Source: Planctomycetota bacterium
Lineage (GTDB): Bacteria; Planctomycetota; Brocadiia; Brocadiales; Scalinduaceae
NCBI GenBank assembly: GCA_022570935.1
Contig: JACZYU010000005.1
Location: forward strand, 4,891 to 36,890
Length of the DNA stretch: 32,000 bases
Reading direction: 5' to 3'
Shown: positions 1-32,000 of the stretch, one piece after another
Position numbering within the stretch: position 1 is the stretch's first letter
How the letters are laid out: each line of letters opens with the position of its first letter
Program-made: the position numbers and the translations under genes
The notes under the pieces: generated by a model
Told to the model about the DNA's origin: nothing
Database searches by the model: none
What the model saw: the letters and a program-made list of their open reading frames with translations, nothing else

Positions 1-1579
1 CTGCGGTAAGCACCTTTGTCTCATACTCCTTTAGTTCCGGCGTAATATACCTTTCGGCATGCTTAAGGGTTTGCTTGCGAATATACGTTTCGGGAACCTT
101 GTCTTTGTGCATATTTGTGATCTCAATATAATATCCGAAAACTCTAGTGTACCCTACCTTTAATGAACTGATACCCGTCCTGTCTGCTTCTTGTGACTGA
201 AAACCGGCAATCCAACTCTTTCCATTTTTGCTGATATTTCTCAGTTCATCCAGGTCATGATCATAACCTTCCTGTATAATCCCACCATCACGAACAGACT
301 GTGGCGGCTCAGGCATTATGGCTGTGCTTATAAGTACCCTTACTTCTTCTAAAACATCCAATGCCTCATGGCACAGTTTCAGGATAGACGAATTGCAGAC
401 AAAAACCGCCGACTTTAATTTTGGCAAGAGAGACAGCGATTGTTTCAAAGAGATAAGGTCTCTTGCGTTGGCGCGGCCGAAGCTGATCTTTGCAGAAATC
501 CTTTCAATATCATACACATCCCCTAAAAGCTCCCGAATCTCCCTGCACTGGTTTTTATTATTATGTAACTCCTCAACACCATCCTGCCTGACCTTTATAT
601 CCCCGGGTACACAAAGCGGGCTTACCAGCCAGCCCTTTATCAACCTCCCCCCCATAGGGGTCTTTGTCCGGTCTATTACACTCAATAAGGAACCTTCCTT
701 CTGCTGTGTTCTCACAGTCTTGACCAGTTCCAGGCTTTGCTGTGTGGAATGGTCCAGGATCAGGTGATTATGGCTTGAATACTTCTCCATTTTATTAATG
801 TGCGAAAGGGAAGTCTTCTGTGTTTCATTGAGGTAGTTAATCAAAGCGCCCGCAGCGCTCAGAGACGGCCCGATATCCTCACATCCAAACCCCTCCAGCG
901 AAGAAGTGCTGAAATGGTTAATAAGTTTCTGATATGCCGTCTCGCGCGAAAATTCCCAGTCTGCACGACGCGTAACCATTGCATCAAAATCTGTAGATAT
1001 TCTTTCCGAAAGATCAAACTCATTAAAAGTGAAATTTTCAGGTAATACACACTCAGACGGATTTATCCTGGTCAATTCATCCAGTAAACAACTCTTGTTA
1101 ATATCCTGTACCATGAATTTCCCGGTTGAGATATCTACCCAGGACAAACCGATTTTGTCATCATTTAAAAAGAGAGATAAAAGATAGTTGTTGTCTTTAT
1201 CCTCCAACATTTCATCTTCAGTAAGTGTGCCGGGAGTGATAACCCTTACTACCTCCCGCTCGACTATTCCCTTTGCGCCTGCTTTAGAATCATTTTTTTC
1301 AGTGCCATTCATCAATTGTTCACAAACAGCAACCTTATACCCTGCCTTTATCAACTTGGGAATATAAGATCCGGCTGCATGATGAGGTATACCGGCCATA
1401 GGTACGGCCTTTTCCCCCTTGGATCTTGAAGTCAATGTAATACCCAGAACCTTTGCCGCAATCCTGGCATCATCATAGAACATCTCGTAAAAATCCCCCA
1501 TGCGGAAAAACAATAATGCGTCCTCATTTTCCCTCTTTATACTCATATATTGTTTCATCATAGGGGTTGAAAAAGGCAT
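1..1579 (-). CDS. mutS: DNA mismatch repair protein MutS, N-terminal ~526 codons (3' end lies beyond the window)
   Basis: The minus-strand frame is open from ATG 1579 to the window edge; it is absent from the ORF track because it has no stop in the window. Translation begins MPFSTPMMKQYMSIKRENEDALLFFRMGDFYEMFYDDA and reaches ...RYITPELKEYETKVLTA at position 2, typical of the MutS mismatch-binding, connector and core regions. AAGGAG lies about 7 nt upstream of the ATG. Confidence 0.9.
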   Translation of the reverse strand, partial: MPFSTPMMKQYMSIKRENEDALLFFRMGDFYEMFYDDARIAAKVLGITLTSRSKGEKAVPMAGIPHHAAGSYIPKLIKAGYKVAVCEQLMNGTEKNDSKAGAKGIVEREVVRVITPGTLTEDEMLEDKDNNYLLSLFLNDDKIGLSWVDISTGKFMVQDINKSCLLDELTRINPSECVLPENFTFNEFDLSERISTDFDAMVTRRADWEFSRETAYQKLINHFSTSSLEGFGCEDIGPSLSAAGALINYLNETQKTSLSHINKMEKYSSHNHLILDHSTQQSLELVKTVRTQQKEGSLLSVIDRTKTPMGGRLIKGWLVSPLCVPGDIKVRQDGVEELHNNKNQCREIRELLGDVYDIERISAKISFGRANARDLISLKQSLSLLPKLKSAVFVCNSSILKLCHEALDVLEEVRVLISTAIMPEPPQSVRDGGIIQEGYDHDLDELRNISKNGKSWIAGFQSQEADRTGISSLKVGYTRVFGYYIEITNMHKDKVPETYIRKQTLKHAERYITPELKEYETKVLTA

Positions 1580-1808
1580 CTTATCTCCTTTATTACATTT
1601 GATCCAATTACTTAAGAGTAAGAACTATCTGTTTGTAAGGATATTAAAGCAAATGAACGTAATCTTTCAATTAAATAAATGACAATATTATGGTTACCAT
1701 CCTCAACCCCCTGGTTTTAATGGATTTTGAGAATAGGTGTCATGATATGATTAAGATAATGGGAAAGACGAATTGATGTAAAAGAGATGTTATCGTTACT
1801 CGGAAAAC

Positions 1809-3512
1809 CTAACTACCCGACATAATTACGTCTGATTCTATTCCTTCCGGGGAGCCTTTGATGTTTCTTCTGAAAAGTGCCTGCATTCCACTGGAGGCCT
1901 TGGTGGATAATCTGGAACCAAAATCCTCATAGATAATAATACCTTCAACATCCGGCAGTTTTTCAATGAGTTCCATACCCTTCTCCAGCCCCAGGACAAA
2001 TACTCCTGTGGAAAGTGCGTCTGCCCTGATCGCATTGCCTGCAACTATTGTCACACTAACGATGCCCTTAACGGGGTTGCCGGTCCTTGGATCGATTATG
2101 TGTGAATACCGCTCGCCATCAATAGTAAAGAATTTTTCGTAGTCACCGGAAGTAGATACGGCTTTATCTCTAATCTCAAATGAACCAAGGAGCCCCTCGC
2201 TCTTGCGTGGGTGTTGCAGACCTATAACCCATGAATCTTTCCCCGGAGGCGCTCCATACGCATAAATATTTCCAGCGAAGTTTATGAGTGCAGAATTTAT
2301 TCCGTTTCCTTTAAGTACCCTGGTTGCCATGTCAACAGCATAACCCTTTCCAATCCCGCCCAGATCAATCTGCGTACCGGAATTCCTGAAGTATATAGTC
2401 TTTACAATACTCGGGTCACGGAAGAGTGACTTTTTAACTCTTTCTTCAATAATAATGTTTTTATAAGAAACTGATTCAAGCGCTGATTTCAGTTCTTCTT
2501 TACCTGGAATTCTTCCCTGCTCCTTGAAAAATCCCCACTTTTTCATGAGAGGGCCTATTGTAATATCAAAGGCGCCATCAGTAATATCACTATACTGTAA
2601 AGATTGTTCTATTACGTAAGCAAGCTCGTTGTCACAGATGGTTGGTTCCGATGCGGCATTTTTATTAACTTTCGACAGCTCGCTCTCCTCTTTATAATTG
2701 CTCATCAGGTAATCAAGCCTGTTAATCTCTTTGAATACGTCATTGAATGCTTTTTCAGCTTTATATTTGCCTGCAACATAGGCGGAGACCTCAAAGAGTG
2801 TTCCCATGCTCAATGCCGCCTTTTTGAATAGTGTTAATTCCTGCTCCCGGCCTTCATCGCTAAACTTCACCCTTTCCATGGAAGCAATATTATCTGTCCT
2901 TTTACCGCTTAAGTAGAATTGATCAATGACGGTAAGCACCTTCTTCACTCCCGTACACATAGTAACAACAGACATGGTAGCCCCTGTTATATTAATGATG
3001 TCCTTATTGATTCTTAGAGGGTTCTTAAGGGTCTTGCCCTTAAATTGGTAAAGGAACCTCTTCTTTGCAATCTCAGCGCCCCTGCTTTCACGGTAAACGA
3101 GTATGGCTATCTCCCTGATCTTACCCTTCGGACTCACAGATACTATGAATGTATAAGGATGGAACTTGCCAACCTCCTCGGTAATTATTGCATATCCCGT
3201 AACCTTGCCGGATTTAATGCCTATGTATGTGATAAAACTGTTTTCATATATCTTCCGCTTTAGTCTGTTCTGAAGCACTGTCTTGCTCTCATCAGTAAGG
3301 ATTATCTTGTCATACACTATCTCATCACAGTCCGGAAGCACCTTCAGCAATGCCTGTTCTTCCGTCAGGAAAACATGGGGTTGATAATTCTCCACCGGTT
3401 CTAGCTCAAAGCCCGCCTGTGCATGGCACGTAGAAGTAATTGCAAACACCAACGCCGGTATCAATAAATAAACGTTTACTCTTCTCATTTTCAATAAACC
3501 TAACCTAGACAA
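1809..3512 (-). CDS. Secreted FMN_bind-domain + ApbE flavin-transferase fusion protein (paralog 1, catalytic motifs intact)
   Basis: 567-aa ORF. The likely true start is ATG 3488 (MRRVNVYLLIPALVFAITSTCHA signal peptide); TTG 3512 abuts a repeat module. The N-half carries the RnfG/NqrC/NosR-type flavinylation motif INITGATMS (TGAT codons 2976-2987). The C-half carries ApbE signatures MGT, IDLGGIGKGYAVD, STSGDYEK and SHIIDPRTGNP (2073-2102). Confidence 0.8.
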   Translation of the reverse strand: MSRLGLLKMRRVNVYLLIPALVFAITSTCHAQAGFELEPVENYQPHVFLTEEQALLKVLPDCDEIVYDKIILTDESKTVLQNRLKRKIYENSFITYIGIKSGKVTGYAIITEEVGKFHPYTFIVSVSPKGKIREIAILVYRESRGAEIAKKRFLYQFKGKTLKNPLRINKDIINITGATMSVVTMCTGVKKVLTVIDQFYLSGKRTDNIASMERVKFSDEGREQELTLFKKAALSMGTLFEVSAYVAGKYKAEKAFNDVFKEINRLDYLMSNYKEESELSKVNKNAASEPTICDNELAYVIEQSLQYSDITDGAFDITIGPLMKKWGFFKEQGRIPGKEELKSALESVSYKNIIIEERVKKSLFRDPSIVKTIYFRNSGTQIDLGGIGKGYAVDMATRVLKGNGINSALINFAGNIYAYGAPPGKDSWVIGLQHPRKSEGLLGSFEIRDKAVSTSGDYEKFFTIDGERYSHIIDPRTGNPVKGIVSVTIVAGNAIRADALSTGVFVLGLEKGMELIEKLPDVEGIIIYEDFGSRLSTKASSGMQALFRRNIKGSPEGIESDVIMSGS

Positions 3513-3913
3513 GTCATGCCTGAGGCAGACTCGCTGTGGCGAGCCAGTACCAAACAGGAGTTAATAAATTACAAATCTCAAAAAACAAATCTCAAACAAA
3601 TTTCAAATTACAATGTCCGCCTGCCTGTCGGCAGACAGGAATGACCAAAAACCAGACTTCGGCGAGTTCAGTCGATCCGTTTGCTCGCCATGTTAAATAT
3701 ATCTTTATATCTTTGTATTTTATTGGTCTTTATAAAAAATGCAACTTTTGGAAGTTATTGTAAAGACCTCATCCAAATAATTTAACAGGGTAAAGAATTT
3801 TGGGTTTGTTTATTGGGATTTGTTTGCTATTTGCCTGCCTGCCGGCAAGGCAGGGAATTTGTTATTTGGTGCTTATCAGATATTATGCAAAACTCAATAA
3901 ATAAATATTTTGC
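3513..3913. repeat. Composite intergenic repeat region built from modules found elsewhere in the window
   Basis: 3513-3545 (GTCATGCCTGAGGCAGACTCGCTGTGGCGAGCC) matches the flank modules at 8440-8520, 17871-17957 and 22258-22356. 3550-3583 matches 11421-11453 and 3857-3913 matches 11477-11533, both nearly exactly. GC hairpins CCTGTC/GACAGG and CCTGCC/GGCAGG are present. ORF 3536..3763 lies wholly inside this repeat DNA. Confidence 0.75.
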
Positions 3914-3976
3914 TCTCCGAGGCGTAGTCTCTACGAGACGGAGTCCAAAATTGGTCAAAAAGATTTTATTAAAATA

Positions 3977-4474
3977 TTAGCCGTCACTAAGAATTTCTTC
4001 GATCCTCATGAGAGCCTCTTCTTCTCGCTCTCCTGTAGACTTTTTCCTCTCCCATCTGTATGCAGCGCTGCCTCCCCTTGCTTTTTCCTGAACCTGACAG
4101 CTTACCTTTACGGAACTGATCAGATTATTACCGGAAATCCTGAATGTAATCCGATATCTCTCTTTCCAGTAATCATCAAGGAACCGATCTGTCATTATAC
4201 TTCTTGCCTTCCTTTGCGAGAAACCTTCAACCCAGCCGGTTTTGATTAGACCTTTTTCCTTATTTATTTTGTCCAGGGGCAAGTCGCCCAGTGACATAAG
4301 AACCGCCGACCACACATCCTCAAAATCTTCGTTAAAAGTCTTTGTATATTTTGAAGATTGCGAACCTGTAGAACGGTCATCATAAGCCTGATATCTTGAA
4401 GAAGTACCAGGCAGGGTACATCCTGTTAAGCAAAAAAGTAATGGTATTAATAATAATATTTTTAAGGTGGACAT
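3977..4474 (-). CDS. Putative lipoprotein (function unknown)
   Basis: 165-aa ORF starting at ATG 4474. The N-terminus MSTLKILLLIPLLFCLTGC is a signal peptide with a lipobox (LTGC). The rest is a soluble domain; no family is confidently recognised. Confidence 0.65.
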   Translation of the reverse strand: MSTLKILLLIPLLFCLTGCTLPGTSSRYQAYDDRSTGSQSSKYTKTFNEDFEDVWSAVLMSLGDLPLDKINKEKGLIKTGWVEGFSQRKARSIMTDRFLDDYWKERYRITFRISGNNLISSVKVSCQVQEKARGGSAAYRWERKKSTGEREEEALMRIEEILSDG

Positions 4475-4616
4475 AATATTGCAAAAAAGTTTTTGGTTGG
4501 TGAATGCTAACAGAGGCTATATATTTCTGTCAAGCAATTATCAGGATCCTGTGTGTTGGGAAGCTAATCTTGAGTTGTTTACAAGGGCGACTTTAACGGC
4601 TGCTCGCAACAGGGAT

Positions 4617-4658
4617 GGGTGCACTGCGAAAGGAGAAGGAAAAAATTACAGTGCACCC
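4617..4658. other. Perfect 10-bp-stem hairpin, function unknown
   Basis: GGGTGCACTG (4617-4626) pairs with CAGTGCACCC (4649-4658) across a 22-nt purine-rich loop. It lies 77 nt downstream of the TPR gene stop (4735, minus strand). There is no clear U-tract on the minus strand. Confidence 0.5.
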
Positions 4659-4734
4659 ATTTGTGAAAGATTTTAAGGCTCTCTTTACTTAGTTAACATA
4701 AAAACCGCCTGATTAGTTCCATTTAATTTTTATT

Positions 4735-5714
4735 TTATCCTGCTGCCTTTTCAAGATTGGATTTTGATGATTCTACGATTATCTCTAAGATGTTTTTTAA
4801 GGAATTATCCTGTGGGTATAAACGTAATGCCTCTTTGATCAATTGAGCGGATTCTTCGCTCCTTCCTTCTTCTAAAAGCATAACAATCAAGTTGTAAAAA
4901 ATGGAGGCGCCTTTTTGGCCCAGGTTTATGGCAATCCTGTATTCATCTACCGCTTTTGCTTTTTCACCTGTTTCTATATACAAATTTGCAAGCGCTATAT
5001 GTGTAGACGCTTGTTTTGGTTCTATCTCAATGGCCTTTTCATATTCCCTCAGGGCTTCGTCCGGTTTAAGTTCCTCAACATAAATACTTCCCAGTAGTAA
5101 ATGAGCTTTAGCATAATCAGGTTTCTTATCTATCGCTTTTTGTAATGTTTCCTGTGCGGAAAGATTTTCTCCTCCCATGTAATAGGCATTACCGAGCCGA
5201 TAGAGATCCTCTGCTGAAACATCTTGTGAGGATGCTATATAACCCTGATAAAACAAGGCAGCCTCTCTGTGCATATTATTATTTAAATATAAATCCGCTA
5301 TGCTCCGTTTGAGCTCTGCACTCCCAACACCCAGCCGTTGCGCAGTTTCAAAGGCATCTATGGCATTATTGTATTCTCCTTTATCCAGATACAGATTACC
5401 AATATCAATAAGAGTTTCTGTCGCACCAGGCCATACCTGCAAGATATAACCATATACTGCAAGCGCATCTTCAAGTTTGCCATAATTACGTAATGTTGAG
5501 GCCAACTGCAGATTTGCTTCCTTCGATAGTGGAGCTAGTGTAACTGCATTTCTGTAGGCGCATAAGGCTCCTTCGCTATTACCCAGGCTTTCGAGACAAA
5601 TGCCGATTGAAATAAAAAGGCCGCTATCAAGTTCCGGAGGTTTGGATATCTTTTGAAACGCCTGTAACGCATTTCTATAGTCCTTATCTGGCAAATACGT
5701 GGCGTGTTTCATGA
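4735..5714 (-). pseudogene. TPR-repeat protein, C-terminal part of a gene split by an IS insertion
   Basis: ORF-track entry 4735..5724 begins with VYDVM, which is encoded by the IS terminal repeat. Host sequence starts at KHATYLPDKDY. The remainder consists of multiple TPR units (for example AYRNAVTLAP, AIDAFETAQRLG, ALREYEKAIEIEP). Confidence 0.8.
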
Positions 5715-7101
5715 CATCGTACACACTTTTTGTTTCACGAGATCGTACACAGATTGTATATTTCCATAAGGGAGGATATACAATGGATAAAAAAAAGTAA
5801 AACAGTTAATGAAGAAATTAATTTACGAGAACTTTGTATTAAGCTATACAATGAAGGTAAAAAACCAACAGAAATCTCCAGGAGCTTACGTCGTACACGA
5901 AATTGGGTCTATAAATGGATAAAACGATATAAGTCAGGAGATCCAAAATGGTATTTAGATGAATCCAAGGAACCAAAGAAGAAGCCGACAAAGGTCGATC
6001 AAGAACTAGAGAACAACATTGTTGATATCCGAAAAAAGTTAGTAAAACGTGACACTCCAGAAACACGATACGCTTTTCATGGAGCAGTCGCAATTCATCA
6101 AGAATTAGATAAATCAGGATATAAAGACAAGCCTAATTTATCAACGATTAACCGTATTATTAAACGAAACGGATTAATTGTAAAAGAGCAAAGGAAAACA
6201 GGTAATAAAGAATCAAAAGTATATTATCCCGGTATATGTACCAGATATCCAGGGCACGTTTACCAACTTGATTTAGTAACACCAAGGTATATTACTGGAT
6301 ATGGGCGAATAGTTTCAGTAAACCGTATTGACGTTTATTCGGCAAAAGCAAACTTAAACCAATACCAATCCAAAGGAGCAGACAGTATTATTAGCTTTGC
6401 CATAGAAGATTGGAGTGAACATGGTATACCACATTACTTGCAATTAGACAATGAAGCGGCTTTTCGTGGTAGCCTGTATCATCCCAGGACATTTGGCAAA
6501 CTGACACGTTTTTGCTTAAACTTTGGTGTAGAATTAATTTTTATTCCATTCAAAGAGCCTTGGCGTAACGGTTATATTGAAAGTTTTAACAGTCGATTCA
6601 ATGAAAACCTCTGGCTCTTTCAGAAATTTACAGATTTAGAGCATTTAAGAAACGAAGCAAAACTATTTAAAGATAAATATAACAACTTTCAAACTTATAA
6701 GAAAAAACACTTTAGCAAACAGTACTTATTTGGATACACAACACGCTATTTCCCAAAGGGATTCAAATTTGATCTTTCAACAGAGTTACCTATTACTAAT
6801 GGTAAAATCCATTTTATAAGACTTGTTAATGAAAAAGGCTATATTAATGTCTTTAATGAAAATTTTTACATTAACAAAGATTTTAGTTTTGAATACGTAT
6901 GGGCAACTATTTTTACTAAAGAACAATTGTTAAGATTCTATTACCAAGCAACAAAAGATTCTAAAGAAGAATTGATAAAAACTGTTGCTTATAAACTCAG
7001 GGAGACTGTAAAAAACAGAATGCCTGTTAAAAAGTTTTGCTAAAGTGTGTACGATGTCATGACACAGCTAGTAGCACTAAGAAGTGTGTACGATGTCATG
7101 A
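5709..7101 (+). mobile_element. Insertion sequence with an rve-type DDE transposase (IS481/IS3-superfamily-like), including flanking TCATGA copies
   Basis: Left end TCATGA-CATCGTACACACT (5709-5727) is the inverted complement of right end AGTGTGTACGATG-TCATGA (7083-7101). The palindromic hexamer TCATGA sits at both junctions (5709-5714 and 7096-7101). Subterminal copies of the end sequence lie at 5735-5752 and 7044-7062. The element carries a single transposase ORF. Confidence 0.85.
5730..7043 (+). CDS. DDE (rve/integrase-core) transposase with an N-terminal HTH
   Basis: 437-aa ORF. The HTH-like segment is KPTEISRSLRRTRNWVYKWIKRY. The candidate catalytic triad lies in YQLDLVTP, LQLDNEAAFRG and PWRNGYIESFN. 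The SD-preceded ATG at 5783 is one nucleotide out of frame across an A8 run (5789-5796), so the true start and intactness are uncertain. Confidence 0.8.
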   Translation: MFHEIVHRLYISIREDIQWIKKSKTVNEEINLRELCIKLYNEGKKPTEISRSLRRTRNWVYKWIKRYKSGDPKWYLDESKEPKKKPTKVDQELENNIVDIRKKLVKRDTPETRYAFHGAVAIHQELDKSGYKDKPNLSTINRIIKRNGLIVKEQRKTGNKESKVYYPGICTRYPGHVYQLDLVTPRYITGYGRIVSVNRIDVYSAKANLNQYQSKGADSIISFAIEDWSEHGIPHYLQLDNEAAFRGSLYHPRTFGKLTRFCLNFGVELIFIPFKEPWRNGYIESFNSRFNENLWLFQKFTDLEHLRNEAKLFKDKYNNFQTYKKKHFSKQYLFGYTTRYFPKGFKFDLSTELPITNGKIHFIRLVNEKGYINVFNENFYINKDFSFEYVWATIFTKEQLLRFYYQATKDSKEELIKTVAYKLRETVKNRMPVKKFC

Positions 7102-7522
7102 AACTTGGCAAATACGCACTACCCAGGTATCGCACCGGTTTCAGGTTTTCGGGTTCGATATCTAAAGCCTTGGCATATGCCCCAATTGCGTCATCTACCC
7201 TGTCTTGCATCATCATATAAACATGCCCCAGGTTAATATAGATACCTGCAGTTTCTTTCTTCGCTAACGCAGACACATAAGCAGATTCAGCATCAGACAA
7301 TCTATTTCCCCTATACGCTTCATCCCCTTTCCTGACGAGTTCAGAGTAACTGCCTTTCATTTTAGTCTGGTTTTGATAAGTCTCTGCTATGACTACAGAG
7401 TGATATTGTAAAATCACAATAAATAGTAAAAATAACAATCTGATCATCCGGCAGCTTTTTTCAGCCGCTAAGACCAAAAGGCACAAAATTTCCTGTTTCT
7501 TGTCCATAAATTTCCCATCCAA
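7096..7522 (-). pseudogene. TPR-repeat protein, N-terminal part of the IS-split gene
   Basis: ORF-track entry 7040..7522 ends in MTSYTLLSATSCVMTSYTL, which is encoded by IS sequence. The host part ends ...PVRYLGSAYLPSF. It contains a signal-like segment MIRLLFLLFIVILQYHSVVIA (alternative ATG 7447) and TPR-like units. Confidence 0.75.
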
Positions 7523-7643
7523 TTACGCGCAATTCTTTGAATTACCTTACTAAATTACACAATTATCATCTTTACCTCTTTACCCCAATCTACAATCGTC
7601 AATCATCAATTGACAATTGTGAGCAAAGCGAACTAAGTCCTAA

Positions 7644-8315
7644 CTACAATCCTTTCAAATTAAAAGAGATTTTCTGGATGCACCATACCGCCACAGGCTT
7701 CCCAAAGTATGTCGCAGGCTTAAATCGCCACTTTAAGACAGTTTCCCTGGCGGACGCCCCAAAACCATCAAACCCGTATACGTCTAGTACCTGCACACTC
7801 GAAACATTACCTTTTTCATCCACCATAAACTGTAATGTAACATCACCTTCAATCCGTTTAGTTCTTGCGTAATATGGATAAGGAGGCTGGATATGATAAA
7901 TTTTATGTGGCGACTCATCTACCTCCTCCAGTTCGAGTATTTGTCTGTCTTTGGGGCTTGCTTCAGAAAAGTAATCTGCCTGAAATACCAGGTCAGCGTC
8001 AGAAACATTAAGTGATGGTTGAACATTAATATTTAATACCCTTCGTGGTTTCATCTTTTTCTGATTAAGAGAAACCATTTTTAGCCTCAGTTTTTTCTTT
8101 TTAATCTTTTCGACAGGTCTTTCCTTTGATTTCTTACGATTAAGTGTCTTCGGTTCTTTAGGCTGTATTTGAAAAACCTCTATAGCCTTCAGTTTATCCT
8201 GCACATCTTTTAGTTCAGGTGTCCTGTTCATGGATACCAGAACCAGGAAAAACAGAAGGTTCAACCCCAAAGCGCTTAAAATTATCCATATGTTTTTTCG
8301 TCTAAATCCGGCCAT
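7644..8315 (-). CDS. tonB: TonB-family energy transducer
   Basis: 223-aa ORF with an N-terminal TM anchor (IWIILSALGLNLLFFLVLV) and a Lys/Pro-rich spacer. The C-terminal TonB domain reads PPYPYYARTKRIEGDVTLQFMVDEKGNVSSVQVL...KWRFKPA. The classic SxxxH motif is not evident in the TM helix. Confidence 0.8.
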   Translation of the reverse strand: MAGFRRKNIWIILSALGLNLLFFLVLVSMNRTPELKDVQDKLKAIEVFQIQPKEPKTLNRKKSKERPVEKIKKKKLRLKMVSLNQKKMKPRRVLNINVQPSLNVSDADLVFQADYFSEASPKDRQILELEEVDESPHKIYHIQPPYPYYARTKRIEGDVTLQFMVDEKGNVSSVQVLDVYGFDGFGASARETVLKWRFKPATYFGKPVAVWCIQKISFNLKGL

Positions 8316-8331
8316 GATATTAAATATGTAG

Positions 8332-8359
8332 GTTGGGTTTTAAAAGACAAAAACCCAAC
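8332..8359. other. 10-bp-stem hairpin immediately upstream of the tonB start
   Basis: GTTGGGTTTT (8332-8341) pairs with AAAACCCAAC (8350-8359) across an 8-nt loop. On the plus strand it is followed by GACTTTTTA. On the minus (coding) strand it ends 16 nt before the tonB ATG. Confidence 0.45.
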
Positions 8360-8439
8360 GACTTTTTACGCCACTATGGAGTGCATTGACCGCCTGTCCG
8401 CCAGTTTATTGGGCAGGTGTCAATGCTGTCATGTCACCT

Positions 8440-8647
8440 GTCATGCCTAAGGCAGCCACCAGAGGCGCCCCTTGGAGCAACTTCTAGGTCCGCCACAGGC
8501 GGGATCGCTGTGGCAAATAGATTTACTGATGTAAACATCGTCACGCCCGTCTGCCATCTGTCGGGCAGGGACGATGTACTCCAAAACTTATTGTCTCGGA
8601 AACTTTGTGACAACTTTGAAATTCCGTGTCTTTCCGTGGTAAACTTC
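8440..8647. repeat. Intergenic repeat block filling the exbD-tonB spacer
   Basis: 8440-8520 aligns along its length with the reverse complement of 22262-22350 and shares modules with 3513-3545 and 17871-17957. 8618-8647 (GAAATTCCGTG...GTGGTAAACTT) recurs at 18141-18160. ORFs 8417..8719 and 8434..8649 lie in this repeat DNA. Confidence 0.75.
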
Positions 8648-9005
8648 AAAGCTCCTTTTTTGATGCTACCGAGATTCTATCAGCACCTGCCAGCCTGCAC
8701 TCATCCATTACGTCTATGAGAACTCCTGTTTGAGACCCTTTATCGGGCACGATTACAACAGGGCTGCCAAGACGTTCTCTGAGCCTTTTCTCTACCAGTG
8801 AACGAAGGGTTAAAATGTCTATCCTCCGCTGTTCAAACCAAATCTCTCCTTCAGAAGAAATCCCTATCCTCATATTCTCTTTTTCCAACGATTCGGCAGT
8901 TGTAGCCTTCGGCTTCTTGACCTGGATCCCTGTTTCCCTGACAAATGTAGTTGTCACAATAAAAAATATCAGGAGGATAAAGACCATATCTATGAGAGGG
9001 GCCAT
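8646..9005 (-). CDS. exbD: ExbD/TolR-family protein with a truncated or damaged 5' end
   Basis: 119-aa ORF MAPLIDMVFILLIFFIVTTTF..., that is, the conserved PLID TM segment only 2 residues after the start. The periplasmic domain ends ...VVIVPDKGSQTGVLIDVMDECRLAG. The same frame upstream reads DTKGIN before the ATG and is then closed by TAA (9024-9026). Confidence 0.7.
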   Translation of the reverse strand: MAPLIDMVFILLIFFIVTTTFVRETGIQVKKPKATTAESLEKENMRIGISSEGEIWFEQRRIDILTLRSLVEKRLRERLGSPVVIVPDKGSQTGVLIDVMDECRLAGADRISVASKKEL

Positions 9006-9484
9006 GTTAATTCCTTTAGTGTCTTATTTTGTTGTTGTCTGCGGCTGGAAGGGGGAAGAGTCTTTACCAGTCCATAAAATTCACCTGCAGCCCCGCTTAA
9101 TAATGTATGTACCTGATTCAGGATTTCCTCTTTCCGTCCGGCATCATCTTTAAGGTGGTTGACGGTTTTTTCTGCGCTAGACATAGATTCCTTTTGTCTT
9201 TTTACGGAAATCTTTAAATCTATAACGGCATCTGAAAGTTTATCTCGTTCTGAATGGAGTTTATAAACAAGCCCCTTCAGTCTTTCTTCCTCTTTTGAGA
9301 TTCTGATGCTCTCCTGCTTGAGTTCTTCTTTCGCCTGGGTAATAGCCTTTGTCAATTGCTCCAATGCTGAATTTCCCTCATCCGCATGGAGTGTAAAAGT
9401 GAAAGTCATGCTAAAAACCAATGTTAATATCGTGTAACAAATGATCGTCTTTAGGTGTAAAATGATGTGCGTTTTGCTATTCAT
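8990..9484 (-). CDS. Signal-anchored coiled-coil protein, possibly the N-terminal stub of a long MotA/ExbB (TtpC-like) protein
   Basis: 164-aa ORF with a hydrophobic N-terminus (IICYTILTLVFSMTFTFTLHA) followed by a heptad-rich coiled coil. There are no channel TM helices. Its last codons (SSRRQQQNK..., 9005-9049) resemble an ExbD cytoplasmic tail in a frame offset by one from exbD. Confidence 0.4.
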   Translation of the reverse strand: MNSKTHIILHLKTIICYTILTLVFSMTFTFTLHADEGNSALEQLTKAITQAKEELKQESIRISKEEERLKGLVYKLHSERDKLSDAVIDLKISVKRQKESMSSAEKTVNHLKDDAGRKEEILNQVHTLLSGAAGEFYGLVKTLPPSSRRQQQNKTLKELTWPLS

Positions 9485-9566
9485 CTCTTGTCCTTGCTAT
9501 TTAAAACGGGAATTTGTAATTTTGAGATTGTTTCGAATTTCGTGTTTCGTGCTTCGGATTTTGCTA

Positions 9567-10446
9567 TTATTCATCTACGATCCTTACCTGTGAAAAACTG
9601 ACAGGGAAATTTATAATCTCCGGAGGCTGCTGCCTCATGAGGATCTTGATTGACTTCTCAATGATATGACTGGGGACGGCAGAAGAATCATTGACCCATC
9701 CGGTAGCGGCGCTTCCATCGCCATTATTCTTTTGTGTTAACCATACACCGCTATCCTTGCCGTCATCAGTCCTATACGCGAGAACAACCTTCCCCTACCC
9801 GTACAAATTCCGCATGCGGCTCTCTGCCGTCTTCAAGGCGTATATTGTCCCTGTATATCTCGCTTGTAACAGCCAGGCGCAGTTCATCCTTGCAGAAACT
9901 CCATAGCTGATTACACGCCTCTGCAATGTCCATAGGATTTTGTGTAGAAATGCCGTTTGATATTGCATCAAGCTTTGCCGTTCTCTCTTCCAGTTGGAAA
10001 GGGATTCCATTGTTAACCTGTCCTCTGAGAAGTCTCACATGAGAAAGAACATAGTTTGACAGTTCCTCTTCCTTTTCCTTATAACCGGCAATGGCCGTTT
10101 TTAATTTCTCCTCTTTGCCGCCGAGGGTTCCCATTTCATTTTCAATATCCTCTGTTTCGCTTATCAGGTCTTCATGTGTTACTCTCAGTGTTTGAATCTG
10201 TATTCTCAGATCCTGAATTTCCATGTCTTTTTCCTGCTTTCTACTATAGTAGTCCTGCCGTTCTTTACGAAGTGTTGTAACCGTATTCTGTAACTCATTC
10301 ATTAACACCCTGAGCCTGGCGTTGTTATCAATTTGCCCTTTTATGGCTCCTTTATTTGAGAATTGTGCAGCAGCATAAGGCTCATAGCAAAACACAACAG
10401 CAGAAATAATTATGAGCACCAGAATAAATATAAGAGAATGTTTCAT
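9567..10446 (-). pseudogene. DUF3450-like periplasmic coiled-coil protein (TonB-system accessory, TtpB-like), frameshifted
   Basis: The 224-aa ORF (9772..10446) has a signal peptide and a long coiled coil and ends ...EFVRVGEGCSRV*. Skipping one G of the G4 run (9792-9795) gives 74 further open codons (KVVLAYRTDDGKDSGVWL...KSIKILMRQQPPEIINFPV...) to TAA at 9567-9569. This continuation has no start codon of its own. Confidence 0.6.
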
Positions 10447-10474
10447 AACGTCACCTTCCTGACAAAGTAATTTT

Positions 10475-10813
10475 CTAGCGTGAGTTCCTGCAAAATAGAA
10501 ATATTCCTGAAACTGTTAAAGACACAAGGCTGAACCCCAGTATGCACAGCAAAATTCTCTTTAAATTAAAAAAATTAAAATCATGTAATTTAACTACAAA
10601 ATGTCCAAATCTGCGCCGGTTATCCAGTTCTTCAACGACATCTCCGCTATATTTGTCAACGAATATCTCGGTGTTGTGTTTTTTCCAAAATATTTTTAAT
10701 ACAGTGTAAGAACGCTATAATGCATGCGGCACAACTTCTTCAAAAACAACTTGTATATGGCCTCTTGCAGAATGTACACATCTGACAATATCTTCCACGG
10801 AGTAATTATTCAT
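10475..10813 (-). pseudogene. Small PepSY-like domain + C-terminal TM protein interrupted by an in-frame TAG
   Basis: ATG 10813 gives MNNYSVEDIVRCVHSARGHIQVVFEEVVPHAL, then TAG (10715-10717), then the same frame continues RSYTVLKIFWKKHNTEIFVDKYSGDVVEELDNRRRFGHFVVKLHDFNFFNLKRILLCILGFSLVSLTVSGIFLF... to TAG 10475-10477. The pattern ...Y.V......E..VD..SG.V plus an LH motif plus a TM helix is PepSY-like. It is not in the ORF track because both pieces fall below the cutoff or lack a start. Confidence 0.5.
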
Positions 10814-10828
10814 TTTTCAGAGACAAAC

Positions 10829-11278
10829 TTACACAATTATTGCAGTAGCCCTTGATTTCAAACGTATGTGTTTTATATTGAAACCTTTTTTTCTGCAGAT
10901 ATCATTTACAATCTTTTCTGTTTCTCTGTGCTTTATTTCAATAATGTTCTTACACTTTAAGCATACTACATGGCCAATATTATATTGTTCTACTATTTCA
11001 TAAACGTAATGATCCGGGGCGATATCAGTTTTCTTTACTATTCTGTAATCTTCCAGCAATTTTATTGTCCGGTAAAGGGTGCTTTTTGATATGCGGTCCC
11101 TTTTTGCCTGTAAATTGTTATATAATCTGTCAATTGAGAAGTGCTTAATCGTCCTTGAGGTCTCCAGGATTTCCTTCAGGATATGCTGCCTTTCATAAGT
11201 ATAATTTAAACCCTTTGCCCTGAGAAACTCCCTGAACAAGGCTTCTTTGATAAGGTCATTGTCTTTCCGTGGTGACAT
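10829..11278 (-). CDS. Fur-family transcriptional regulator, atypical (metal ligands largely missing)
   Basis: 149-aa ORF with a winged-helix region (ISKSTLYRTIKLLEDYRIVKK) and a dimerisation region typical of Fur. The HHDH-x2-CxxC region reads NIGHVVCLKC, and there is no C-terminal CxxC. Confidence 0.7.
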   Translation of the reverse strand: MSPRKDNDLIKEALFREFLRAKGLNYTYERQHILKEILETSRTIKHFSIDRLYNNLQAKRDRISKSTLYRTIKLLEDYRIVKKTDIAPDHYVYEIVEQYNIGHVVCLKCKNIIEIKHRETEKIVNDICRKKGFNIKHIRLKSRATAIIV

Positions 11279-11420
11279 ATTTTTTTGAAACCTCTAAAAC
11301 ACTACATGAATACCCAGGCGAAATAACTTAAGATTTCACTCTGTGGTGTATGGCGATTGTATTACTCCACAGGGCGGGTTTATAAACGATCTTTGCGCCC
11401 CTGACCCGTCCGAGTCAGAA

Positions 11421-11533
11421 CCAAAAAGGAGTTAATAAATTACAAATCTCAAATAATAATTGGAAATTATTTGCTATTTGTTATTTGGTGCTTATCAGAT
11501 ATCATGCATAACTCAACAAATAAATATTTTGCC
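11421..11533. repeat. Short form of the intergenic repeat seen at 3550-3913
   Basis: 11421-11453 (CCAAAAAGGAGTTAATAAATTACAAATCTCAAA) and 11477-11533 (ATTTGTTATTTGGTGCTTATCAGATATCATGCATAACTCAACAAATAAATATTTTGCC) match 3550-3583 and 3857-3913 with only a few substitutions, in the same orientation. Confidence 0.8.
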
Positions 11534-11562
11534 AAAACTGTCAAAACATTTTTGCGAAGATA

Positions 11563-13245
11563 CTAGAATGCACATGCCTGCCTTACTCTTTGCCGTGATA
11601 TCGGTTCAGCCTTTTGTTCAAAATAAGTTTTTATGCCATTTGATATCTCAACTTCTATACTACCATCGGATCTTTCATAAAGGTCGATCCCCTCAGCATC
11701 AGGTATATTATTGATAAATCCCATATCCTTATTCAAGCCTGACAGGTGAGCGGCGGCGGCGAGGGCATCGGCTTTAAATGCGGTAGGAGCGACTACAACT
11801 GCCTCAAGCAAATTGACGTCAAAAGGTCTTTGCAGATTTGAGTCGGTAATATGGGAATATTTCTTTCTGTTATTTATAAGCATTTTCTCGTAATTTCCTG
11901 AGATTGCGACGGCACCGTTGTTTAAATGGACAAATCCTATGCTTTTCCCCTTATCTTTAGGGTCTGGTATTGCTATTCTCCAGGCAGTATCGCCAGGCGG
12001 GTGTCCTATAACCCTTATAGCGCCTCCAAAGTTAACCAGGGCATGTGATATGCTATGATTTTCCAATACTCTGATAACACTATCTACCACATATCCTTTA
12101 ACTAACAGTGAAATGTCAAGTTTAGTCTGCTCATCTTTGAAAAAGATGGTACCTCCGCCATTCTTGTCTATACCAAGGACTATGTTTTTATAGGTAGAAG
12201 CATTGCGTAAGGACACTATGTCTTCAGATTCACTAAATTTCTTTTTATTCCTGTTTAATGTGTCAGCCAACGAACCTTCTGTTATGTCAAACCCTCCGTT
12301 TGTTATCTTACTATAATGGAGAGAGAATTTGACAATATCGAAAAGTTCTTTGTCGCATGTAATTGGTTTTTTCCATGCCTTTTTATTTATTTTGGATATT
12401 TTGCTATTCTTCCGATCTCTATTAAGTATTTTGTTCAGACGATCAATCTCTTTAAACGCCTCTTTAAAGGCAAGTGATGCATTCTTCTCCGTTGTGCCTG
12501 TTATCAATATGTCTATAATATCACCCATAGAGGGATATGCTTGTGAAAAGATTTTTTGCGTCTCTTCTTCCCCTGCCTGATTCCCTATCCGGCTATAAGG
12601 TGTTGGGCTGATTTCCCGATTCCCCTGTAGATAAAATTCATCCAGGACGGCGCGCATCTTTCTTACGCCACGATTCACACCCCTTACAGACGTAGTGGCG
12701 CCGGTGATATTTATTATGTCTTTATTGATTCGTATAGGATTATTCAGGGACTTGCCTTTGTACTGGTGGAGAAATCTCTTCCTTATAACATCCTTGCCTC
12801 TGCTTTCCCTGTAAATCATTACTGCTACTTGTTCTATCTTCCCATCTGGTTTCATGCTCATAATAAAGGTTATCGGATGAAAGCAGCCCATCTCGTCTGT
12901 TATGATGGCATACTTCTTTATACTCCCATTCTTTTTGCCTGTGAATACAACGAAGGCATCTTCATCAATCCGGGCCTTTAGTCTGTTTTCCAACCTCTGT
13001 TTCTCATCTTGAGTAAGCACAAGGCGATCCACCAAAACCTCGTCACATCCTTTGAAAACGGACGCAATAGCCTCCTCTTCCTCAAGGAATACCTGCATTT
13101 CATAATTATCAGAAGGCTCTACATCATCTATAGTGATTTTCTGCCCTATTATGTAGTCGTACTGTGGGAATGCAACTCTTTGATAAAAGGCTATAACCAG
13201 GATTAAGAAAGGCAAGAAGAGAGAAGTAATAATGCTTAGCTTCAT
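11563..13245 (-). CDS. Secreted FMN_bind-domain + ApbE-like fusion protein (paralog 2, ApbE motifs degenerate)
   Basis: 560-aa ORF colinear with 1809..3512. The FMN_bind motif INITGATTS is retained (TGAT codons 12694-12705). The ApbE signatures diverge: MGD for MGT, LDISLLVKGYVVD for IDLGGIGKGYAVD, AISGNYEK for STSGDYEK, and SHITDSNLQRP (11824-11853) for SHIIDPRTGNP. Confidence 0.75.
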   Translation of the reverse strand: MKLSIITSLFLPFLILVIAFYQRVAFPQYDYIIGQKITIDDVEPSDNYEMQVFLEEEEAIASVFKGCDEVLVDRLVLTQDEKQRLENRLKARIDEDAFVVFTGKKNGSIKKYAIITDEMGCFHPITFIMSMKPDGKIEQVAVMIYRESRGKDVIRKRFLHQYKGKSLNNPIRINKDIINITGATTSVRGVNRGVRKMRAVLDEFYLQGNREISPTPYSRIGNQAGEEETQKIFSQAYPSMGDIIDILITGTTEKNASLAFKEAFKEIDRLNKILNRDRKNSKISKINKKAWKKPITCDKELFDIVKFSLHYSKITNGGFDITEGSLADTLNRNKKKFSESEDIVSLRNASTYKNIVLGIDKNGGGTIFFKDEQTKLDISLLVKGYVVDSVIRVLENHSISHALVNFGGAIRVIGHPPGDTAWRIAIPDPKDKGKSIGFVHLNNGAVAISGNYEKMLINNRKKYSHITDSNLQRPFDVNLLEAVVVAPTAFKADALAAAAHLSGLNKDMGFINNIPDAEGIDLYERSDGSIEVEISNGIKTYFEQKAEPISRQRVRQACAF

Positions 13246-13268
13246 GTAGTAATATCCTGAAAAAAAAG

Positions 13269-13395
13269 TGACTAAAGTGAACTAAAGTGTAAAGTGCCTA
13301 AAGTTAGGAAAAAGGTGGAAATCATTAATTTTTAAATAATACATATTCATTTTCCCCCAACTTTAGTCACTTTAGTTCACTTCACACTTTAGGCA
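13269..13395. repeat. Symmetric array of four 7-10-nt units and their unit-wise reverse complements around an AT-rich spacer
   Basis: Left arm: TGACTAAAG, TGAACTAAAG, TGTAAAG, TGCCTAAAG (13269-13303). Right arm: CTTTAGTCA, CTTTAGTTCA, CTTCACA, CTTTAGGCA (13361-13395). The array lies between the TlpA-like gene and the start of paralog 2, with an A8 run at 13260-13267. Confidence 0.8.
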
Positions 13396-13465
13396 CTTCA
13401 AGCCTGGCTTCGGCGTGAACTCAGCCGAACGGTAGCAGCTATGCAGCGCTGTGTTTTTTGGTTAA

Positions 13466-13981
13466 CTATTTGGCGCTCAAAAGTTTTTCTATTATTTGTG
13501 AAAGTTCATCCTCGCCCACCAAACCGACGTGATTCTGCACAAGATTACGATTCCTGTCGTAAATATGTGTTGTCGGGATTGAACGGATATTATAGTGGAA
13601 ACCGACATCTTCATTGCCCAGATAGACTGGATATTTAATTTCTGTTTTGCCAATAAATTTCTGTAATTTTTCTTTGTCAAAGTCAAAAGAAATGCCGATT
13701 ATTGACAACCCCTTAGATTTATATTTTTTATATATATTTGATAAGACAGGGGCTTGTTTCGTACAAGGCGCACAAAAAGTAGCCCAGAAATCCACGATTA
13801 GAACTTCGCTCTTTGAATTTGTTATTTCATTTTCCAGAAAACCGGCATCAACAGTTTCTATAGTGTTTGCATATAAAGAGTATTCTTGAAATACGGAGGA
13901 TAGACAAAAAGCTGCTATCGGTGTCAATATTAAGAATCTCAGGTATAGATTCTTAATAAGAGAATCAAAAAAATGTATCAT
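13466..13981 (-). CDS. TlpA/ResA-like periplasmic thiol:disulfide oxidoreductase (thioredoxin fold)
   Basis: 171-aa ORF with an N-terminal membrane anchor or signal, the thioredoxin active site WATFCAPC, and the downstream cis-Pro region IRSIPTTHIY. Confidence 0.8.
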   Translation of the reverse strand: MIHFFDSLIKNLYLRFLILTPIAAFCLSSVFQEYSLYANTIETVDAGFLENEITNSKSEVLIVDFWATFCAPCTKQAPVLSNIYKKYKSKGLSIIGISFDFDKEKLQKFIGKTEIKYPVYLGNEDVGFHYNIRSIPTTHIYDRNRNLVQNHVGLVGEDELSQIIEKLLSAK

Positions 13982-14080
13982 GAGATTTTACTCCTATCCA
14001 CTCGTTAATAACCACCCTGGAAATTGATGAGCTTAAAAATGTATCAGAAACTCTAATTCGTCAATAAATATAACTGAGGT

Positions 14081-14112
14081 GGGGCGTTATACGGGGAGGT
14101 GTGTAACGCCCC
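14081..14112 (-). terminator. Candidate intrinsic terminator or hairpin after the porin-like gene
   Basis: GGGGCGTTA (14081-14089) pairs with TAACGCCCC (14104-14112) across a 14-nt loop, about 80 nt downstream of the stop at 14194. On the minus strand it is followed by an A/T-rich tract (TTATATTTATT), not a clean U-run. Confidence 0.35.
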
Positions 14113-14193
14113 TTTCCTTGTTATTGTCTTGCACTTAAACAAAATGGAATTTTATGACACCTCAGTCATAATCGTGTACTCATAAAATTCAGA

Positions 14194-15633
14194 TTAAAAA
14201 TATGTTGCAACTGAAAATAACAACACGTTATTACTTACCTCAGGAGTTGTTACACGACCAGCCTCCCAATTAATCTGATATTCGGCCTTAAAAACGGTAT
14301 CTTCGGTATACCTGAAGTTAAATCCGGGCGTTAAACGAGTCCTTCTTCTATCACCCGCATTTGGTAGTGGTTGATTTACATTAAGTTCTCCCCATCTTAC
14401 TACGGCCGTAAAAGTAGAGTCATCCGTAAAGAAGGTTGGCGCAAGGTCCTTAAAGGTCTGCGGCATAAAGTGGTATCTTGGTTCTATATAATATCCCCAC
14501 ATATCTCCATTATATAGAGCGCTATTTTCAGTGTCATTGTCAAAAGCCCCTTCTCTTTCTATTGATGCATGCGCATATTCTCCAACCAGTTCAAAAGGGC
14601 CTTTCTGATAAGTCCAGTCAAAAGCCTTAATTGTCAGCCTGTTACTATCATGGTCATCTATATATCCCGTATGTACGGAAACACCTAATTCAAGACCAAG
14701 AAAAGGGCTAAACGCTACACGTCCAACAATTGCCGGGTTGCTATTGTTGTCCGACTTTTGACTTCCCCTTGCACTTCTTATAAAGCTGTCTCCGGCACCT
14801 ACAACTCCACTATCATCTGCAGCCGAAAAACCATTTACCGCATAGATTTCGTAGTCAAGTTTTGACATTTCCGTGGGGTAAAATGTACCAAAGAAACCCA
14901 TTCCTGCTTCGCTGAGGGTTGTAGGTATAATCCTTCTATTTACCATTGGCCTGGCTGTCAGGTCCTGGAGGGGCGAATCGTGGACAAGGTTAAACTTACC
15001 GAGAGGGCTCAATATTATGCCTGCACGGTAATTGATCCAATCAGTTATAAGGAAATCTATTGTTGCAAATTCAATCTTTATCTCGCCTTTACTACCTTGA
15101 ATACCACCTGTGGTTTGAGGTCCTCCATCCTCAATCTCCAACTCCATTGCAAACTTTACCCTATCAGACACATCGGAGTAAATAAACGGGATAAGCCTGT
15201 GCTGACGAAAGAAATTTTCACCATTTTCTGTAAATTGAAGCTCCATGTCCATATATCCGCCTAAATAGGTATTTCTGCCAAACCTGCGTAAAAATGGCTT
15301 TCCATATTGTCTACCAAATACCGGCGCAAGGCCTTTGTCACTAAGCTCCTGGGCTTTTTTAGCCCAGTAAAATTCCTCTCCAGGGAGAAGACCTTTTACA
15401 TCGTCCCTCAGGGACTCAAGTTCCTTAGTGGTTTCTGCCTGTTGTTCGAGTTGTCCTTTCAACTCCATAAGCATTTTCTCCATAGCCGCCACCTTTGCCC
15501 TGAGATCCTCGCCAGCGGCTGATACATTCGAACATACAGTACCAAGAAAAAGGGCAGACAGGCACATAAACATAATAATATACTTCTTCATACATATACT
15601 CCTTTCAAAAAAAGTATTTAAAATTATAATCAT
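14194..15633 (-). CDS. Outer-membrane beta-barrel porin-like protein with an N-terminal coiled coil
   Basis: The likely start is ATG 15591 (MKKYIIMFMCLSALFLGTVCSNVSA signal peptide, GAAAGGAG upstream). A coiled coil (LRAKVAAMEKMLMELKGQLEQQ) is followed by alternating amphipathic beta-strand patterns and a C-terminal aromatic residue (...LLFSVATYF), typical of OM barrels. The resemblance to OprO/P-type porins is only a general impression. Confidence 0.6.
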   Translation of the reverse strand: MIIILNTFFERSICMKKYIIMFMCLSALFLGTVCSNVSAAGEDLRAKVAAMEKMLMELKGQLEQQAETTKELESLRDDVKGLLPGEEFYWAKKAQELSDKGLAPVFGRQYGKPFLRRFGRNTYLGGYMDMELQFTENGENFFRQHRLIPFIYSDVSDRVKFAMELEIEDGGPQTTGGIQGSKGEIKIEFATIDFLITDWINYRAGIILSPLGKFNLVHDSPLQDLTARPMVNRRIIPTTLSEAGMGFFGTFYPTEMSKLDYEIYAVNGFSAADDSGVVGAGDSFIRSARGSQKSDNNSNPAIVGRVAFSPFLGLELGVSVHTGYIDDHDSNRLTIKAFDWTYQKGPFELVGEYAHASIEREGAFDNDTENSALYNGDMWGYYIEPRYHFMPQTFKDLAPTFFTDDSTFTAVVRWGELNVNQPLPNAGDRRRTRLTPGFNFRYTEDTVFKAEYQINWEAGRVTTPEVSNNVLLFSVATYF

Positions 15634-15730
15634 TCTTGCGTCTCATCCTCAATTAGTAGTTAAAAAAAATACCTTTATATCTTTAAACTGTTATAACCTA
15701 TTGAGTGATTTTATATTACATACCATTGTC

Positions 15731-16411
15731 GCCGAAGGCTTTAGCCTGCCATCGTTTGATGTGGTCCCGTAAGTTACGCAACCTAAAGGTTGCGGCTACG
15801 AAAATCGCTCAATTTTAGATATTATATTATAGATTTTGAAAGCATTTTAAGCCCAAGGCTTCATTAATTGAGACTCAACTTCAATTAATAGACAAAAAAA
15901 CAGGGGTCTTGCCTTACGTCTTTATGTAAACCTCTATGTAATAATATTATGAGAAAATCTAAAACAAACACCTAACCCGAATAAATCGGAAGAGCAAAAA
16001 GTTGGACGGTTCCAAAGCCTCACTTAACTGATTGCGACATAGTACCTTACGGCATCCACAAAAAATATTTTGACAGAAAAGGTTAAAACTTTACGACTAA
16101 AGGCACTAATACTCATTGATACTGAGTCTCAATTTAGACTATCTTATATATTTCGCTTTAAATGTCAACAGTTTTTTATATTTTATTTAAAAAAAATTTC
16201 CAAAGTAATTATGACCAGCTATTTACTACCAAAGGTACCACAATACACACGGCTTGAGAGCCTACGACTCGAACTCAGGCCGAGAGCGTGGCTCACTAAT
16301 TAGTATCTAAGTTGAGCGATTCTGTTTGATATCTCGTTGTAGCCGCCCGCCTGATGGATATATGGAAATCTCTCGTAAGTTACGCTCAATACCAGTTCGA
16401 CAAAGGCTTCG
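15731..16411. repeat. ~680-bp non-coding element bounded by nested imperfect inverted repeats
   Basis: The left arm (15731-15823) and right arm (16303-16411) share these motifs in mirror order: CGAAGGCTTT/AAAGGCTTCG, the palindrome CGTAAGTTACG (15768-15778 and 16374-16384), and GCGGCTACG..ATCGCTCAA..TTAGATA with its complement. An inner pair is AATTGAGACTCA (15866-15877) / TGAGTCTCAATT (16123-16134). The core is AT-rich and stop-rich. Confidence 0.65.
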
Positions 16412-16623
16412 AGTGAGCCTCAGCCGAACTCCTCACCGCGCCGAGCACATCAAAGAACTGAGCTGAATACAGGGTTGACCAAGGTGCTGAGGAGTTGCAA
16501 CTCTTTTTATGTTTGACGGAAAAATTCAAGTCATTATACTTTCACCTGATAACTCCCTCCACCTTTTTCAAAGGAGGAACAAAGGGGGTTTATTTTAAAA
16601 GCAAAGCCGGGGGGAATTAAATT

Positions 16624-17673
16624 TTGTTAATTCAATCTATCCTGTTTATTGCAGGGATTACGGGCATTTACTTTGGCGCTGAATGGCTGGTCAAGGGCTC
16701 ATCAAAGCTATCACGTGATCTGGGGATTAAGCCCATAGTAATAGGTTTAACCGTTGTTGCCTTTGGCACTTCCAGCCCCGAATTAGCAGTCAGTTTAACC
16801 GCGTCTATAAAAGGGTCTAATGACATAGCGATCGGGAATATAATCGGAAGTAACATAGCTAATATCGGTCTTGTCCTTGGTATTGCCGCAATAGTTTTTC
16901 CCTTAAAGGTTGAAAGGGTCATTATGAAGAGGGAACTGCCGTTGATGATTGCAATCTCAGCCGGTTTTTATTTTATGGCAATAGATAAAAAGATTGGGTT
17001 TGTTGATGGATTGGTTCTTTTCACAGGGATTATATTTTTTATAGGTTATCAAATTTATAATACTCTGAATTCTAAGAAAGAATCACGCAATTCAACTGGT
17101 AGAGCGGACGAAGCCCCTTCTCTCTCCTCATCGGCAAATTCTTCCTATCAGCATTCAGATTCAGATATCCCGGATGACAAAACAAGCCTAACGGAGCGTA
17201 CAGATAAACAAAGCCCGGCAGGAAGAAAGCATTTATTATTTAATATATTGTATATTGTAGTTGGATTAGCAGGCCTTTTAATAGGCGCACATGTACTGGT
17301 CAAAGCGGCAATCTTTATAGCCAGCAGGCTGGGAGTGAGCGAAATGGTTATCGGTCTGACAGTAGTTGCCTTTGGCACCTCAGTACCGGAAATGGCAACC
17401 TCAGTTGTAAGCGTCCTCAGAAAAGAGATGGATATATGTGTGGGGAATGTGATCGGGAGTAATATCTTCAATATACTCATGGTCATAGGATCAGTAGCAT
17501 TGGTAAGGCCATTAAATGTGGCAAGAGAGACACTCTTTTTTGAATTCCCTATCATGCTACTTTTCTCTGTAGCCTTAATACCAATGATAAGAGGCAATCT
17601 GAGGGTTAACAGGCTTGAAGGCATTCTGCTGGTTGCAGGATACTTTGTATTTATTTTTCTACTGTTTCGATAA
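16624..17673 (+). CDS. CaCA-family Na+/Ca2+ (cation/Ca2+) exchanger, YrbG-like
   Basis: 349-aa polytopic ORF with two alpha-repeat signatures, GLTVVAFGTSSPELAVS...GNIIGSNIANIGLVLG and GLTVVAFGTSVPEMATS...GNVIGSNIFNILMVIG, separated by a hydrophilic loop. TTG 16624 is the first possible start after an in-frame TAA. Confidence 0.85.
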   Translation: MLIQSILFIAGITGIYFGAEWLVKGSSKLSRDLGIKPIVIGLTVVAFGTSSPELAVSLTASIKGSNDIAIGNIIGSNIANIGLVLGIAAIVFPLKVERVIMKRELPLMIAISAGFYFMAIDKKIGFVDGLVLFTGIIFFIGYQIYNTLNSKKESRNSTGRADEAPSLSSSANSSYQHSDSDIPDDKTSLTERTDKQSPAGRKHLLFNILYIVVGLAGLLIGAHVLVKAAIFIASRLGVSEMVIGLTVVAFGTSVPEMATSVVSVLRKEMDICVGNVIGSNIFNILMVIGSVALVRPLNVARETLFFEFPIMLLFSVALIPMIRGNLRVNRLEGILLVAGYFVFIFLLFR

Positions 17674-17870
17674 ATTAGCTCACTTCATTCGCTAATTTAT
17701 TGTGCTTTGCTTCGCAAAACATAAATTCTTAATAATCTAAGGAATACCTACCCTTTAATCCCCTCCTTGCGAAGGAGGGGAAACGGGGTGGTCAAAAATA
17801 TAAAAGTCTTCCTCAGCTTATCCTACAGTTGGTTCAGGCTTGAAGTCGTACCGAAGGTCGCCCGAGGCAT

Positions 17871-18160
17871 ATTCGCTGTGGCGAACAGATCCCTCCCAAG
17901 GACGACCCTGTGAGCAGCTTTAATATCCGCCCCTGGCGGGACTGCCCATGGCATGAGCTGAAAATAAACGTTTCGGTTCAATCTGCAAGATTGAACCGGC
18001 AATATATACACGAAAAAAATTGATTGAATTAAATAGGACGCACTCGGCGGGCAGGAATTTTGGCAGATACCTGCCCGACGCCGTCATTCAGGCGGGCATA
18101 CAGATCATTTTGTATTTATCATTTTATATCTATTATCCGTGAAATTCCGTGGTAAACTTT
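17871..18160. repeat. Intergenic repeat block with a permuted module order, plus the GAAATTCCGTGGTAAACTT module
   Basis: 17871-17957 contains the same three modules as 8440-8520 but arranged flank2-middle-flank1(rc). An 8-bp-stem hairpin pairs CGGGCAGG (18048-18055) with CCTGCCCG (18070-18077). 18141-18160 matches 8618-8647. ORF 17823..18011 lies in this repeat DNA. Confidence 0.7.
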
Positions 18161-18163
18161 TAT

Positions 18164-18493
18164 ATGTTAATAATTTTATCCATACTTTCATTACCGTTAA
18201 CGGCCGCATGCTATTTTTATTCGAAGATTAAGCTGTGTGTCTTATTTGCCTTAATATTTTTTGTTTCGAATATTATATTTGCGCATGGCCTCCTCTATGA
18301 GGATTATACGGTTTTCTTTTATCTGCTCCTGGCGCCGTGTGTTGTGTTTCCGGTTTCATGCCTGACAGCGTTTGCCCTTGATGTAAAATACGGAATATTC
18401 TGCATAGATACCTCTTTTTCATCAATAATAGCATGGATATTTTCGCCAATATTACTTCCAATAAACTTAATTATTCTATACCTTGGAAACTAA
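18164..18493 (+). CDS. Small integral membrane protein (unknown function), overlapping the lpxB start
   Basis: The ORF-track entry starts at GTG 18149, inside a repeat, so ATG 18164 is the more plausible start. It has three to four hydrophobic helices. The stop at 18491-18493 overlaps the lpxB TTG at 18483, suggesting co-transcription. Confidence 0.45.
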   Translation: MLIILSILSLPLTAACYFYSKIKLCVLFALIFFVSNIIFAHGLLYEDYTVFFYLLLAPCVVFPVSCLTAFALDVKYGIFCIDTSFSSIIAWIFSPILLPINLIILYLGN

Positions 18494-19634
18494 AAAAATA
18501 TTTATAAGTGCTGGTGAGACATCCGGTGACATTCACGGTTCAAACCTCATACGTGAGATACATAAGAAAAATCCGTCAATCAAGATTCACGGTTTAGGCA
18601 GGAATAGAATGGTTGAGGCAGGTATGAATTGTATTCACGACATGAGTTCCCGTTCTGTCATGTGGCTGCATACTTTGAAAAAGATTCCCGGATTATGGAA
18701 TGTATTTAAAGACTGCACCCGTTTTCTTGATGAAGAGAAACCGGAACTGGTCATACTGCTTGATTACGCAGGTTTTAATTTCTACCTTGCGAAAGCGGCA
18801 AAGAGAAGAAATATTCCAGTCATGTATTACATCAGCCCCCAACTCTGGGCTCATGGGCCATGGAGGGTAAAGAAGATAAGGAAACTGGTAGACAGGATGG
18901 TGGTAATATATCCTTTTGAAGAGGCATTCTATGCCAGTGAGGGCGTCTCCGTAAAATATGTCGGGCATCCGCTCTTTGATGAACTTAATACGAGGGAGAT
19001 AGATGAAGTCCTCGTTAGAAAATTGAAAGATGGAGAAGACAAGACGATTGTTTCATTATTACCCGGAAGTCGCAAACAGGAAATAAGCAGGCTGTTACCT
19101 GTTCTCCTGAAGACAGCAACCGCTATTCATGAAAAAATCCCATCAGTCAAATTTCTTGTATCCGGTAGTAATGTAAGAAATTTAGAATTAATAGACGGCA
19201 TTACAAAGAGTTTTACATCTGTAAATAGTAACAAGAATTTGTCGATTGAAATAGTTACAGGGAAGATTTCTGAAGTGATAAAAGCCTCTTCACTTTGTAT
19301 CGCCAGCTCGGGAACGGTTGTTCTGGAGATAGCAAATTATCACGTCCCCATGGTAATCTGCTACCGTATTTCACCATTTTCCTATTTTGCTGCCCAACCA
19401 TTTCTAACCACACCATATATATGCCTGGTAAATGCGATTGCGAAAAAAACGATTGTCCCGGAGAAATCCATGTACAGGGATGATTATAAATGGCTGGCCT
19501 CACGCGCAACCGAGCTGTTATTAAATGAAGAAAAAAGACAGATGTGTATTGCCGGACTTAAAGAGATAGTGTCCTTAATAGGGACTCCAGGCGCATCGGC
19601 AAAGGCTGCGGATGAAGCCTTGAGTATGATATAA
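18483..19634 (+). CDS. lpxB: Lipid-A-disaccharide synthase
   Basis: 383-aa ORF with N-terminal KIFISAGETSGDIHGSNLIREI (the LpxB GETSGD signature), then LPGSR...E and a GT-B C-terminal region ASSGTVVLE. A TTG start is inferred from alignment of the N-terminus. Confidence 0.85.
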   Translation: METKKIFISAGETSGDIHGSNLIREIHKKNPSIKIHGLGRNRMVEAGMNCIHDMSSRSVMWLHTLKKIPGLWNVFKDCTRFLDEEKPELVILLDYAGFNFYLAKAAKRRNIPVMYYISPQLWAHGPWRVKKIRKLVDRMVVIYPFEEAFYASEGVSVKYVGHPLFDELNTREIDEVLVRKLKDGEDKTIVSLLPGSRKQEISRLLPVLLKTATAIHEKIPSVKFLVSGSNVRNLELIDGITKSFTSVNSNKNLSIEIVTGKISEVIKASSLCIASSGTVVLEIANYHVPMVICYRISPFSYFAAQPFLTTPYICLVNAIAKKTIVPEKSMYRDDYKWLASRATELLLNEEKRQMCIAGLKEIVSLIGTPGASAKAADEALSMI

Positions 19635-19781
19635 ATAAAAGTTACAACTTTAATAAAAAGTGTATTAAAAGAGGTTTTAATCTTGAAATTATATTTACAT
19701 TGCTGTTTGTCCAAATATCTATATAATAAAGTAATATGACCTTATATATAAAGGTCTACAATCCAAGAATAGGACATACCC

Positions 19782-20069
19782 ATGGTTAAGAGAATGACCA
19801 GCAAAGAAAGAATTATGCAGATGGCTGAGGAGGCAGCGGCAGGCAAAGAAAAGAAAACGGAAAAGAAGAAGGCAACAACCCGTAAGAAAAAAGTCGAAAC
19901 CATAAAACGGTATAAAGCTGTTTGGAAGGTTTTTGATGCCGGCTATAAGGAAGTGGCTTGCTTTCCTTATTCTGAGAAGGACGAAGCTCATGCAAGGGCA
20001 GAAACCCTTACCAAAAAAAAGAATAATAATCATTTTGTAAATGAGATAAAAGTACTCATGGAAGATTAG
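19782..20069 (+). CDS. Small Lys-rich hypothetical protein
   Basis: 95-aa ORF from an ATG with a weak AGGA upstream. It has a highly basic N-half (KEKKTEKKKATTRKKK) and a structured-looking C-half. The antisense ORFs 19719..20033 and 19813..19995 have low-complexity, non-protein-like composition. Confidence 0.45.
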   Translation: MVKRMTSKERIMQMAEEAAAGKEKKTEKKKATTRKKKVETIKRYKAVWKVFDAGYKEVACFPYSEKDEAHARAETLTKKKNNNHFVNEIKVLMED

Positions 20070-20213
20070 TAAGTATGGACAGAATCCTTAAAACCACCTT
20101 TTTTTCTGTAGTTTTCCATGAGGAGGTATTTGAAGAGATGGAAACGCTTCGGAATGCTACTAACACATTCACGACTCTTTTACACCTGTAGAATTTCCCG
20201 GACGTGTAGTGAA

Positions 20214-22208
20214 CTAAGTCCCTCCAGATTTCAAACGTCTGTAGATTGAAAATTCTCTTTCAGACTCTTTTACCTTCCACTTTGCCCTGTAGATTATACC
20301 AAGGGCAAAATGTGCATCCAGATTATCCGGGTTTATTTCTATTGCCTTCCTCAGTTTGTAAACAGCATTTTCCATATCACCTTTTTTGGCATAAGCAATT
20401 CCCAGATTATAATGGGCTTCGCCGTAATCAGATTTCATTTCAATTGCGTGTTTGTATTGATATATGGACTCATCGATCTTATTCTTAAAATCATATGCGA
20501 CCCCAAGATTGTTATAGGCTTTTGCGTAAGTGGGGTTTATCTTAACCGCCTCCTTCCATTCCGCAATGGCATTATCCAAATCACCCAGATGGCGATATAT
20601 GAGTCCTAAATTATAATGTGCTTTCGTATGATTGGGATCAAGCTCAATTGCTCTGGTCAGTTCTGAGATCGCTTCTTCGGGCATGTCTTTTTCAATATAG
20701 ATTGAACCCAGGTGATAGTGTGCCTCGGCATAATCATCTTTTATCTCTATTGCCTTTTTAAGGGAGGTTATGGCCTTGTCCACCAGGCCCTTTGAATAAT
20801 ATGCAAAGCCAAGATTATTATATGCCTTATAGTGTTTCGGTTTTGTCTCTAAAACTTTTTCCCACGCTGTAACCGCTTCATCCAATAAACCCTTATCACT
20901 ATAAGCGTTTCCCAGTAGAAAATGTAGAAGGCTATTATCAGGATTAAGCTCAATGCCTTTTTTTAACATATTTATAGCATCTTCGATCAACCCTTTTTTC
21001 AGATATGCAAAACTTGAATTATAATACGCTTCGGCATAATCAGGCTTGATCTCTATCGCCCTGTTGTAAGCCGTGATAGCTTCCTCCGGTAATCCTTTCC
21101 TATAATGAGCCACTCCCAGATTAACGTAGGCTTTCGCATAACCGGGATCTATTTTTAATGCCTCTTGAAACTCCTTTATAGATTCATTGAGCATGTTCTT
21201 TCTCATATATATTACGCCAAGATTATAATGGGCTCTTACGTGGCCGGGCGTTAATTCAAACACCTTTTGCAGTTCTGATATAGCTTCGTTTAACATTCCC
21301 GCCTTAAAATAAGCAATGCCCAGGTTATAACGTATATTTGCATCATCCGGGGTAATGGAGGCTATATTCTCATATGTGATAATGGCATCTTCAAATTTTC
21401 CTTTTTCATGAAACGCTATCGCCAGATTGTTTAAAGTCTTTATATCCTCCGGATCTATTTCAGACGCCTTATTCAATGCCGATATTGCTTCATCCAGCAT
21501 CCCCTTCTTCCTGTATGCAACTCCCAGATTGTAATATGCATCCAGGAATCCGGGTGCAAGAGTTGCGGCCTTCTCAAGTTCAGAAACGGCATTATCCAAC
21601 TGGCCCTGTTCAAGGTAGGCAGTACCAAGGTTGTAATATGATTCGGCATAGTCGGGATTCACCTCAACAGCCTTTTTATAACTTGCGATAGCATTATCCG
21701 GTAATCCCTTTTTGTAATAAGTAATTCCCAGGTTGTTTAATGATTGATAATGGTCAGGTTTAATCTCAATCGCCTTTTCATACGCAGCAATTGCATCGTC
21801 TACCAATCCTTTTTTGTTATAAAGGAGGCCCAGGTTATATTCCGCCATTGCATTGGTTTCATCAACCTGTAGTACCTTTTTGAATATATCAATTGCTTTA
21901 TCGATATCTCCCTGATTGGTGTAAATAGCCCCCAGATAAAAATATGCATTAGTATAATTCTTATCAAGTTCCAGGATTTTGTTAAACTCGTCTACGGCTT
22001 CAGGCACCATTCCTTTATCATAGTAGGCTAATCCAATATAATAATGTACTTCAACATTTGACGGTTCTTTTTCTAATACCTTTTTCAATTCGTCAATTGA
22101 TTTACTTAAATCGTTTTTTAACTCTTCTTCACCATGCACAATATTGACTTGTTGTACAATCAGAATGGTAATAGTGATTAGAAAGAAAATATGTTTTAGC
22201 CTGCACAT
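20214..22208 (-). CDS. Secreted TPR-repeat protein (about 18 tandem TPR units)
   Basis: 664-aa ORF with an N-terminal signal peptide (IFFLITITILIVQQVNIVHG). A regular 34-aa periodicity carries the W/Y-x-x-L-G-x-A-Y...A-I...Y/F-x-K-A-L/I-E-I/L-x-P consensus throughout. Confidence 0.9.
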   Translation of the reverse strand: MCRLKHIFFLITITILIVQQVNIVHGEEELKNDLSKSIDELKKVLEKEPSNVEVHYYIGLAYYDKGMVPEAVDEFNKILELDKNYTNAYFYLGAIYTNQGDIDKAIDIFKKVLQVDETNAMAEYNLGLLYNKKGLVDDAIAAYEKAIEIKPDHYQSLNNLGITYYKKGLPDNAIASYKKAVEVNPDYAESYYNLGTAYLEQGQLDNAVSELEKAATLAPGFLDAYYNLGVAYRKKGMLDEAISALNKASEIDPEDIKTLNNLAIAFHEKGKFEDAIITYENIASITPDDANIRYNLGIAYFKAGMLNEAISELQKVFELTPGHVRAHYNLGVIYMRKNMLNESIKEFQEALKIDPGYAKAYVNLGVAHYRKGLPEEAITAYNRAIEIKPDYAEAYYNSSFAYLKKGLIEDAINMLKKGIELNPDNSLLHFLLGNAYSDKGLLDEAVTAWEKVLETKPKHYKAYNNLGFAYYSKGLVDKAITSLKKAIEIKDDYAEAHYHLGSIYIEKDMPEEAISELTRAIELDPNHTKAHYNLGLIYRHLGDLDNAIAEWKEAVKINPTYAKAYNNLGVAYDFKNKIDESIYQYKHAIEMKSDYGEAHYNLGIAYAKKGDMENAVYKLRKAIEINPDNLDAHFALGIIYRAKWKVKESEREFSIYRRLKSGGT

Positions 22209-22257
22209 GTTATTTCTCCTGTTTGGTTACGGTTTTTTGCAACTTTCCTACTATGTA

Positions 22258-22356
22258 GGGGCGTATTGTTTGCCACGGCGAATCCCGCCATGGCGGATCT
22301 TGAAGTTGCCCACAGGGTCGTCCTCAGGCGACTGCCTTCGGCACGACAATACGCCC
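22258..22356. repeat. Repeat unit capped by 11-bp inverted termini, exactly filling a gene spacer
   Basis: GGGCGTATTGT (22258-22269 region) and ACAATACGCCC (22346-22356) bracket a core whose reverse complement aligns with 8440-8520. The unit ends at the base before the TAA stop (22357-22359) of the upstream gene. ORFs 22251..22544 and 22266..22481 draw on it. Confidence 0.75.
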
Positions 22357-23175
22357 TTACTTTTGCTTGCCAGCTTTTTCCTCAACATCTTCCTCTGGTA
22401 GTGCCTGGTGCGTTTCCGACTCTGAAATATCTGCGGGGAGTTCGGGCTTACCGTAAATGGTACGATAGAGACGGTTACTGAGGATCCCCGTTTGTGATGG
22501 AAGGTACAATGATCCCCGTGTATGCGGTCCTGAAACCTGTTCATTGAACTTGTCCAGTCGAACTACAAAACCAGCCGTTACCGCCCTGGCCCTGTCTACC
22601 CCCAATCCCTCGTTCTCTGCAACCTCTAATTTATAGCTCATGGTTTCCTCTGGTATGCCAAGAGGATGCAGCTTTTCCTTACGCATGGAAACACTGACCG
22701 GCTTGTCTAACGGCAAAGTAACAGGCTTACCCATTAAGACCTTCTCCGGTTTTTCGAATGGTGATTCAAGGGTATCTTTCTCAGTCTTTGTTTGCGCAAA
22801 TTCACCGGGAATTACATCTTCAAGTCTTTTGGCCAAGAGTTCATCCGGCAGTTCTGCGTGTGTGCCAATCAGTTTTTTTACCAGTAAATCACCCACAAGG
22901 AGTTCCTTAAAGGTGTATTCCTTATGCTTGTTCCTTTGTAAACTGTAGTTTGCGTAGATAAGCATGACTACTATTATTACGGATAATGCAGTGATAATCT
23001 TGCCCGAAGATTGGGGTATTATTATTTTCAGAATATGAAGAAAGATGACAAATAGAAATGCCGAACAACCGACCTCGATAAGTCCGGCTTGCCATTTTCC
23101 ACTGTAAGTAAGGCCAACAAACACCACCGCCAGCAGAAAAAAAGTGATGCACGTGTATAATATAGCGCTTTTCAA
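22357..23175 (-). CDS. Hypothetical membrane protein (three N-terminal TM helices + soluble C-terminal domain)
   Basis: 272-aa ORF with a TTG start. Hydrophobic segments are ILYTCITFFLLAVVFVGL, LIEVGCSAFLFVIFLHIL and ALSVIIVVMLIYA. No recognisable family. Confidence 0.5.
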   Translation of the reverse strand: MKSAILYTCITFFLLAVVFVGLTYSGKWQAGLIEVGCSAFLFVIFLHILKIIIPQSSGKIITALSVIIVVMLIYANYSLQRNKHKEYTFKELLVGDLLVKKLIGTHAELPDELLAKRLEDVIPGEFAQTKTEKDTLESPFEKPEKVLMGKPVTLPLDKPVSVSMRKEKLHPLGIPEETMSYKLEVAENEGLGVDRARAVTAGFVVRLDKFNEQVSGPHTRGSLYLPSQTGILSNRLYRTIYGKPELPADISESETHQALPEEDVEEKAGKQK

Positions 23176-23612
23176 TTTATTACTTATCTTCCTTCATATT
23201 ATAAAATTTTCCACTTAAGACTATGTCAAAGTCCTGAAAGAGTTGGATAGGTATTCGTAATCCGTTATATTGTATGGATATAATAGCTTTTCAATATTTT
23301 TTCACAAGTGAATTTACTTTCTTTGACAAATTTATAGATGCGTTGTCCCATTTTCTTATGAACAATTGGAGAATTCCATTTACAAGCATACTTTGTCAGA
23401 TATAATAACCAATCATATTTGTATCGGTGATCAACAAGAATATTCAGGATTTCATTCGCAATTTCACCTTAAGACAAATCCGAACCCGAACGAGTCGGAA
23501 TTATAATATTGAGGAATTTAGGGATTAAGGAATTCCCCAATTCTCAGATTCTTAAATTTTTTTACAAAATTGGTCAAAATATTTTTGTTAAAAGATTAAT
23601 AAAAGGAGTGAC

Positions 23613-23864
23613 ATGTCAACAGAAGAGCCGTCAATAGAAGAAAAACTAAAAGAGATAGTTATTAAACAATTTGGGGAAGGCGAGAAAACGGTTACGCTTG
23701 AATCATCTTTTGTAAACGATTTGGGAGCAGACTCACTTGATATAGTAGAACTTGTTATGGAATTAGAAGACGAATTTGATGTGAGTATACCTGACGAAGA
23801 TGCAGAGAAAATGCAAACCGTTGGTGATGCTGTAAAGTATATTAATGAACATACACAAAAATAA
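23613..23864 (+). CDS. acpP: Acyl carrier protein
   Basis: 83-aa ORF with AAAGGAG upstream of the ATG. The phosphopantetheine attachment motif is [21 protein letters not shown]. Confidence 0.9.
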
Positions 23865-24061
23865 TGATACAGAGAAATAGTTGTCCAAACTTCAATCACG
23901 GCCGTGCTAATGTCCCGGTGCGTGCCTGTCCGATGTGTGGTGAGGTGGTAAATGGAGCTATACCAATTAAAAATTGCAGCGAAGAGGAACACGCAAAAAG
24001 ACGGAAAGATAGAAACAAGTATTGTATAGATTGTGGCAAGCAACTTATCGAAGGGATATGA
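23864..24061 (+). CDS. Small zinc-ribbon protein translationally coupled to acpP
   Basis: 65-aa ORF whose ATG shares one base with the acpP TAA (TAATG at 23862-23866). It has two CxxC pairs (CPMC and CIDC) plus two further Cys. Confidence 0.45.
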   Translation: MIQRNSCPNFNHGRANVPVRACPMCGEVVNGAIPIKNCSEEEHAKRRKDRNKYCIDCGKQLIEGI

Positions 24062-24449
24062 CAGTACTATACCGTTTCATTAAAATGTTTACTTTCCTGT
24101 ATATGGTCGCCATCCATCTGGGCGGACGTAAAATCGATGAAACAACGGAGATTTCCCAAAGGAGAATGTGTTTATAGAGACAAGAATAAATACTATTTGA
24201 AGAATTTGCGTATTTTTGATACAATTCTCACTCAATTAGCAGTTGTTTCTATTATATTTGGCAGGGAATTTAAGCTTCAGTATGTTTAAAGACAGGTTTT
24301 TCATTTGCGTGGTAATCTGCAGATAGCCATAAACATACTCATAAATATAACAATCTTATCGAGACTTCTAAAACATGGGGAAAGCTATGACCATTTTTTT
24401 AAGTAGATATAAACATTTTTTGTAAAAGAAAAAGGAGGAGGTTTGAGAT

Positions 24450-25589
24450 ATGAAGGAAAAAATCAGGATAGCTATTGTTGGTGTGGGGAATTGTGCCAGT
24501 TCATTGATTCAGGGAATTGAGTATTATAAGGATAATAATGATATTATTGGCCTGATGAATTATGACCTTGAGGGTTATAAACCAGGTGATATCGAAGTTG
24601 TTGCGGCTTTTGATGTTGACAAAAGGAAAGTCGGGAAAAATGTAAATGAAGCAATATTTGCAAAACCAAATAATACAACGATCTTCGAAAAGGATATTGA
24701 AAATAATGGTACTATTGTCAAGATGGGAAAGATTCTCGATGGCATATCAGACCATATGAAGGTTTTTCCTGAAGATAGAGCATTTATACCTTCTGATGAA
24801 GAGCCTTGTGATGTAGTTAAAGAATTAAGAGATAGCAATACAGAGATATTGTTGAATTACTTACCGGTTGGTTCAGAAGATGCGACAAAATTTTATGCAG
24901 AATGTTGTTTAGAAGCGGGAGTTGCGTTTATAAATAACATACCGGTATTTATAGCATCTGATGAAAAATGGGCGCAAAAATTCAGGGACAAAGGATTGCC
25001 TATTATAGGTGATGACATCAAGGCACAGCTTGGCGCCACAATAACCCATAGAACACTGACAAGGCTTTTTAGAGACCGTGGAGTAAAACTTGACAGGACA
25101 TATCAGTTAAATACAGGTGGAAACACTGATTTTTCCAACATGCTTAATAAAAACCGACTTAGATCTAAAAAAATCTCAAAAACTGAAGCTGTCCAATCTC
25201 AATTAGAAACACCACTTGAAGCAGAAAACATTCATATAGGCCCCAGTGATTATGTGCCCTGGCAAAATGACAATAAGATATGCTTTTTAAGGATGGAAGG
25301 CAGAATGTTTGGGAATGTTCCTATGAATCTAGAATTAAGATTGTCTGTTGAAGATTCACCCAATAGCGCTGGAGTTGCCATAGATGCCGTCAGGTGCTGC
25401 AAACTCGCACTTGACAGGAAGATTAGTGGGCCATTAATTGCCATCTCAGCCTTTACAATGAAACATCCCCCGGTCCAATATGCTGATACTGTGGCAAAGG
25501 AGATGGTAAGGATATTCATCCGTGGACGCGAAAATGGTGAAGAGATTAATAATGTCTTGAATCGTGAGGAAAATGTACCATTGAAGTAG
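24450..25589 (+). CDS. myo-Inositol-1-phosphate (inositol-3-phosphate) synthase, short archaeal/bacterial type
   Basis: 379-aa ORF with a strong SD (AAAGGAGGAG). It has the N-terminal Rossmann motif KIRIAIVGVGNCASSLIQGIEYYK and a conserved core ...NYLPVGSE...GDDIKAQLGATITHR...SKKISKTEAV... Confidence 0.85.
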   Translation: MKEKIRIAIVGVGNCASSLIQGIEYYKDNNDIIGLMNYDLEGYKPGDIEVVAAFDVDKRKVGKNVNEAIFAKPNNTTIFEKDIENNGTIVKMGKILDGISDHMKVFPEDRAFIPSDEEPCDVVKELRDSNTEILLNYLPVGSEDATKFYAECCLEAGVAFINNIPVFIASDEKWAQKFRDKGLPIIGDDIKAQLGATITHRTLTRLFRDRGVKLDRTYQLNTGGNTDFSNMLNKNRLRSKKISKTEAVQSQLETPLEAENIHIGPSDYVPWQNDNKICFLRMEGRMFGNVPMNLELRLSVEDSPNSAGVAIDAVRCCKLALDRKISGPLIAISAFTMKHPPVQYADTVAKEMVRIFIRGRENGEEINNVLNREENVPLK

Positions 25590-25889
25590 TTTCAGGAGGA
25601 TATTAGAACGTCATTTTTACCCGCCATAAAGCACGTCGGGCAAGCACGCTGGTTTTTGTGGCCAGCCAAGTCACATCAGGCAGGCTGAACCATTCGCTTT
25701 GCTTTATTCTTAGTTCTTCAGTATTTGTCAACCTGAGTTGCCGGAAAGTAACTCAGGCTGGCATCATGTCACCGCAAGATAAACTTCTCGAAAAATCTCT
25801 AACGAGTAAGATACACAATTCGTTTGGAGAGTTGTATGTAGTCAAAAAATGTGCAATTCTTAGATCAAATTTATCAAGAGGGAATAGTG

Positions 25890-27947
25890 ATGAAATGTTT
25901 AATCATTGCCGCCGGGCAAGGCACCCGGCTTAAAACAAAAGGTGAAGTTAAGCCGCTGGTTCCGTTGCTTGGTGTGCCGTTGATCGAGCGTGTTATCCGT
26001 ACTGCCATGCAAAGCGGAGTGTGGGAATTTTATGTAGTTACGGGATACCAGGGAGAAAAAGTCGGCAGCTTTTTAAAACAGCTTGCCAAACGCTTAAATA
26101 TCGCTGTCACCATCATCCATAATGAGGATTGGGAAAAAGAAAACGGCGTTTCCGTTTTAAAGGCAAAGGATGCCATGACGGAACCTTTTTTATTATTAAT
26201 GGCAGATCATCTTTTTGATACGGCTATTATCCGGTCATTACAGGAGCAGACGCTTAACGAAGGCGAGGTTCTATTGGCGGTGGATACTGATAAAAACAAT
26301 CCGCTGGTTGATATAGAGGATGTCACCAAGGTTCGTATCAAAAACGGGCACATCCTCAATATCGGTAAAACCATTGACGATTTCAACGGTTTTGATACCG
26401 GTTTTTTTCTTTGTACGCCGGCAATATTTGAAGCGTTGGAACGTGCCTGTAAAATTCACAACGATACGACTTTGTCTGCTGCAATACGGGTTTTAGCAGA
26501 GGACAAACACGCAAAATCAGTACAAACAGAGGGATTCTGGATTGATGTTGATGATGAGAAAGCATTTAAAAAAGCAGAGAAGCTATTGTGTGACAAACTT
26601 ATAAAACCGGCAGATGGTTTTATTTCCCGATATATAAATCGGAAATTTTCTATCAGGATTTTCACGCCACTATTTCTCAAAATATATAGAGGAATCACTC
26701 CTAATCAGGTTTCAATACTGAGCTTTGTTGTAGGACTTGTAAGCAGTTTATATTTCTTTCTGGGCCACGCTGTTATAGGGGCTTTATTAATACAACTATC
26801 AAGTATTTTAGATGGTTGTGACGGTGAAATAGCACGGCTCAAGCATATGCAATCCTCATTTGGGGATTTCCTGGATGCGATTCTTGATCGCTATGCCGAT
26901 AGTTTCATTCTAGCAGGGATTTTCTATTACTCATTAACTGAAATAGGAAGTAAAGAGATATTCGGAATTTATTGCAGCCCTTTATTTATTATTGGTATCT
27001 TTGTATTGGCTATTTTAGGAAATTTGATGGTTAGTTATTCCACTGCAAAGTCAGTAGCTAATTTTGGTTACCGATATACAAGAAAATGGATTGCCGCAGG
27101 AAAAGGCAGAGACTTGAGACTGTTTTTGCTTTTCATTGGTGGAATATTAACATACTTTCATCCGGTTTTTGCATTTCTTGCCTTGTTTATTATAGCCATT
27201 CAGACTAATACAATTGTAGTGTGGAGAACGTTCTTATCGTGGCATTATTTTTTATATAAGGACTCTCTTATAAAAAATAAGGTCAAAGCTGTGATTTTCG
27301 ATTTTGATGGAACAATTGCTAATACAATGCCTTTCTTGACAGAATTGGCTGTAAAACTTATGACAGAGACATATGATATTTCTAAACACGAAGCTGAAAA
27401 AAGATATTTAGAAACTACAGGATTAGCTTTTGAAAATCAGATTGAGTTGATTTTTCCAAATCATCCAAACAACCATGAAGTGGTAACTACATTCGAATCG
27501 AGGAAATTAGAAGGTGTTTTTACTCATCCTATCTTTTCTGAAGTCATACCCACTCTTAAATATTTTAAAAATAAGGGAATTAAAACTTTTATATGCAGCA
27601 GCACAAAACAGGAAATTATAGCAAAATACGCCAGATTAAACAAAATTGATGATTTGGTAGATGGTCTCTTTGGTTATAAATCAGATTTTGGAAAAGGTGA
27701 CCAGATCGATTTCGTTCTTCAACATTATAAATTGCAACCTGATGAAGTGATGTTTATTGGAGATTCTTTAAAAGATTATGATTTTGCAAAGGATAAAAAA
27801 GTAGACTTTATAGGACTTTCCAGAATTTTTGAAAAAATAGAATTCCAGAAAAAAGGGCTATTAAGTGTTAGTTGTTTGACTGATCTAATAAAACTTTTCG
27901 ATCAATCAGAAAAATATTTTGATTCTTTCGAAAAAGTAAAGCTGTGA
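25890..27947 (+). CDS. Three-domain fusion: inositol-1-phosphate cytidylyltransferase-like NTP-transferase + CDP-alcohol phosphotransferase (DIPP-synthase-like) + HAD phosphatase
   Basis: The ORF-track start GTG 25851 is less likely than ATG 25890, which follows GAGGGA. The N-terminal domain reads MKCLIIAAGQGTRL (nucleotidyltransferase G-loop). The multi-TM middle carries an exact CDP-OH-P-transferase motif DGCDGEIAR-x8-G-x3-D-x3-D (26811-26888). The C-terminal HAD fold has motif I FDFDGT (27300-27314) and GDSLKD. Confidence 0.8.
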   Translation: MKCLIIAAGQGTRLKTKGEVKPLVPLLGVPLIERVIRTAMQSGVWEFYVVTGYQGEKVGSFLKQLAKRLNIAVTIIHNEDWEKENGVSVLKAKDAMTEPFLLLMADHLFDTAIIRSLQEQTLNEGEVLLAVDTDKNNPLVDIEDVTKVRIKNGHILNIGKTIDDFNGFDTGFFLCTPAIFEALERACKIHNDTTLSAAIRVLAEDKHAKSVQTEGFWIDVDDEKAFKKAEKLLCDKLIKPADGFISRYINRKFSIRIFTPLFLKIYRGITPNQVSILSFVVGLVSSLYFFLGHAVIGALLIQLSSILDGCDGEIARLKHMQSSFGDFLDAILDRYADSFILAGIFYYSLTEIGSKEIFGIYCSPLFIIGIFVLAILGNLMVSYSTAKSVANFGYRYTRKWIAAGKGRDLRLFLLFIGGILTYFHPVFAFLALFIIAIQTNTIVVWRTFLSWHYFLYKDSLIKNKVKAVIFDFDGTIANTMPFLTELAVKLMTETYDISKHEAEKRYLETTGLAFENQIELIFPNHPNNHEVVTTFESRKLEGVFTHPIFSEVIPTLKYFKNKGIKTFICSSTKQEIIAKYARLNKIDDLVDGLFGYKSDFGKGDQIDFVLQHYKLQPDEVMFIGDSLKDYDFAKDKKVDFIGLSRIFEKIEFQKKGLLSVSCLTDLIKLFDQSEKYFDSFEKVKL

Positions 27948-28804
27948 GCAAAGAATATTTATTGCTGATGAAACAGATTGCCTTCAGGGGAGGGGAAATC
28001 GCCCTCAAACTTATCAGGAAAAGTAGTTTCTCTCTGAAACCGGACAACTCTGTCCTGACAAAGGTGGACACAGAAATATCAGCAATTGCACGAAGCGTCC
28101 TAAAAGATATATTGGCAAAACCAGATCATATATTGATTGATGAGGAAGATATAGAAAACACCAGATATCTTGATCAATCATACCTTGAAGCCACACGTTT
28201 TATCTGGGTATTAGACCCAATTGACGGAACAAGGGCATTTTCGAACCGTATGCCTAATTTTGGTATATCGATAGGTTTACTGAAAGACTTGAAACCCTGG
28301 CTTGGAGTGATCTATTTCCCAATGCTTGGTGAACTATTTTATTCTGAAGGAAAACAATCCATCTTCGTCCAGAATGCTTTCACAAAATCTAAAATAAAAA
28401 CAGTCATCACCCCAATTGACCAGCAGATAACAAGCCAATCCATATTTATCTGCAATGATTCTTTTTCTGAGAAGTTCGATTGGGATTATTCTGATTGCCA
28501 ATTAATGAATCCTGCCTGTGCGGTTTTAGGTTTATGCTGGCCATCTATTGGCCGGGGATGCGGCGCTTTTTTTGGCGCTCATATTTGGGATTTTGCAGGC
28601 TCCTGGCCAATTTTTTTGTCAGCAGATTTGAGTCTTCGTTCATATCAAACTGGCAATGAAATGAGTCAATTAGATATTGGACTATTTTTCGGGAAAAGTA
28701 AAAATCCCTGGAGATTGAGAGAGTGGTACATCCTTTCCTCTGAACGAAACTTCTCATTACTCAGAGAAAAAATAATACCCAAATATCAAAAGCAAGAAGG
28801 TTGA
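27944..28804 (+). CDS. Inositol monophosphatase (IMPase/SuhB) family phosphatase
   Basis: 286-aa ORF whose GTG overlaps the upstream TGA (GTGA 27944-27947). Family motifs are KPDNSVLTKVDTEIS, LIDEED, WVLDPIDGT (28205-28231) and WDFAGS. Confidence 0.8.
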   Translation: MSKEYLLLMKQIAFRGGEIALKLIRKSSFSLKPDNSVLTKVDTEISAIARSVLKDILAKPDHILIDEEDIENTRYLDQSYLEATRFIWVLDPIDGTRAFSNRMPNFGISIGLLKDLKPWLGVIYFPMLGELFYSEGKQSIFVQNAFTKSKIKTVITPIDQQITSQSIFICNDSFSEKFDWDYSDCQLMNPACAVLGLCWPSIGRGCGAFFGAHIWDFAGSWPIFLSADLSLRSYQTGNEMSQLDIGLFFGKSKNPWRLREWYILSSERNFSLLREKIIPKYQKQEG

Positions 28805-28810
28805 GTATAC

Positions 28811-29653
28811 ATGAAAACACCGGAATTTCCCAAAATAATCGCACATCGAGGACATTTGACGGATTCACTTGAAAATTCAGTAGACTCCATTAAGAAAGTT
28901 TTAAAATTTGCGCCTGACTATATAGAAATAGATATTGGAGTTACCAAAGATAATAAAATAATCTTACTTCACGATTCTACTCTGGAGCGAACAACAAATG
29001 GAAGGGGATGGGTCCGGGACAAAACTCTTAAAGAGATCAGGGAATTAAGGTTAAAATATCCTGGAGGGAAAATTACTTCAGAGAGAGTACCTACTTTAGA
29101 AGAGGTATTGGAGATAATGAGTAAACAGAGTACAAATTTGCAAGTAGATGCAAAATATTATGATAGTGATATAATCGTTGAAACAGTGGTTCAAATAATA
29201 AAAAGCAACCATAATATAGAAAAAACTATTATCACCTCAACAAACCTTAATTTTCTTAAAAAAGTCCACAAATTAGACTTAAATGTTCGGCTAGGGTATG
29301 ATCCGCAAGATATGTATGATACTAAATTGATAAACAATTTAAAAAACATGTATAAAACCTATACTGATTTTAGCCCTATAACTTTTGAAGAGATGGGAGA
29401 CGAATTTCTTTCTCATATTATTTTACGGTCTAAAGAAATTAATGCAGAAGCAGTTTGTATTGATTATAAGTTGATATTACAAAGACAAAAAGAACTTAAT
29501 TTGATTGAGAGATTTCATAGAAATGGTATAGAGGTTGACGCCTGGACAGTTAATAAAGAAGATGAAATACAGTTACTGATTAATCTCGGCGTTGATTGGA
29601 TTACAACCGATCGAATTGACTTATTAATACATTTAAGGAAAAAAGTTTCGTAG
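28811..29653 (+). CDS. Glycerophosphodiester phosphodiesterase (GDPD) family protein
   Basis: 280-aa ORF starting 6 nt after the upstream stop. GDPD motifs are IIAHRG...ENS, YIEIDIGVTKDNKIILLHDSTLERTTNGRG and a C-terminal WITTD. Confidence 0.8.
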   Translation: MKTPEFPKIIAHRGHLTDSLENSVDSIKKVLKFAPDYIEIDIGVTKDNKIILLHDSTLERTTNGRGWVRDKTLKEIRELRLKYPGGKITSERVPTLEEVLEIMSKQSTNLQVDAKYYDSDIIVETVVQIIKSNHNIEKTIITSTNLNFLKKVHKLDLNVRLGYDPQDMYDTKLINNLKNMYKTYTDFSPITFEEMGDEFLSHIILRSKEINAEAVCIDYKLILQRQKELNLIERFHRNGIEVDAWTVNKEDEIQLLINLGVDWITTDRIDLLIHLRKKVS

Positions 29654-29709
29654 CACAATACTGATGAATCATATATGTCAGAATTATTGCAGGCAAGGGA
29701 GGAAAATAT

Positions 29710-32000
29710 ATGGTTAGCAAAACTTTCGTCGGTAGAAAAGCTGAGTTAAAAAAACTGGAAGAATATCTCACCGGTGTTCTTCAAAATAAGAAAGGGAATG
29801 TAACATTTATCACAGGTGAAACAGGGAGCGGGAGAACAACACTAGTTGAGAAGTTCCGAGACAATGCATTAGCCAAGGAATATAATATGAGATATGCATA
29901 TACCCGATGTGACGAACGCACGGGCACAGGCAACCCTTACGCTGCATTTGATGCTTTGGTTAGGCAGTTGTTAACTAAGGGGAAAAGTAAAAAATTTGCT
30001 CTCAAATTTATGGAAGATTTAGGAGCAGATTGGCTGTCAGCTATTCCTGCATTTGGAGGTCTTGCGAGTGCGGTGTTGAAAACGGCTGTGTGGGGCAAGA
30101 AAAATGTTACCCCTGAAAATATTGATCAGAGTACGATGTTTCAACGGTATACCAAAATTCTGCAAAACACATCAGAAAAAAATCCCTTATTACTTATTAT
30201 CGACGATTTGCAATGGTGTGATGATTCAAGTTGCGGTTTGCTTTCTCATCTTGCAAGAAATATCGATGAATATCCAATTTTTATTATAGGTATATACCGT
30301 CCATCTGAAATTGAAGCTACATCACATCCAATGAAACAAATTAGAGCAGAAATGGATAGATATAAAATCTGCAATGAACTCCGCTTAGGAAGATTAAGTA
30401 AAGAGGAATTAATTGAATACCTAAACGCCGAATTTCCCAACAACAAGTTTGAAGCTCCGATTATTGATGTTCTTTATGATAAAACTGATGGTCATCCATT
30501 ATTTATTGTAGAAGTAATGAACCTGTTGAAAGAACAAAAAGTAATTATTCACGAAAATAATATTTGGAAACTTAGTCAAAATATTAATGATATTGATATC
30601 CCAACTAGCGTTATTGGGGTTGTCAATAAAAGGATTGAGCTTCTAAAAAATGAAAGTAGACGCATTCTAAGATATGCCTCAATTCAAGGCGAAACATTTA
30701 CATCTATTACCCTTTCAAAACTTCTTGATTGGCAAGAGCTTCCATTACTAGAGGAACTGAATGTTTTAGTAAAAATCCATAAGCTCATAGAAGAGTTGGA
30801 ATCAGAAGACCTAATAAGAAAAAAAGAAGGAGGATATGAATTCATTCATTACTTTGTTCATAAATCATTTTATGATGATTTAGGCAAAAGGGAAAAGGAG
30901 CTTCTACATAAAAAGATAGGAGAGATTTTAGAAGAACTATATAAAGATGATATTTATGAGCTGGCTGTTGATTTAGCAATACATTTTGAAAAGGGGCTGG
31001 TATATGATAAGGCAATAGATTACAGGTTGAAAAGTGCTATAAAAGCGAATGATATTCATAGCTGTACCGAGGCAATAGCGCATTGTAACAAGGCGCTATC
31101 CTTATTAGAAAAAACAAAAGATGAAATCAAAGAAAATATAAAGAAGAAAACAGAACTTCTATTTGAGCTTGGAAGAGGAGAGGAATTTATTGGCGAATGG
31201 GATAAAGCAATTGAGCATTATACAGAAGCGAAGAAACTTGCTGAAAAAACTGACACTGAAATTTACATAAGTGAGGGCTTTCTAAGAATAGGAAGAATCT
31301 TGCGGAAAAGGGGTGAATATAGTGATTCGATCAATAATCTGGAGAAATCTTCAAAAATTAAGGATAAAATCAATGATGGAAGAGGATTGGCAGAGACCTT
31401 GTCAGAATTGGGATATATTTATTCCCGCCAGGGAAAATTTACAGATGCATTTTCGAAACTGCAAGATTGTTTAACGATAAACGAAAAACACAGTGATTAT
31501 ATAGGAATGGCGAGGACGTTAAGGACAATTGCTTTTATTTATCGGAGACAACACAAGTTTCCAGAAGCTCATAAAGAGCTCAGCGCAAGTGCAAAATATT
31601 GTGTTAAGGCAAATAGTGTTCAAGAAAAAGCTGAAACATTAAGAGAAATGGCCATTATTTATGGCGAACAGGGTGATCATGAGAAAGAATTATCAGTTTG
31701 TGATGAGATTTTACAAATAGATGAAAATCTTGGCAATATCATCGGAAAAATCAATACTCTTGAACGCCAGTCATGGGCAAATCGGCTTTTAGGGAACTTA
31801 TCCAAAGCCGTTGCAATTTCTGAAGAACGTTTAGAAATAGCAAAAAAGACCTGTAATCTTCATGAGATAGCGGAAGCGCTGCAAGGCGTTGCGTTACTTT
31901 ATAGAGATATTGGCAAGTGGGAAGAATCGATTGATTATTGTAAAGAGTATATTAAAATCGCTAAAACGCTGGGGGCGGTTCCAAAACATACTATTTACAA
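29710..32000 (+). CDS. STAND-type (AAA_16-like) NTPase with C-terminal TPR array, partial (3' end beyond the window)
   Basis: The frame is open from ATG 29710 (GGGAGGA upstream) to the window end, and is absent from the ORF track because it has no stop in the window. The P-loop is GETGSGRTT (29815-29841). Walker B reads LLLIIDDLQWCDDSS. From about codon 430 on there are repeated TPR-like units (for example AIEHYTEAKKLAEK, LAETLSELGYIYSRQGKF). Confidence 0.8.
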   Translation, partial: MVSKTFVGRKAELKKLEEYLTGVLQNKKGNVTFITGETGSGRTTLVEKFRDNALAKEYNMRYAYTRCDERTGTGNPYAAFDALVRQLLTKGKSKKFALKFMEDLGADWLSAIPAFGGLASAVLKTAVWGKKNVTPENIDQSTMFQRYTKILQNTSEKNPLLLIIDDLQWCDDSSCGLLSHLARNIDEYPIFIIGIYRPSEIEATSHPMKQIRAEMDRYKICNELRLGRLSKEELIEYLNAEFPNNKFEAPIIDVLYDKTDGHPLFIVEVMNLLKEQKVIIHENNIWKLSQNINDIDIPTSVIGVVNKRIELLKNESRRILRYASIQGETFTSITLSKLLDWQELPLLEELNVLVKIHKLIEELESEDLIRKKEGGYEFIHYFVHKSFYDDLGKREKELLHKKIGEILEELYKDDIYELAVDLAIHFEKGLVYDKAIDYRLKSAIKANDIHSCTEAIAHCNKALSLLEKTKDEIKENIKKKTELLFELGRGEEFIGEWDKAIEHYTEAKKLAEKTDTEIYISEGFLRIGRILRKRGEYSDSINNLEKSSKIKDKINDGRGLAETLSELGYIYSRQGKFTDAFSKLQDCLTINEKHSDYIGMARTLRTIAFIYRRQHKFPEAHKELSASAKYCVKANSVQEKAETLREMAIIYGEQGDHEKELSVCDEILQIDENLGNIIGKINTLERQSWANRLLGNLSKAVAISEERLEIAKKTCNLHEIAEALQGVALLYRDIGKWEESIDYCKEYIKIAKTLGAVPKHTIY

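Follow-up and report, generated by a model that had tools for sequence, protein, structure and literature searches.

The damaged stretch described here lies between two ApbE-like genes in a Scalindua metagenome-assembled genome (MAG) of 2.5 Mb, 82% complete and divided over 270 contigs. The window, that is the whole stretch of DNA analysed, is 32,000 nucleotides long. Between the ApbE-like genes the following features were found; no known RNA families or tRNAs were detected in window positions 3000-12000.

11305..11566, no strand: repeat-filled spacer between the Fur and ApbE-like genes, in the place of a 186-aa HMA_2 gene of relatives (262 bp here versus about 800 bp in the relative G001)
10829..11278, minus: Fur-family regulator gene with a -1 frameshift (Pfam FUR, PF01475, 93.7 bits)
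10759..10813, minus: HMA_2 5' stub of about 18 codons (the homology shared with G001 and G002 stops at 10759)
10677..10758, minus: 82-bp junction filler containing TAG at 10715-10717 (matches neither side of the large deletion)
10475..10676, minus: PepSY_TM 3' remnant of some 67 terminal codons (residues 162-235 of G002 PepSY_TM are matched at 85% aa identity)
9567..10446, minus: DUF3450 (TtpB-like) gene, +1 frameshifted at 9796 (Pfam DUF3450, 49 bits)
9500..9561, no strand: dispersed short repeat in the ttpB-ttpC spacer (matches in the same genome and in many Brocadiales genomes)
8990..9484, minus: ttpC 5' stub, then out of frame into exbD (codons 1-159 match TtpC-like proteins of 503-515 aa)
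8646..9005, minus: exbD without its first 17 or so codons, 119 versus 137 aa (Pfam ExbD, 91.5 bits, from profile position 10)
8301..8644, no strand: repeat-rich insert of 344 bp between exbD and tonB (absent from G002, L036 and L064)
7644..8315, minus: tonB, intact ORF of 223 aa (Pfam TonB_C, 68.7 bits; no other TonB_C gene was found in the assembly)
7109..7522, minus: TPR (TtpD-like) gene, 5' fragment (TPR profile matches)
5700..7108, plus: IS481-like element of 1409 bp (437-aa transposase with HTH and rve_3; single copy in the assembly)
4735..5699, minus: TPR (TtpD-like) gene, 3' fragment (91% aa identity to G002 TPR residues 115-431)

In the congener G002 and in several metagenome contigs the intact order is TonB-dependent receptor, DUF4198, PepSY_TM, DUF3450 (TtpB-like), a long MotA/ExbB protein (TtpC-like), ExbB, ExbD, TonB and a TPR protein (TtpD-like). 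This gene order goes with a compact exbD-tonB junction in G002, the JGI contig L036, L064, the Hainich groundwater contigs L069-L072 and L073/L074. The six genes from ttpB through ttpC, exbB, exbD and tonB to ttpD lie on a single strand in G002, L036, L064 and L069, and TonB-dependent receptor and Fur genes are adjacent to the cluster in relatives. The TtpC-like protein of the relatives (497-515 aa) consists of an N-terminal coiled-coil/DUF3450-like part and PF01618, and is encoded besides a normal ExbB; the best 120 TtpC homologs carry Planctomycetota names or are nameless. Intact TPR orthologs are 397-455 aa long, and TPR families match these as well as both window fragments. The window has the order of the relatives, but exbB is absent and ttpC is reduced to a stub. 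A broken structure common to the relatives, which would argue against decay of the cluster, was rejected when synteny was compared, as the loci are intact in G002, L036, L064 and L069-L072. The genes apparently missing from the GWF2_40_8-type contigs L073 and L074 fall in N gaps and are not lesions. In L064 and L069 a 119-aa ExbD was called, which reflects the gene caller's choice of start, the full 137-aa frame being open in both.

The six-gene order of the intact Scalindua relatives is that of the Vibrio TonB2 cluster, ttpB2-ttpC2-exbB2-exbD2-tonB2-ttpD2 (PMC6957404, PMC5524678, PMC10734418). The two, matched here by gene order and domain content, share a DUF3450 protein of about 290 aa, a long MotA/ExbB-channel protein, ExbB, ExbD, TonB and an approximately 400-430-aa TPR protein, with a Fur gene and a TonB-dependent receptor nearby. 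In Vibrio, TtpB2 has a DUF3450 domain and TtpD2 is a 425-aa protein with TPR motifs (PMC6957404); TtpC is described as TolR-like in one review (PMC5524678). All six TonB2 proteins are essential in V. vulnificus (PMC6957404). Unlike Vibrio, the Scalindua host is an anammox bacterium of the Planctomycetota, its island adds PepSY_TM and DUF4198 upstream, and in the window five of the six TonB2-system genes are broken.

The DUF3450 gene contains a single extra base in alignments with four relatives, the A at 9796 adjoining GGGG at 9792-9795, and a frameshift had already been proposed at the latter position in the earlier note. The C-terminus resumes in the other frame and continues to the stop codon at 9567-9569, and a 286-aa protein of L036 matches the window gene in two frames (tblastn). 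Scores against PF11932 are 66-89 bits in G002 and S. rubra, compared with 49 bits for the frameshifted gene. The ttpC stub is 81% identical to residues 1-159 of L036/P0003. A 1.75-kb deletion removes the 3' two thirds of ttpC, the whole of exbB and the 5' end of exbD, and fuses ttpC at about codon 160 to exbD at about codon 17 (junction 9007-9014). G002 carries 1750 bp more at this junction (L013 6544-8293), in agreement with the missing channel gene and damaged exbD start noticed earlier at about 9000-9050, and the junction has (T/C)AAT microhomology. The exbD remnant is 86-90% identical to residues 16-137 of intact ExbD and retains the TM helix, the conserved Asp and an ATG with an AAGGA-like motif upstream. 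Six codons upstream of this ATG the exbD frame is closed by TAA (9024-9026).

The insertion sequence lies within the TPR gene, as first thought. Copies of the 8-bp target duplication, CAAATACG, flank it at 5692-5699 and 7109-7116, and its ends are inverted over about 23 bp. G002 and S. rubra have the target site uninterrupted, and the right junction of the element is found also in L015, L021 and L022. The element resembles the IS481 family in its single long transposase ORF, N-terminal HTH domains (HTH_23/HTH_29/HTH_32), rve-type DDE core (rve_3), short inverted ends and short target duplication. It differs in that the 437-aa transposase is longer than the 284-position NCBIfam model NF033577 and scores 126 bits against a cut-off of 224, IS481 being the best of four IS families matched. 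The nearest relatives of the element are found in S. rubra and another Scalinduaceae genus.

At the other end of the stretch, the Fur gene had been taken as intact. Aligned with G001 and G002 at both protein and DNA level, it proves to be frameshifted, one base being missing in an A-run at about 10885-10892. The last 27 or so residues are replaced and the C-terminal CxxC, kept in G001 and G002, is lost; the window gene does not encode both of the Cys pairs (structural metal site) expected of the Fur family. Upstream of Fur, the 186-aa HMA_2 gene present in G002 (L033 13436-13996) has been lost, and no HMA_2b gene was found in the MAG's own genome. Many contigs carry dispersed repeat modules that match the 262-bp spacer found there. 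In relatives, Fur is followed by an HMA_2 gene whose full proteins are 101-108 aa long.

The order Fur, PepSY-like and DUF3450 given in the earlier note is true for the window, but it is secondary, since about 12 kb separate Fur and PepSY_TM in G002. This deletion of about 12 kb, overlooked before, took the cognate TonB-dependent receptor and most of PepSY_TM. The DNA match of the PepSY_TM remnant to G002 and to S. rubra ends in both cases at 10676. An amber codon had been reported in a PepSY-like gene, and the TAG at 10715-10717 is indeed in frame with the ATG at 10813; it lies, however, inside the junction filler. To judge from the alignments, the reading frame is a deletion-fusion remnant made up of the HMA_2 5' stub, the 82-bp filler and the PepSY_TM tail. 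Recoding or a simple nonsense mutation in a PepSY gene was rejected, the TAG being in non-homologous sequence. A search for the origin of the filler (10677-10758) found no source.

In G002, L036 and L064 the TGA of exbD abuts the ATG of tonB. The repeat-filled spacer described earlier at this point is real and is absent from these three, but S. rubra has the same 20 bp next to the tonB ATG, so that the spacer cannot clearly be called a lesion specific to this lineage. At least 12 further contigs of the genome have matches to parts of the insert, and a hairpin with a 10-bp stem lies inside it (8332-8359). The tonB gene itself is the only gene of the cluster still whole, with 76-84% identity to its orthologs over the full length. 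A promoter and terminator scan gave nothing above chance that would explain tonB expression.

All five lesions of the original description are present in the sequence, some of them a few bases from where they had been placed. With a MAG of this fragmentation, and with two of the lesions being single-base changes beside or within homopolymer runs, it might be supposed that they arose in assembly or binning, whether by homopolymer errors, by chimeric joining or by the collapse of repeats. The 164-aa stub protein recurs exactly, with DNA that is 100% identical, in ERZ27267440, SRR12887795, SAMN16252658, SAMN16252670, ERZ24945578 and GCA_022571695.1, which come from different assemblers; several of these contigs may share a study or even runs, their independence being secure for at least two BioSamples only. 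All junctions are identical in the DNA from the different pipelines, the insertion sequence has a perfect target duplication and inverted ends, and the 1.75-kb deletion has its microhomology. The flanking ApbE paralogs, lipoprotein, thioredoxin and porin-like genes are full length, in line with the observation that long genes outside the locus are uninterrupted. An artefact, which the earlier note also doubted, is hardly credible. The repeated breakage of a TonB2-type cluster between intact flanks is supported both by the intact relatives and by lesions that agree letter for letter in independent assemblies.

The damaged allele could also be one haplotype of a mixed population in which intact alleles of the same species coexist, so that the loss is polymorphic and not fixed. 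Minor strain variation was seen, with 1-3 SNPs or indels per contig, and in an NCBI MAG contig exbD is joined to a different IS at window position 8744, which means that structural polymorphism exists at the locus. Against this, full-length TtpC and TPR queries of 5.8 billion protein clusters, a collection that includes same-sample assemblies, found no intact protein of the same species (none above 81% and 94% identity, respectively, to the window fragments), and exact look-ups returned the damaged context only. No second intact copy was found in assemblies of the same samples, although one may have escaped assembly in the MAG, which is 82% complete. Coexistence with intact alleles is unlikely on this evidence, although some may persist as a minority.

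The locus is thus read as the ruin of an outer-membrane uptake system of the six-gene TonB2 type, an ordinary but well-documented loss of a gene cluster; it is a loss in the window species because close relatives retain the intact system. As far as can be told from what is encoded, the region between the ApbE-like genes is very probably a non-functional remnant of a metal-homeostasis region and a TonB2-type island, because the receptor, both MotA/ExbB-family channel proteins and the ExbD start are deleted, TtpB and Fur have frameshifts and the insertion sequence interrupts TtpD. The ancestral order would have been Fur, HMA_2, DtxR, P-type ATPase, response regulators, TonB-dependent receptor, DUF4198, PepSY_TM, TtpB, TtpC, ExbB, ExbD, TonB, with TtpD last. 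A first inactivating event may have made the remainder neutral, with quick degradation by deletion, slippage and IS insertion, and tonB would be the piece not yet struck. The 'Fur - PepSY - DUF3450 - ExbD - TonB' neighbourhood of this MAG should accordingly be annotated with care, as it appears to consist of pseudogene fragments with no functional iron-uptake operon.

Anammox bacteria have a high iron demand, and to our knowledge little is known of iron acquisition by marine Scalindua. A census of the MAG's own genome, as suggested earlier, found one TonB, one other ExbB-ExbD pair (intact, contig C125) and one other receptor (691 aa, intact, contig C172); the island receptor, DUF4198, TtpC and ExbB have no ortholog elsewhere in that genome. 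Loss of the island may have been tolerated because FeoB, for Fe(II) uptake, is encoded. The TtpC-type island occurs in only 3 of 28 Scalinduaceae species, and the S. rubra copy is also damaged. G001, G005, G018 and G019 are without a receptor and without a clear TonB, and in G001 and G018 the island is cleanly absent at the same site. A Vibrio-style TonB2 system thus exists in some Scalindua lineages and is dispensable: several small-genome species are without it, the S. rubra copy is damaged and the present one is in mid-decay. With small-genome Scalindua lacking the island altogether and parallel damage in S. rubra, the process is ordinary reductive evolution.

Genomes undergoing reductive evolution contain pseudogene clusters with IS insertions, microhomology deletions and homopolymer frameshifts. 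The window is similar in that mechanistically varied, independent lesions are found in one unit with intact flanks, and in that relatives are already cleanly without the unit; decay here combines repeat invasion and IS insertion with slippage in homopolymers and deletion at microhomologies. It differs in that Scalindua is free-living and environmental, not host-restricted, and in that decay seems very recent, with nonsynonymous change not raised. Pairwise dN/dS of the surviving ORFs, with the rows for the DUF3450 tail left out, is 0.13-0.38, like that of intact pairs, and lineage singletons are N37/S32. Relaxed selection in these ORFs was rejected as a candidate, with no signal and no nonsynonymous excess. 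The absence of an excess fits very recent decay and equally fits continued constraint on tonB.

The latter would mean that the locus has been pruned and is not dying, with selection retaining an orphan tonB, perhaps together with the 119-aa ExbD, that is powered by the housekeeping C125 ExbB-ExbD pair and serves the C172 receptor. TolQR and ExbBD are known to cross-talk in E. coli, the intact receptor and motor pair remain in the genome, and the full-length tonB is the sole TonB_C gene of the assembly. For tonB, dN/dS is 0.19-0.27, much as in intact lineages, and the truncated exbD has kept its ATG, AAGGA-like motif, TM helix and conserved Asp. The intactness of tonB proves little, however, since the gene makes up about 8% of the damaged stretch and its chance of escaping seven random hits is about 0.55, and a low dN/dS is expected under recent decay. 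It lies behind the 344-bp repeat insert with no promoter recognisable above chance, and related small-genome Scalindua manage without a receptor or clear TonB. Moreover, the Vibrio TonB2 system needs each of TtpB, TtpC and TtpD (PMC6957404). Pruning of the locus is unlikely in the light of these points, and it is rather doubtful that tonB has been kept by selection and not by chance, as an orphan TonB2-type TonB that uses the other ExbB-ExbD pair for the remaining receptor in place of TtpB, TtpC, ExbB and TtpD. If true, this would mean that re-wiring of a TonB2-type TonB to a generic motor can happen while a genome is streamlined.

The TonB2-type locus of the window is a real, well supported and mechanistically ordinary case of gene-cluster decay. 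It lies in a Scalindua MAG (G000; 2.52 Mb, 270 contigs, 82% complete), of which the window is C191:4891-36890. The assignment to Scalinduaceae (anammox Planctomycetota) follows from the NCBI names of near-identical proteins of the relative G022. The locus occupies the minus strand and is flanked by two ApbE/FMN_bind paralogs, at 1809-3512 and 11563-13245. The features described in the earlier note were all present in the ORF listing and Pfam searches, with coordinates exact or off by a few bases:

10829-11278, minus strand, Fur
10475-10813, minus strand, small interrupted frame
9772-10446, minus strand, DUF3450 (Pfam match to profile positions 19-185 of 241 only)
8990-9484, minus strand, 164-aa coiled-coil ORF
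8646-9005, minus strand, ExbD (Pfam match begins at profile position 10)
330 bp, gap between exbD and tonB (ORF listing)
7644-8315, minus strand, TonB
7040-7522, minus strand, TPR fragment
5730-7043, plus strand, HTH and rve_3 transposase
4735-5724, minus strand, second TPR fragment

A TonB search among 40 relatives gave close orthologs only in G002, of the same genus, and in G022 (Candidatus Scalindua rubra). The island of G002 is spread over contigs C295 and C212, with its genes on one strand and a P-type ATPase on the opposite strand, in the order:

Fur, HMA_2, DtxR-like, three response regulators, second Fur
TonB-dependent receptor (734 aa), DUF4198, PepSY_TM (235 aa)
DUF3450, 515-aa protein, ExbB (209 aa), ExbD (137 aa), TonB (220 aa), TPR (431 aa)
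lipoprotein, ApbE

The 515-aa protein carries a coiled coil at its N-terminus and a MotA/ExbB domain at its C-terminus, and the tonB ATG abuts the exbD TGA. This is the order ttpB-ttpC-exbB-exbD-tonB-ttpD of Vibrio TonB2, where TtpB2 is a DUF3450 protein, TtpD2 is a 425-aa TPR protein and every one of the six proteins is required (PMC6957404); the Vibrio gene order is likewise given in PMC10734418. The island is also intact on L036 (a single 74-kb JGI contig), on contig L064, on four Hainich groundwater contigs (L069-L072) and on two GWF2_40_8-type contigs (L073 and L074); gene loss in the last two was rejected, the uncalled genes being N gaps only. The proposed TonB2-type identity is supported by gene order and domain content, and the broken structure of the window differs from that of G002, L036 and L064.

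In L071 (Hainich H41 groundwater, 3469-4353) DUF3450 is called as two ORFs of 163 and 122 aa with the rest of the island intact, which may reflect a lesion that arose independently in another population. The PepSY_TM/DUF3450 junction is insertion-prone in otherwise intact relatives (L036 7443-8994, L064 5206-5882, L073 444-1120), the inserts being a group II intron-type reverse transcriptase on one contig and a PIN-RHH toxin-antitoxin pair on two.

Homology to G001 (another Scalindua genome) and G002 on the Fur side stops at 10759, 18 codons into the HMA_2 gene downstream of Fur, and homology to PepSY_TM of G002 and S. rubra starts at 10676. The same two points lie 11,979 bp apart in G002; the window has thus lost HMA_2, DtxR, the ATPase, the response regulators, the second Fur, the receptor, DUF4198 and two thirds of PepSY_TM, and no ortholog of any of the genes lost between Fur and PepSY_TM was found elsewhere in the G000 assembly. 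For the 82 bp between the two points no match to anything was found. They contain the TAG (10715-10717) previously read as an amber codon in a PepSY-like gene; the codon is present, but a point-mutated gene is rejected, the frame being a fusion remnant with its TAG in non-homologous filler. A lesion that had gone unseen is the absence of one A from an A-run in Fur (about 10885-10892), which puts the last ~27 codons out of frame, with loss of the C-terminal CxxC kept in G001 and G002. In Fur and PerR proteins this Cys pair makes up half of the structural Zn site, and with its loss the regulator is probably impaired. The second new loss is a 186-aa HMA_2 gene that in G001 and G002 separates Fur from the upstream ApbE paralog; in its place the window has 262 bp of dispersed repeats.

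The missing channel gene and damaged exbD start proved to be one deletion. Window 9007-9404 matches ttpC of G002 up to about codon 160 and 8645-9014 matches exbD from about codon 17, while the 1750 bp of G002 between these matches are absent, with (T/C)AAT microhomology at the joint. The 164-aa ORF thus consists of the first third of TtpC, after which it enters exbD out of frame; it has 81% identity to residues 1-159 of the full-length TtpC-like protein P0003 of L036. A TAA closes the exbD frame six codons upstream of its ATG, and intact exbD has 17-18 further codons in all three relatives compared. The suspected frameshift at 9792-9795 was confirmed in a five-sequence alignment as one extra base, an A at 9796 before the GGGG, from which the last ~75 codons of DUF3450 run on in another frame to 9567.

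The IS in the TPR gene, first placed at 5709-7101, extends over 5700-7108 (1409 bp), bounded by an 8-bp direct repeat CAAATACG and ~23-bp inverted ends, and its empty target is uninterrupted in G002 and S. rubra. The duplication is perfect and the insertion looks fresh. The element is a single copy in the G000 assembly, its transposase fits an IS481 model best with a score below the cut-off, and related elements are present in S. rubra (86% aa) and in a second genus of Scalinduaceae. The transposase frame is open throughout; most related copies in other Scalinduaceae have one in-frame stop near the N-terminus. Contig L016 (GCA_022571695.1, JACZXI010000314.1), from another MAG, has the window sequence unchanged between 9624 and 8744 and then, inside exbD, runs into a different IS (DDE_Tnp_1 transposase, 423 aa). 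Pieces of this second IS lie at the ends of G000 contigs C89, C72 and C58. The joint either marks one more polymorphic insertion or is chimeric.

The repeat-filled exbD-tonB spacer stands as an insert, but not as a secure lineage-specific lesion. Window 8301-8644 is extra compared with G002, L036 and L064; it is pieced together from short dispersed repeats that also occur on at least 12 other G000 contigs, and contains a hairpin with a 10-bp stem. S. rubra has other repeat-rich sequence at this position, but the same 20 bp beside the tonB ATG and a three-codon N-terminal extension of TonB similar to that of the window, so the spacer may be older than the window lineage or may have been exchanged. 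Short repeat modules occupy many window spacers (3513-3980, 8377-8583, 9500-9561, 11305-11566); that at 9500-9561 recurs in many genomes across the order, including the complete Brocadiales genomes G037 and G039.

Recurrence of the lesions was checked by exact-sequence look-ups in other assemblies. The exact 164-aa protein was found on six contigs and the exact TonB on three, from ERZ27267440, GCA_022571695.1, SRR12887795, SAMN16252658, SAMN16252670 and ERZ24945578, made with different assemblers; independence is certain for at least two BioSamples, and among the others there may be records re-assembled from the same runs. Over the frameshifts in Fur and DUF3450, the filler, the joint between ttpC and exbD, the spacer and the right IS junction, the identity of these contigs to the window is 99.8-100%. 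The left IS junction was seen in the window alone and is supported by the target duplication. The flanking genes are full length (92-94% identity to L036). On all this evidence an assembly artefact is very unlikely; the earlier note had already argued against a generally error-prone assembly. Protein searches with full-length queries found no same-species intact TtpC or TPR protein, the best being 81% identical to the stub and about 91-94% to the TPR fragments. Contig L015 has one difference from the window over 6970-15447 and then about 60 within 220 bp (15448-15669), which indicates a local hypervariable or repeat region.

The surviving pieces have pairwise dN/dS of 0.13-0.38, equal to that between intact lineages, and window-specific changes at otherwise invariant sites (N37/S32) show no excess over other lineages. 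On these substitution patterns the lesions therefore appear recent when set against the divergence from L036, the nearest intact relative (flank dS about 0.21). With tonB taking up about 8% of the damaged stretch, seven random hits would all miss it with a probability of about 0.55 by our own arithmetic, and its intactness alone is no evidence of selection. Synonymous distances are mosaic: the flanks (1812-4474) have dS 0.21 to L036 and 0.49 to G002, in the TPR 3' part (4738-5691) the three lie at equal distances from one another (0.21-0.24), and for tonB the nearest sequence is that of G002. The pattern suggests that Scalindua lineages have recombined inside the island.

The reading of a locus being lost thus holds, corrected for the PepSY fusion remnant, the Fur frameshift, the 12-kb deletion, the HMA_2 loss and the status of the spacer. 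In the intact island a cognate receptor would be coupled to a TonB2-type motor. One inactivating event in the G000 lineage, for which the 12-kb deletion removing the receptor and the ttpC-exbB deletion are candidates, would have left the remaining genes neutral, and dismantling could then have proceeded by the usual mutation of the genome: microhomology deletion, slippage in homopolymers, IS transposition and the spread of dispersed repeats into spacers.

Of 28 species representatives of Scalinduaceae, only G000, G002 and S. rubra were found to have the TtpC-type island. The island is damaged in parallel in S. rubra (C38:1-4922 and C280:3693-4112), with a ttpC frameshift near codon 73, a PepSY_TM gene broken into two ORFs and, at the exbB/exbD position, non-coding repeats that cover at least 620 bp downstream of ttpC and at least 420 bp upstream of tonB. 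No exbB or exbD orthologs were found in its single assembly, where a short unbinned contig is possible. No receptor was found in the small Scalindua genomes G001, G005, G018 and G019 (2.0-2.7 Mb, 87-95% complete); TonB_C had no match in G019 and sub-threshold matches only in the other three. The lipoprotein gene directly adjoins a response-regulator gene in G001 and G018, so the same site lacks the entire island. It is either ancestral and repeatedly lost, or acquired in a subclade.

A count of other tonB, exbBD and receptor sets, as had been proposed, gave no second TonB_C gene in the G000 assembly besides the window tonB, one other intact TonB-dependent receptor (C172, 691 aa), one ExbB-ExbD pair (C125) and a further MotA-family gene on C270; a 770-aa FeoB frame is present. 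The ExbB-ExbD pair (C125:18129-20586; 4129-6586 on contig L053) is directly followed by an IS110-family transposase. Upstream of it is a 469-aa protein with no Pfam match, which may be a TolA/TonB-like partner, since its counterparts in other Scalindua have faint TonB_C matches.

Follow-up and report, generated by a model that had tools for sequence, protein, structure and literature searches.

Five adjacent genes in a Candidatus Scalindua genome are not one system but include a conserved TlpA-ApbE2 pair, a candidate flavin-thiol redox module

Do five neighboring minus-strand genes at 10475-15633 of a 32,000-nucleotide stretch of DNA (the window) work as one system? The source organism is Candidatus Scalindua, a marine anammox bacterium, and its genome is a MAG that is 82% complete. 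The original prediction grouped a porin-like barrel, a TlpA-like oxidoreductase, an FMN_bind-ApbE protein, a Fur-family regulator, and a PepSY-like protein beside a TonB-type locus, and proposed a flavin-based periplasmic route for reducing ferric or siderophore iron. The five ORFs are where they were placed, and four of the five domain calls held, with the PepSY call failing. The five genes are nevertheless not one system or conserved unit, and relatives lack any such syntenic group: there, the barrel gene goes with genes for a DUF3576-like lipoprotein and ApbE1, and TlpA and ApbE2 form a pair of their own. As judged from sequence, the interval probably joins separate units, namely a TlpA-like and ApbE2 redox module, a porin with its DUF3576-like lipoprotein and ApbE1, and a decayed TonB2-type remnant. 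The features are as follows.

1809-3512, minus strand: ApbE1, an FMN_bind+ApbE paralog with an intact catalytic signature (Pfam ApbE, 297.5 bits)
3977-4474, minus strand: DUF3576-like lipoprotein with lipobox LTGC (weak Pfam DUF3576 match, ortholog alignment, synteny)
4735-5724 and 7040-7522, minus strand: pieces of a TPR gene (Pfam TPR)
5730-7043, plus strand: IS transposase gene splitting the TPR gene (Pfam rve_3, HTH)
7644-8315, minus strand: tonB (Pfam TonB_C)
8646-9005, minus strand: exbD without its N-terminal tail (Pfam ExbD from profile position 10)
8990-9484, minus strand: stub of a DUF3450+MotA/ExbB fusion, channel part deleted
9567-10446, minus strand: DUF3450 (TtpB-like) gene (Pfam DUF3450), frameshifted near 9793
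10475-10813, minus strand: chimeric non-gene (HMA_2 remnant, junction, PepSY end)
10829-11278, minus strand: Fur-family regulator (Pfam FUR, 93.7 bits against a cut-off of 23.1)
11279-11562, no strand: ApbE2-Fur spacer, site of a deleted 186-aa R-rich HMA_2 gene (blastn, tblastn)
11563-13245, minus strand: ApbE2, an RnfG-like FMN_bind domain fused to an ApbE-like domain
13246-13465, no strand: TlpA-ApbE2 spacer, a dispersed, partly palindromic repeat of ~135 bp (inverted arms I11/I19/I20)
13466-13981, minus strand: TlpA/ResA-like thiol:disulfide oxidoreductase with an N-terminal hydrophobic anchor (Thioredoxin_8, AhpC-TSA, and Redoxin matches)
14194-15591, minus strand: porin-like outer-membrane barrel with a signal peptide and an N-terminal coiled coil (fold model, orthologs)

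The predicted barrel with a coiled-coil N-terminus proved sound. Its ORF (479 aa) spans 14194-15633 on the minus strand, and translation probably begins at M15 (15591), ahead of the signal peptide. The AF2 model (mean pLDDT 61) has 16 strands after one N-terminal helix, and its best Foldseek match in the PDB is OprO (4rjw, E 9e-14, TM 0.55-0.59), a likeness that rests on a moderately confident model. Some barrel homologs carry the UniRef name "phosphate-selective porin." Unlike the phosphate-selective porins OprO and OprP, however, the window's barrel has an extra N-terminal coiled coil, at 12% identity and without a Porin_O_P Pfam match; profile searches returned no Pfam or NCBIfam family match for it. 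Its sequence contains no [ST]GA[ST] flavinylation motif and no match to PF12094 (DUF3570), which is also absent from the 25 families listed for 24 barrel homologs scanned at E values up to 1. Orthologs are present across the Brocadiales, and the order of barrel, DUF3576-like, and ApbE1 genes was found in 13 relatives from three families. The conserved partners of the porin are the lipoprotein and ApbE1. ApbE1 is likely the flavin transferase of the cell, as it has every signature motif of the ApbE/Ftp transferases, with TSGDYEKF, YSHIIDP, and ADALSTG kept throughout its clade; the genome holds just two ApbE genes and three FMN_bind proteins.

TlpA and ApbE2 are adjacent in 18 of 23 Brocadiales loci, with the gene order inverted between families. 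Adjacency kept across anammox families, and in both orders, supports the predicted functional link of a thiol oxidoreductase with an extracytoplasmic protein that can carry covalent flavin. The TlpA-like protein (171 aa) has a thioredoxin fold and a CAPC active site at residues 70-73, which together with its Pfam matches agrees with the predicted periplasmic CxxC protein. Its best NCBIfam match is ResA (E 1e-22, 80.9 bits, under the cut-off of 170), and no equivalog (ResA, TlpA, or DsbE) exceeded the NCBIfam cut-off. CcdA/DsbD gave no match above cut-off in the 82% complete MAG. Against the closest relative, dN/dS was 0.11 for the TlpA-like gene and 0.20 for ApbE2.

ApbE2 (560 aa) was rightly predicted to combine FMN_bind and ApbE domains, both of which scored above their Pfam cut-offs (FMN_bind, PF04205, 27.9 against 22 bits; ApbE, PF02424, 194.8 against 25.6 bits); an NCBIfam RnfG-like match covers residues 68-201. 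The acceptor site reads ITGAT(184), and its T-G-A-T core, ending at Thr184, is the same in every ApbE2 and ApbE1 ortholog. Relative to the D-x-x-[ST]-G-A-[ST] motif, the Asp of ApbE2 lies five residues before the first core Thr, not three; loss of the motif's Asp has only a minor effect, according to a review (PMC12052999). The C-terminal domain is clearly homologous to the ApbE/Ftp FAD:protein FMN transferases (Listeria FmnB, 7esa; E. coli ApbE, 2o18), although both anammox paralogs, unlike these, bear their own N-terminal acceptor domain. In the alignment to 7esa (E 9e-32), the window's ApbE2 has the Ser-His-Asp triad, which in FmnB is Ser257/His273/Asp301 (PMC12052999). Since these residues are kept, this protein may retain transferase activity of its own. 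Its sole signature change is in a Ser-Thr pair, D-A-L-A-A standing where ApbE1 has D-A-L-S-T. Ser-Thr of D-A-L-S-T is a metal/FAD-site motif, with its role known from work on Treponema Ftp. Across the ApbE2 clade, in contrast to the known transferases, the catalytic Ser/His/Asp and metal-site Thr are not conserved, with Ser, His, or Asp replaced in several orthologs while the acceptor motif is invariant; the same residues are constant in ApbE1, whose triad is fully conserved. One tree branch parts the GCFH and GKFH paralog types with 100/99 support, and in the alignment columns, two invariant cysteines are specific to the ApbE2 clade: Cys121 (GCFHP) and the C-terminal Cys558 (CAF).

Could TlpA and ApbE2 be neighbors without a shared function, TlpA being a CcsX/ResA paralog for cytochrome c maturation and ApbE2 a redundant Rnf/Nqr flavin transferase? 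Anammox genomes hold several CcsX-like thioredoxins, six of them in Scalindua (PMC4222556), an RnfG/NqrC-like FMN_bind protein is encoded elsewhere in this genome, and the triad of the window's ApbE2 is in place. However, adjacency that survives inversion of the gene order, loss of catalytic residues in several orthologs beside an unchanging acceptor motif, and cysteines peculiar to ApbE2 make this explanation improbable.

The neighbors of the pair in relatives suggest where a redox module of TlpA and ApbE2 might act. In 12 loci, it directly adjoins the anammox encapsulin operon (cEnc, NIR-HAO; Giessen and Silver, bioRxiv 10.1101/085266; PMC6934571), and a figure legend in Tracey et al. (PMC6934571) names a "Trx" neighbor. 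The literature we searched contained no paper linking ApbE or flavinylation to anammox encapsulins. Encapsulin and ApbE2 are not always found together: of 41 genomes, four have both, six have ApbE2 only, and four have encapsulin only. Other neighbors are FezB-type P1B-6 ATPases or a cluster of HMA_2, Fur, DtxR-FeoA, and ATPase genes. Neither the encapsulin operon, nor FezB-type ATPases, nor that cluster turned up in the window's own 82% complete genome. Overall, Pfam annotation places Fur, DtxR/FeoA, R-rich HMA_2 proteins, FezB-type ATPases, and TonB-dependent receptors in the iron-related context of relatives. Ferrosome (fez) clusters likewise consist of a FezB P1B-6 ATPase, R-rich proteins, and FeoA-domain proteins near Fur/DtxR (Grant et al., bioRxiv 10.1101/2020.01.10.902569). 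As in fez, the genes flanking ApbE2 in relatives encode P1B-ATPases whose N-termini are R-rich and some of which carry DYSCA and HNxxT (D[YF]SCA in 5/8, HNxxT in 8/8, N-terminal RxR in 7/8), as well as Fur, a DtxR-FeoA regulator, and small HMA_2 proteins rich in R. Unlike fez, the window keeps only a damaged Fur gene and 21-32 codons of one HMA_2 gene, and no GxxxG FezA-like or DUF4405/FezC protein was identified. A P1B-6 ATPase with D[YF]SCA and HNxxT was not found in the window or the genome, where only paralogs of 26-31% identity appeared.

We propose that the TlpA-like protein and ApbE2 form a conserved two-gene extracytoplasmic redox module, a mechanism drawn from sequence and gene context alone. 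Thr184 of ApbE2 is probably flavinylated in trans by ApbE1, the sole ApbE in the genome with an intact catalytic signature. The ApbE-like domain of ApbE2 is under purifying selection but, across the clade, no longer constrained as a transferase. A relay of electrons from flavin to thiol is suggested by Cys121 and Cys558 together with the TlpA CxxC motif. Since the pair lies beside cEnc/NIR-HAO, FezB-type ATPases, or HMA_2 with Fur and DtxR/FeoA in relatives, the process served is most likely iron or metal handling, or the maturation and redox supply of these haem/copper proteins, and would take place in the anammoxosome or the periplasm.

In general form the idea has precedents, although the original prediction did not recognize the group as a described system. 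Meheust et al. 2021 (PMC8238504) reported both hybrid thioredoxin-like/flavinylation systems (ApbE, DUF3570, a thioredoxin-like protein, and DUF4266, with or without DsbD) and PepSY-like flavinylation clusters that include TonB-dependent receptors and are under Fur control. In the hybrid systems an extracytoplasmic thioredoxin-fold protein is encoded beside a covalently flavinylated protein, here the putative acceptor ApbE2; also shared are a terminal cysteine motif that possibly cycles redox state and the iron link of some clusters. Our locus differs in having no DUF3570, DUF4266, or DsbD, a thioredoxin of the TlpA/ResA type (PF13905, PF00578) and not PF13899, an acceptor in which an FMN_bind domain of the RnfG type is joined to an ApbE-like one, and a barrel without a flavinylation motif. 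PepSY-like flavinylation and FoxB-type siderophore reductases (PMC8238504, PMC11334425) share the iron context, with Fur control, a TonB-dependent receptor, and DUF4198 in two relatives (G002 and G022). However, the window has only 66-79 PepSY codons, below the Pfam cut-off, and no DUF2271, and the association of such genes with ApbE2 is restricted to a few close relatives.

In the window itself, the surroundings of the pair are damaged. The gaps between genes are, as predicted, 200-290 bp and repeat-filled. The repeat in the TlpA-ApbE2 spacer has 56 matches in the genome and is no array specific to this locus; two relatives (L005 and L046) lack it, and there the gap is 4-5 bp. The array at 13269-13395, proposed as a place to look for binding by the Fur-like protein, belongs to this genome-wide repeat, and classical Fur boxes show no enrichment (20 observed vs 15.4 +/- 4.6 in shuffles). 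The Fur call itself was correct, with a FUR domain above cut-off in a 149-aa ORF, but a 1-nt frameshift near codon 130-134 has removed the second CxxC, so that of the two structural-zinc CxxC pairs of its closest orthologs the first remains alone. The conserved C-terminus can be read in another frame down to about 10809 (by tblastn, residues 129-157 of the G001 Fur map to 10895-10809), and the same variant occurs in S. rubra (L075). Upstream of Fur, window positions 11304 and 11567 match 7077 and 7877 of a relative's contig (L044) by blastn; the 186-aa HMA_2 gene is present there and in L005, L073, and L076-77, and tblastn found nothing of its protein in the window.

The PepSY call did not survive. 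As an intact PepSY gene, 10475-10813 is ruled out; it is a chimera across a deletion of about 12 kb (921-12900 of the G002 contig L073). Its first ~21 codons (10751-10813) are the remnant of a 108-aa HMA_2 gene, which encodes a small HMA_2 protein in relatives, 10676-10750 is the junction with an in-frame TAG at 10715-10717, and 10478-10675 holds the final 66 codons of a relative's 245-aa PepSY-type membrane protein. The match to PepSY_TM (PF03929; 24.4 bits vs a cut-off of 28.8, profile positions 93-159 of 295) is confined to the stretch that follows the TAG.

A TonB-type locus does lie next door as predicted, but it is decayed, has lost ExbB, and was set beside Fur by the same deletion. This TonB2-type iron-uptake locus, now a remnant, is closest to a Vibrio-type TonB2 cluster (TtpB/DUF3450, TtpC, ExbB, ExbD, TonB2, TtpD), with which it shares the order DUF3450, DUF3450-MotA/ExbB, ExbD, TonB, TPR. 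It differs in lacking MotA/ExbB channel genes, in its frameshifted DUF3450 gene (a 294-aa ortholog maps onto 9567-10446 in two frames), and in a TPR gene split by an IS. Homology of the fusion stub to a relative ends at 9007; the G022 ortholog carries MotA_ExbB, for which the locus ORFs scanned gave no match.

Such damage could mean that TlpA and ApbE2, with Fur, have been orphaned and are themselves being lost, their encapsulin and ATPase partners already gone. Six lesions lie within 4.7-11.6 kb of the window, a repeat has been inserted between the two genes, and a search of the MAG yielded no encapsulin, with no cEnc, MCO, or FezB ortholog found. However, that genome is only 82% complete, both ORFs are intact with every key motif, their low dN/dS values speak against decay, and S. 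arabica and Anammoxibacter keep the pair without encapsulin. We therefore find loss in progress unlikely, and the window's deletions could be assembly artefacts.

Weakest of all is a single Fur-controlled route through the five genes and the TonB locus to ferric or siderophore iron, which can point to the iron-related context (the part of the prediction that is partly supported, unlike the reductase route from outer membrane to TonB), to a TonB-dependent receptor, DUF4198, and PepSY protein ~12 kb downstream of ApbE2 on one contig of G002, to the published PepSY-like clusters, and to a weak Fur-box-like site (14/19 matches) that lies upstream of the porin gene and overlaps a promoter-like site, but which is already largely refuted by the missing synteny and made very unlikely by a PepSY ORF that is a chimera with a stop codon, the loss of ExbB, receptor, and DUF4198 from the window's locus, strong E-values for DUF3450 and PepSY homologs in only 2 of 40 relatives, and the lack of Fur-box enrichment over shuffles.

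The best reading is that TlpA and ApbE2 would form a redox relay between flavin and thiol, linked to the handling of iron or other metals and orphaned in this Scalindua genome, where its partners appear to be gone through deletion of the 186-aa HMA_2 gene, the Fur frameshift, and the ~12-kb deletion into the PepSY gene. More tentatively, and with the odds against it, the pair may serve an iron organelle system specific to anammox bacteria as its dedicated module for redox or maturation; in it, a covalently flavinylated, cysteine-bearing pseudo-ApbE and a thioredoxin would connect a FezB-type pump, R-rich Fez-like proteins, and cEnc with its copper/haem cargo NIR-HAO. If true, protein flavinylation would be connected with the iron-rich particles of the anammoxosome.

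Homologs of the barrel and of ApbE2 carry the name Candidatus Scalindua, so the organism is a marine anammox planctomycete (Brocadiales). Among named relatives S. arabica is closest (86% amino-acid identity in ApbE2), and the source genome is a metagenome-assembled genome of 2.5 Mb that is 82% complete. The original prediction joined a porin, a TlpA-like protein, ApbE2, a Fur regulator and a PepSY-like protein into one iron-linked flavin reductase route next to TonB. Four of these five domain calls were right, but the "PepSY-like" ORF is a scar and not a gene.

Genes of the window discussed here (coordinates, strand, description)
2-1579, minus, MutS
1809-3512, minus, ApbE1, FMN_bind+ApbE, 567 aa
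3977-4474, minus, DUF3576-like lipoprotein
4735-7522, minus, pieces of a TPR gene with an insertion sequence (IS) between them (IS gene: plus)
5730-7043, plus, IS transposase gene (HTH_23 + rve_3, 437 aa) between the two TPR-gene pieces
7644-8315, minus, TonB
8646-9005, minus, ExbD
8990-9484, minus, 164-aa coiled-coil stub
9772-10446, minus, DUF3450
10475-10813, minus, disputed "PepSY-like" ORF
10829-11278, minus, Fur
11563-13245, minus, ApbE2, FMN_bind+ApbE, 560 aa
13466-13981, minus, TlpA-like CxxC protein
14194-15591, minus, barrel

A large STAND-type AAA_16 ATPase with TPR repeats lies at 29710-31998 and continues past the end of the window.

As a unit, the proposed five-gene route for iron reduction does not exist. 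When the window's proteins were compared by tblastn with the loci of 40 relatives, two separate conserved gene sets emerged, one of the barrel, the DUF3576-like lipoprotein and ApbE1, the other of TlpA and ApbE2. The first was found in 13 genomes in all; its genes are immediate neighbours in two families (f2 and f5) and lie 2-4 kb apart in most Scalindua. In Scalindua that lack ApbE2, the gap between the barrel and DUF3576/ApbE1 (L049:4480-6188 and L048:3100-6993) holds single-domain response regulators and DUF2325 genes, with a DUF2582 winged-helix gene in one of the two annotated loci. The idea that TPR genes are ancestral residents between the barrel and DUF3576 finds no support. A figure legend also lists DUF2325 among the genes next to freshwater anammox encapsulins (PMC6934571).

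Gene debris makes up half of the region. The supposed PepSY-like and transmembrane protein contains an in-frame TAG. The ORF opens with ~21 codons homologous to the N-terminus of a 108-aa HMA_2 protein found in relatives and closes with 66 codons that correspond to the C-terminal end of a 245-aa PepSY protein in one relative (G002); the 75 TAG-bearing bases between them match neither source gene. Recoding of the TAG, for example as pyrrolysine, was rejected because the two halves come from different genes. In G002 both source genes lie on one contig, ~12 kb apart, and the window therefore appears to carry a collinear deletion of ~12 kb; between them, G002 has a DtxR/FeoA regulator, a P1B-ATPase, response regulators, a second Fur, a TonB-dependent receptor and DUF4198. 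Apparent decay extends to the neighbouring genes. A 186-aa HMA_2 gene found in the ApbE2-Fur interval of relatives is deleted, and a 1-nt frameshift, shared with S. rubra, removes the second CxxC of Fur. Comparison with relatives places another frameshift near 9793 in DUF3450 and shows that the DUF3450-MotA/ExbB fusion gene ends abruptly at 9007, leaving the locus without ExbB. The TPR gene is interrupted by the IS.

The barrel has no family match in Pfam or NCBIfam. Its AlphaFold model (24 homologs, mean pLDDT 61) has a long N-terminal helix and 16 strands, and Foldseek ranked OprO first (E 9e-14, TM 0.55-0.59), followed by general porins. A flavinylated barrel of the DUF3570 type was rejected, since there is no Pfam family match and the window's barrel sequence has no [ST]GA[ST] motif. 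Matches in many relatives contain one TGA, and they begin at query residues 5-12. Selenocysteine was set aside as an explanation: the matches begin upstream of the probable real start (M15), and the TGA probably lies within the leader.

The array at 13269-13395, proposed as a Fur target, belongs to a ~135-bp, partly palindromic dispersed repeat in the TlpA-ApbE2 spacer (13246-13465), with 56 matches spread over many of the genome's contigs. The repeat occurs at this place in the window and in S. arabica and is absent from two other relatives, where TlpA and ApbE2 are 4-5 bp apart. The array is therefore no specific operator. A scan for classical Fur boxes found no enrichment in the window, and promoter and terminator counts stood at shuffle level, which is silent on co-transcription. 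One Fur-box-like sequence (15619-15637) agrees with the classical consensus at 14 of 19 positions, a score reached at chance frequency in the window; it shares bases with the -10 hexamer of a promoter-like site that lies ~30 bp upstream of the barrel start codon. The barrel-TlpA spacer has a 13-bp GC-rich hairpin (14081-14112), flagged by the terminator scan on the plus strand only.

The two ApbE paralogs are separated in a maximum-likelihood tree by one branch (support 100/99). They are the only ApbE genes in the genome, which has one further FMN_bind protein; FMN_bind-ApbE fusions occurred in about 9 of ~145 other Planctomycetota sampled. The ApbE1 clade retains TSGDYEKF, YSHIIDP and ADALSTG, which hold the catalytic Ser, His and Asp (alignment with Listeria FmnB; review PMC12052999). 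The ApbE2 clade has an invariant acceptor stretch surrounding T-G-A-T, and various members carry substitutions at the Ser, His, Asp and subsequent Ser-Thr; in the window's copy Ser, His and Asp are intact, with D-A-L-A-A at the DALST position. Two cysteines, invariant in ApbE2 and absent from ApbE1, are Cys121 in GCFHP (Lys in ApbE1) and Cys558 in a C-terminal C-[AS]-F. Both ApbE2 domains and TlpA are under purifying selection (dN/dS 0.11-0.26). ApbE2 is predicted to combine a flavin acceptor with a degenerate flavin transferase in one protein, and it adds a case of a conserved ApbE domain apparently freed from constraint as an enzyme.

A scan of 185,579 species genomes with clade-specific peptide patterns from the ApbE2 alignment, which says nothing on absence elsewhere, returned 23 loci, all in Brocadiales. 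TlpA adjoins ApbE2 in 18 of them, upstream in Scalinduaceae and Anammoxibacter and downstream in Brocadiaceae. An encapsulin operon (Linocin_M18 shell and a multicopper-oxidase/multihaem NIR-HAO fusion, by Pfam) adjoins in 12 of the 23. Brocadia-type loci have a P1B-ATPase immediately upstream, with HNxxT in 8/8, D[YF]SCA in 5/8 and an N-terminal RxR motif in 7/8; the ferrosome paper (bioRxiv 10.1101/2020.01.10.902569) gives D[YF]SCA and HNxxT as the signature of FezB/P1B-6. In Brocadia pituitae, whose locus is complete, the order is HMA_2, HMA_2, ATPase, ApbE2, thioredoxin, encapsulin, NIR-HAO, and a TonB-dependent receptor is close by. A different set is found in the closest relatives of the window, namely ApbE2, HMA_2-186, Fur, HMA_2-108, DtxR/FeoA and a CPC-type ATPase. 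The ancient, anammox-wide TlpA-ApbE2 pair is the most constant neighbour of the encapsulin operon and the FezB-type ATPases. Its link to encapsulin is frequent, not obligate: among 41 genomes (the window's own and 40 relatives), four have ApbE2 and encapsulin together, six ApbE2 alone and four encapsulin alone. Encapsulin, the multicopper oxidase and an ortholog of either ATPase were not found in the window's 82%-complete genome.

Two further observations concern these surroundings. Genes for two small HMA_2/R-rich proteins and a FezB-type P1B-6 ATPase, together a fez-like set, stand directly upstream of ApbE2, thioredoxin, encapsulin and NIR-HAO in L091:5161-16716 (B. pituitae AP021856), L061, L088, L093 and L094, and a TonB-dependent receptor is nearby; we found no paper describing ferrosome-type genes beside an anammox encapsulin. 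In several anammox lineages (L078, L079-L081, L088, L092), ApbE2 repeatedly has a myo-inositol-1-phosphate synthase gene directly beside it. The window has Ino1-like, NTP-transferase/CDP-alcohol-transferase/HAD fusion and inositol monophosphatase genes 11 kb away (24450-28804), which together resemble an inositol-phosphate solute or lipid pathway.

The predicted thiol and flavin partnership with an iron link was partly right. What the analysis demonstrates is the conserved TlpA-ApbE2 pairing, the motifs and the gene context. A porin-to-TonB route finds no support. ApbE1 may flavinylate ApbE2 in trans, and ApbE2 would pass electrons among its flavin, its cysteine pair and the TlpA CxxC. The pair could serve iron or metal handling, or else help to mature or supply the haem/copper encapsulin system. 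Thioredoxin/flavinylation hybrid systems and PepSY-like flavinylation systems have already been described (PMC8238504; PMC11334425), and a figure legend names a "Trx" gene near freshwater anammox encapsulins (PMC6934571). The literature searched yielded no ApbE-anammox connection and no mention of flavin next to an anammox encapsulin. Open questions in the anammox field are what the encapsulin does and what the iron-rich particles of the anammoxosome are (PMC6934571; bioRxiv 10.64898/2026.06.22.733830). For the window itself our result is mainly corrective; for those questions, TlpA and ApbE2 are concrete candidates for electron or reduced-thiol delivery to the encapsulin/FezB system.

Follow-up and report, generated by a model that had tools for sequence, protein, structure and literature searches.

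The window analysed here, a 32,000-nucleotide stretch of DNA from an anammox bacterium (Scalindua), holds two genes whose products combine an FMN_bind domain with an ApbE or ApbE-like domain. Clade A denotes the 84 intact orthologs of paralog 1 and clade B the 32 orthologs of paralog 2, which come from Scalinduaceae and a sister family; clade C is another degenerate clade, found in Brocadiaceae. The features are listed by position.

1809..3488, minus strand: paralog 1 (clade A), an intact FMN_bind-ApbE fusion and presumed flavin transferase (Pfam, structure alignments).
10829..11278, minus strand: Fur-family regulator downstream of paralog 2, an adjacency shared with G068 only.
11563..13245, minus strand: paralog 2 (P0001, 560 aa; stop-free translation, Pfam, BLASTP).
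11572..11574, minus strand: Cys558, part of the C-terminal C-A-F and confined to the degenerate lineages (Cys in 31/32 clade B and 0/84 clade A proteins).
11611..12540, minus strand: ApbE-like half of paralog 2 (residues ~236-545; Pfam ApbE), fold kept, catalytic set degenerate.
11755..11769, minus strand: D493-A-L-A-A497, replacing D-A-L-S-T; the Mg-ligand Asp is kept, and Ser and Thr are both Ala.
11824..11853, minus strand: H465-I-T-D-S-N-L-Q-R-P474, replacing H-I-I-D-P-x-T-G-x-P (sequence, ortholog alignment).
12601..13128, minus strand: RnfG/NqrC-like FMN-binding half of paralog 2 (residues ~40-215; Pfam FMN_bind at residues 124-196, alignment to RnfG 7zc6_G).
12694..12705, minus strand: acceptor core T181-G-A-T184 in K-D-I-I-N-I-T-G-A-T, with T184 the predicted FMN attachment residue.
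12883..12885, minus strand: Cys121, part of G-C-F-H-P and confined to the degenerate lineages (Lys in 84/84 intact paralogs).
13466..13981, minus strand: exported TlpA-like thioredoxin of 171 aa with C70-A-P-C73 at 13763-13774 (Pfam Thioredoxin_8, AhpC-TSA, Redoxin).
14194..15633, minus strand: porin-like protein of 479 aa with a signal peptide and a C-terminal Phe, without a Pfam match; upstream neighbour.

Paralog 2 consists of an N-terminal hydrophobic anchor or signal, the RnfG/NqrC-like FMN_bind half, the degenerate ApbE-like half, and the C-terminal C-A-F. By BLASTP, it is colinear with the product of 1809-3512 and 39% identical to it over 515 aa (E 4e-133), and the letters of YRESRG and RINKDIINITGAT are the same in both proteins. 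The open reading frame of paralog 1 is listed from TTG 3512, but translation probably starts at the ATG of MRRVNV. Pfam places paralog 2 in the FMN_bind family (PF04205, 27.9 bits, cut-off 22) and in the ApbE fold family (PF02424, cut-off 25.6), where it scores 194.8 bits versus 297.5 for paralog 1. A phmmer search of the PDB matched paralog 2 to FmnB (E 9e-32), and its AlphaFold2 model (pLDDT 81.4, pTM 0.73, low confidence at residues 461-480) matched all solved ApbE/Ftp structures in Foldseek with target-normalised TM-scores of 0.75-0.84, RnfG with TM-scores of 0.5-0.6, and also NqrC. Sequence and model agree on an N-terminal hydrophobic helix at residues 2-21.

The FMN_bind half retains the features of a flavin acceptor. 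T184 aligns with the flavinylated Thr164 of Clostridium tetanomorphum RnfG, and the acceptor core is invariant in all 116 aligned clade A and clade B fusion proteins. Like ApbE-flavinylated FMN_bind proteins, paralog 2 has [S/T]-G-A-[S/T] with a preceding acidic residue, which lies at -8 from the Thr, as in C. tetanomorphum RnfG, versus -6 in the minimal motif D-x-x-[ST]-G-A-[ST]. Clade B retains 40 of the 62 positions of this half that are invariant in clade A. RnfG and NqrC share with paralog 2 both the fold of its N-terminal half and a [DE]-I-[IV]-x-I-T-G-A-T acceptor that opens the C-terminal helix; unlike them, paralog 2 lies outside Rnf/Nqr operons, is fused to an ApbE-like domain, and has Cys in place of the loop-1 Tyr. 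A preliminary description of this DNA had reported the colinear 560-aa paralog and its retained acceptor motif at 12694-12705, and both observations are borne out by these data.

The ApbE-like half departs from the solved transferases at residues that hold the metal and the flavin. Ftp_Tp binds Mg in the first sphere through D284 and T288, and it loses its activity when either is changed to Ala (D284A, T288A); in FmnB, Mg is bound by Asp301, by Ser304, and by the carbonyl of Ala187. Alignments to 4ifu and 7esa place these ligands in D-A-L-[SA]-T, 28 residues past the catalytic His and outside the DPxTG turn. The DPxTG Asp is not an essential ligand, because 30 of the 84 intact clade A proteins have Asn instead. 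The claim in the preliminary description that the D and T of DPxTG help bind the catalytic metal is thus contradicted, and the alignment to solved ApbE/Ftp proteins that it proposed as a check cuts both ways: DPxTG is not a ligand motif, but the true Mg-ligand Thr and the stacking residues have been lost as well. The substitutions that it listed (HITDSNLQRP at 11824-11853, SGNY, MGD, and DISLLVKG) are present where it placed them.

Relative to the intact motifs, paralog 2 has SGNY for SGDY, SMGD for SMGT, DISLLVKG for DLGGIGKG, DALAA for DALST, and GGA for GGN, and it has lost WGF and the stacking Tyr. The last four of these changes carry the most weight, and the preliminary description did not mention them. 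SGNY itself is confined to the closest relatives, as clade B has Asp (19), Asn (6), Glu (5), Lys (1), or Gly (1) at that position. The position of the Mg-ligand Thr (T288 in Ftp_Tp) is Thr in all 84 clade A proteins and Ala (22), Ser (9), or Val (1) in clade B; that of Ser304 is Ser in all 84 and Ala (21), Ser (10), or Thr (1) in clade B; and that of Gly186 is Gly in all 84 and Ser (29) or Thr (3) in clade B. The stacking Tyr, the Phe equivalent to Phe142, and the Trp are each present in 84/84 clade A proteins; no clade B protein has the Tyr (D277 in paralog 2) or the Trp, and the Phe142 position is deleted in 32/32. Each of the 32 clade B proteins has either lost WGF or carries other residues there, 21 of them retain the Met (Met49 in FmnB), and the Lys of the loop D-L-G-[GA]-I-[GA]-K-G is Asn in 19/32. 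The catalytic His (H257 in Vc, H256 in Tp, His273 in FmnB) is found in 84/84 clade A and 17/32 clade B proteins; paralog 2 itself retains S449, E453, H465, and D493, which correspond to the "triad" set of FmnB.

Compared with the ApbE/Ftp/FmnB transferases (PF02424; PDB 4IFU, 7ESA, 6NXI, 4XGV), paralog 2 shares the fold and, probably, export and has equivalents of Asp128, Asp184, Ser257, Glu261, His273, and Asp301. Unlike them, it lacks the Mg Thr/Ser, the G-[GA] loop that offers a carbonyl to Mg (A162 in Ftp_Tp, Ala187 in FmnB), Asn216, the MGT Thr, and the stacking Tyr, Phe, and Trp; the isoalloxazine-binding residues of the solved enzymes are Met49 and Phe142 in FmnB, Tyr60 in Ec, Tyr78 in Se, and N55 in Tp. 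With its DPxTG turn scrambled, and with orthologs that also lack the His, it is predicted to be inactive. The intact motifs are kept in 84/84 paralog 1 orthologs and lost in 32/32 paralog 2 orthologs, and this loss is not a matter of chance. Among ∼95 other clusters (50% identity) of FMN_bind-ApbE fusions, 9-14 of 14 catalytic positions are canonical, with P0173 (7/14) as the sole exception; P0173 aside, scores of 1-8 of 14 occur only in six representatives of degenerate lineages (clades B and C and an L046-like lineage). Clade C has lost another subset of residues than clade B, including the Mg-ligand Asp.

The degenerate half is nevertheless maintained. The full-length reading frame is intact in paralog 2 orthologs down to 46% identity, with no stop or frameshift among the 32 full-length clade B members. 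In genome pairs with dS below ∼0.6, which leaves out the distant G064 and G067 with their saturated dS, the ApbE-like half has a dN/dS of 0.16-0.22 at a dS of 0.34-0.57, and paralog 1 has 0.14-0.17 in the same pairs. This analysis, which the preliminary description had suggested, indicates purifying selection, and because of these values we regard paralog 2 as a maintained pseudo-transferase. Paralog 2 shows the combination expected of a pseudoenzyme, namely catalytic residue loss, purifying selection, cross-species conservation, and a retained fold. This is a conserved lineage in which an ApbE domain that is almost certainly dead has been retained beside its former substrate domain.

Two cysteines set the degenerate proteins apart. 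Clades B and C both have Cys121 and Cys558, neither of which occurs in any of the 84 clade A proteins; the C terminus in clade C reads G-C-[SP]-F-S-P. The RnfG residue that aligns with Cys121, albeit weakly (E 0.027), is Tyr93; it lies in loop 91-94, and RnfG holds its FMN with this loop and two others. A third degenerate lineage (L046-like) has C-x-x-C at the Cys121 loop and C-x-C at the C terminus. Clades B and C are sisters in a quick tree that is poorly resolved and has long branches.

A thioredoxin gene adjoins clade B in 7/7 loci and clade C in 4/5, and in every case the neighbouring thioredoxin has a signal-like N terminus and a CxxC. Orthology of the clade B and clade C partners was considered but found no support in a reciprocal best-hit test; the closest match to the window thioredoxin in Brocadia sits elsewhere, and in G025 it adjoins clade A.

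As to the supply of transferase, paralog 1 is canonical at 14/14 scored catalytic, FAD, and Mg positions, and paralogs 1 and 2 are the only ApbE matches in their own genome (82% complete). A canonical clade A or stand-alone ApbE is also present in 10/10 clade B genomes.

The best reading of these data, to which we assign a probability of about 0.7, is that paralog 2 is a maintained pseudo-enzyme that is flavinylated in trans and serves, with thioredoxin, as a flavin-thiol electron carrier. Paralog 2 would be an exported protein whose RnfG-like half carries the predicted flavinylation site T184, and whose ApbE-derived half has kept its fold but would no longer hold Mg2+-FAD productively. Paralog 1, which is the genome's sole canonical ApbE, would most likely attach the FMN in trans. 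Paralog 2 could then carry electrons outside the cytoplasm together with the adjacent TlpA-like CxxC thioredoxin; the likely route would link the covalent flavin with Cys121 in its flavin-holding loop, with Cys558 at the C terminus, and with the thioredoxin. The preliminary description had proposed a pseudo-enzyme that acts as an acceptor or scaffold or has a changed activity; the catalytic residue loss and the intact acceptor agree with that proposal, but its DPxTG rationale fails, and neither the new cysteines nor the conserved partner thioredoxin was part of it.

An account that we consider unlikely is that the ApbE-like half is a non-catalytic binder of an adenine nucleotide, unhydrolysed FAD, or a metal, with a role in regulating or loading the flavin domain and with the thiols beside the point. 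Equivalents of the FmnB residues that contact the adenosine and ribose are kept in clade B (Asp128 in 30/32, Asp184 in 32/32) while flavin-side residues are lost, the Glu of FDIT-E is a new clade B invariant in that strand (32/32), and the neighbours include metal-handling genes; in Ftp_Tp, the single change N55Y is enough to produce an FAD binder. However, a ligand-binding role leaves unexplained the two lineage-specific cysteines and the constant CxxC thioredoxin neighbour, and clade C lacks Ser257 and Glu261 but has other residues, so that a common pocket signature is not apparent.

There is only a small chance that paralog 2 has retained transferase or FAD pyrophosphatase activity, its metal site having been remodelled and its substrate range altered. 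Residual or altered activity is compatible with the presence of Ser449, Glu453, His465, Asp493, Asp320, and Asp377, with a review according to which few residues of the FAD pocket beyond Ser-His-Asp are conserved among ApbEs, and with the purifying selection on the domain. Yet T288A alone kills the Ftp_Tp pyrophosphatase and the equivalent Thr is present in 0/32 orthologs, similarly constrained orthologs lack the His (15/32) and sometimes the Asp, the isoalloxazine-stacking residues are all gone, and S-L stands in place of G-[GA] in the Mg-carbonyl loop; the loss of a different subset in sister clade C is what would be expected once selection for catalysis had stopped.

That the ApbE-like half is a decaying remnant headed for loss, with the FMN_bind half alone of importance, is very improbable: just 27 of its 80 clade A-invariant positions are left in clade B, and Brocadiaceae have cut-down copies (an internal deletion in G040, an N-terminal fragment only in G054), but its dN/dS is near that of the intact paralog, the full-length orthologs are undisrupted, the ApbE-like fold is confidently predicted, and 16 of the 31 clade-B-specific positions conserved in at least 90% of members lie within this half.

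A single ancient duplication of the fusion gene within Brocadiales may have given rise to the pseudo-enzyme module, which ancestrally would have lain near the anammox encapsulin/NIR-HAO operon and near genes for a P-type ATPase and HMA_2 proteins. Genes for encapsulin, NIR-HAO, P-type ATPase, and HMA_2 proteins lie within 1-6 kb of clade B/C modules in 13 genomes, a setting that suggests a role in the redox support of a metal or haem centre. The link is absent in G068, G078, G080, G001, and G002, and the Kuenenia-like G049 has encapsulin without a clade B/C-type module nearby. Encapsulin was not found in the genome of the window itself (82% completeness), where the paralog 2 module stands alone beside the Fur gene. 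A bolder proposal, which we put forward tentatively and think has a modest chance of proving right, is that these proteins form an undescribed family of ApbE-derived pseudo-enzymes in which the covalent flavin, the new Cys pair, and a dedicated exported thioredoxin would make up an extracytoplasmic relay resembling thioredoxin reductase, ancestrally an accessory of encapsulin/NIR-HAO and the P-type ATPase that would keep copper, haem, or cysteine sites of cargo or shell reduced.

Several known systems resemble parts of this arrangement. In the glycosomal fumarate reductase of Trypanosoma brucei, an ApbE domain is fused to the domain that is flavinylated, and paralog 1 is probably alike; that ApbE domain is active on its own protein, in contrast to the degenerate one of paralog 2, which would depend on another transferase. 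Meheust et al. 2021 (PMC8238504) described hybrid thioredoxin-like/flavinylation clusters composed of DsbD, DUF3570, thioredoxin-like, and DUF4266 proteins (the last with a C-terminal CXC) and proposed a link to metal assimilation. As is proposed for the paralog 2 locus, these clusters pair a flavinylated extracytoplasmic protein with a thioredoxin-like one, and C-terminal cysteines occur in both settings, in the clusters on a partner protein. At the paralog 2 locus, the families differ, the cysteines are on the flavoprotein itself, and an adjacent DsbD gene is absent. NosR/NosX, which supports N2O reductase, places a flavinylated FMN_bind protein and an ApbE-family protein beside a periplasmic copper enzyme of nitrogen metabolism; by analogy only, this may parallel the NIR-HAO and multicopper-oxidase-like neighbours of paralog 2 relatives. 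NosX, however, is an active, separate transferase, and the paralog 2 system is without a NosR-type membrane or Fe-S part.

The ApbE family is taken to have a single function, and each ApbE match is counted as a transferase when genomes are surveyed for flavinylation. Public annotation of clade members reads "FAD:protein FMN transferase," a label that is probably wrong for the paralog 2 lineage. A term search of two surveys (PMC8238504 and bioRxiv 10.1101/2024.03.13.584918) yielded nothing on FMN_bind-ApbE fusions or on ApbE domains that are dead. A literature search outside the subscription journals found no paper that treats encapsulin and ApbE together, or ApbE and pseudoenzymes, and the papers searched make no mention of ApbE, flavin, or thioredoxin beside anammox encapsulin genes. 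The paralog 2 lineage offers a handle on electron delivery to extracytoplasmic thiol and metal centres in anammox bacteria, and on what the anammox encapsulin needs beyond shell and cargo.

The remaining neighbours of paralog 2 vary among loci. A role in Fur/TonB iron uptake was rejected as the conserved link, as a Fur gene adjoins the module in just two genomes (G000 and G068) and TonB genes are found at no other locus. The gene for the porin-like protein is restricted to Scalinduaceae, where it is conserved in G068, G067, and G064; it is not conserved at the G083, G001, and G002 loci. Separately, an IS insertion was confirmed at the TonB2 locus of the window.

The open reading frame at 11563-13245 (minus strand) encodes a 560-residue protein (P0001, paralog 2) with Pfam matches to FMN_bind (27.9 bits) and ApbE (194.8 bits). 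Paralog 1 (P0002, 1809-3512) is colinear with it, matches the same families (26.8 and 297.5 bits, respectively), and shares 39% identity across 515 residues. These are the only ApbE matches in this metagenome-assembled genome (2.5 Mb, 82% complete), whose nearest relatives in a protein search are named Candidatus Scalindua and Brocadiales. When 5.8 billion proteins were searched, the matches fell into two groups: paralog 2 orthologs from Scalindua, Anammoxibacter, and other Brocadiales (clade B, 46-89% identity to P0001) and paralog 1 orthologs (clade A, 36-42%). The acceptor site of paralog 2 is intact. A third FMN_bind protein, L099, is of the RnfG/NqrC type and adjoins an RnfD-like gene on a different contig (G000:C74); its acceptor, E-V-H-A-I-T-G-A-S, is without the Asp at -6 and has an acidic residue at -8, as in both paralogs.

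Functional residues were taken from papers and mapped onto alignments to the solved structures 4ifu and 7esa. In Listeria FmnB, Asp301 binds Mg2 and, together with Ser304 and the Ala187 carbonyl, Mg1, the proposed triad is Ser257, His273, and Asp301, the isoalloxazine is sandwiched between Met49 and Phe142, the ribose is held by Asp128 and Asp184, and Asn216 stabilizes Asp301 (PMC8906456). The first-sphere metal ligands of Treponema Ftp are D284 and T288, whose Ala mutants are both dead; the residue stacking on its flavin is N55, which is Tyr in Escherichia coli and Salmonella (PMC4436053). In these alignments, S240, E244, R245, H256, D284, and T288 map to S-G-x-Y-E-R, H-I-I-D-P, and D-A-L-A-T. 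The substitutions that the preliminary description quoted for paralog 2 were all found at their coordinates, and its pseudo-enzyme reading is supported in outcome; the catalytic set is degenerate across clade B and the protein is maintained. Its assignment of the metal ligands to DPxTG is corrected by this mapping, which places them in D-A-L-S-T, a motif 28 residues downstream of the His; the DPxTG Asp is Asn in 30/84 intact paralogs.

Residues at functional positions in clade A (84 proteins) and clade B (32 proteins)
Mg-ligand Thr: clade A, T84; clade B, A22, S9, V1
Ser304: clade A, S84; clade B, A21, S10, T1
Stacking Tyr: clade A, Y84; clade B, D11, E10, K5, others, Tyr in none
Phe142: clade A, F84; clade B, deleted in 32/32
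Trp of WGF: clade A, W84; clade B, Trp in none
Gly186: clade A, G84; clade B, S29, T3
Lys190: clade A, K84; clade B, N19, K13
Asn216: clade A, N84; clade B, N11, remainder A, T, or V
His: clade A, H84; clade B, H17

Asp128 (30 of the 32 clade B proteins), Asp184 (32), Ser257 (27), Glu261 (31), and Asp301 (28) are mostly retained, and clade B has a new invariant Glu in FDIT-E. Among positions invariant in clade A, 27/80 survive in the ApbE half of clade B and 40/62 in the N-terminal half. This pattern across the clade indicates that selection preserves something other than catalysis. Because Ser, His, and Asp are still present in paralog 2 of the window, its inactivity is predicted, not proven by sequence alone.

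Paralog 2 is not decaying; selection maintains the protein. The reading frame of clade B orthologs stays full length (549-602 residues) down to 46% identity. The Nei-Gojobori dN/dS of the ApbE-like half of paralog 2 was 0.16-0.22 (pairs with dS of 0.34-0.57), near the 0.14-0.17 of paralog 1 across those genome pairs. An AlphaFold2 model of paralog 2 built from 52 sequences (pLDDT 81.4, pTM 0.73) has low confidence only around the former sites of the WGF loop (residues 331-345) and the HIIDPxTG turn (461-480). With Foldseek, this model matched every solved ApbE/Ftp with target-normalized TM-scores of 0.75-0.84, and its N-terminal half matched RnfG and NqrC with TM-scores of 0.5-0.6.

A profile search covered 1.84 billion cluster representatives, and the best 150 matches were considered. 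FMN_bind-ApbE fusions are common, with ∼95 further clusters at 50% identity among these matches; they keep 9-14 of 14 scored catalytic, FAD, and Mg positions, the sole exception being P0173 (7/14). By the same score, clade B representatives keep 5-8 positions, the representative of a degenerate Brocadiaceae group (clade C) keeps 5, and those resembling the fusion protein L046 keep 1-4. A fusion gene is present in 86/92 Brocadiales genomes and clade B in only 10/92 (5/20 of the same genus, 3 elsewhere in the family, and both sister-family genomes), all 10 of which also contain a canonical clade A or stand-alone ApbE. As judged from sequence, paralog 2 belongs to a lineage of pseudo-enzymes that derive from ApbE and carry a signature of their own.

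A further 27 ApbEs from Planctomycetota served as outgroup in a quick tree of ApbE halves, which has long branches. The tree unites the Brocadiales fusion proteins (support 100), and within this group lie clade A, clade B (support 99, stem length 0.76), clade C (support 100, stem 1.16), and, on a very long branch, L046; the tree does not settle the order in which these four branch. Clade C losses differ from those of clade B: clade C has Gly or Ala in place of Asp301, lacks Ser257, Glu261, Asn216, and Met49, and has a deletion at the stacking Tyr, with His and Thr305 retained. A constraint grouping B with C was not rejected (AU p 0.645) and gave a higher likelihood, with long-branch attraction as a caveat. 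The two clades occupy equivalent genomic positions and have in common two derived cysteines found in no clade A protein: Cys121 in G-C-F-H-P, and one 2-5 residues from the C terminus (C-A-F in clade B, G-C-[SP]-F-S-P in clade C). The simplest account is that a single ancient duplication gave rise to them and that the constraint on catalysis was then relaxed.

L046 (G001:C105), P0126, and P0128 make up a third, extremely degenerate fusion lineage with D-C-x-x-C-F-R-P at the Cys121 (flavin) loop and C-x-C at the C terminus. The sister-family genomes encode stand-alone canonical ApbEs of 390 and 375 residues (L047, G001:C81, and L048, G002:C26) that in the tree nest within clade A beside the fusion proteins of Scalinduaceae, a position that would fit loss of the FMN_bind half in the sister family. 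An invariant clade A Cys (C186 of P0002), 7 residues past the acceptor Thr, is Asn in clade B and is kept in clade C. An inter-domain disulfide may link Cys62 and Cys293 of P0002 (Cys67 and Cys297 of P0001); both positions are conserved throughout clades A and B and almost so in clade C.

In 7/7 clade B loci examined, the gene immediately upstream encodes an exported thioredoxin-like protein with a single CxxC; for clade C, such a gene is immediately downstream in 4/5 loci and 4.6 kb off in the fifth. In the window, this gene is:
13466-13981, thioredoxin-like gene with C-A-P-C

The Brocadiaceae gene order is HMA_2, P-type ATPase, clade C, thioredoxin, cytochrome-fused encapsulin, and NIR-HAO. 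Three Scalinduaceae genomes (G083, G064, and G067) have thioredoxin, clade B, inositol-phosphate synthase, NIR-HAO, encapsulin, multicopper-oxidase-like, and DtxR genes, the first three separated by 4 and 30 nt in G083. The order in G068 is thioredoxin, clade B, HMA_2, Fur, HMA_2, DtxR/FeoA, and P-type ATPase. In 13 genomes, an encapsulin gene lies 1-6 kb from a clade B or C gene; of the cases with both on one contig, only a truncated copy in G023 departs from this. G040 and G054 also have truncated copies. Encapsulin was not found in the window's own genome (82% complete), G068, G078, G080, G001, or G002, and Kuenenia-like G049 has encapsulin without the clade B/C module. Because of these genomes, the encapsulin link, ancestral and frequent, is not obligatory, and the module persists without encapsulin in the window's own genome.

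The anammox encapsulin/NIR-HAO operon itself has conserved wider surroundings, comprising HMA_2 proteins, a P-type ATPase, a degenerate FMN_bind-ApbE-like protein, a CxxC thioredoxin, a multicopper-oxidase-like gene, and a DtxR-type regulator (loci L059, L060, L062, and L063 in Brocadiaceae; L054, L055, and L056 in Scalinduaceae). The encapsulin papers searched make no mention of these HMA_2/ATPase/flavoprotein/thioredoxin surroundings.

From what is seen directly (an intact acceptor site, a degenerate catalytic set, selection, a constant thioredoxin neighbor, and two new conserved cysteines), we propose a relay in which paralog 1 would attach FMN to T184, the predicted acceptor of paralog 2. 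A precedent for ApbE fusion as such is Trypanosoma brucei fumarate reductase, in which the fused ApbE domain flavinylates its own protein. The flavin would exchange electrons with Cys121. In a weak alignment (E 0.027), Cys121 aligns with Tyr93, and T184 with flavinylated Thr164, of Clostridium tetanomorphum RnfG, whose loop 91-94, holding Tyr93, is one of three that fix the exposed FMN. The C-terminal Cys558 could then shuttle to the CxxC of thioredoxin. Flavinylation clusters of other bacteria that pair thioredoxin-like proteins with C-terminal CXC proteins have been described (PMC8238504). Neighbor genes suggest that the relay may serve copper, iron, or heme centers.

The window also contains an insertion sequence that interrupts a TPR gene, leaving the parts 4735-5724 and 7040-7522:
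5706-7104, insertion sequence with 26-nt inverted ends (5706-5731 and 7079-7104, 96% complementary)
5730-7043, plus strand, its 437-residue transposase (HTH and rve_3 domains)

The 220-nt spacer between the thioredoxin and paralog 2 genes (13246-13465), which in G083 are 4 nt apart, holds a long hairpin of CTAAAGTG-type units (-64.5 kcal/mol, z -4.9), followed by an eight-U run just ahead of the paralog 2 ribosome-binding site; this structure may act as a terminator or attenuator or represent an inserted repeat element. A small open reading frame at 10475-10813 (minus strand) has an in-frame TAG, and its first 21 residues are common to the HMA_2-domain gene after Fur in G068 (76% identity) before the two diverge; it is probably a remnant of a metal-binding HMA_2-domain gene.

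What the first reader, a model, noticed from the sequence alone, without database searches (positions are those of the whole stretch)
24450..29653. Complete CDP-inositol / di-myo-inositol-phosphate-type pathway packed into one operon, with two extra enzymes
Four same-strand genes are tightly packed from the second gene onward. They are inositol-1-P synthase (24450-25589), a cytidylyltransferase + CDP-alcohol phosphotransferase + HAD fusion (25890-27947), an IMPase-family phosphatase whose GTG overlaps the preceding TGA (27944-27947), and a GDPD 6 nt further on (28811-29653). MIPS + CTP:inositol-1-P cytidylyltransferase + DIPP synthase + an IMPase-type phosphatase is the established enzyme set for the thermoprotective solute di-myo-inositol phosphate. 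That solute is known from hyperthermophilic archaea, Thermotogae and Aquificae. Nothing else in this window marks a hyperthermophile, although that cannot be judged from sequence alone. The HAD and GDPD members are not part of the described pathway. The product may therefore be something else: a glycerophospho-inositol-type solute, or an inositol-phosphate head group delivered to a lipid through CDP-inositol.
Basis: partly seen in the sequence, partly recalled or inferred. Interest (0 to 1): 0.75.

Follow-up and report, generated by a model that had tools for sequence, protein, structure and literature searches.

The report
Inositol-phosphodiester operon with three-in-one enzyme
A cold-sediment anammox bacterium carries an operon whose central 685-residue protein fuses the two enzymes that make the heat-protective solute di-myo-inositol phosphate to a phosphatase, probably giving a complete one-protein route to that solute or a close relative, in an enzyme family shared with methane-oxidising archaea.

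Summary
Four same-strand genes encode inositol-1-P synthase, an IPCT + CDP-alcohol-phosphotransferase + HAD fusion, an IMPase-family protein (GTGA overlap) and a GDPD (6-nt spacer).

- **The fusion.** Residues 1-445 match A. fulgidus IPCT/DIPPS in sequence and fold. All catalytic motifs of the three domains are invariant in 41 homologues.
- **HAD is core, not extra.** The tri-domain architecture recurs in well over 100 full-length proteins from sediment bacteria and from ANME-1 archaea. Distant members stand alone.
- **IMPase and GDPD are accessories.** The IMPase gene is cleanly deleted in Ca. Scalindua sediminis. The GDPD is confined to this lineage.
- **A separate module.** The transferase-HAD part has its own history, distinct from the IPCT domain and from ordinary two-domain "IPCT/DIPPS" genes.

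Most likely mechanism, inferred and not shown: I1P + CTP gives CDP-inositol. This is transferred to a phosphorylated soluble acceptor (I1P, possibly glycerol-P). The fused HAD then removes the phosphate, yielding DIP or a related solute.

The main rival is an inositol-lipid head-group pathway, as proposed for Bacteroidetes. DIP-type genes in cold deep-sea microbes are already published. The fused phosphatase variant is not, as far as my searches reach. I rate it a new variant of a known kind, of moderate interest.

The parts
24450..25589 (+). myo-inositol-1-phosphate (inositol-3-phosphate) synthase, short prokaryotic type, 379 aa
   Evidence: PF01658 126 bits. TIGR03450 469 bits over the full model, below the 638 cut-off set for the mycothiol-type equivalog. 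It is 59-73% identical to MIPS genes directly upstream of IPCT/CDP-OH genes in most related loci.
25590..25889 (+). 300-nt intergenic gap between MIPS and the fusion gene, ending in the RBS GAGGGA
   Evidence: Sequence read. No Rfam family matched, and no terminator-like site lies in the gap. The stretch upstream of 25852 has no counterpart in the close relative L001, which lacks MIPS here.
25890..26609 (+). Fusion protein residues 1-240: CTP:inositol-1-phosphate cytidylyltransferase (IPCT) domain
   Evidence: PDB 2xme (A. fulgidus IPCT) E 8e-24; 4jd0 (T. maritima IPCT) E 1e-13. Foldseek TM-score 0.85-0.88 to 2xme chains. The GxGTRL...K signature is conserved in 41 homologues. Its history differs from the rest of the protein.
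26610..27269 (+). Fusion protein residues 241-460: DIPPS-like CDP-alcohol phosphotransferase, one juxtamembrane helix plus six TM helices
   Evidence: The motif D308xxD311G312xxAR316...G325xxxD329xxxD333 is invariant, as are R407-D408-x-R410 and R446. AF2 model pLDDT 91.6, helices spanning 244-459. 4mnd TM-score 0.89, 32% identity. AF2299 98.6 bits, AfDIPPS 85.8 bits, PIPS about 37 bits.
27270..27947 (+). Fusion protein residues 461-685: HAD phosphatase domain with a four-helix C1 cap
   Evidence: HAD_2 75 bits. Invariant residues: motif I D471xD473GT475, motif II S571-T572, motif III K602, motif IV D625...D629. Cap helices at 480-545. It belongs to a HAD subfamily with the signature Y..ETTGLxF..Q..FE..K, which is found next to nucleotidyltransferases and CDP-alcohol transferases in 5 of 5 contexts read.
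27944..28804 (+). IMPase-family phosphatase, 286 aa; its GTG start overlaps the fusion's TGA (GTGA)
   Evidence: PF00459 83 bits. The DPIDGT and WDxAG motifs align with human and Aquifex IMPases. It directly follows the tri-domain gene in L002, L003, L004, L095, L096, L097 and L102. It is removed by a clean 770-nt deletion in L001.
28811..29653 (+). Cytoplasmic glycerophosphodiester phosphodiesterase (GDPD), 280 aa
   Evidence: PF03009 139 bits. PDB 2pz0 E 1.6e-31. Present after the cluster only in the window, L001 and L087; a 102-aa remnant remains in L002; absent from the other tri-domain loci.
29710..32000 (+). STAND-type ATPase (AAA_16) with TPR repeats, running off the window. Possible regulator; not shown to belong to the system.
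   Evidence: AAA_16 78 bits, TPR_12 122 bits. RBS GGGAGG precedes the ATG at 29710. The same order IMPase-GDPD-ATPase occurs in the 99.95%-identical contig L087, where the product is 937 aa.

Best explanation
The operon makes a soluble inositol phosphodiester through CDP-inositol. The solute is most likely di-myo-inositol phosphate, possibly with or instead of a glycerophospho-inositol-type compound. The 685-aa protein would carry out the whole route from inositol-1-phosphate.

1. MIPS turns glucose-6-P into L-myo-inositol-1-P.
2. The IPCT domain makes CDP-inositol from CTP and I1P.
3. The six-helix DIPPS-like domain transfers inositol-phosphate onto a phosphorylated soluble alcohol (I1P).
4. 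The C-terminal HAD domain removes the remaining phosphomonoester, releasing the solute in the cytoplasm.

The translationally coupled IMPase is a second, dispensable phosphatase, acting as a back-up on the intermediate or controlling the I1P/inositol pool. The GDPD, found only in this lineage, would hydrolyse the phosphodiester for turnover.

Shown here: domain identities, catalytic-motif integrity, fold, gene order and its conservation. Inferred: every substrate, the product, and the roles of HAD, IMPase and GDPD.
For: **The first 445 residues are IPCT/DIPPS-like.**
- They align end to end with the IPCT/DIPPS model NF041135 (positions 1-417 of 419) and with A. fulgidus IPCT/DIPPS 4mnd (E 1e-54).
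- The AF2 model (pLDDT 91.6) superposes on 4mnd with TM-score 0.89.

**The transferase looks built for a soluble, phosphorylated acceptor.**
- It has six TM helices and no extra C-terminal helices. PMC4634129 associates this architecture with soluble acceptors.
- It keeps the RDxR motif and a TM6 arginine shared with AfDIPPS. These are of the kind (an RxxR arginine plus a second arginine in the TM4-6 pocket) that binds the phosphate of inositol-phosphate in PIP synthases (PMC4634129).

**The HAD is active and tied to the transferase.**
- All four HAD motifs are invariant, and it has a small-molecule C1 cap.
- HAD presence tracks the transferase subtype, not the IPCT subtype. Against P0002 the domain identities are IPCT 62%, transferase 99%, HAD 94%. 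Against P0008 they are 83%, 63% and 62%.
- Two-domain proteins with 75-84% identical IPCT domains have only 36-39% identical transferase domains and no HAD.

**The tri-domain gene is self-sufficient.** Distant members stand alone. Where MIPS is missing, transporters for soluble compounds lie directly upstream: an organophosphate:Pi antiporter in L095 and L097, and an ABC importer in L081.

**It crosses the bacteria/archaea divide.**
- The transferase-HAD module is 76-79% identical in ANME-1 archaea, including the cloned fosmid GZfos13E1, so this is not a binning artefact.
- A 2.4-kb stretch is 90% identical at the DNA level in a Bacteroidetes MAG.
- A solute pathway transfers freely between hosts with unrelated membrane lipids. 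A lipid-acceptor enzyme would not.

**Precedent from general knowledge.** Synthase-phosphatase fusions with a HAD are recurrent in compatible-solute pathways (trehalose-6-P, mannosyl-3-phosphoglycerate, glucosylglycerol-P).
Against: - No solute or enzyme activity has been measured for any member of this family.
- The protein scores 300 bits against the curated IPCT/DIPPS equivalog, whose cut-off is 580.
- Its transferase domain is only 35-37% identical to AfDIPPS and AF2299. It has its own insertions and substitutions around the acceptor side (TM3-4 hairpin; SYSTAKS in place of SYTxDKY; TM6 QTNxIVxWR). The acceptor may therefore not be I1P.
- The same HAD subfamily occurs in an unfused cluster with the gene content of the Bacteroidetes 'alternative inositol lipid cluster' (L094). 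Bacteroidetes carrying that cluster make inositol sphingolipids (PMC9246714).
- It also occurs beside TagF-like polymerases.
- Two phosphatases in one operon are not explained by a single dephosphorylation step.
- R. marinus uses CDP-inositol for an ether lipid (Jorge et al. 2015, cited in PMC9246714). I could not obtain that enzyme's sequence for comparison.
Confidence: 0.5

Rival explanations
1. Inositol-lipid head-group pathway. CDP-inositol made by the IPCT domain donates inositol-phosphate to a membrane alcohol (diacylglycerol, alkylglycerol, ceramide or a ladderane glycerolipid). This would follow the R. marinus ether-lipid synthase or the pathway proposed for Bacteroides vulgatus and Prevotella. 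The HAD would supply or process the lipid, for example as a phosphatidate-type phosphatase.
For: - The component set MIPS + NTP transferase + CDP-alcohol transferase + HAD is exactly the 'alternative inositol lipid cluster' of PMC9246714. That cluster includes a CDP-alcohol transferase-HAD fusion in P. veroralis, and its carriers make inositol sphingolipids.
- The window's HAD belongs to the same subfamily as the HAD of L094 (36% identity, 129 bits). L094 has that gene content plus an LPG_synthase_TM gene.
- An acyl carrier protein gene lies 585 nt upstream of MIPS.
Against: - The window's transferase domain falls in the DIPPS/AF2299 group. It is separated from the L094-type clade in 199 of 200 NJ bootstraps, with 25% mean identity.
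- It has only six TM helices.
- The HAD has a C1 cap typical of small soluble substrates.
- There is no LPG_synthase_TM gene or other lipid gene in the operon.
- The transferase-HAD module is 76-79% identical between bacteria and ANME-1 archaea, whose lipid acceptors differ in backbone and stereochemistry.
- MIPS-less loci have importers of soluble compounds upstream.
- The ACP is inverted relative to the fusion gene in L001, so it is not a fixed neighbour.
- I could not compare with the real B. vulgatus or R. marinus sequences.
Confidence: 0.22
2. A different soluble phosphodiester. The divergent transferase uses glycerol-3-phosphate (or another organophosphate) as acceptor, or accepts CDP-glycerol as donor. 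The product after the HAD step would be glycerophospho-inositol or a related mixed diester. The GDPD would be its dedicated hydrolase.
For: - A GDPD is co-transcribed in this lineage.
- In L095 and L097 a small TagD/RfaE-II-like cytidylyltransferase and a GlpT/PgtP/UhpC-family organophosphate antiporter sit directly upstream of the tri-domain gene in place of MIPS.
- The transferase has subtype-specific changes on the acceptor side. As a domain it is slightly closer to AF2299 than to AfDIPPS. PMC4634129 links the AF2299 and AfDIPPS structures with CDP-glycerol and CDP-inositol as soluble donors.
- From memory: A. fulgidus DIPPS accepts CDP-glycerol as donor (Rodrigues et al. 2007; not readable here).
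Against: - The GDPD is absent from every tri-domain locus outside the Scalindua lineage and is decayed in L002.
- MIPS, not a glycerol-phosphate enzyme, is the recurrent neighbour.
- The GDPD is a generic cytosolic type with no specificity signal.
Confidence: 0.2
3. The HAD does not act on the product. It would be a pyrophosphatase (PpaX/BT2127-like) that pulls the cytidylyltransferase reaction, or a mutase/phosphatase acting before activation. The IMPase would then be the real terminal phosphatase, as in the classical DIP scheme.
For: - There are weak matches to the HAD pyrophosphatases PpaX (31 bits) and BT2127-type entries (about 24 bits).
- NTP-transferase-HAD fusions without a CDP-alcohol transferase exist (L086).
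- The IMPase gene is translationally coupled to the fusion in several loci.
Against: - HAD presence co-varies with the transferase subtype, not with the IPCT subtype.
- Distant tri-domain genes have no IMPase nearby, and Ca. S. sediminis has deleted it.
- CDP-alcohol-transferase-HAD fusions without an NTP transferase also exist.
- The best structural relatives are phosphoglycolate-phosphatase-like sugar/organophosphate phosphatases.
Confidence: 0.08

Closest known systems
Bifunctional IPCT/DIPPS of Archaeoglobus fulgidus (AF0263, PDB 4MND) and the di-myo-inositol-phosphate pathway of (hyper)thermophiles
   Same: - Same two N-terminal domains in the same order, with the same fold and relative arrangement (TM-score 0.89, 32% identity).
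- Same CDP-alcohol motif and the same RDxR and TM6 arginines.
- MIPS and an IMPase-family gene lie in the neighbourhood.
   Different: - A third, C-terminal HAD phosphatase domain.
- A transferase domain only 35% identical, with its own insertions.
- It falls below the curated equivalog cut-off (300 against 580 bits).
- The host is a cold-sediment anammox bacterium rather than a thermophile.
- A GDPD is attached.
MIPS + two-domain 'IPCT/DIPPS' genes reported in cold deep-sea Thaumarchaeota and Atribacteria (PMC8397731, PMC7265257, PMC10773090, bioRxiv 10.1101/536078)
   Same: - Non-thermophilic marine-sediment or deep-sea hosts.
- MIPS directly upstream.
- Nearly interchangeable IPCT domains (up to 84% identity to the window).
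- Read in those papers as an osmolyte or piezolyte pathway.
   Different: - Those proteins lack the HAD.
- Their transferase domain is of another subtype (36-44% identity to the window's; closer to AF2299).
- At least one Atribacteria-labelled protein is, however, of the tri-domain type.
'Alternative inositol lipid cluster' of Bacteroides vulgatus / Prevotella (Heaver et al. 2022, PMC9246714)
   Same: - Same parts list: MIPS, NTP transferase, CDP-alcohol phosphotransferase, HAD hydrolase.
- Partial fusions are known (transferase-HAD in P. veroralis).
- Function likewise untested.
   Different: - There the genes are mostly separate and come with an LPG_synthase_TM-type gene.
- The proposed product is a lipid.
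- The one cluster of that gene content I could read (L094) has a transferase domain from a different clade (25% identity; 199 of 200 bootstraps).
- It also has a long-type MIPS.
CDP-inositol-dependent ether-lipid synthase of Rhodothermus marinus (Jorge, Borges & Santos 2015, cited in PMC9246714)
   Same: It uses CDP-inositol made by an IPCT homologue as the donor of inositol-phosphate.
   Different: Its acceptor is a dialkylether glycerol and no phosphatase is involved. I could not obtain the sequence, so relatedness is untested.
Fused synthase-phosphatase enzymes of compatible-solute pathways (trehalose-6-P synthase/phosphatase, mannosyl-3-phosphoglycerate synthase/phosphatase, glucosylglycerol-P synthase/phosphatase); from general knowledge
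   Same: The logic is the same: a synthase that makes a phosphorylated intermediate is fused to the HAD-type phosphatase that releases the solute.
   Different: The synthase chemistry is unrelated (glycosyltransferases rather than a membrane CDP-alcohol phosphotransferase). This is an analogy, not homology.

Membership tests
Bifunctional IPCT/DIPPS (NCBIfam NF041135; EC 2.7.7.74 / 2.7.8.34) | N-terminal CTP:inositol-1-P cytidylyltransferase domain homologous to solved IPCTs | tested here: met
   2xme E 8.4e-24 and 4jd0 E 1.3e-13, against about 1e-9 for sugar-1-P nucleotidyltransferases. Foldseek TM-score 0.85-0.88.
Bifunctional IPCT/DIPPS (NCBIfam NF041135; EC 2.7.7.74 / 2.7.8.34) | CDP-alcohol phosphotransferase signature DxxDGxxAR...GxxxDxxxD on a six-TM core fused after the IPCT domain | tested here: met
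   D308, D311, G312, R316, G325, D329 and D333 are invariant and A315 is nearly invariant in 41 homologues. One juxtamembrane helix plus six TM helices in the model. 4mnd TM-score 0.89.
Bifunctional IPCT/DIPPS (NCBIfam NF041135; EC 2.7.7.74 / 2.7.8.34) | Score at or above the curated equivalog cut-off | tested here: not met
   299.7 bits against a cut-off of 580. The model is Thermococcales-specific, and two-domain proteins from mesophilic MAGs also score only 291-306.
Bifunctional IPCT/DIPPS (NCBIfam NF041135; EC 2.7.7.74 / 2.7.8.34) | Acceptor is L-myo-inositol-1-phosphate and product is DIPP | not testable with these tools
   Only indirect evidence. RDxR and the TM6 Arg are shared with AfDIPPS, but subtype-specific changes lie around the acceptor side. 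An enzyme assay is needed.
Bifunctional IPCT/DIPPS (NCBIfam NF041135; EC 2.7.7.74 / 2.7.8.34) | Host is a (hyper)thermophile (the classical distribution) | tested here: not met
   The closest genome locus is Ca. Scalindua sediminis (92%). Source names include Ca. Anammoxibacter. The wider family comes from cold-seep and sediment MAGs.
Bacteroidetes 'alternative inositol lipid cluster' (PMC9246714) | Gene content: MIPS + NTP transferase + CDP-alcohol phosphotransferase + HAD hydrolase | tested here: met
   All four activities are present in the window, three of them fused.
Bacteroidetes 'alternative inositol lipid cluster' (PMC9246714) | Orthology of the transferase and HAD to the B. vulgatus / Prevotella proteins | tested here: inconclusive
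   The true sequences were not obtainable. The proxy L094 shares the HAD subfamily (36% identity), but its transferase lies in another clade (25% identity; 199 of 200 bootstraps). No Bacteroides or Prevotella names appeared among 120 HAD hits.
Bacteroidetes 'alternative inositol lipid cluster' (PMC9246714) | Inositol lipid as product | not testable with these tools
   Needs lipidomics. It is unconfirmed even for the Bacteroidetes cluster.
Phosphatidylinositol-phosphate / archaetidylinositol-phosphate synthases (CDP-lipid donors) | Score above the curated cut-offs and closest similarity to PIPS/AIPS | tested here: not met
   NF045883 65 bits (cut-off 170), NF040950 90 bits (cut-off 180), NF052561 47 bits (cut-off 350). 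PIPS structures give about 37 bits, against 86-99 for AfDIPPS and AF2299.
HAD-superfamily phosphatase (subfamily IA, C1 cap) | Motifs I-IV (DxDxT, S/T, K, DxxxD) and a helical cap inserted after motif I | tested here: met
   D471, D473, T475, S571/T572, K602, D625 and D629 are invariant. Four cap helices at 480-545. PF13419 75 bits.
Inositol monophosphatase family (PF00459) | Family HMM above cut-off and the metal-binding motifs DPxDGT and WDxAxG | tested here: met
   83 bits against a cut-off of 27. DPIDGT and WDFAG align with IMPA1 and Aquifex IMPase. No NCBIfam equivalog cut-off is reached, so substrate specificity is open.
Glycerophosphodiester phosphodiesterase (PF03009) | Family HMM above cut-off over the full TIM-barrel domain | tested here: met
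   139 bits, model positions 1-243 of 244. 2pz0 E 1.6e-31. No signal peptide is evident in the N-terminus MKTPEFPKIIAHRG.

The most novel reading that the evidence does not exclude
The tri-domain enzyme family makes a so far undescribed inositol phosphodiester solute, or DIP used for a purpose other than heat protection, that serves as a pressure, cold or starvation protectant in cold anoxic sediments. In this reading the fused HAD is the long-sought dedicated phosphatase of this class of pathways. The self-contained one-gene pathway also moves freely between bacteria and ANME-1 archaea, with its activation and transfer modules recombining at the domain junction.
Probability: 0.25. Interest if true: 0.7.

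Novelty: new variant of a known kind. Interest (0 to 1): 0.5.

Why it matters
**If the mechanism holds**
- DIP-type solutes would not be markers of hot environments. They would be widespread in cold, high-pressure, energy-starved sediments, in keystone groups such as anammox bacteria, ANME-1, Atribacteria and Chloroflexota.
- The tri-domain protein would be a single-gene handle for testing this. It could be expressed on its own to make the solute from inositol-1-phosphate and CTP.
- The fused HAD names a candidate for the terminal phosphatase step. To my recollection that step has never been firmly assigned in the classical pathway.

**A caution for genome annotation**
- 'IPCT/DIPPS' calls in deep-sea genomes cover at least two transferase subtypes.
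- A third clade holds the more distant separate transferases found near IPCT genes, together with the lipid-type cluster L094.
- None of these reaches the curated cut-off, so published osmolyte inferences rest on untested specificity.

**For enzymology**
- The sharp recombination breakpoints at the IPCT/transferase junction are a clean natural example of module swapping inside a multi-domain enzyme.

Tried and rejected
**Checks that found nothing**
- Regulatory RNA in the 300-nt gap or anywhere else in the window: no Rfam family at gathering threshold.
- Promoter and terminator scans of 23000-30200: counts no higher than in shuffles and no terminator inside the operon, so they do not define the transcription unit.

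**Papers I could not read**
- The primary structural and biochemical papers are not held: Jorge 2015, Sciara 2014, Brito 2011 and Rodrigues 2007. Nogly 2014 did not surface in the search, and no look-up by id was tried.
- Statements about DIPPS substrate range and the T. maritima operon therefore rest on my memory.
- The acceptor-pocket argument rests on Clarke 2015 (PMC4634129).

**Attempts to link the HAD subfamily to named Bacteroides/Prevotella proteins**
- Cluster look-ups and a profile search returned almost only unnamed metagenomic proteins. The gene content of L094 was used as a proxy instead.

**Tests that did not discriminate**
- NF041135 gives about 300 bits to both the two-domain and the tri-domain proteins, so neither can be called the 'truer' DIPPS.
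- Monophyly of the window-type tri-domain clade has weak support (85 of 200 NJ bootstraps). Only its separation from the L094-type clade is robust.

**Ideas considered and set aside**
- GTG 25851 as the start codon: rejected in favour of ATG 25890.
- The ACP as part of the operon: set aside because it is inverted in L001.
- The IMPase-like family as specific to this system: rejected, because members at 54-56% identity stand alone in unrelated contexts.

**Limits of the tools**
It added only about nine tri-domain loci.
I could not check whether the HAD active site faces the transferase cavity.

Full report
**1. The observation**

| Gene | Coordinates | Main evidence |
|---|---|---|
| MIPS | 24450-25589 | PF01658 126 bits; TIGR03450 469 bits, full length |
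| Fusion | 25890-27947 | NTP_transf_3 (3-138), CDP-OH_P_transf (270-430), HAD_2 (468-642) |
| IMPase family | 27944-28804 | PF00459 83 bits |
| GDPD | 28811-29653 | PF03009 139 bits |

- The fusion starts at ATG 25890, which follows a GAGGGA ribosome-binding site. Homologues begin with the same MKCLIIAAG.
- The fusion's TGA overlaps the GTG of the IMPase gene (GTGA, 27944-27947).
- Six bases separate the IMPase stop from the GDPD ATG.
- A 300-nt gap separates MIPS from the fusion. It holds no Rfam match and no terminator-like site.
- A STAND ATPase/TPR gene follows on the same strand from 29710 and runs off the window.

**2. Source organism**

- The closest genome locus is Candidatus Scalindua sediminis, with 92% protein identity for the fusion.
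- Source names for near-identical proteins include Ca. Anammoxibacter.
- A 99.95%-identical metagenome contig carries the same IMPase-GDPD-ATPase order.
- The host is therefore an anammox planctomycete from marine sediment, not a thermophile.
- No other Scalindua species appeared among the 80 loci kept from the species-representative genome scan. This suggests a patchy accessory trait, but the scan's peptide patterns favour close relatives.

**3. The fusion protein**

*IPCT/DIPPS-like part*
- Residues 1-445 align end to end with the curated IPCT/DIPPS model NF041135 (positions 1-417 of 419). The score is 299.7 bits against a cut-off of 580.
- They also align with the A. fulgidus IPCT/DIPPS structure 4mnd (E 1.2e-54).
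- An AlphaFold2 model built on 41 homologues has mean pLDDT 91.6. It superposes on 4mnd with TM-score 0.89 at 32% identity.
- The nucleotidyltransferase part is closest to solved IPCTs (2xme E 8e-24, 4jd0 E 1e-13). Sugar-1-P enzymes score about 1e-9.
- The membrane part has one juxtamembrane helix plus six TM helices (244-459) and no further helices.
- Taken alone, the membrane domain scores 98.6 bits to AF2299, 85.8 to AfDIPPS and about 37 to PIP synthases.

*Conserved residues in 41 tri-domain homologues*
- The CDP-alcohol signature: D308, D311, G312, R316, G325, D329 and D333 are invariant; A315 is nearly so.
- R407-D408-x-R410, and R446 on TM6.
- These arginines are shared with AfDIPPS in a joint alignment, and the RDxR motif also with AF2299.
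- They are of the same kind as the arginine pair of PIP synthases (one within an RxxR motif, the other in the pocket between TM4-6), which binds the phosphate of inositol-phosphate (PMC4634129). Positional equivalence to that pair could not be aligned directly.
- That paper also notes that six-TM members use soluble acceptors, while lipid-acceptor members have three or four more helices.

*HAD part*
- All four catalytic motifs are invariant: D471xD473GT, S571-T572, K602, D625...D629.
- It has a four-helix C1 cap.

**4. How common is the architecture?**

- The first protein search returned more than 100 full-length tri-domain proteins at 49-98% identity.
- Named members come from Chloroflexota, Desulfobacterales, KSB1, WOR-3 and Atribacteria.
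- One cluster at 90% identity or more comes from ANME-1 archaea. It includes the cloned fosmid GZfos13E1, Ca. Methanophagaceae and Ca. Ethanoperedens.
- The HAD is thus not an add-on of this operon. It is the defining feature of a large family.

**5. Neighbourhoods**

Across the loci fetched from genomes and metagenomes:
- **MIPS.** It lies immediately upstream of an IPCT/CDP-alcohol-transferase gene in most cases, whatever the phylum. For tri-domain genes specifically, MIPS is upstream in the window, L002, L004, L100 and L102. It is not upstream in L001, L003, L095 or L097.
- **IMPase-like gene.**
  - It directly follows the tri-domain gene in L002, L003, L004, L095, L096, L097 and L102, often with a 4-nt overlap.
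This is an inference of co-location, not a demonstration.
- **Distant tri-domain genes (51-55% identity).** They stand alone (L081-L084).
- **Ca. S. sediminis.** Its IMPase gene has been removed by a clean 770-nt deletion (window 27957-28727), leaving the fusion next to the GDPD.
- **IMPase-like relatives at 54-56% identity.** They sit in unrelated contexts.
- **GDPD.** It follows the cluster only in the Scalindua-type contigs and is a 102-aa remnant in L002.

The constant element is therefore the tri-domain gene. MIPS is frequent, the IMPase is a subclade accessory, and the GDPD is lineage-specific.

**6. Modularity**

Per-domain identities to the window show separate histories:

| Protein | Source | IPCT | Transferase | HAD |
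|---|---|---|---|---|
| P0002 | Ca. Anammoxibacter | 62% | 99% | 94% |
| P0008 | unnamed | 83% | 63% | 62% |
| P0006 | ANME-1 cluster | 55% | 79% | 76% |

- Two-domain proteins from Desulforhopalus, Methylococcales and Nitrospira MAGs have IPCT domains 64-84% identical to the window's. Their transferase domains are only 36-39% identical, and they have no HAD.
- At the DNA level, a Bacteroidetes MAG (L002) is 90% identical to the window over 26538-28928 only. This covers the transferase, the HAD, the IMPase and the first 118 nt of the GDPD. Its MIPS and IPCT parts are 67-74% identical. The breakpoint therefore lies at the domain junction.
- The HAD travels with, and only with, a particular transferase subtype. 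That subtype is marked by:
  - a 9-10-residue insertion between TM3 and TM4, which forms a hairpin in the model;
  - SY[ST][ST]AKS in place of SYTxDKY;
  - TM6 QTNxIVxWR in place of LMNxENIRR.

**7. The HAD subfamily**

- Stand-alone versions of about 215 aa share a signature beyond the HAD motifs: Y..ETTGLxF..Q, FE..K. They number more than 1,400.
- In all five contexts I could read, they sit beside nucleotidyltransferases and/or CDP-alcohol transferases:
  - L085: TagF-like gene, transferase-HAD fusion, NTP transferase.
  - L086: TagF-like gene, NTP-transferase-HAD fusion.
  - L092: CofC-like nucleotidyltransferase, GT2, HAD.
  - L093: PgpA, CDP-alcohol transferase, HAD, ACP.
  - L094: transferase, HAD, NTP transferase, LPG_synthase_TM, then MIPS.
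- L094 has the gene content that Heaver et al. describe as the 'alternative inositol lipid cluster' of B. vulgatus and Prevotella (PMC9246714).
- In an NJ tree of transferase domains, the L094 type groups with other HAD fusions (P0140, P0143, P0147, P0150) and with the separate transferases of Aminicenantes loci.
- That group is split from the DIPPS/AF2299/two-domain/window group in 199 of 200 bootstraps.
- The window-type clade itself is recovered in only 85 of 200 bootstraps.

**8. Mechanism**

The best-supported reading is a soluble inositol-phosphodiester pathway in which the fused HAD is the terminal phosphatase.
1. MIPS makes I1P.
2. The IPCT domain makes CDP-inositol.
3. The DIPPS-like domain transfers inositol-phosphate to a phosphorylated soluble alcohol.
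4. The HAD removes the remaining phosphate.

Arguments for it:
- the homology and fold of the first two domains;
- the six-TM architecture and the conserved phosphate-binding arginines;
- the active, C1-capped HAD that co-varies with the transferase subtype;
- the self-sufficiency of lone tri-domain genes;
- transporters of soluble compounds directly upstream where MIPS is missing: an organophosphate:Pi antiporter of the PgtP/UhpC/GlpT family in L095 and L097 (TIGR00881 283 bits), and an ABC importer in L081;
- the 76-79% identity of the transferase-HAD module between bacteria and ANME-1 archaea, whose membrane lipids differ in backbone and stereochemistry.

Fusion of a synthase to the HAD phosphatase that releases the solute is a familiar design in compatible-solute pathways (general knowledge).

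The IMPase may back up the HAD or tune the I1P/inositol pool. The GDPD may hydrolyse the diester for turnover. Both roles are guesses.

**9. What remains open**

- The acceptor is not known. The subtype-specific changes sit on the acceptor side.
- The GDPD here, and the small TagD/RfaE-II-like cytidylyltransferase in L095 and L097, hint at glycerol-phosphate chemistry. That would give a glycerophospho-inositol-type product.
- The lipid rival keeps real weight. The same parts list is tied, by correlation, to inositol sphingolipids in Bacteroidetes (PMC9246714). R. marinus uses CDP-inositol for an ether lipid. I could not compare with those sequences.
- Two phosphatases in one operon are not explained by one dephosphorylation.
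- No member of the family has been assayed.

**10. Comparison with the literature**

- MIPS + IPCT/DIPPS genes in non-thermophiles have been reported for deep-sea and hadal Thaumarchaeota and for Atribacteria. They were read as osmolyte or piezolyte synthesis (PMC8397731, PMC7265257, PMC10773090, bioRxiv 10.1101/536078).
- No paper in the library combines 'DIPPS' with 'haloacid dehalogenase'.
- No paper in the library links Scalindua with this inositol pathway.
- The finding is therefore a new variant of a known kind. Interest is moderate, with a testable one-gene handle.

Noticed in passing
L005-L050 (e.g. L040:5825-7093, L041:881-2149, L027:8001-9245): The two-domain 'IPCT/DIPPS' proteins of cold-sediment MAGs include the Thaumarchaeota whose genes are cited in the literature as DIP synthases. 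Their transferase domains score 108-171 bits to AF2299 (whose physiological role I do not know) but only 75-97 bits to the characterised AfDIPPS. They reach about 300 of the 580 bits required by NF041135. Their annotation as DIPP synthases is untested.
   Followed up: partly
window 26538-28928 vs L002:8652-11042: A 2.4-kb stretch (transferase, HAD, IMPase and the 5' end of the GDPD) is 90% identical at the DNA level between this anammox window and a contig binned as Bacteroidetes. The flanking MIPS and IPCT parts are only 67-74% identical. This points to a recent inter-phylum transfer with a breakpoint at the domain junction.
   Followed up: partly
window 27957-28727 vs L001:4856-4858: Ca. Scalindua sediminis has a clean 770-nt deletion that removes nearly the whole IMPase gene. 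It also lacks MIPS upstream, and the ACP region is inverted relative to the fusion gene.
   Followed up: yes
L095:1900-3636 and L097:3341-5104: In two tri-domain loci without MIPS, two other genes sit directly upstream. One is a 138-aa cytidylyltransferase-like protein (RfaE domain II 66 bits, TagD 46 bits). The other is an organophosphate:Pi antiporter of the PgtP/UhpC/GlpT family (283 bits). They suggest an imported organophosphate and a second CDP-alcohol donor.
   Followed up: partly
L085:3-8838 and L086:4801-7428: The same HAD subfamily is fused to a CDP-alcohol transferase or to an NTP transferase next to TagF-like glycerophosphotransferases. In L085 an ABC exporter and a Capsule_synth gene also follow. 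This hints at polyol-phosphate polymer synthesis.
   Followed up: no
window 29710-32000: A STAND-type ATPase (AAA_16) with many TPR repeats starts 56 nt after the GDPD on the same strand and runs off the window. It is 937 aa in the near-identical contig L087. It may be a regulator of the operon or unrelated.
   Followed up: no
window 23613-23864: A stand-alone acyl carrier protein gene (PP-binding, 54 bits) lies 585 nt upstream of MIPS. An ACP also lies two genes after the HAD in L093. There is no evidence that either belongs to the system.
   Followed up: partly
window 1809-3512 and 11563-13245 (both - strand): Two paralogous proteins of about 560 aa combine an FMN_bind domain with an ApbE flavin-transferase domain.
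   Followed up: no
window 5730-7043: A transposase-like ORF (HTH_23 + rve_3 integrase core) sits in the lowest-GC kilobase of the window (GC 0.32 at 6001-7000).
   Followed up: no
window 14194-15633 and 22357-23175 (both - strand): Two sizeable ORFs (479 aa and 272 aa) have no Pfam match at E <= 1e-4.
   Followed up: no
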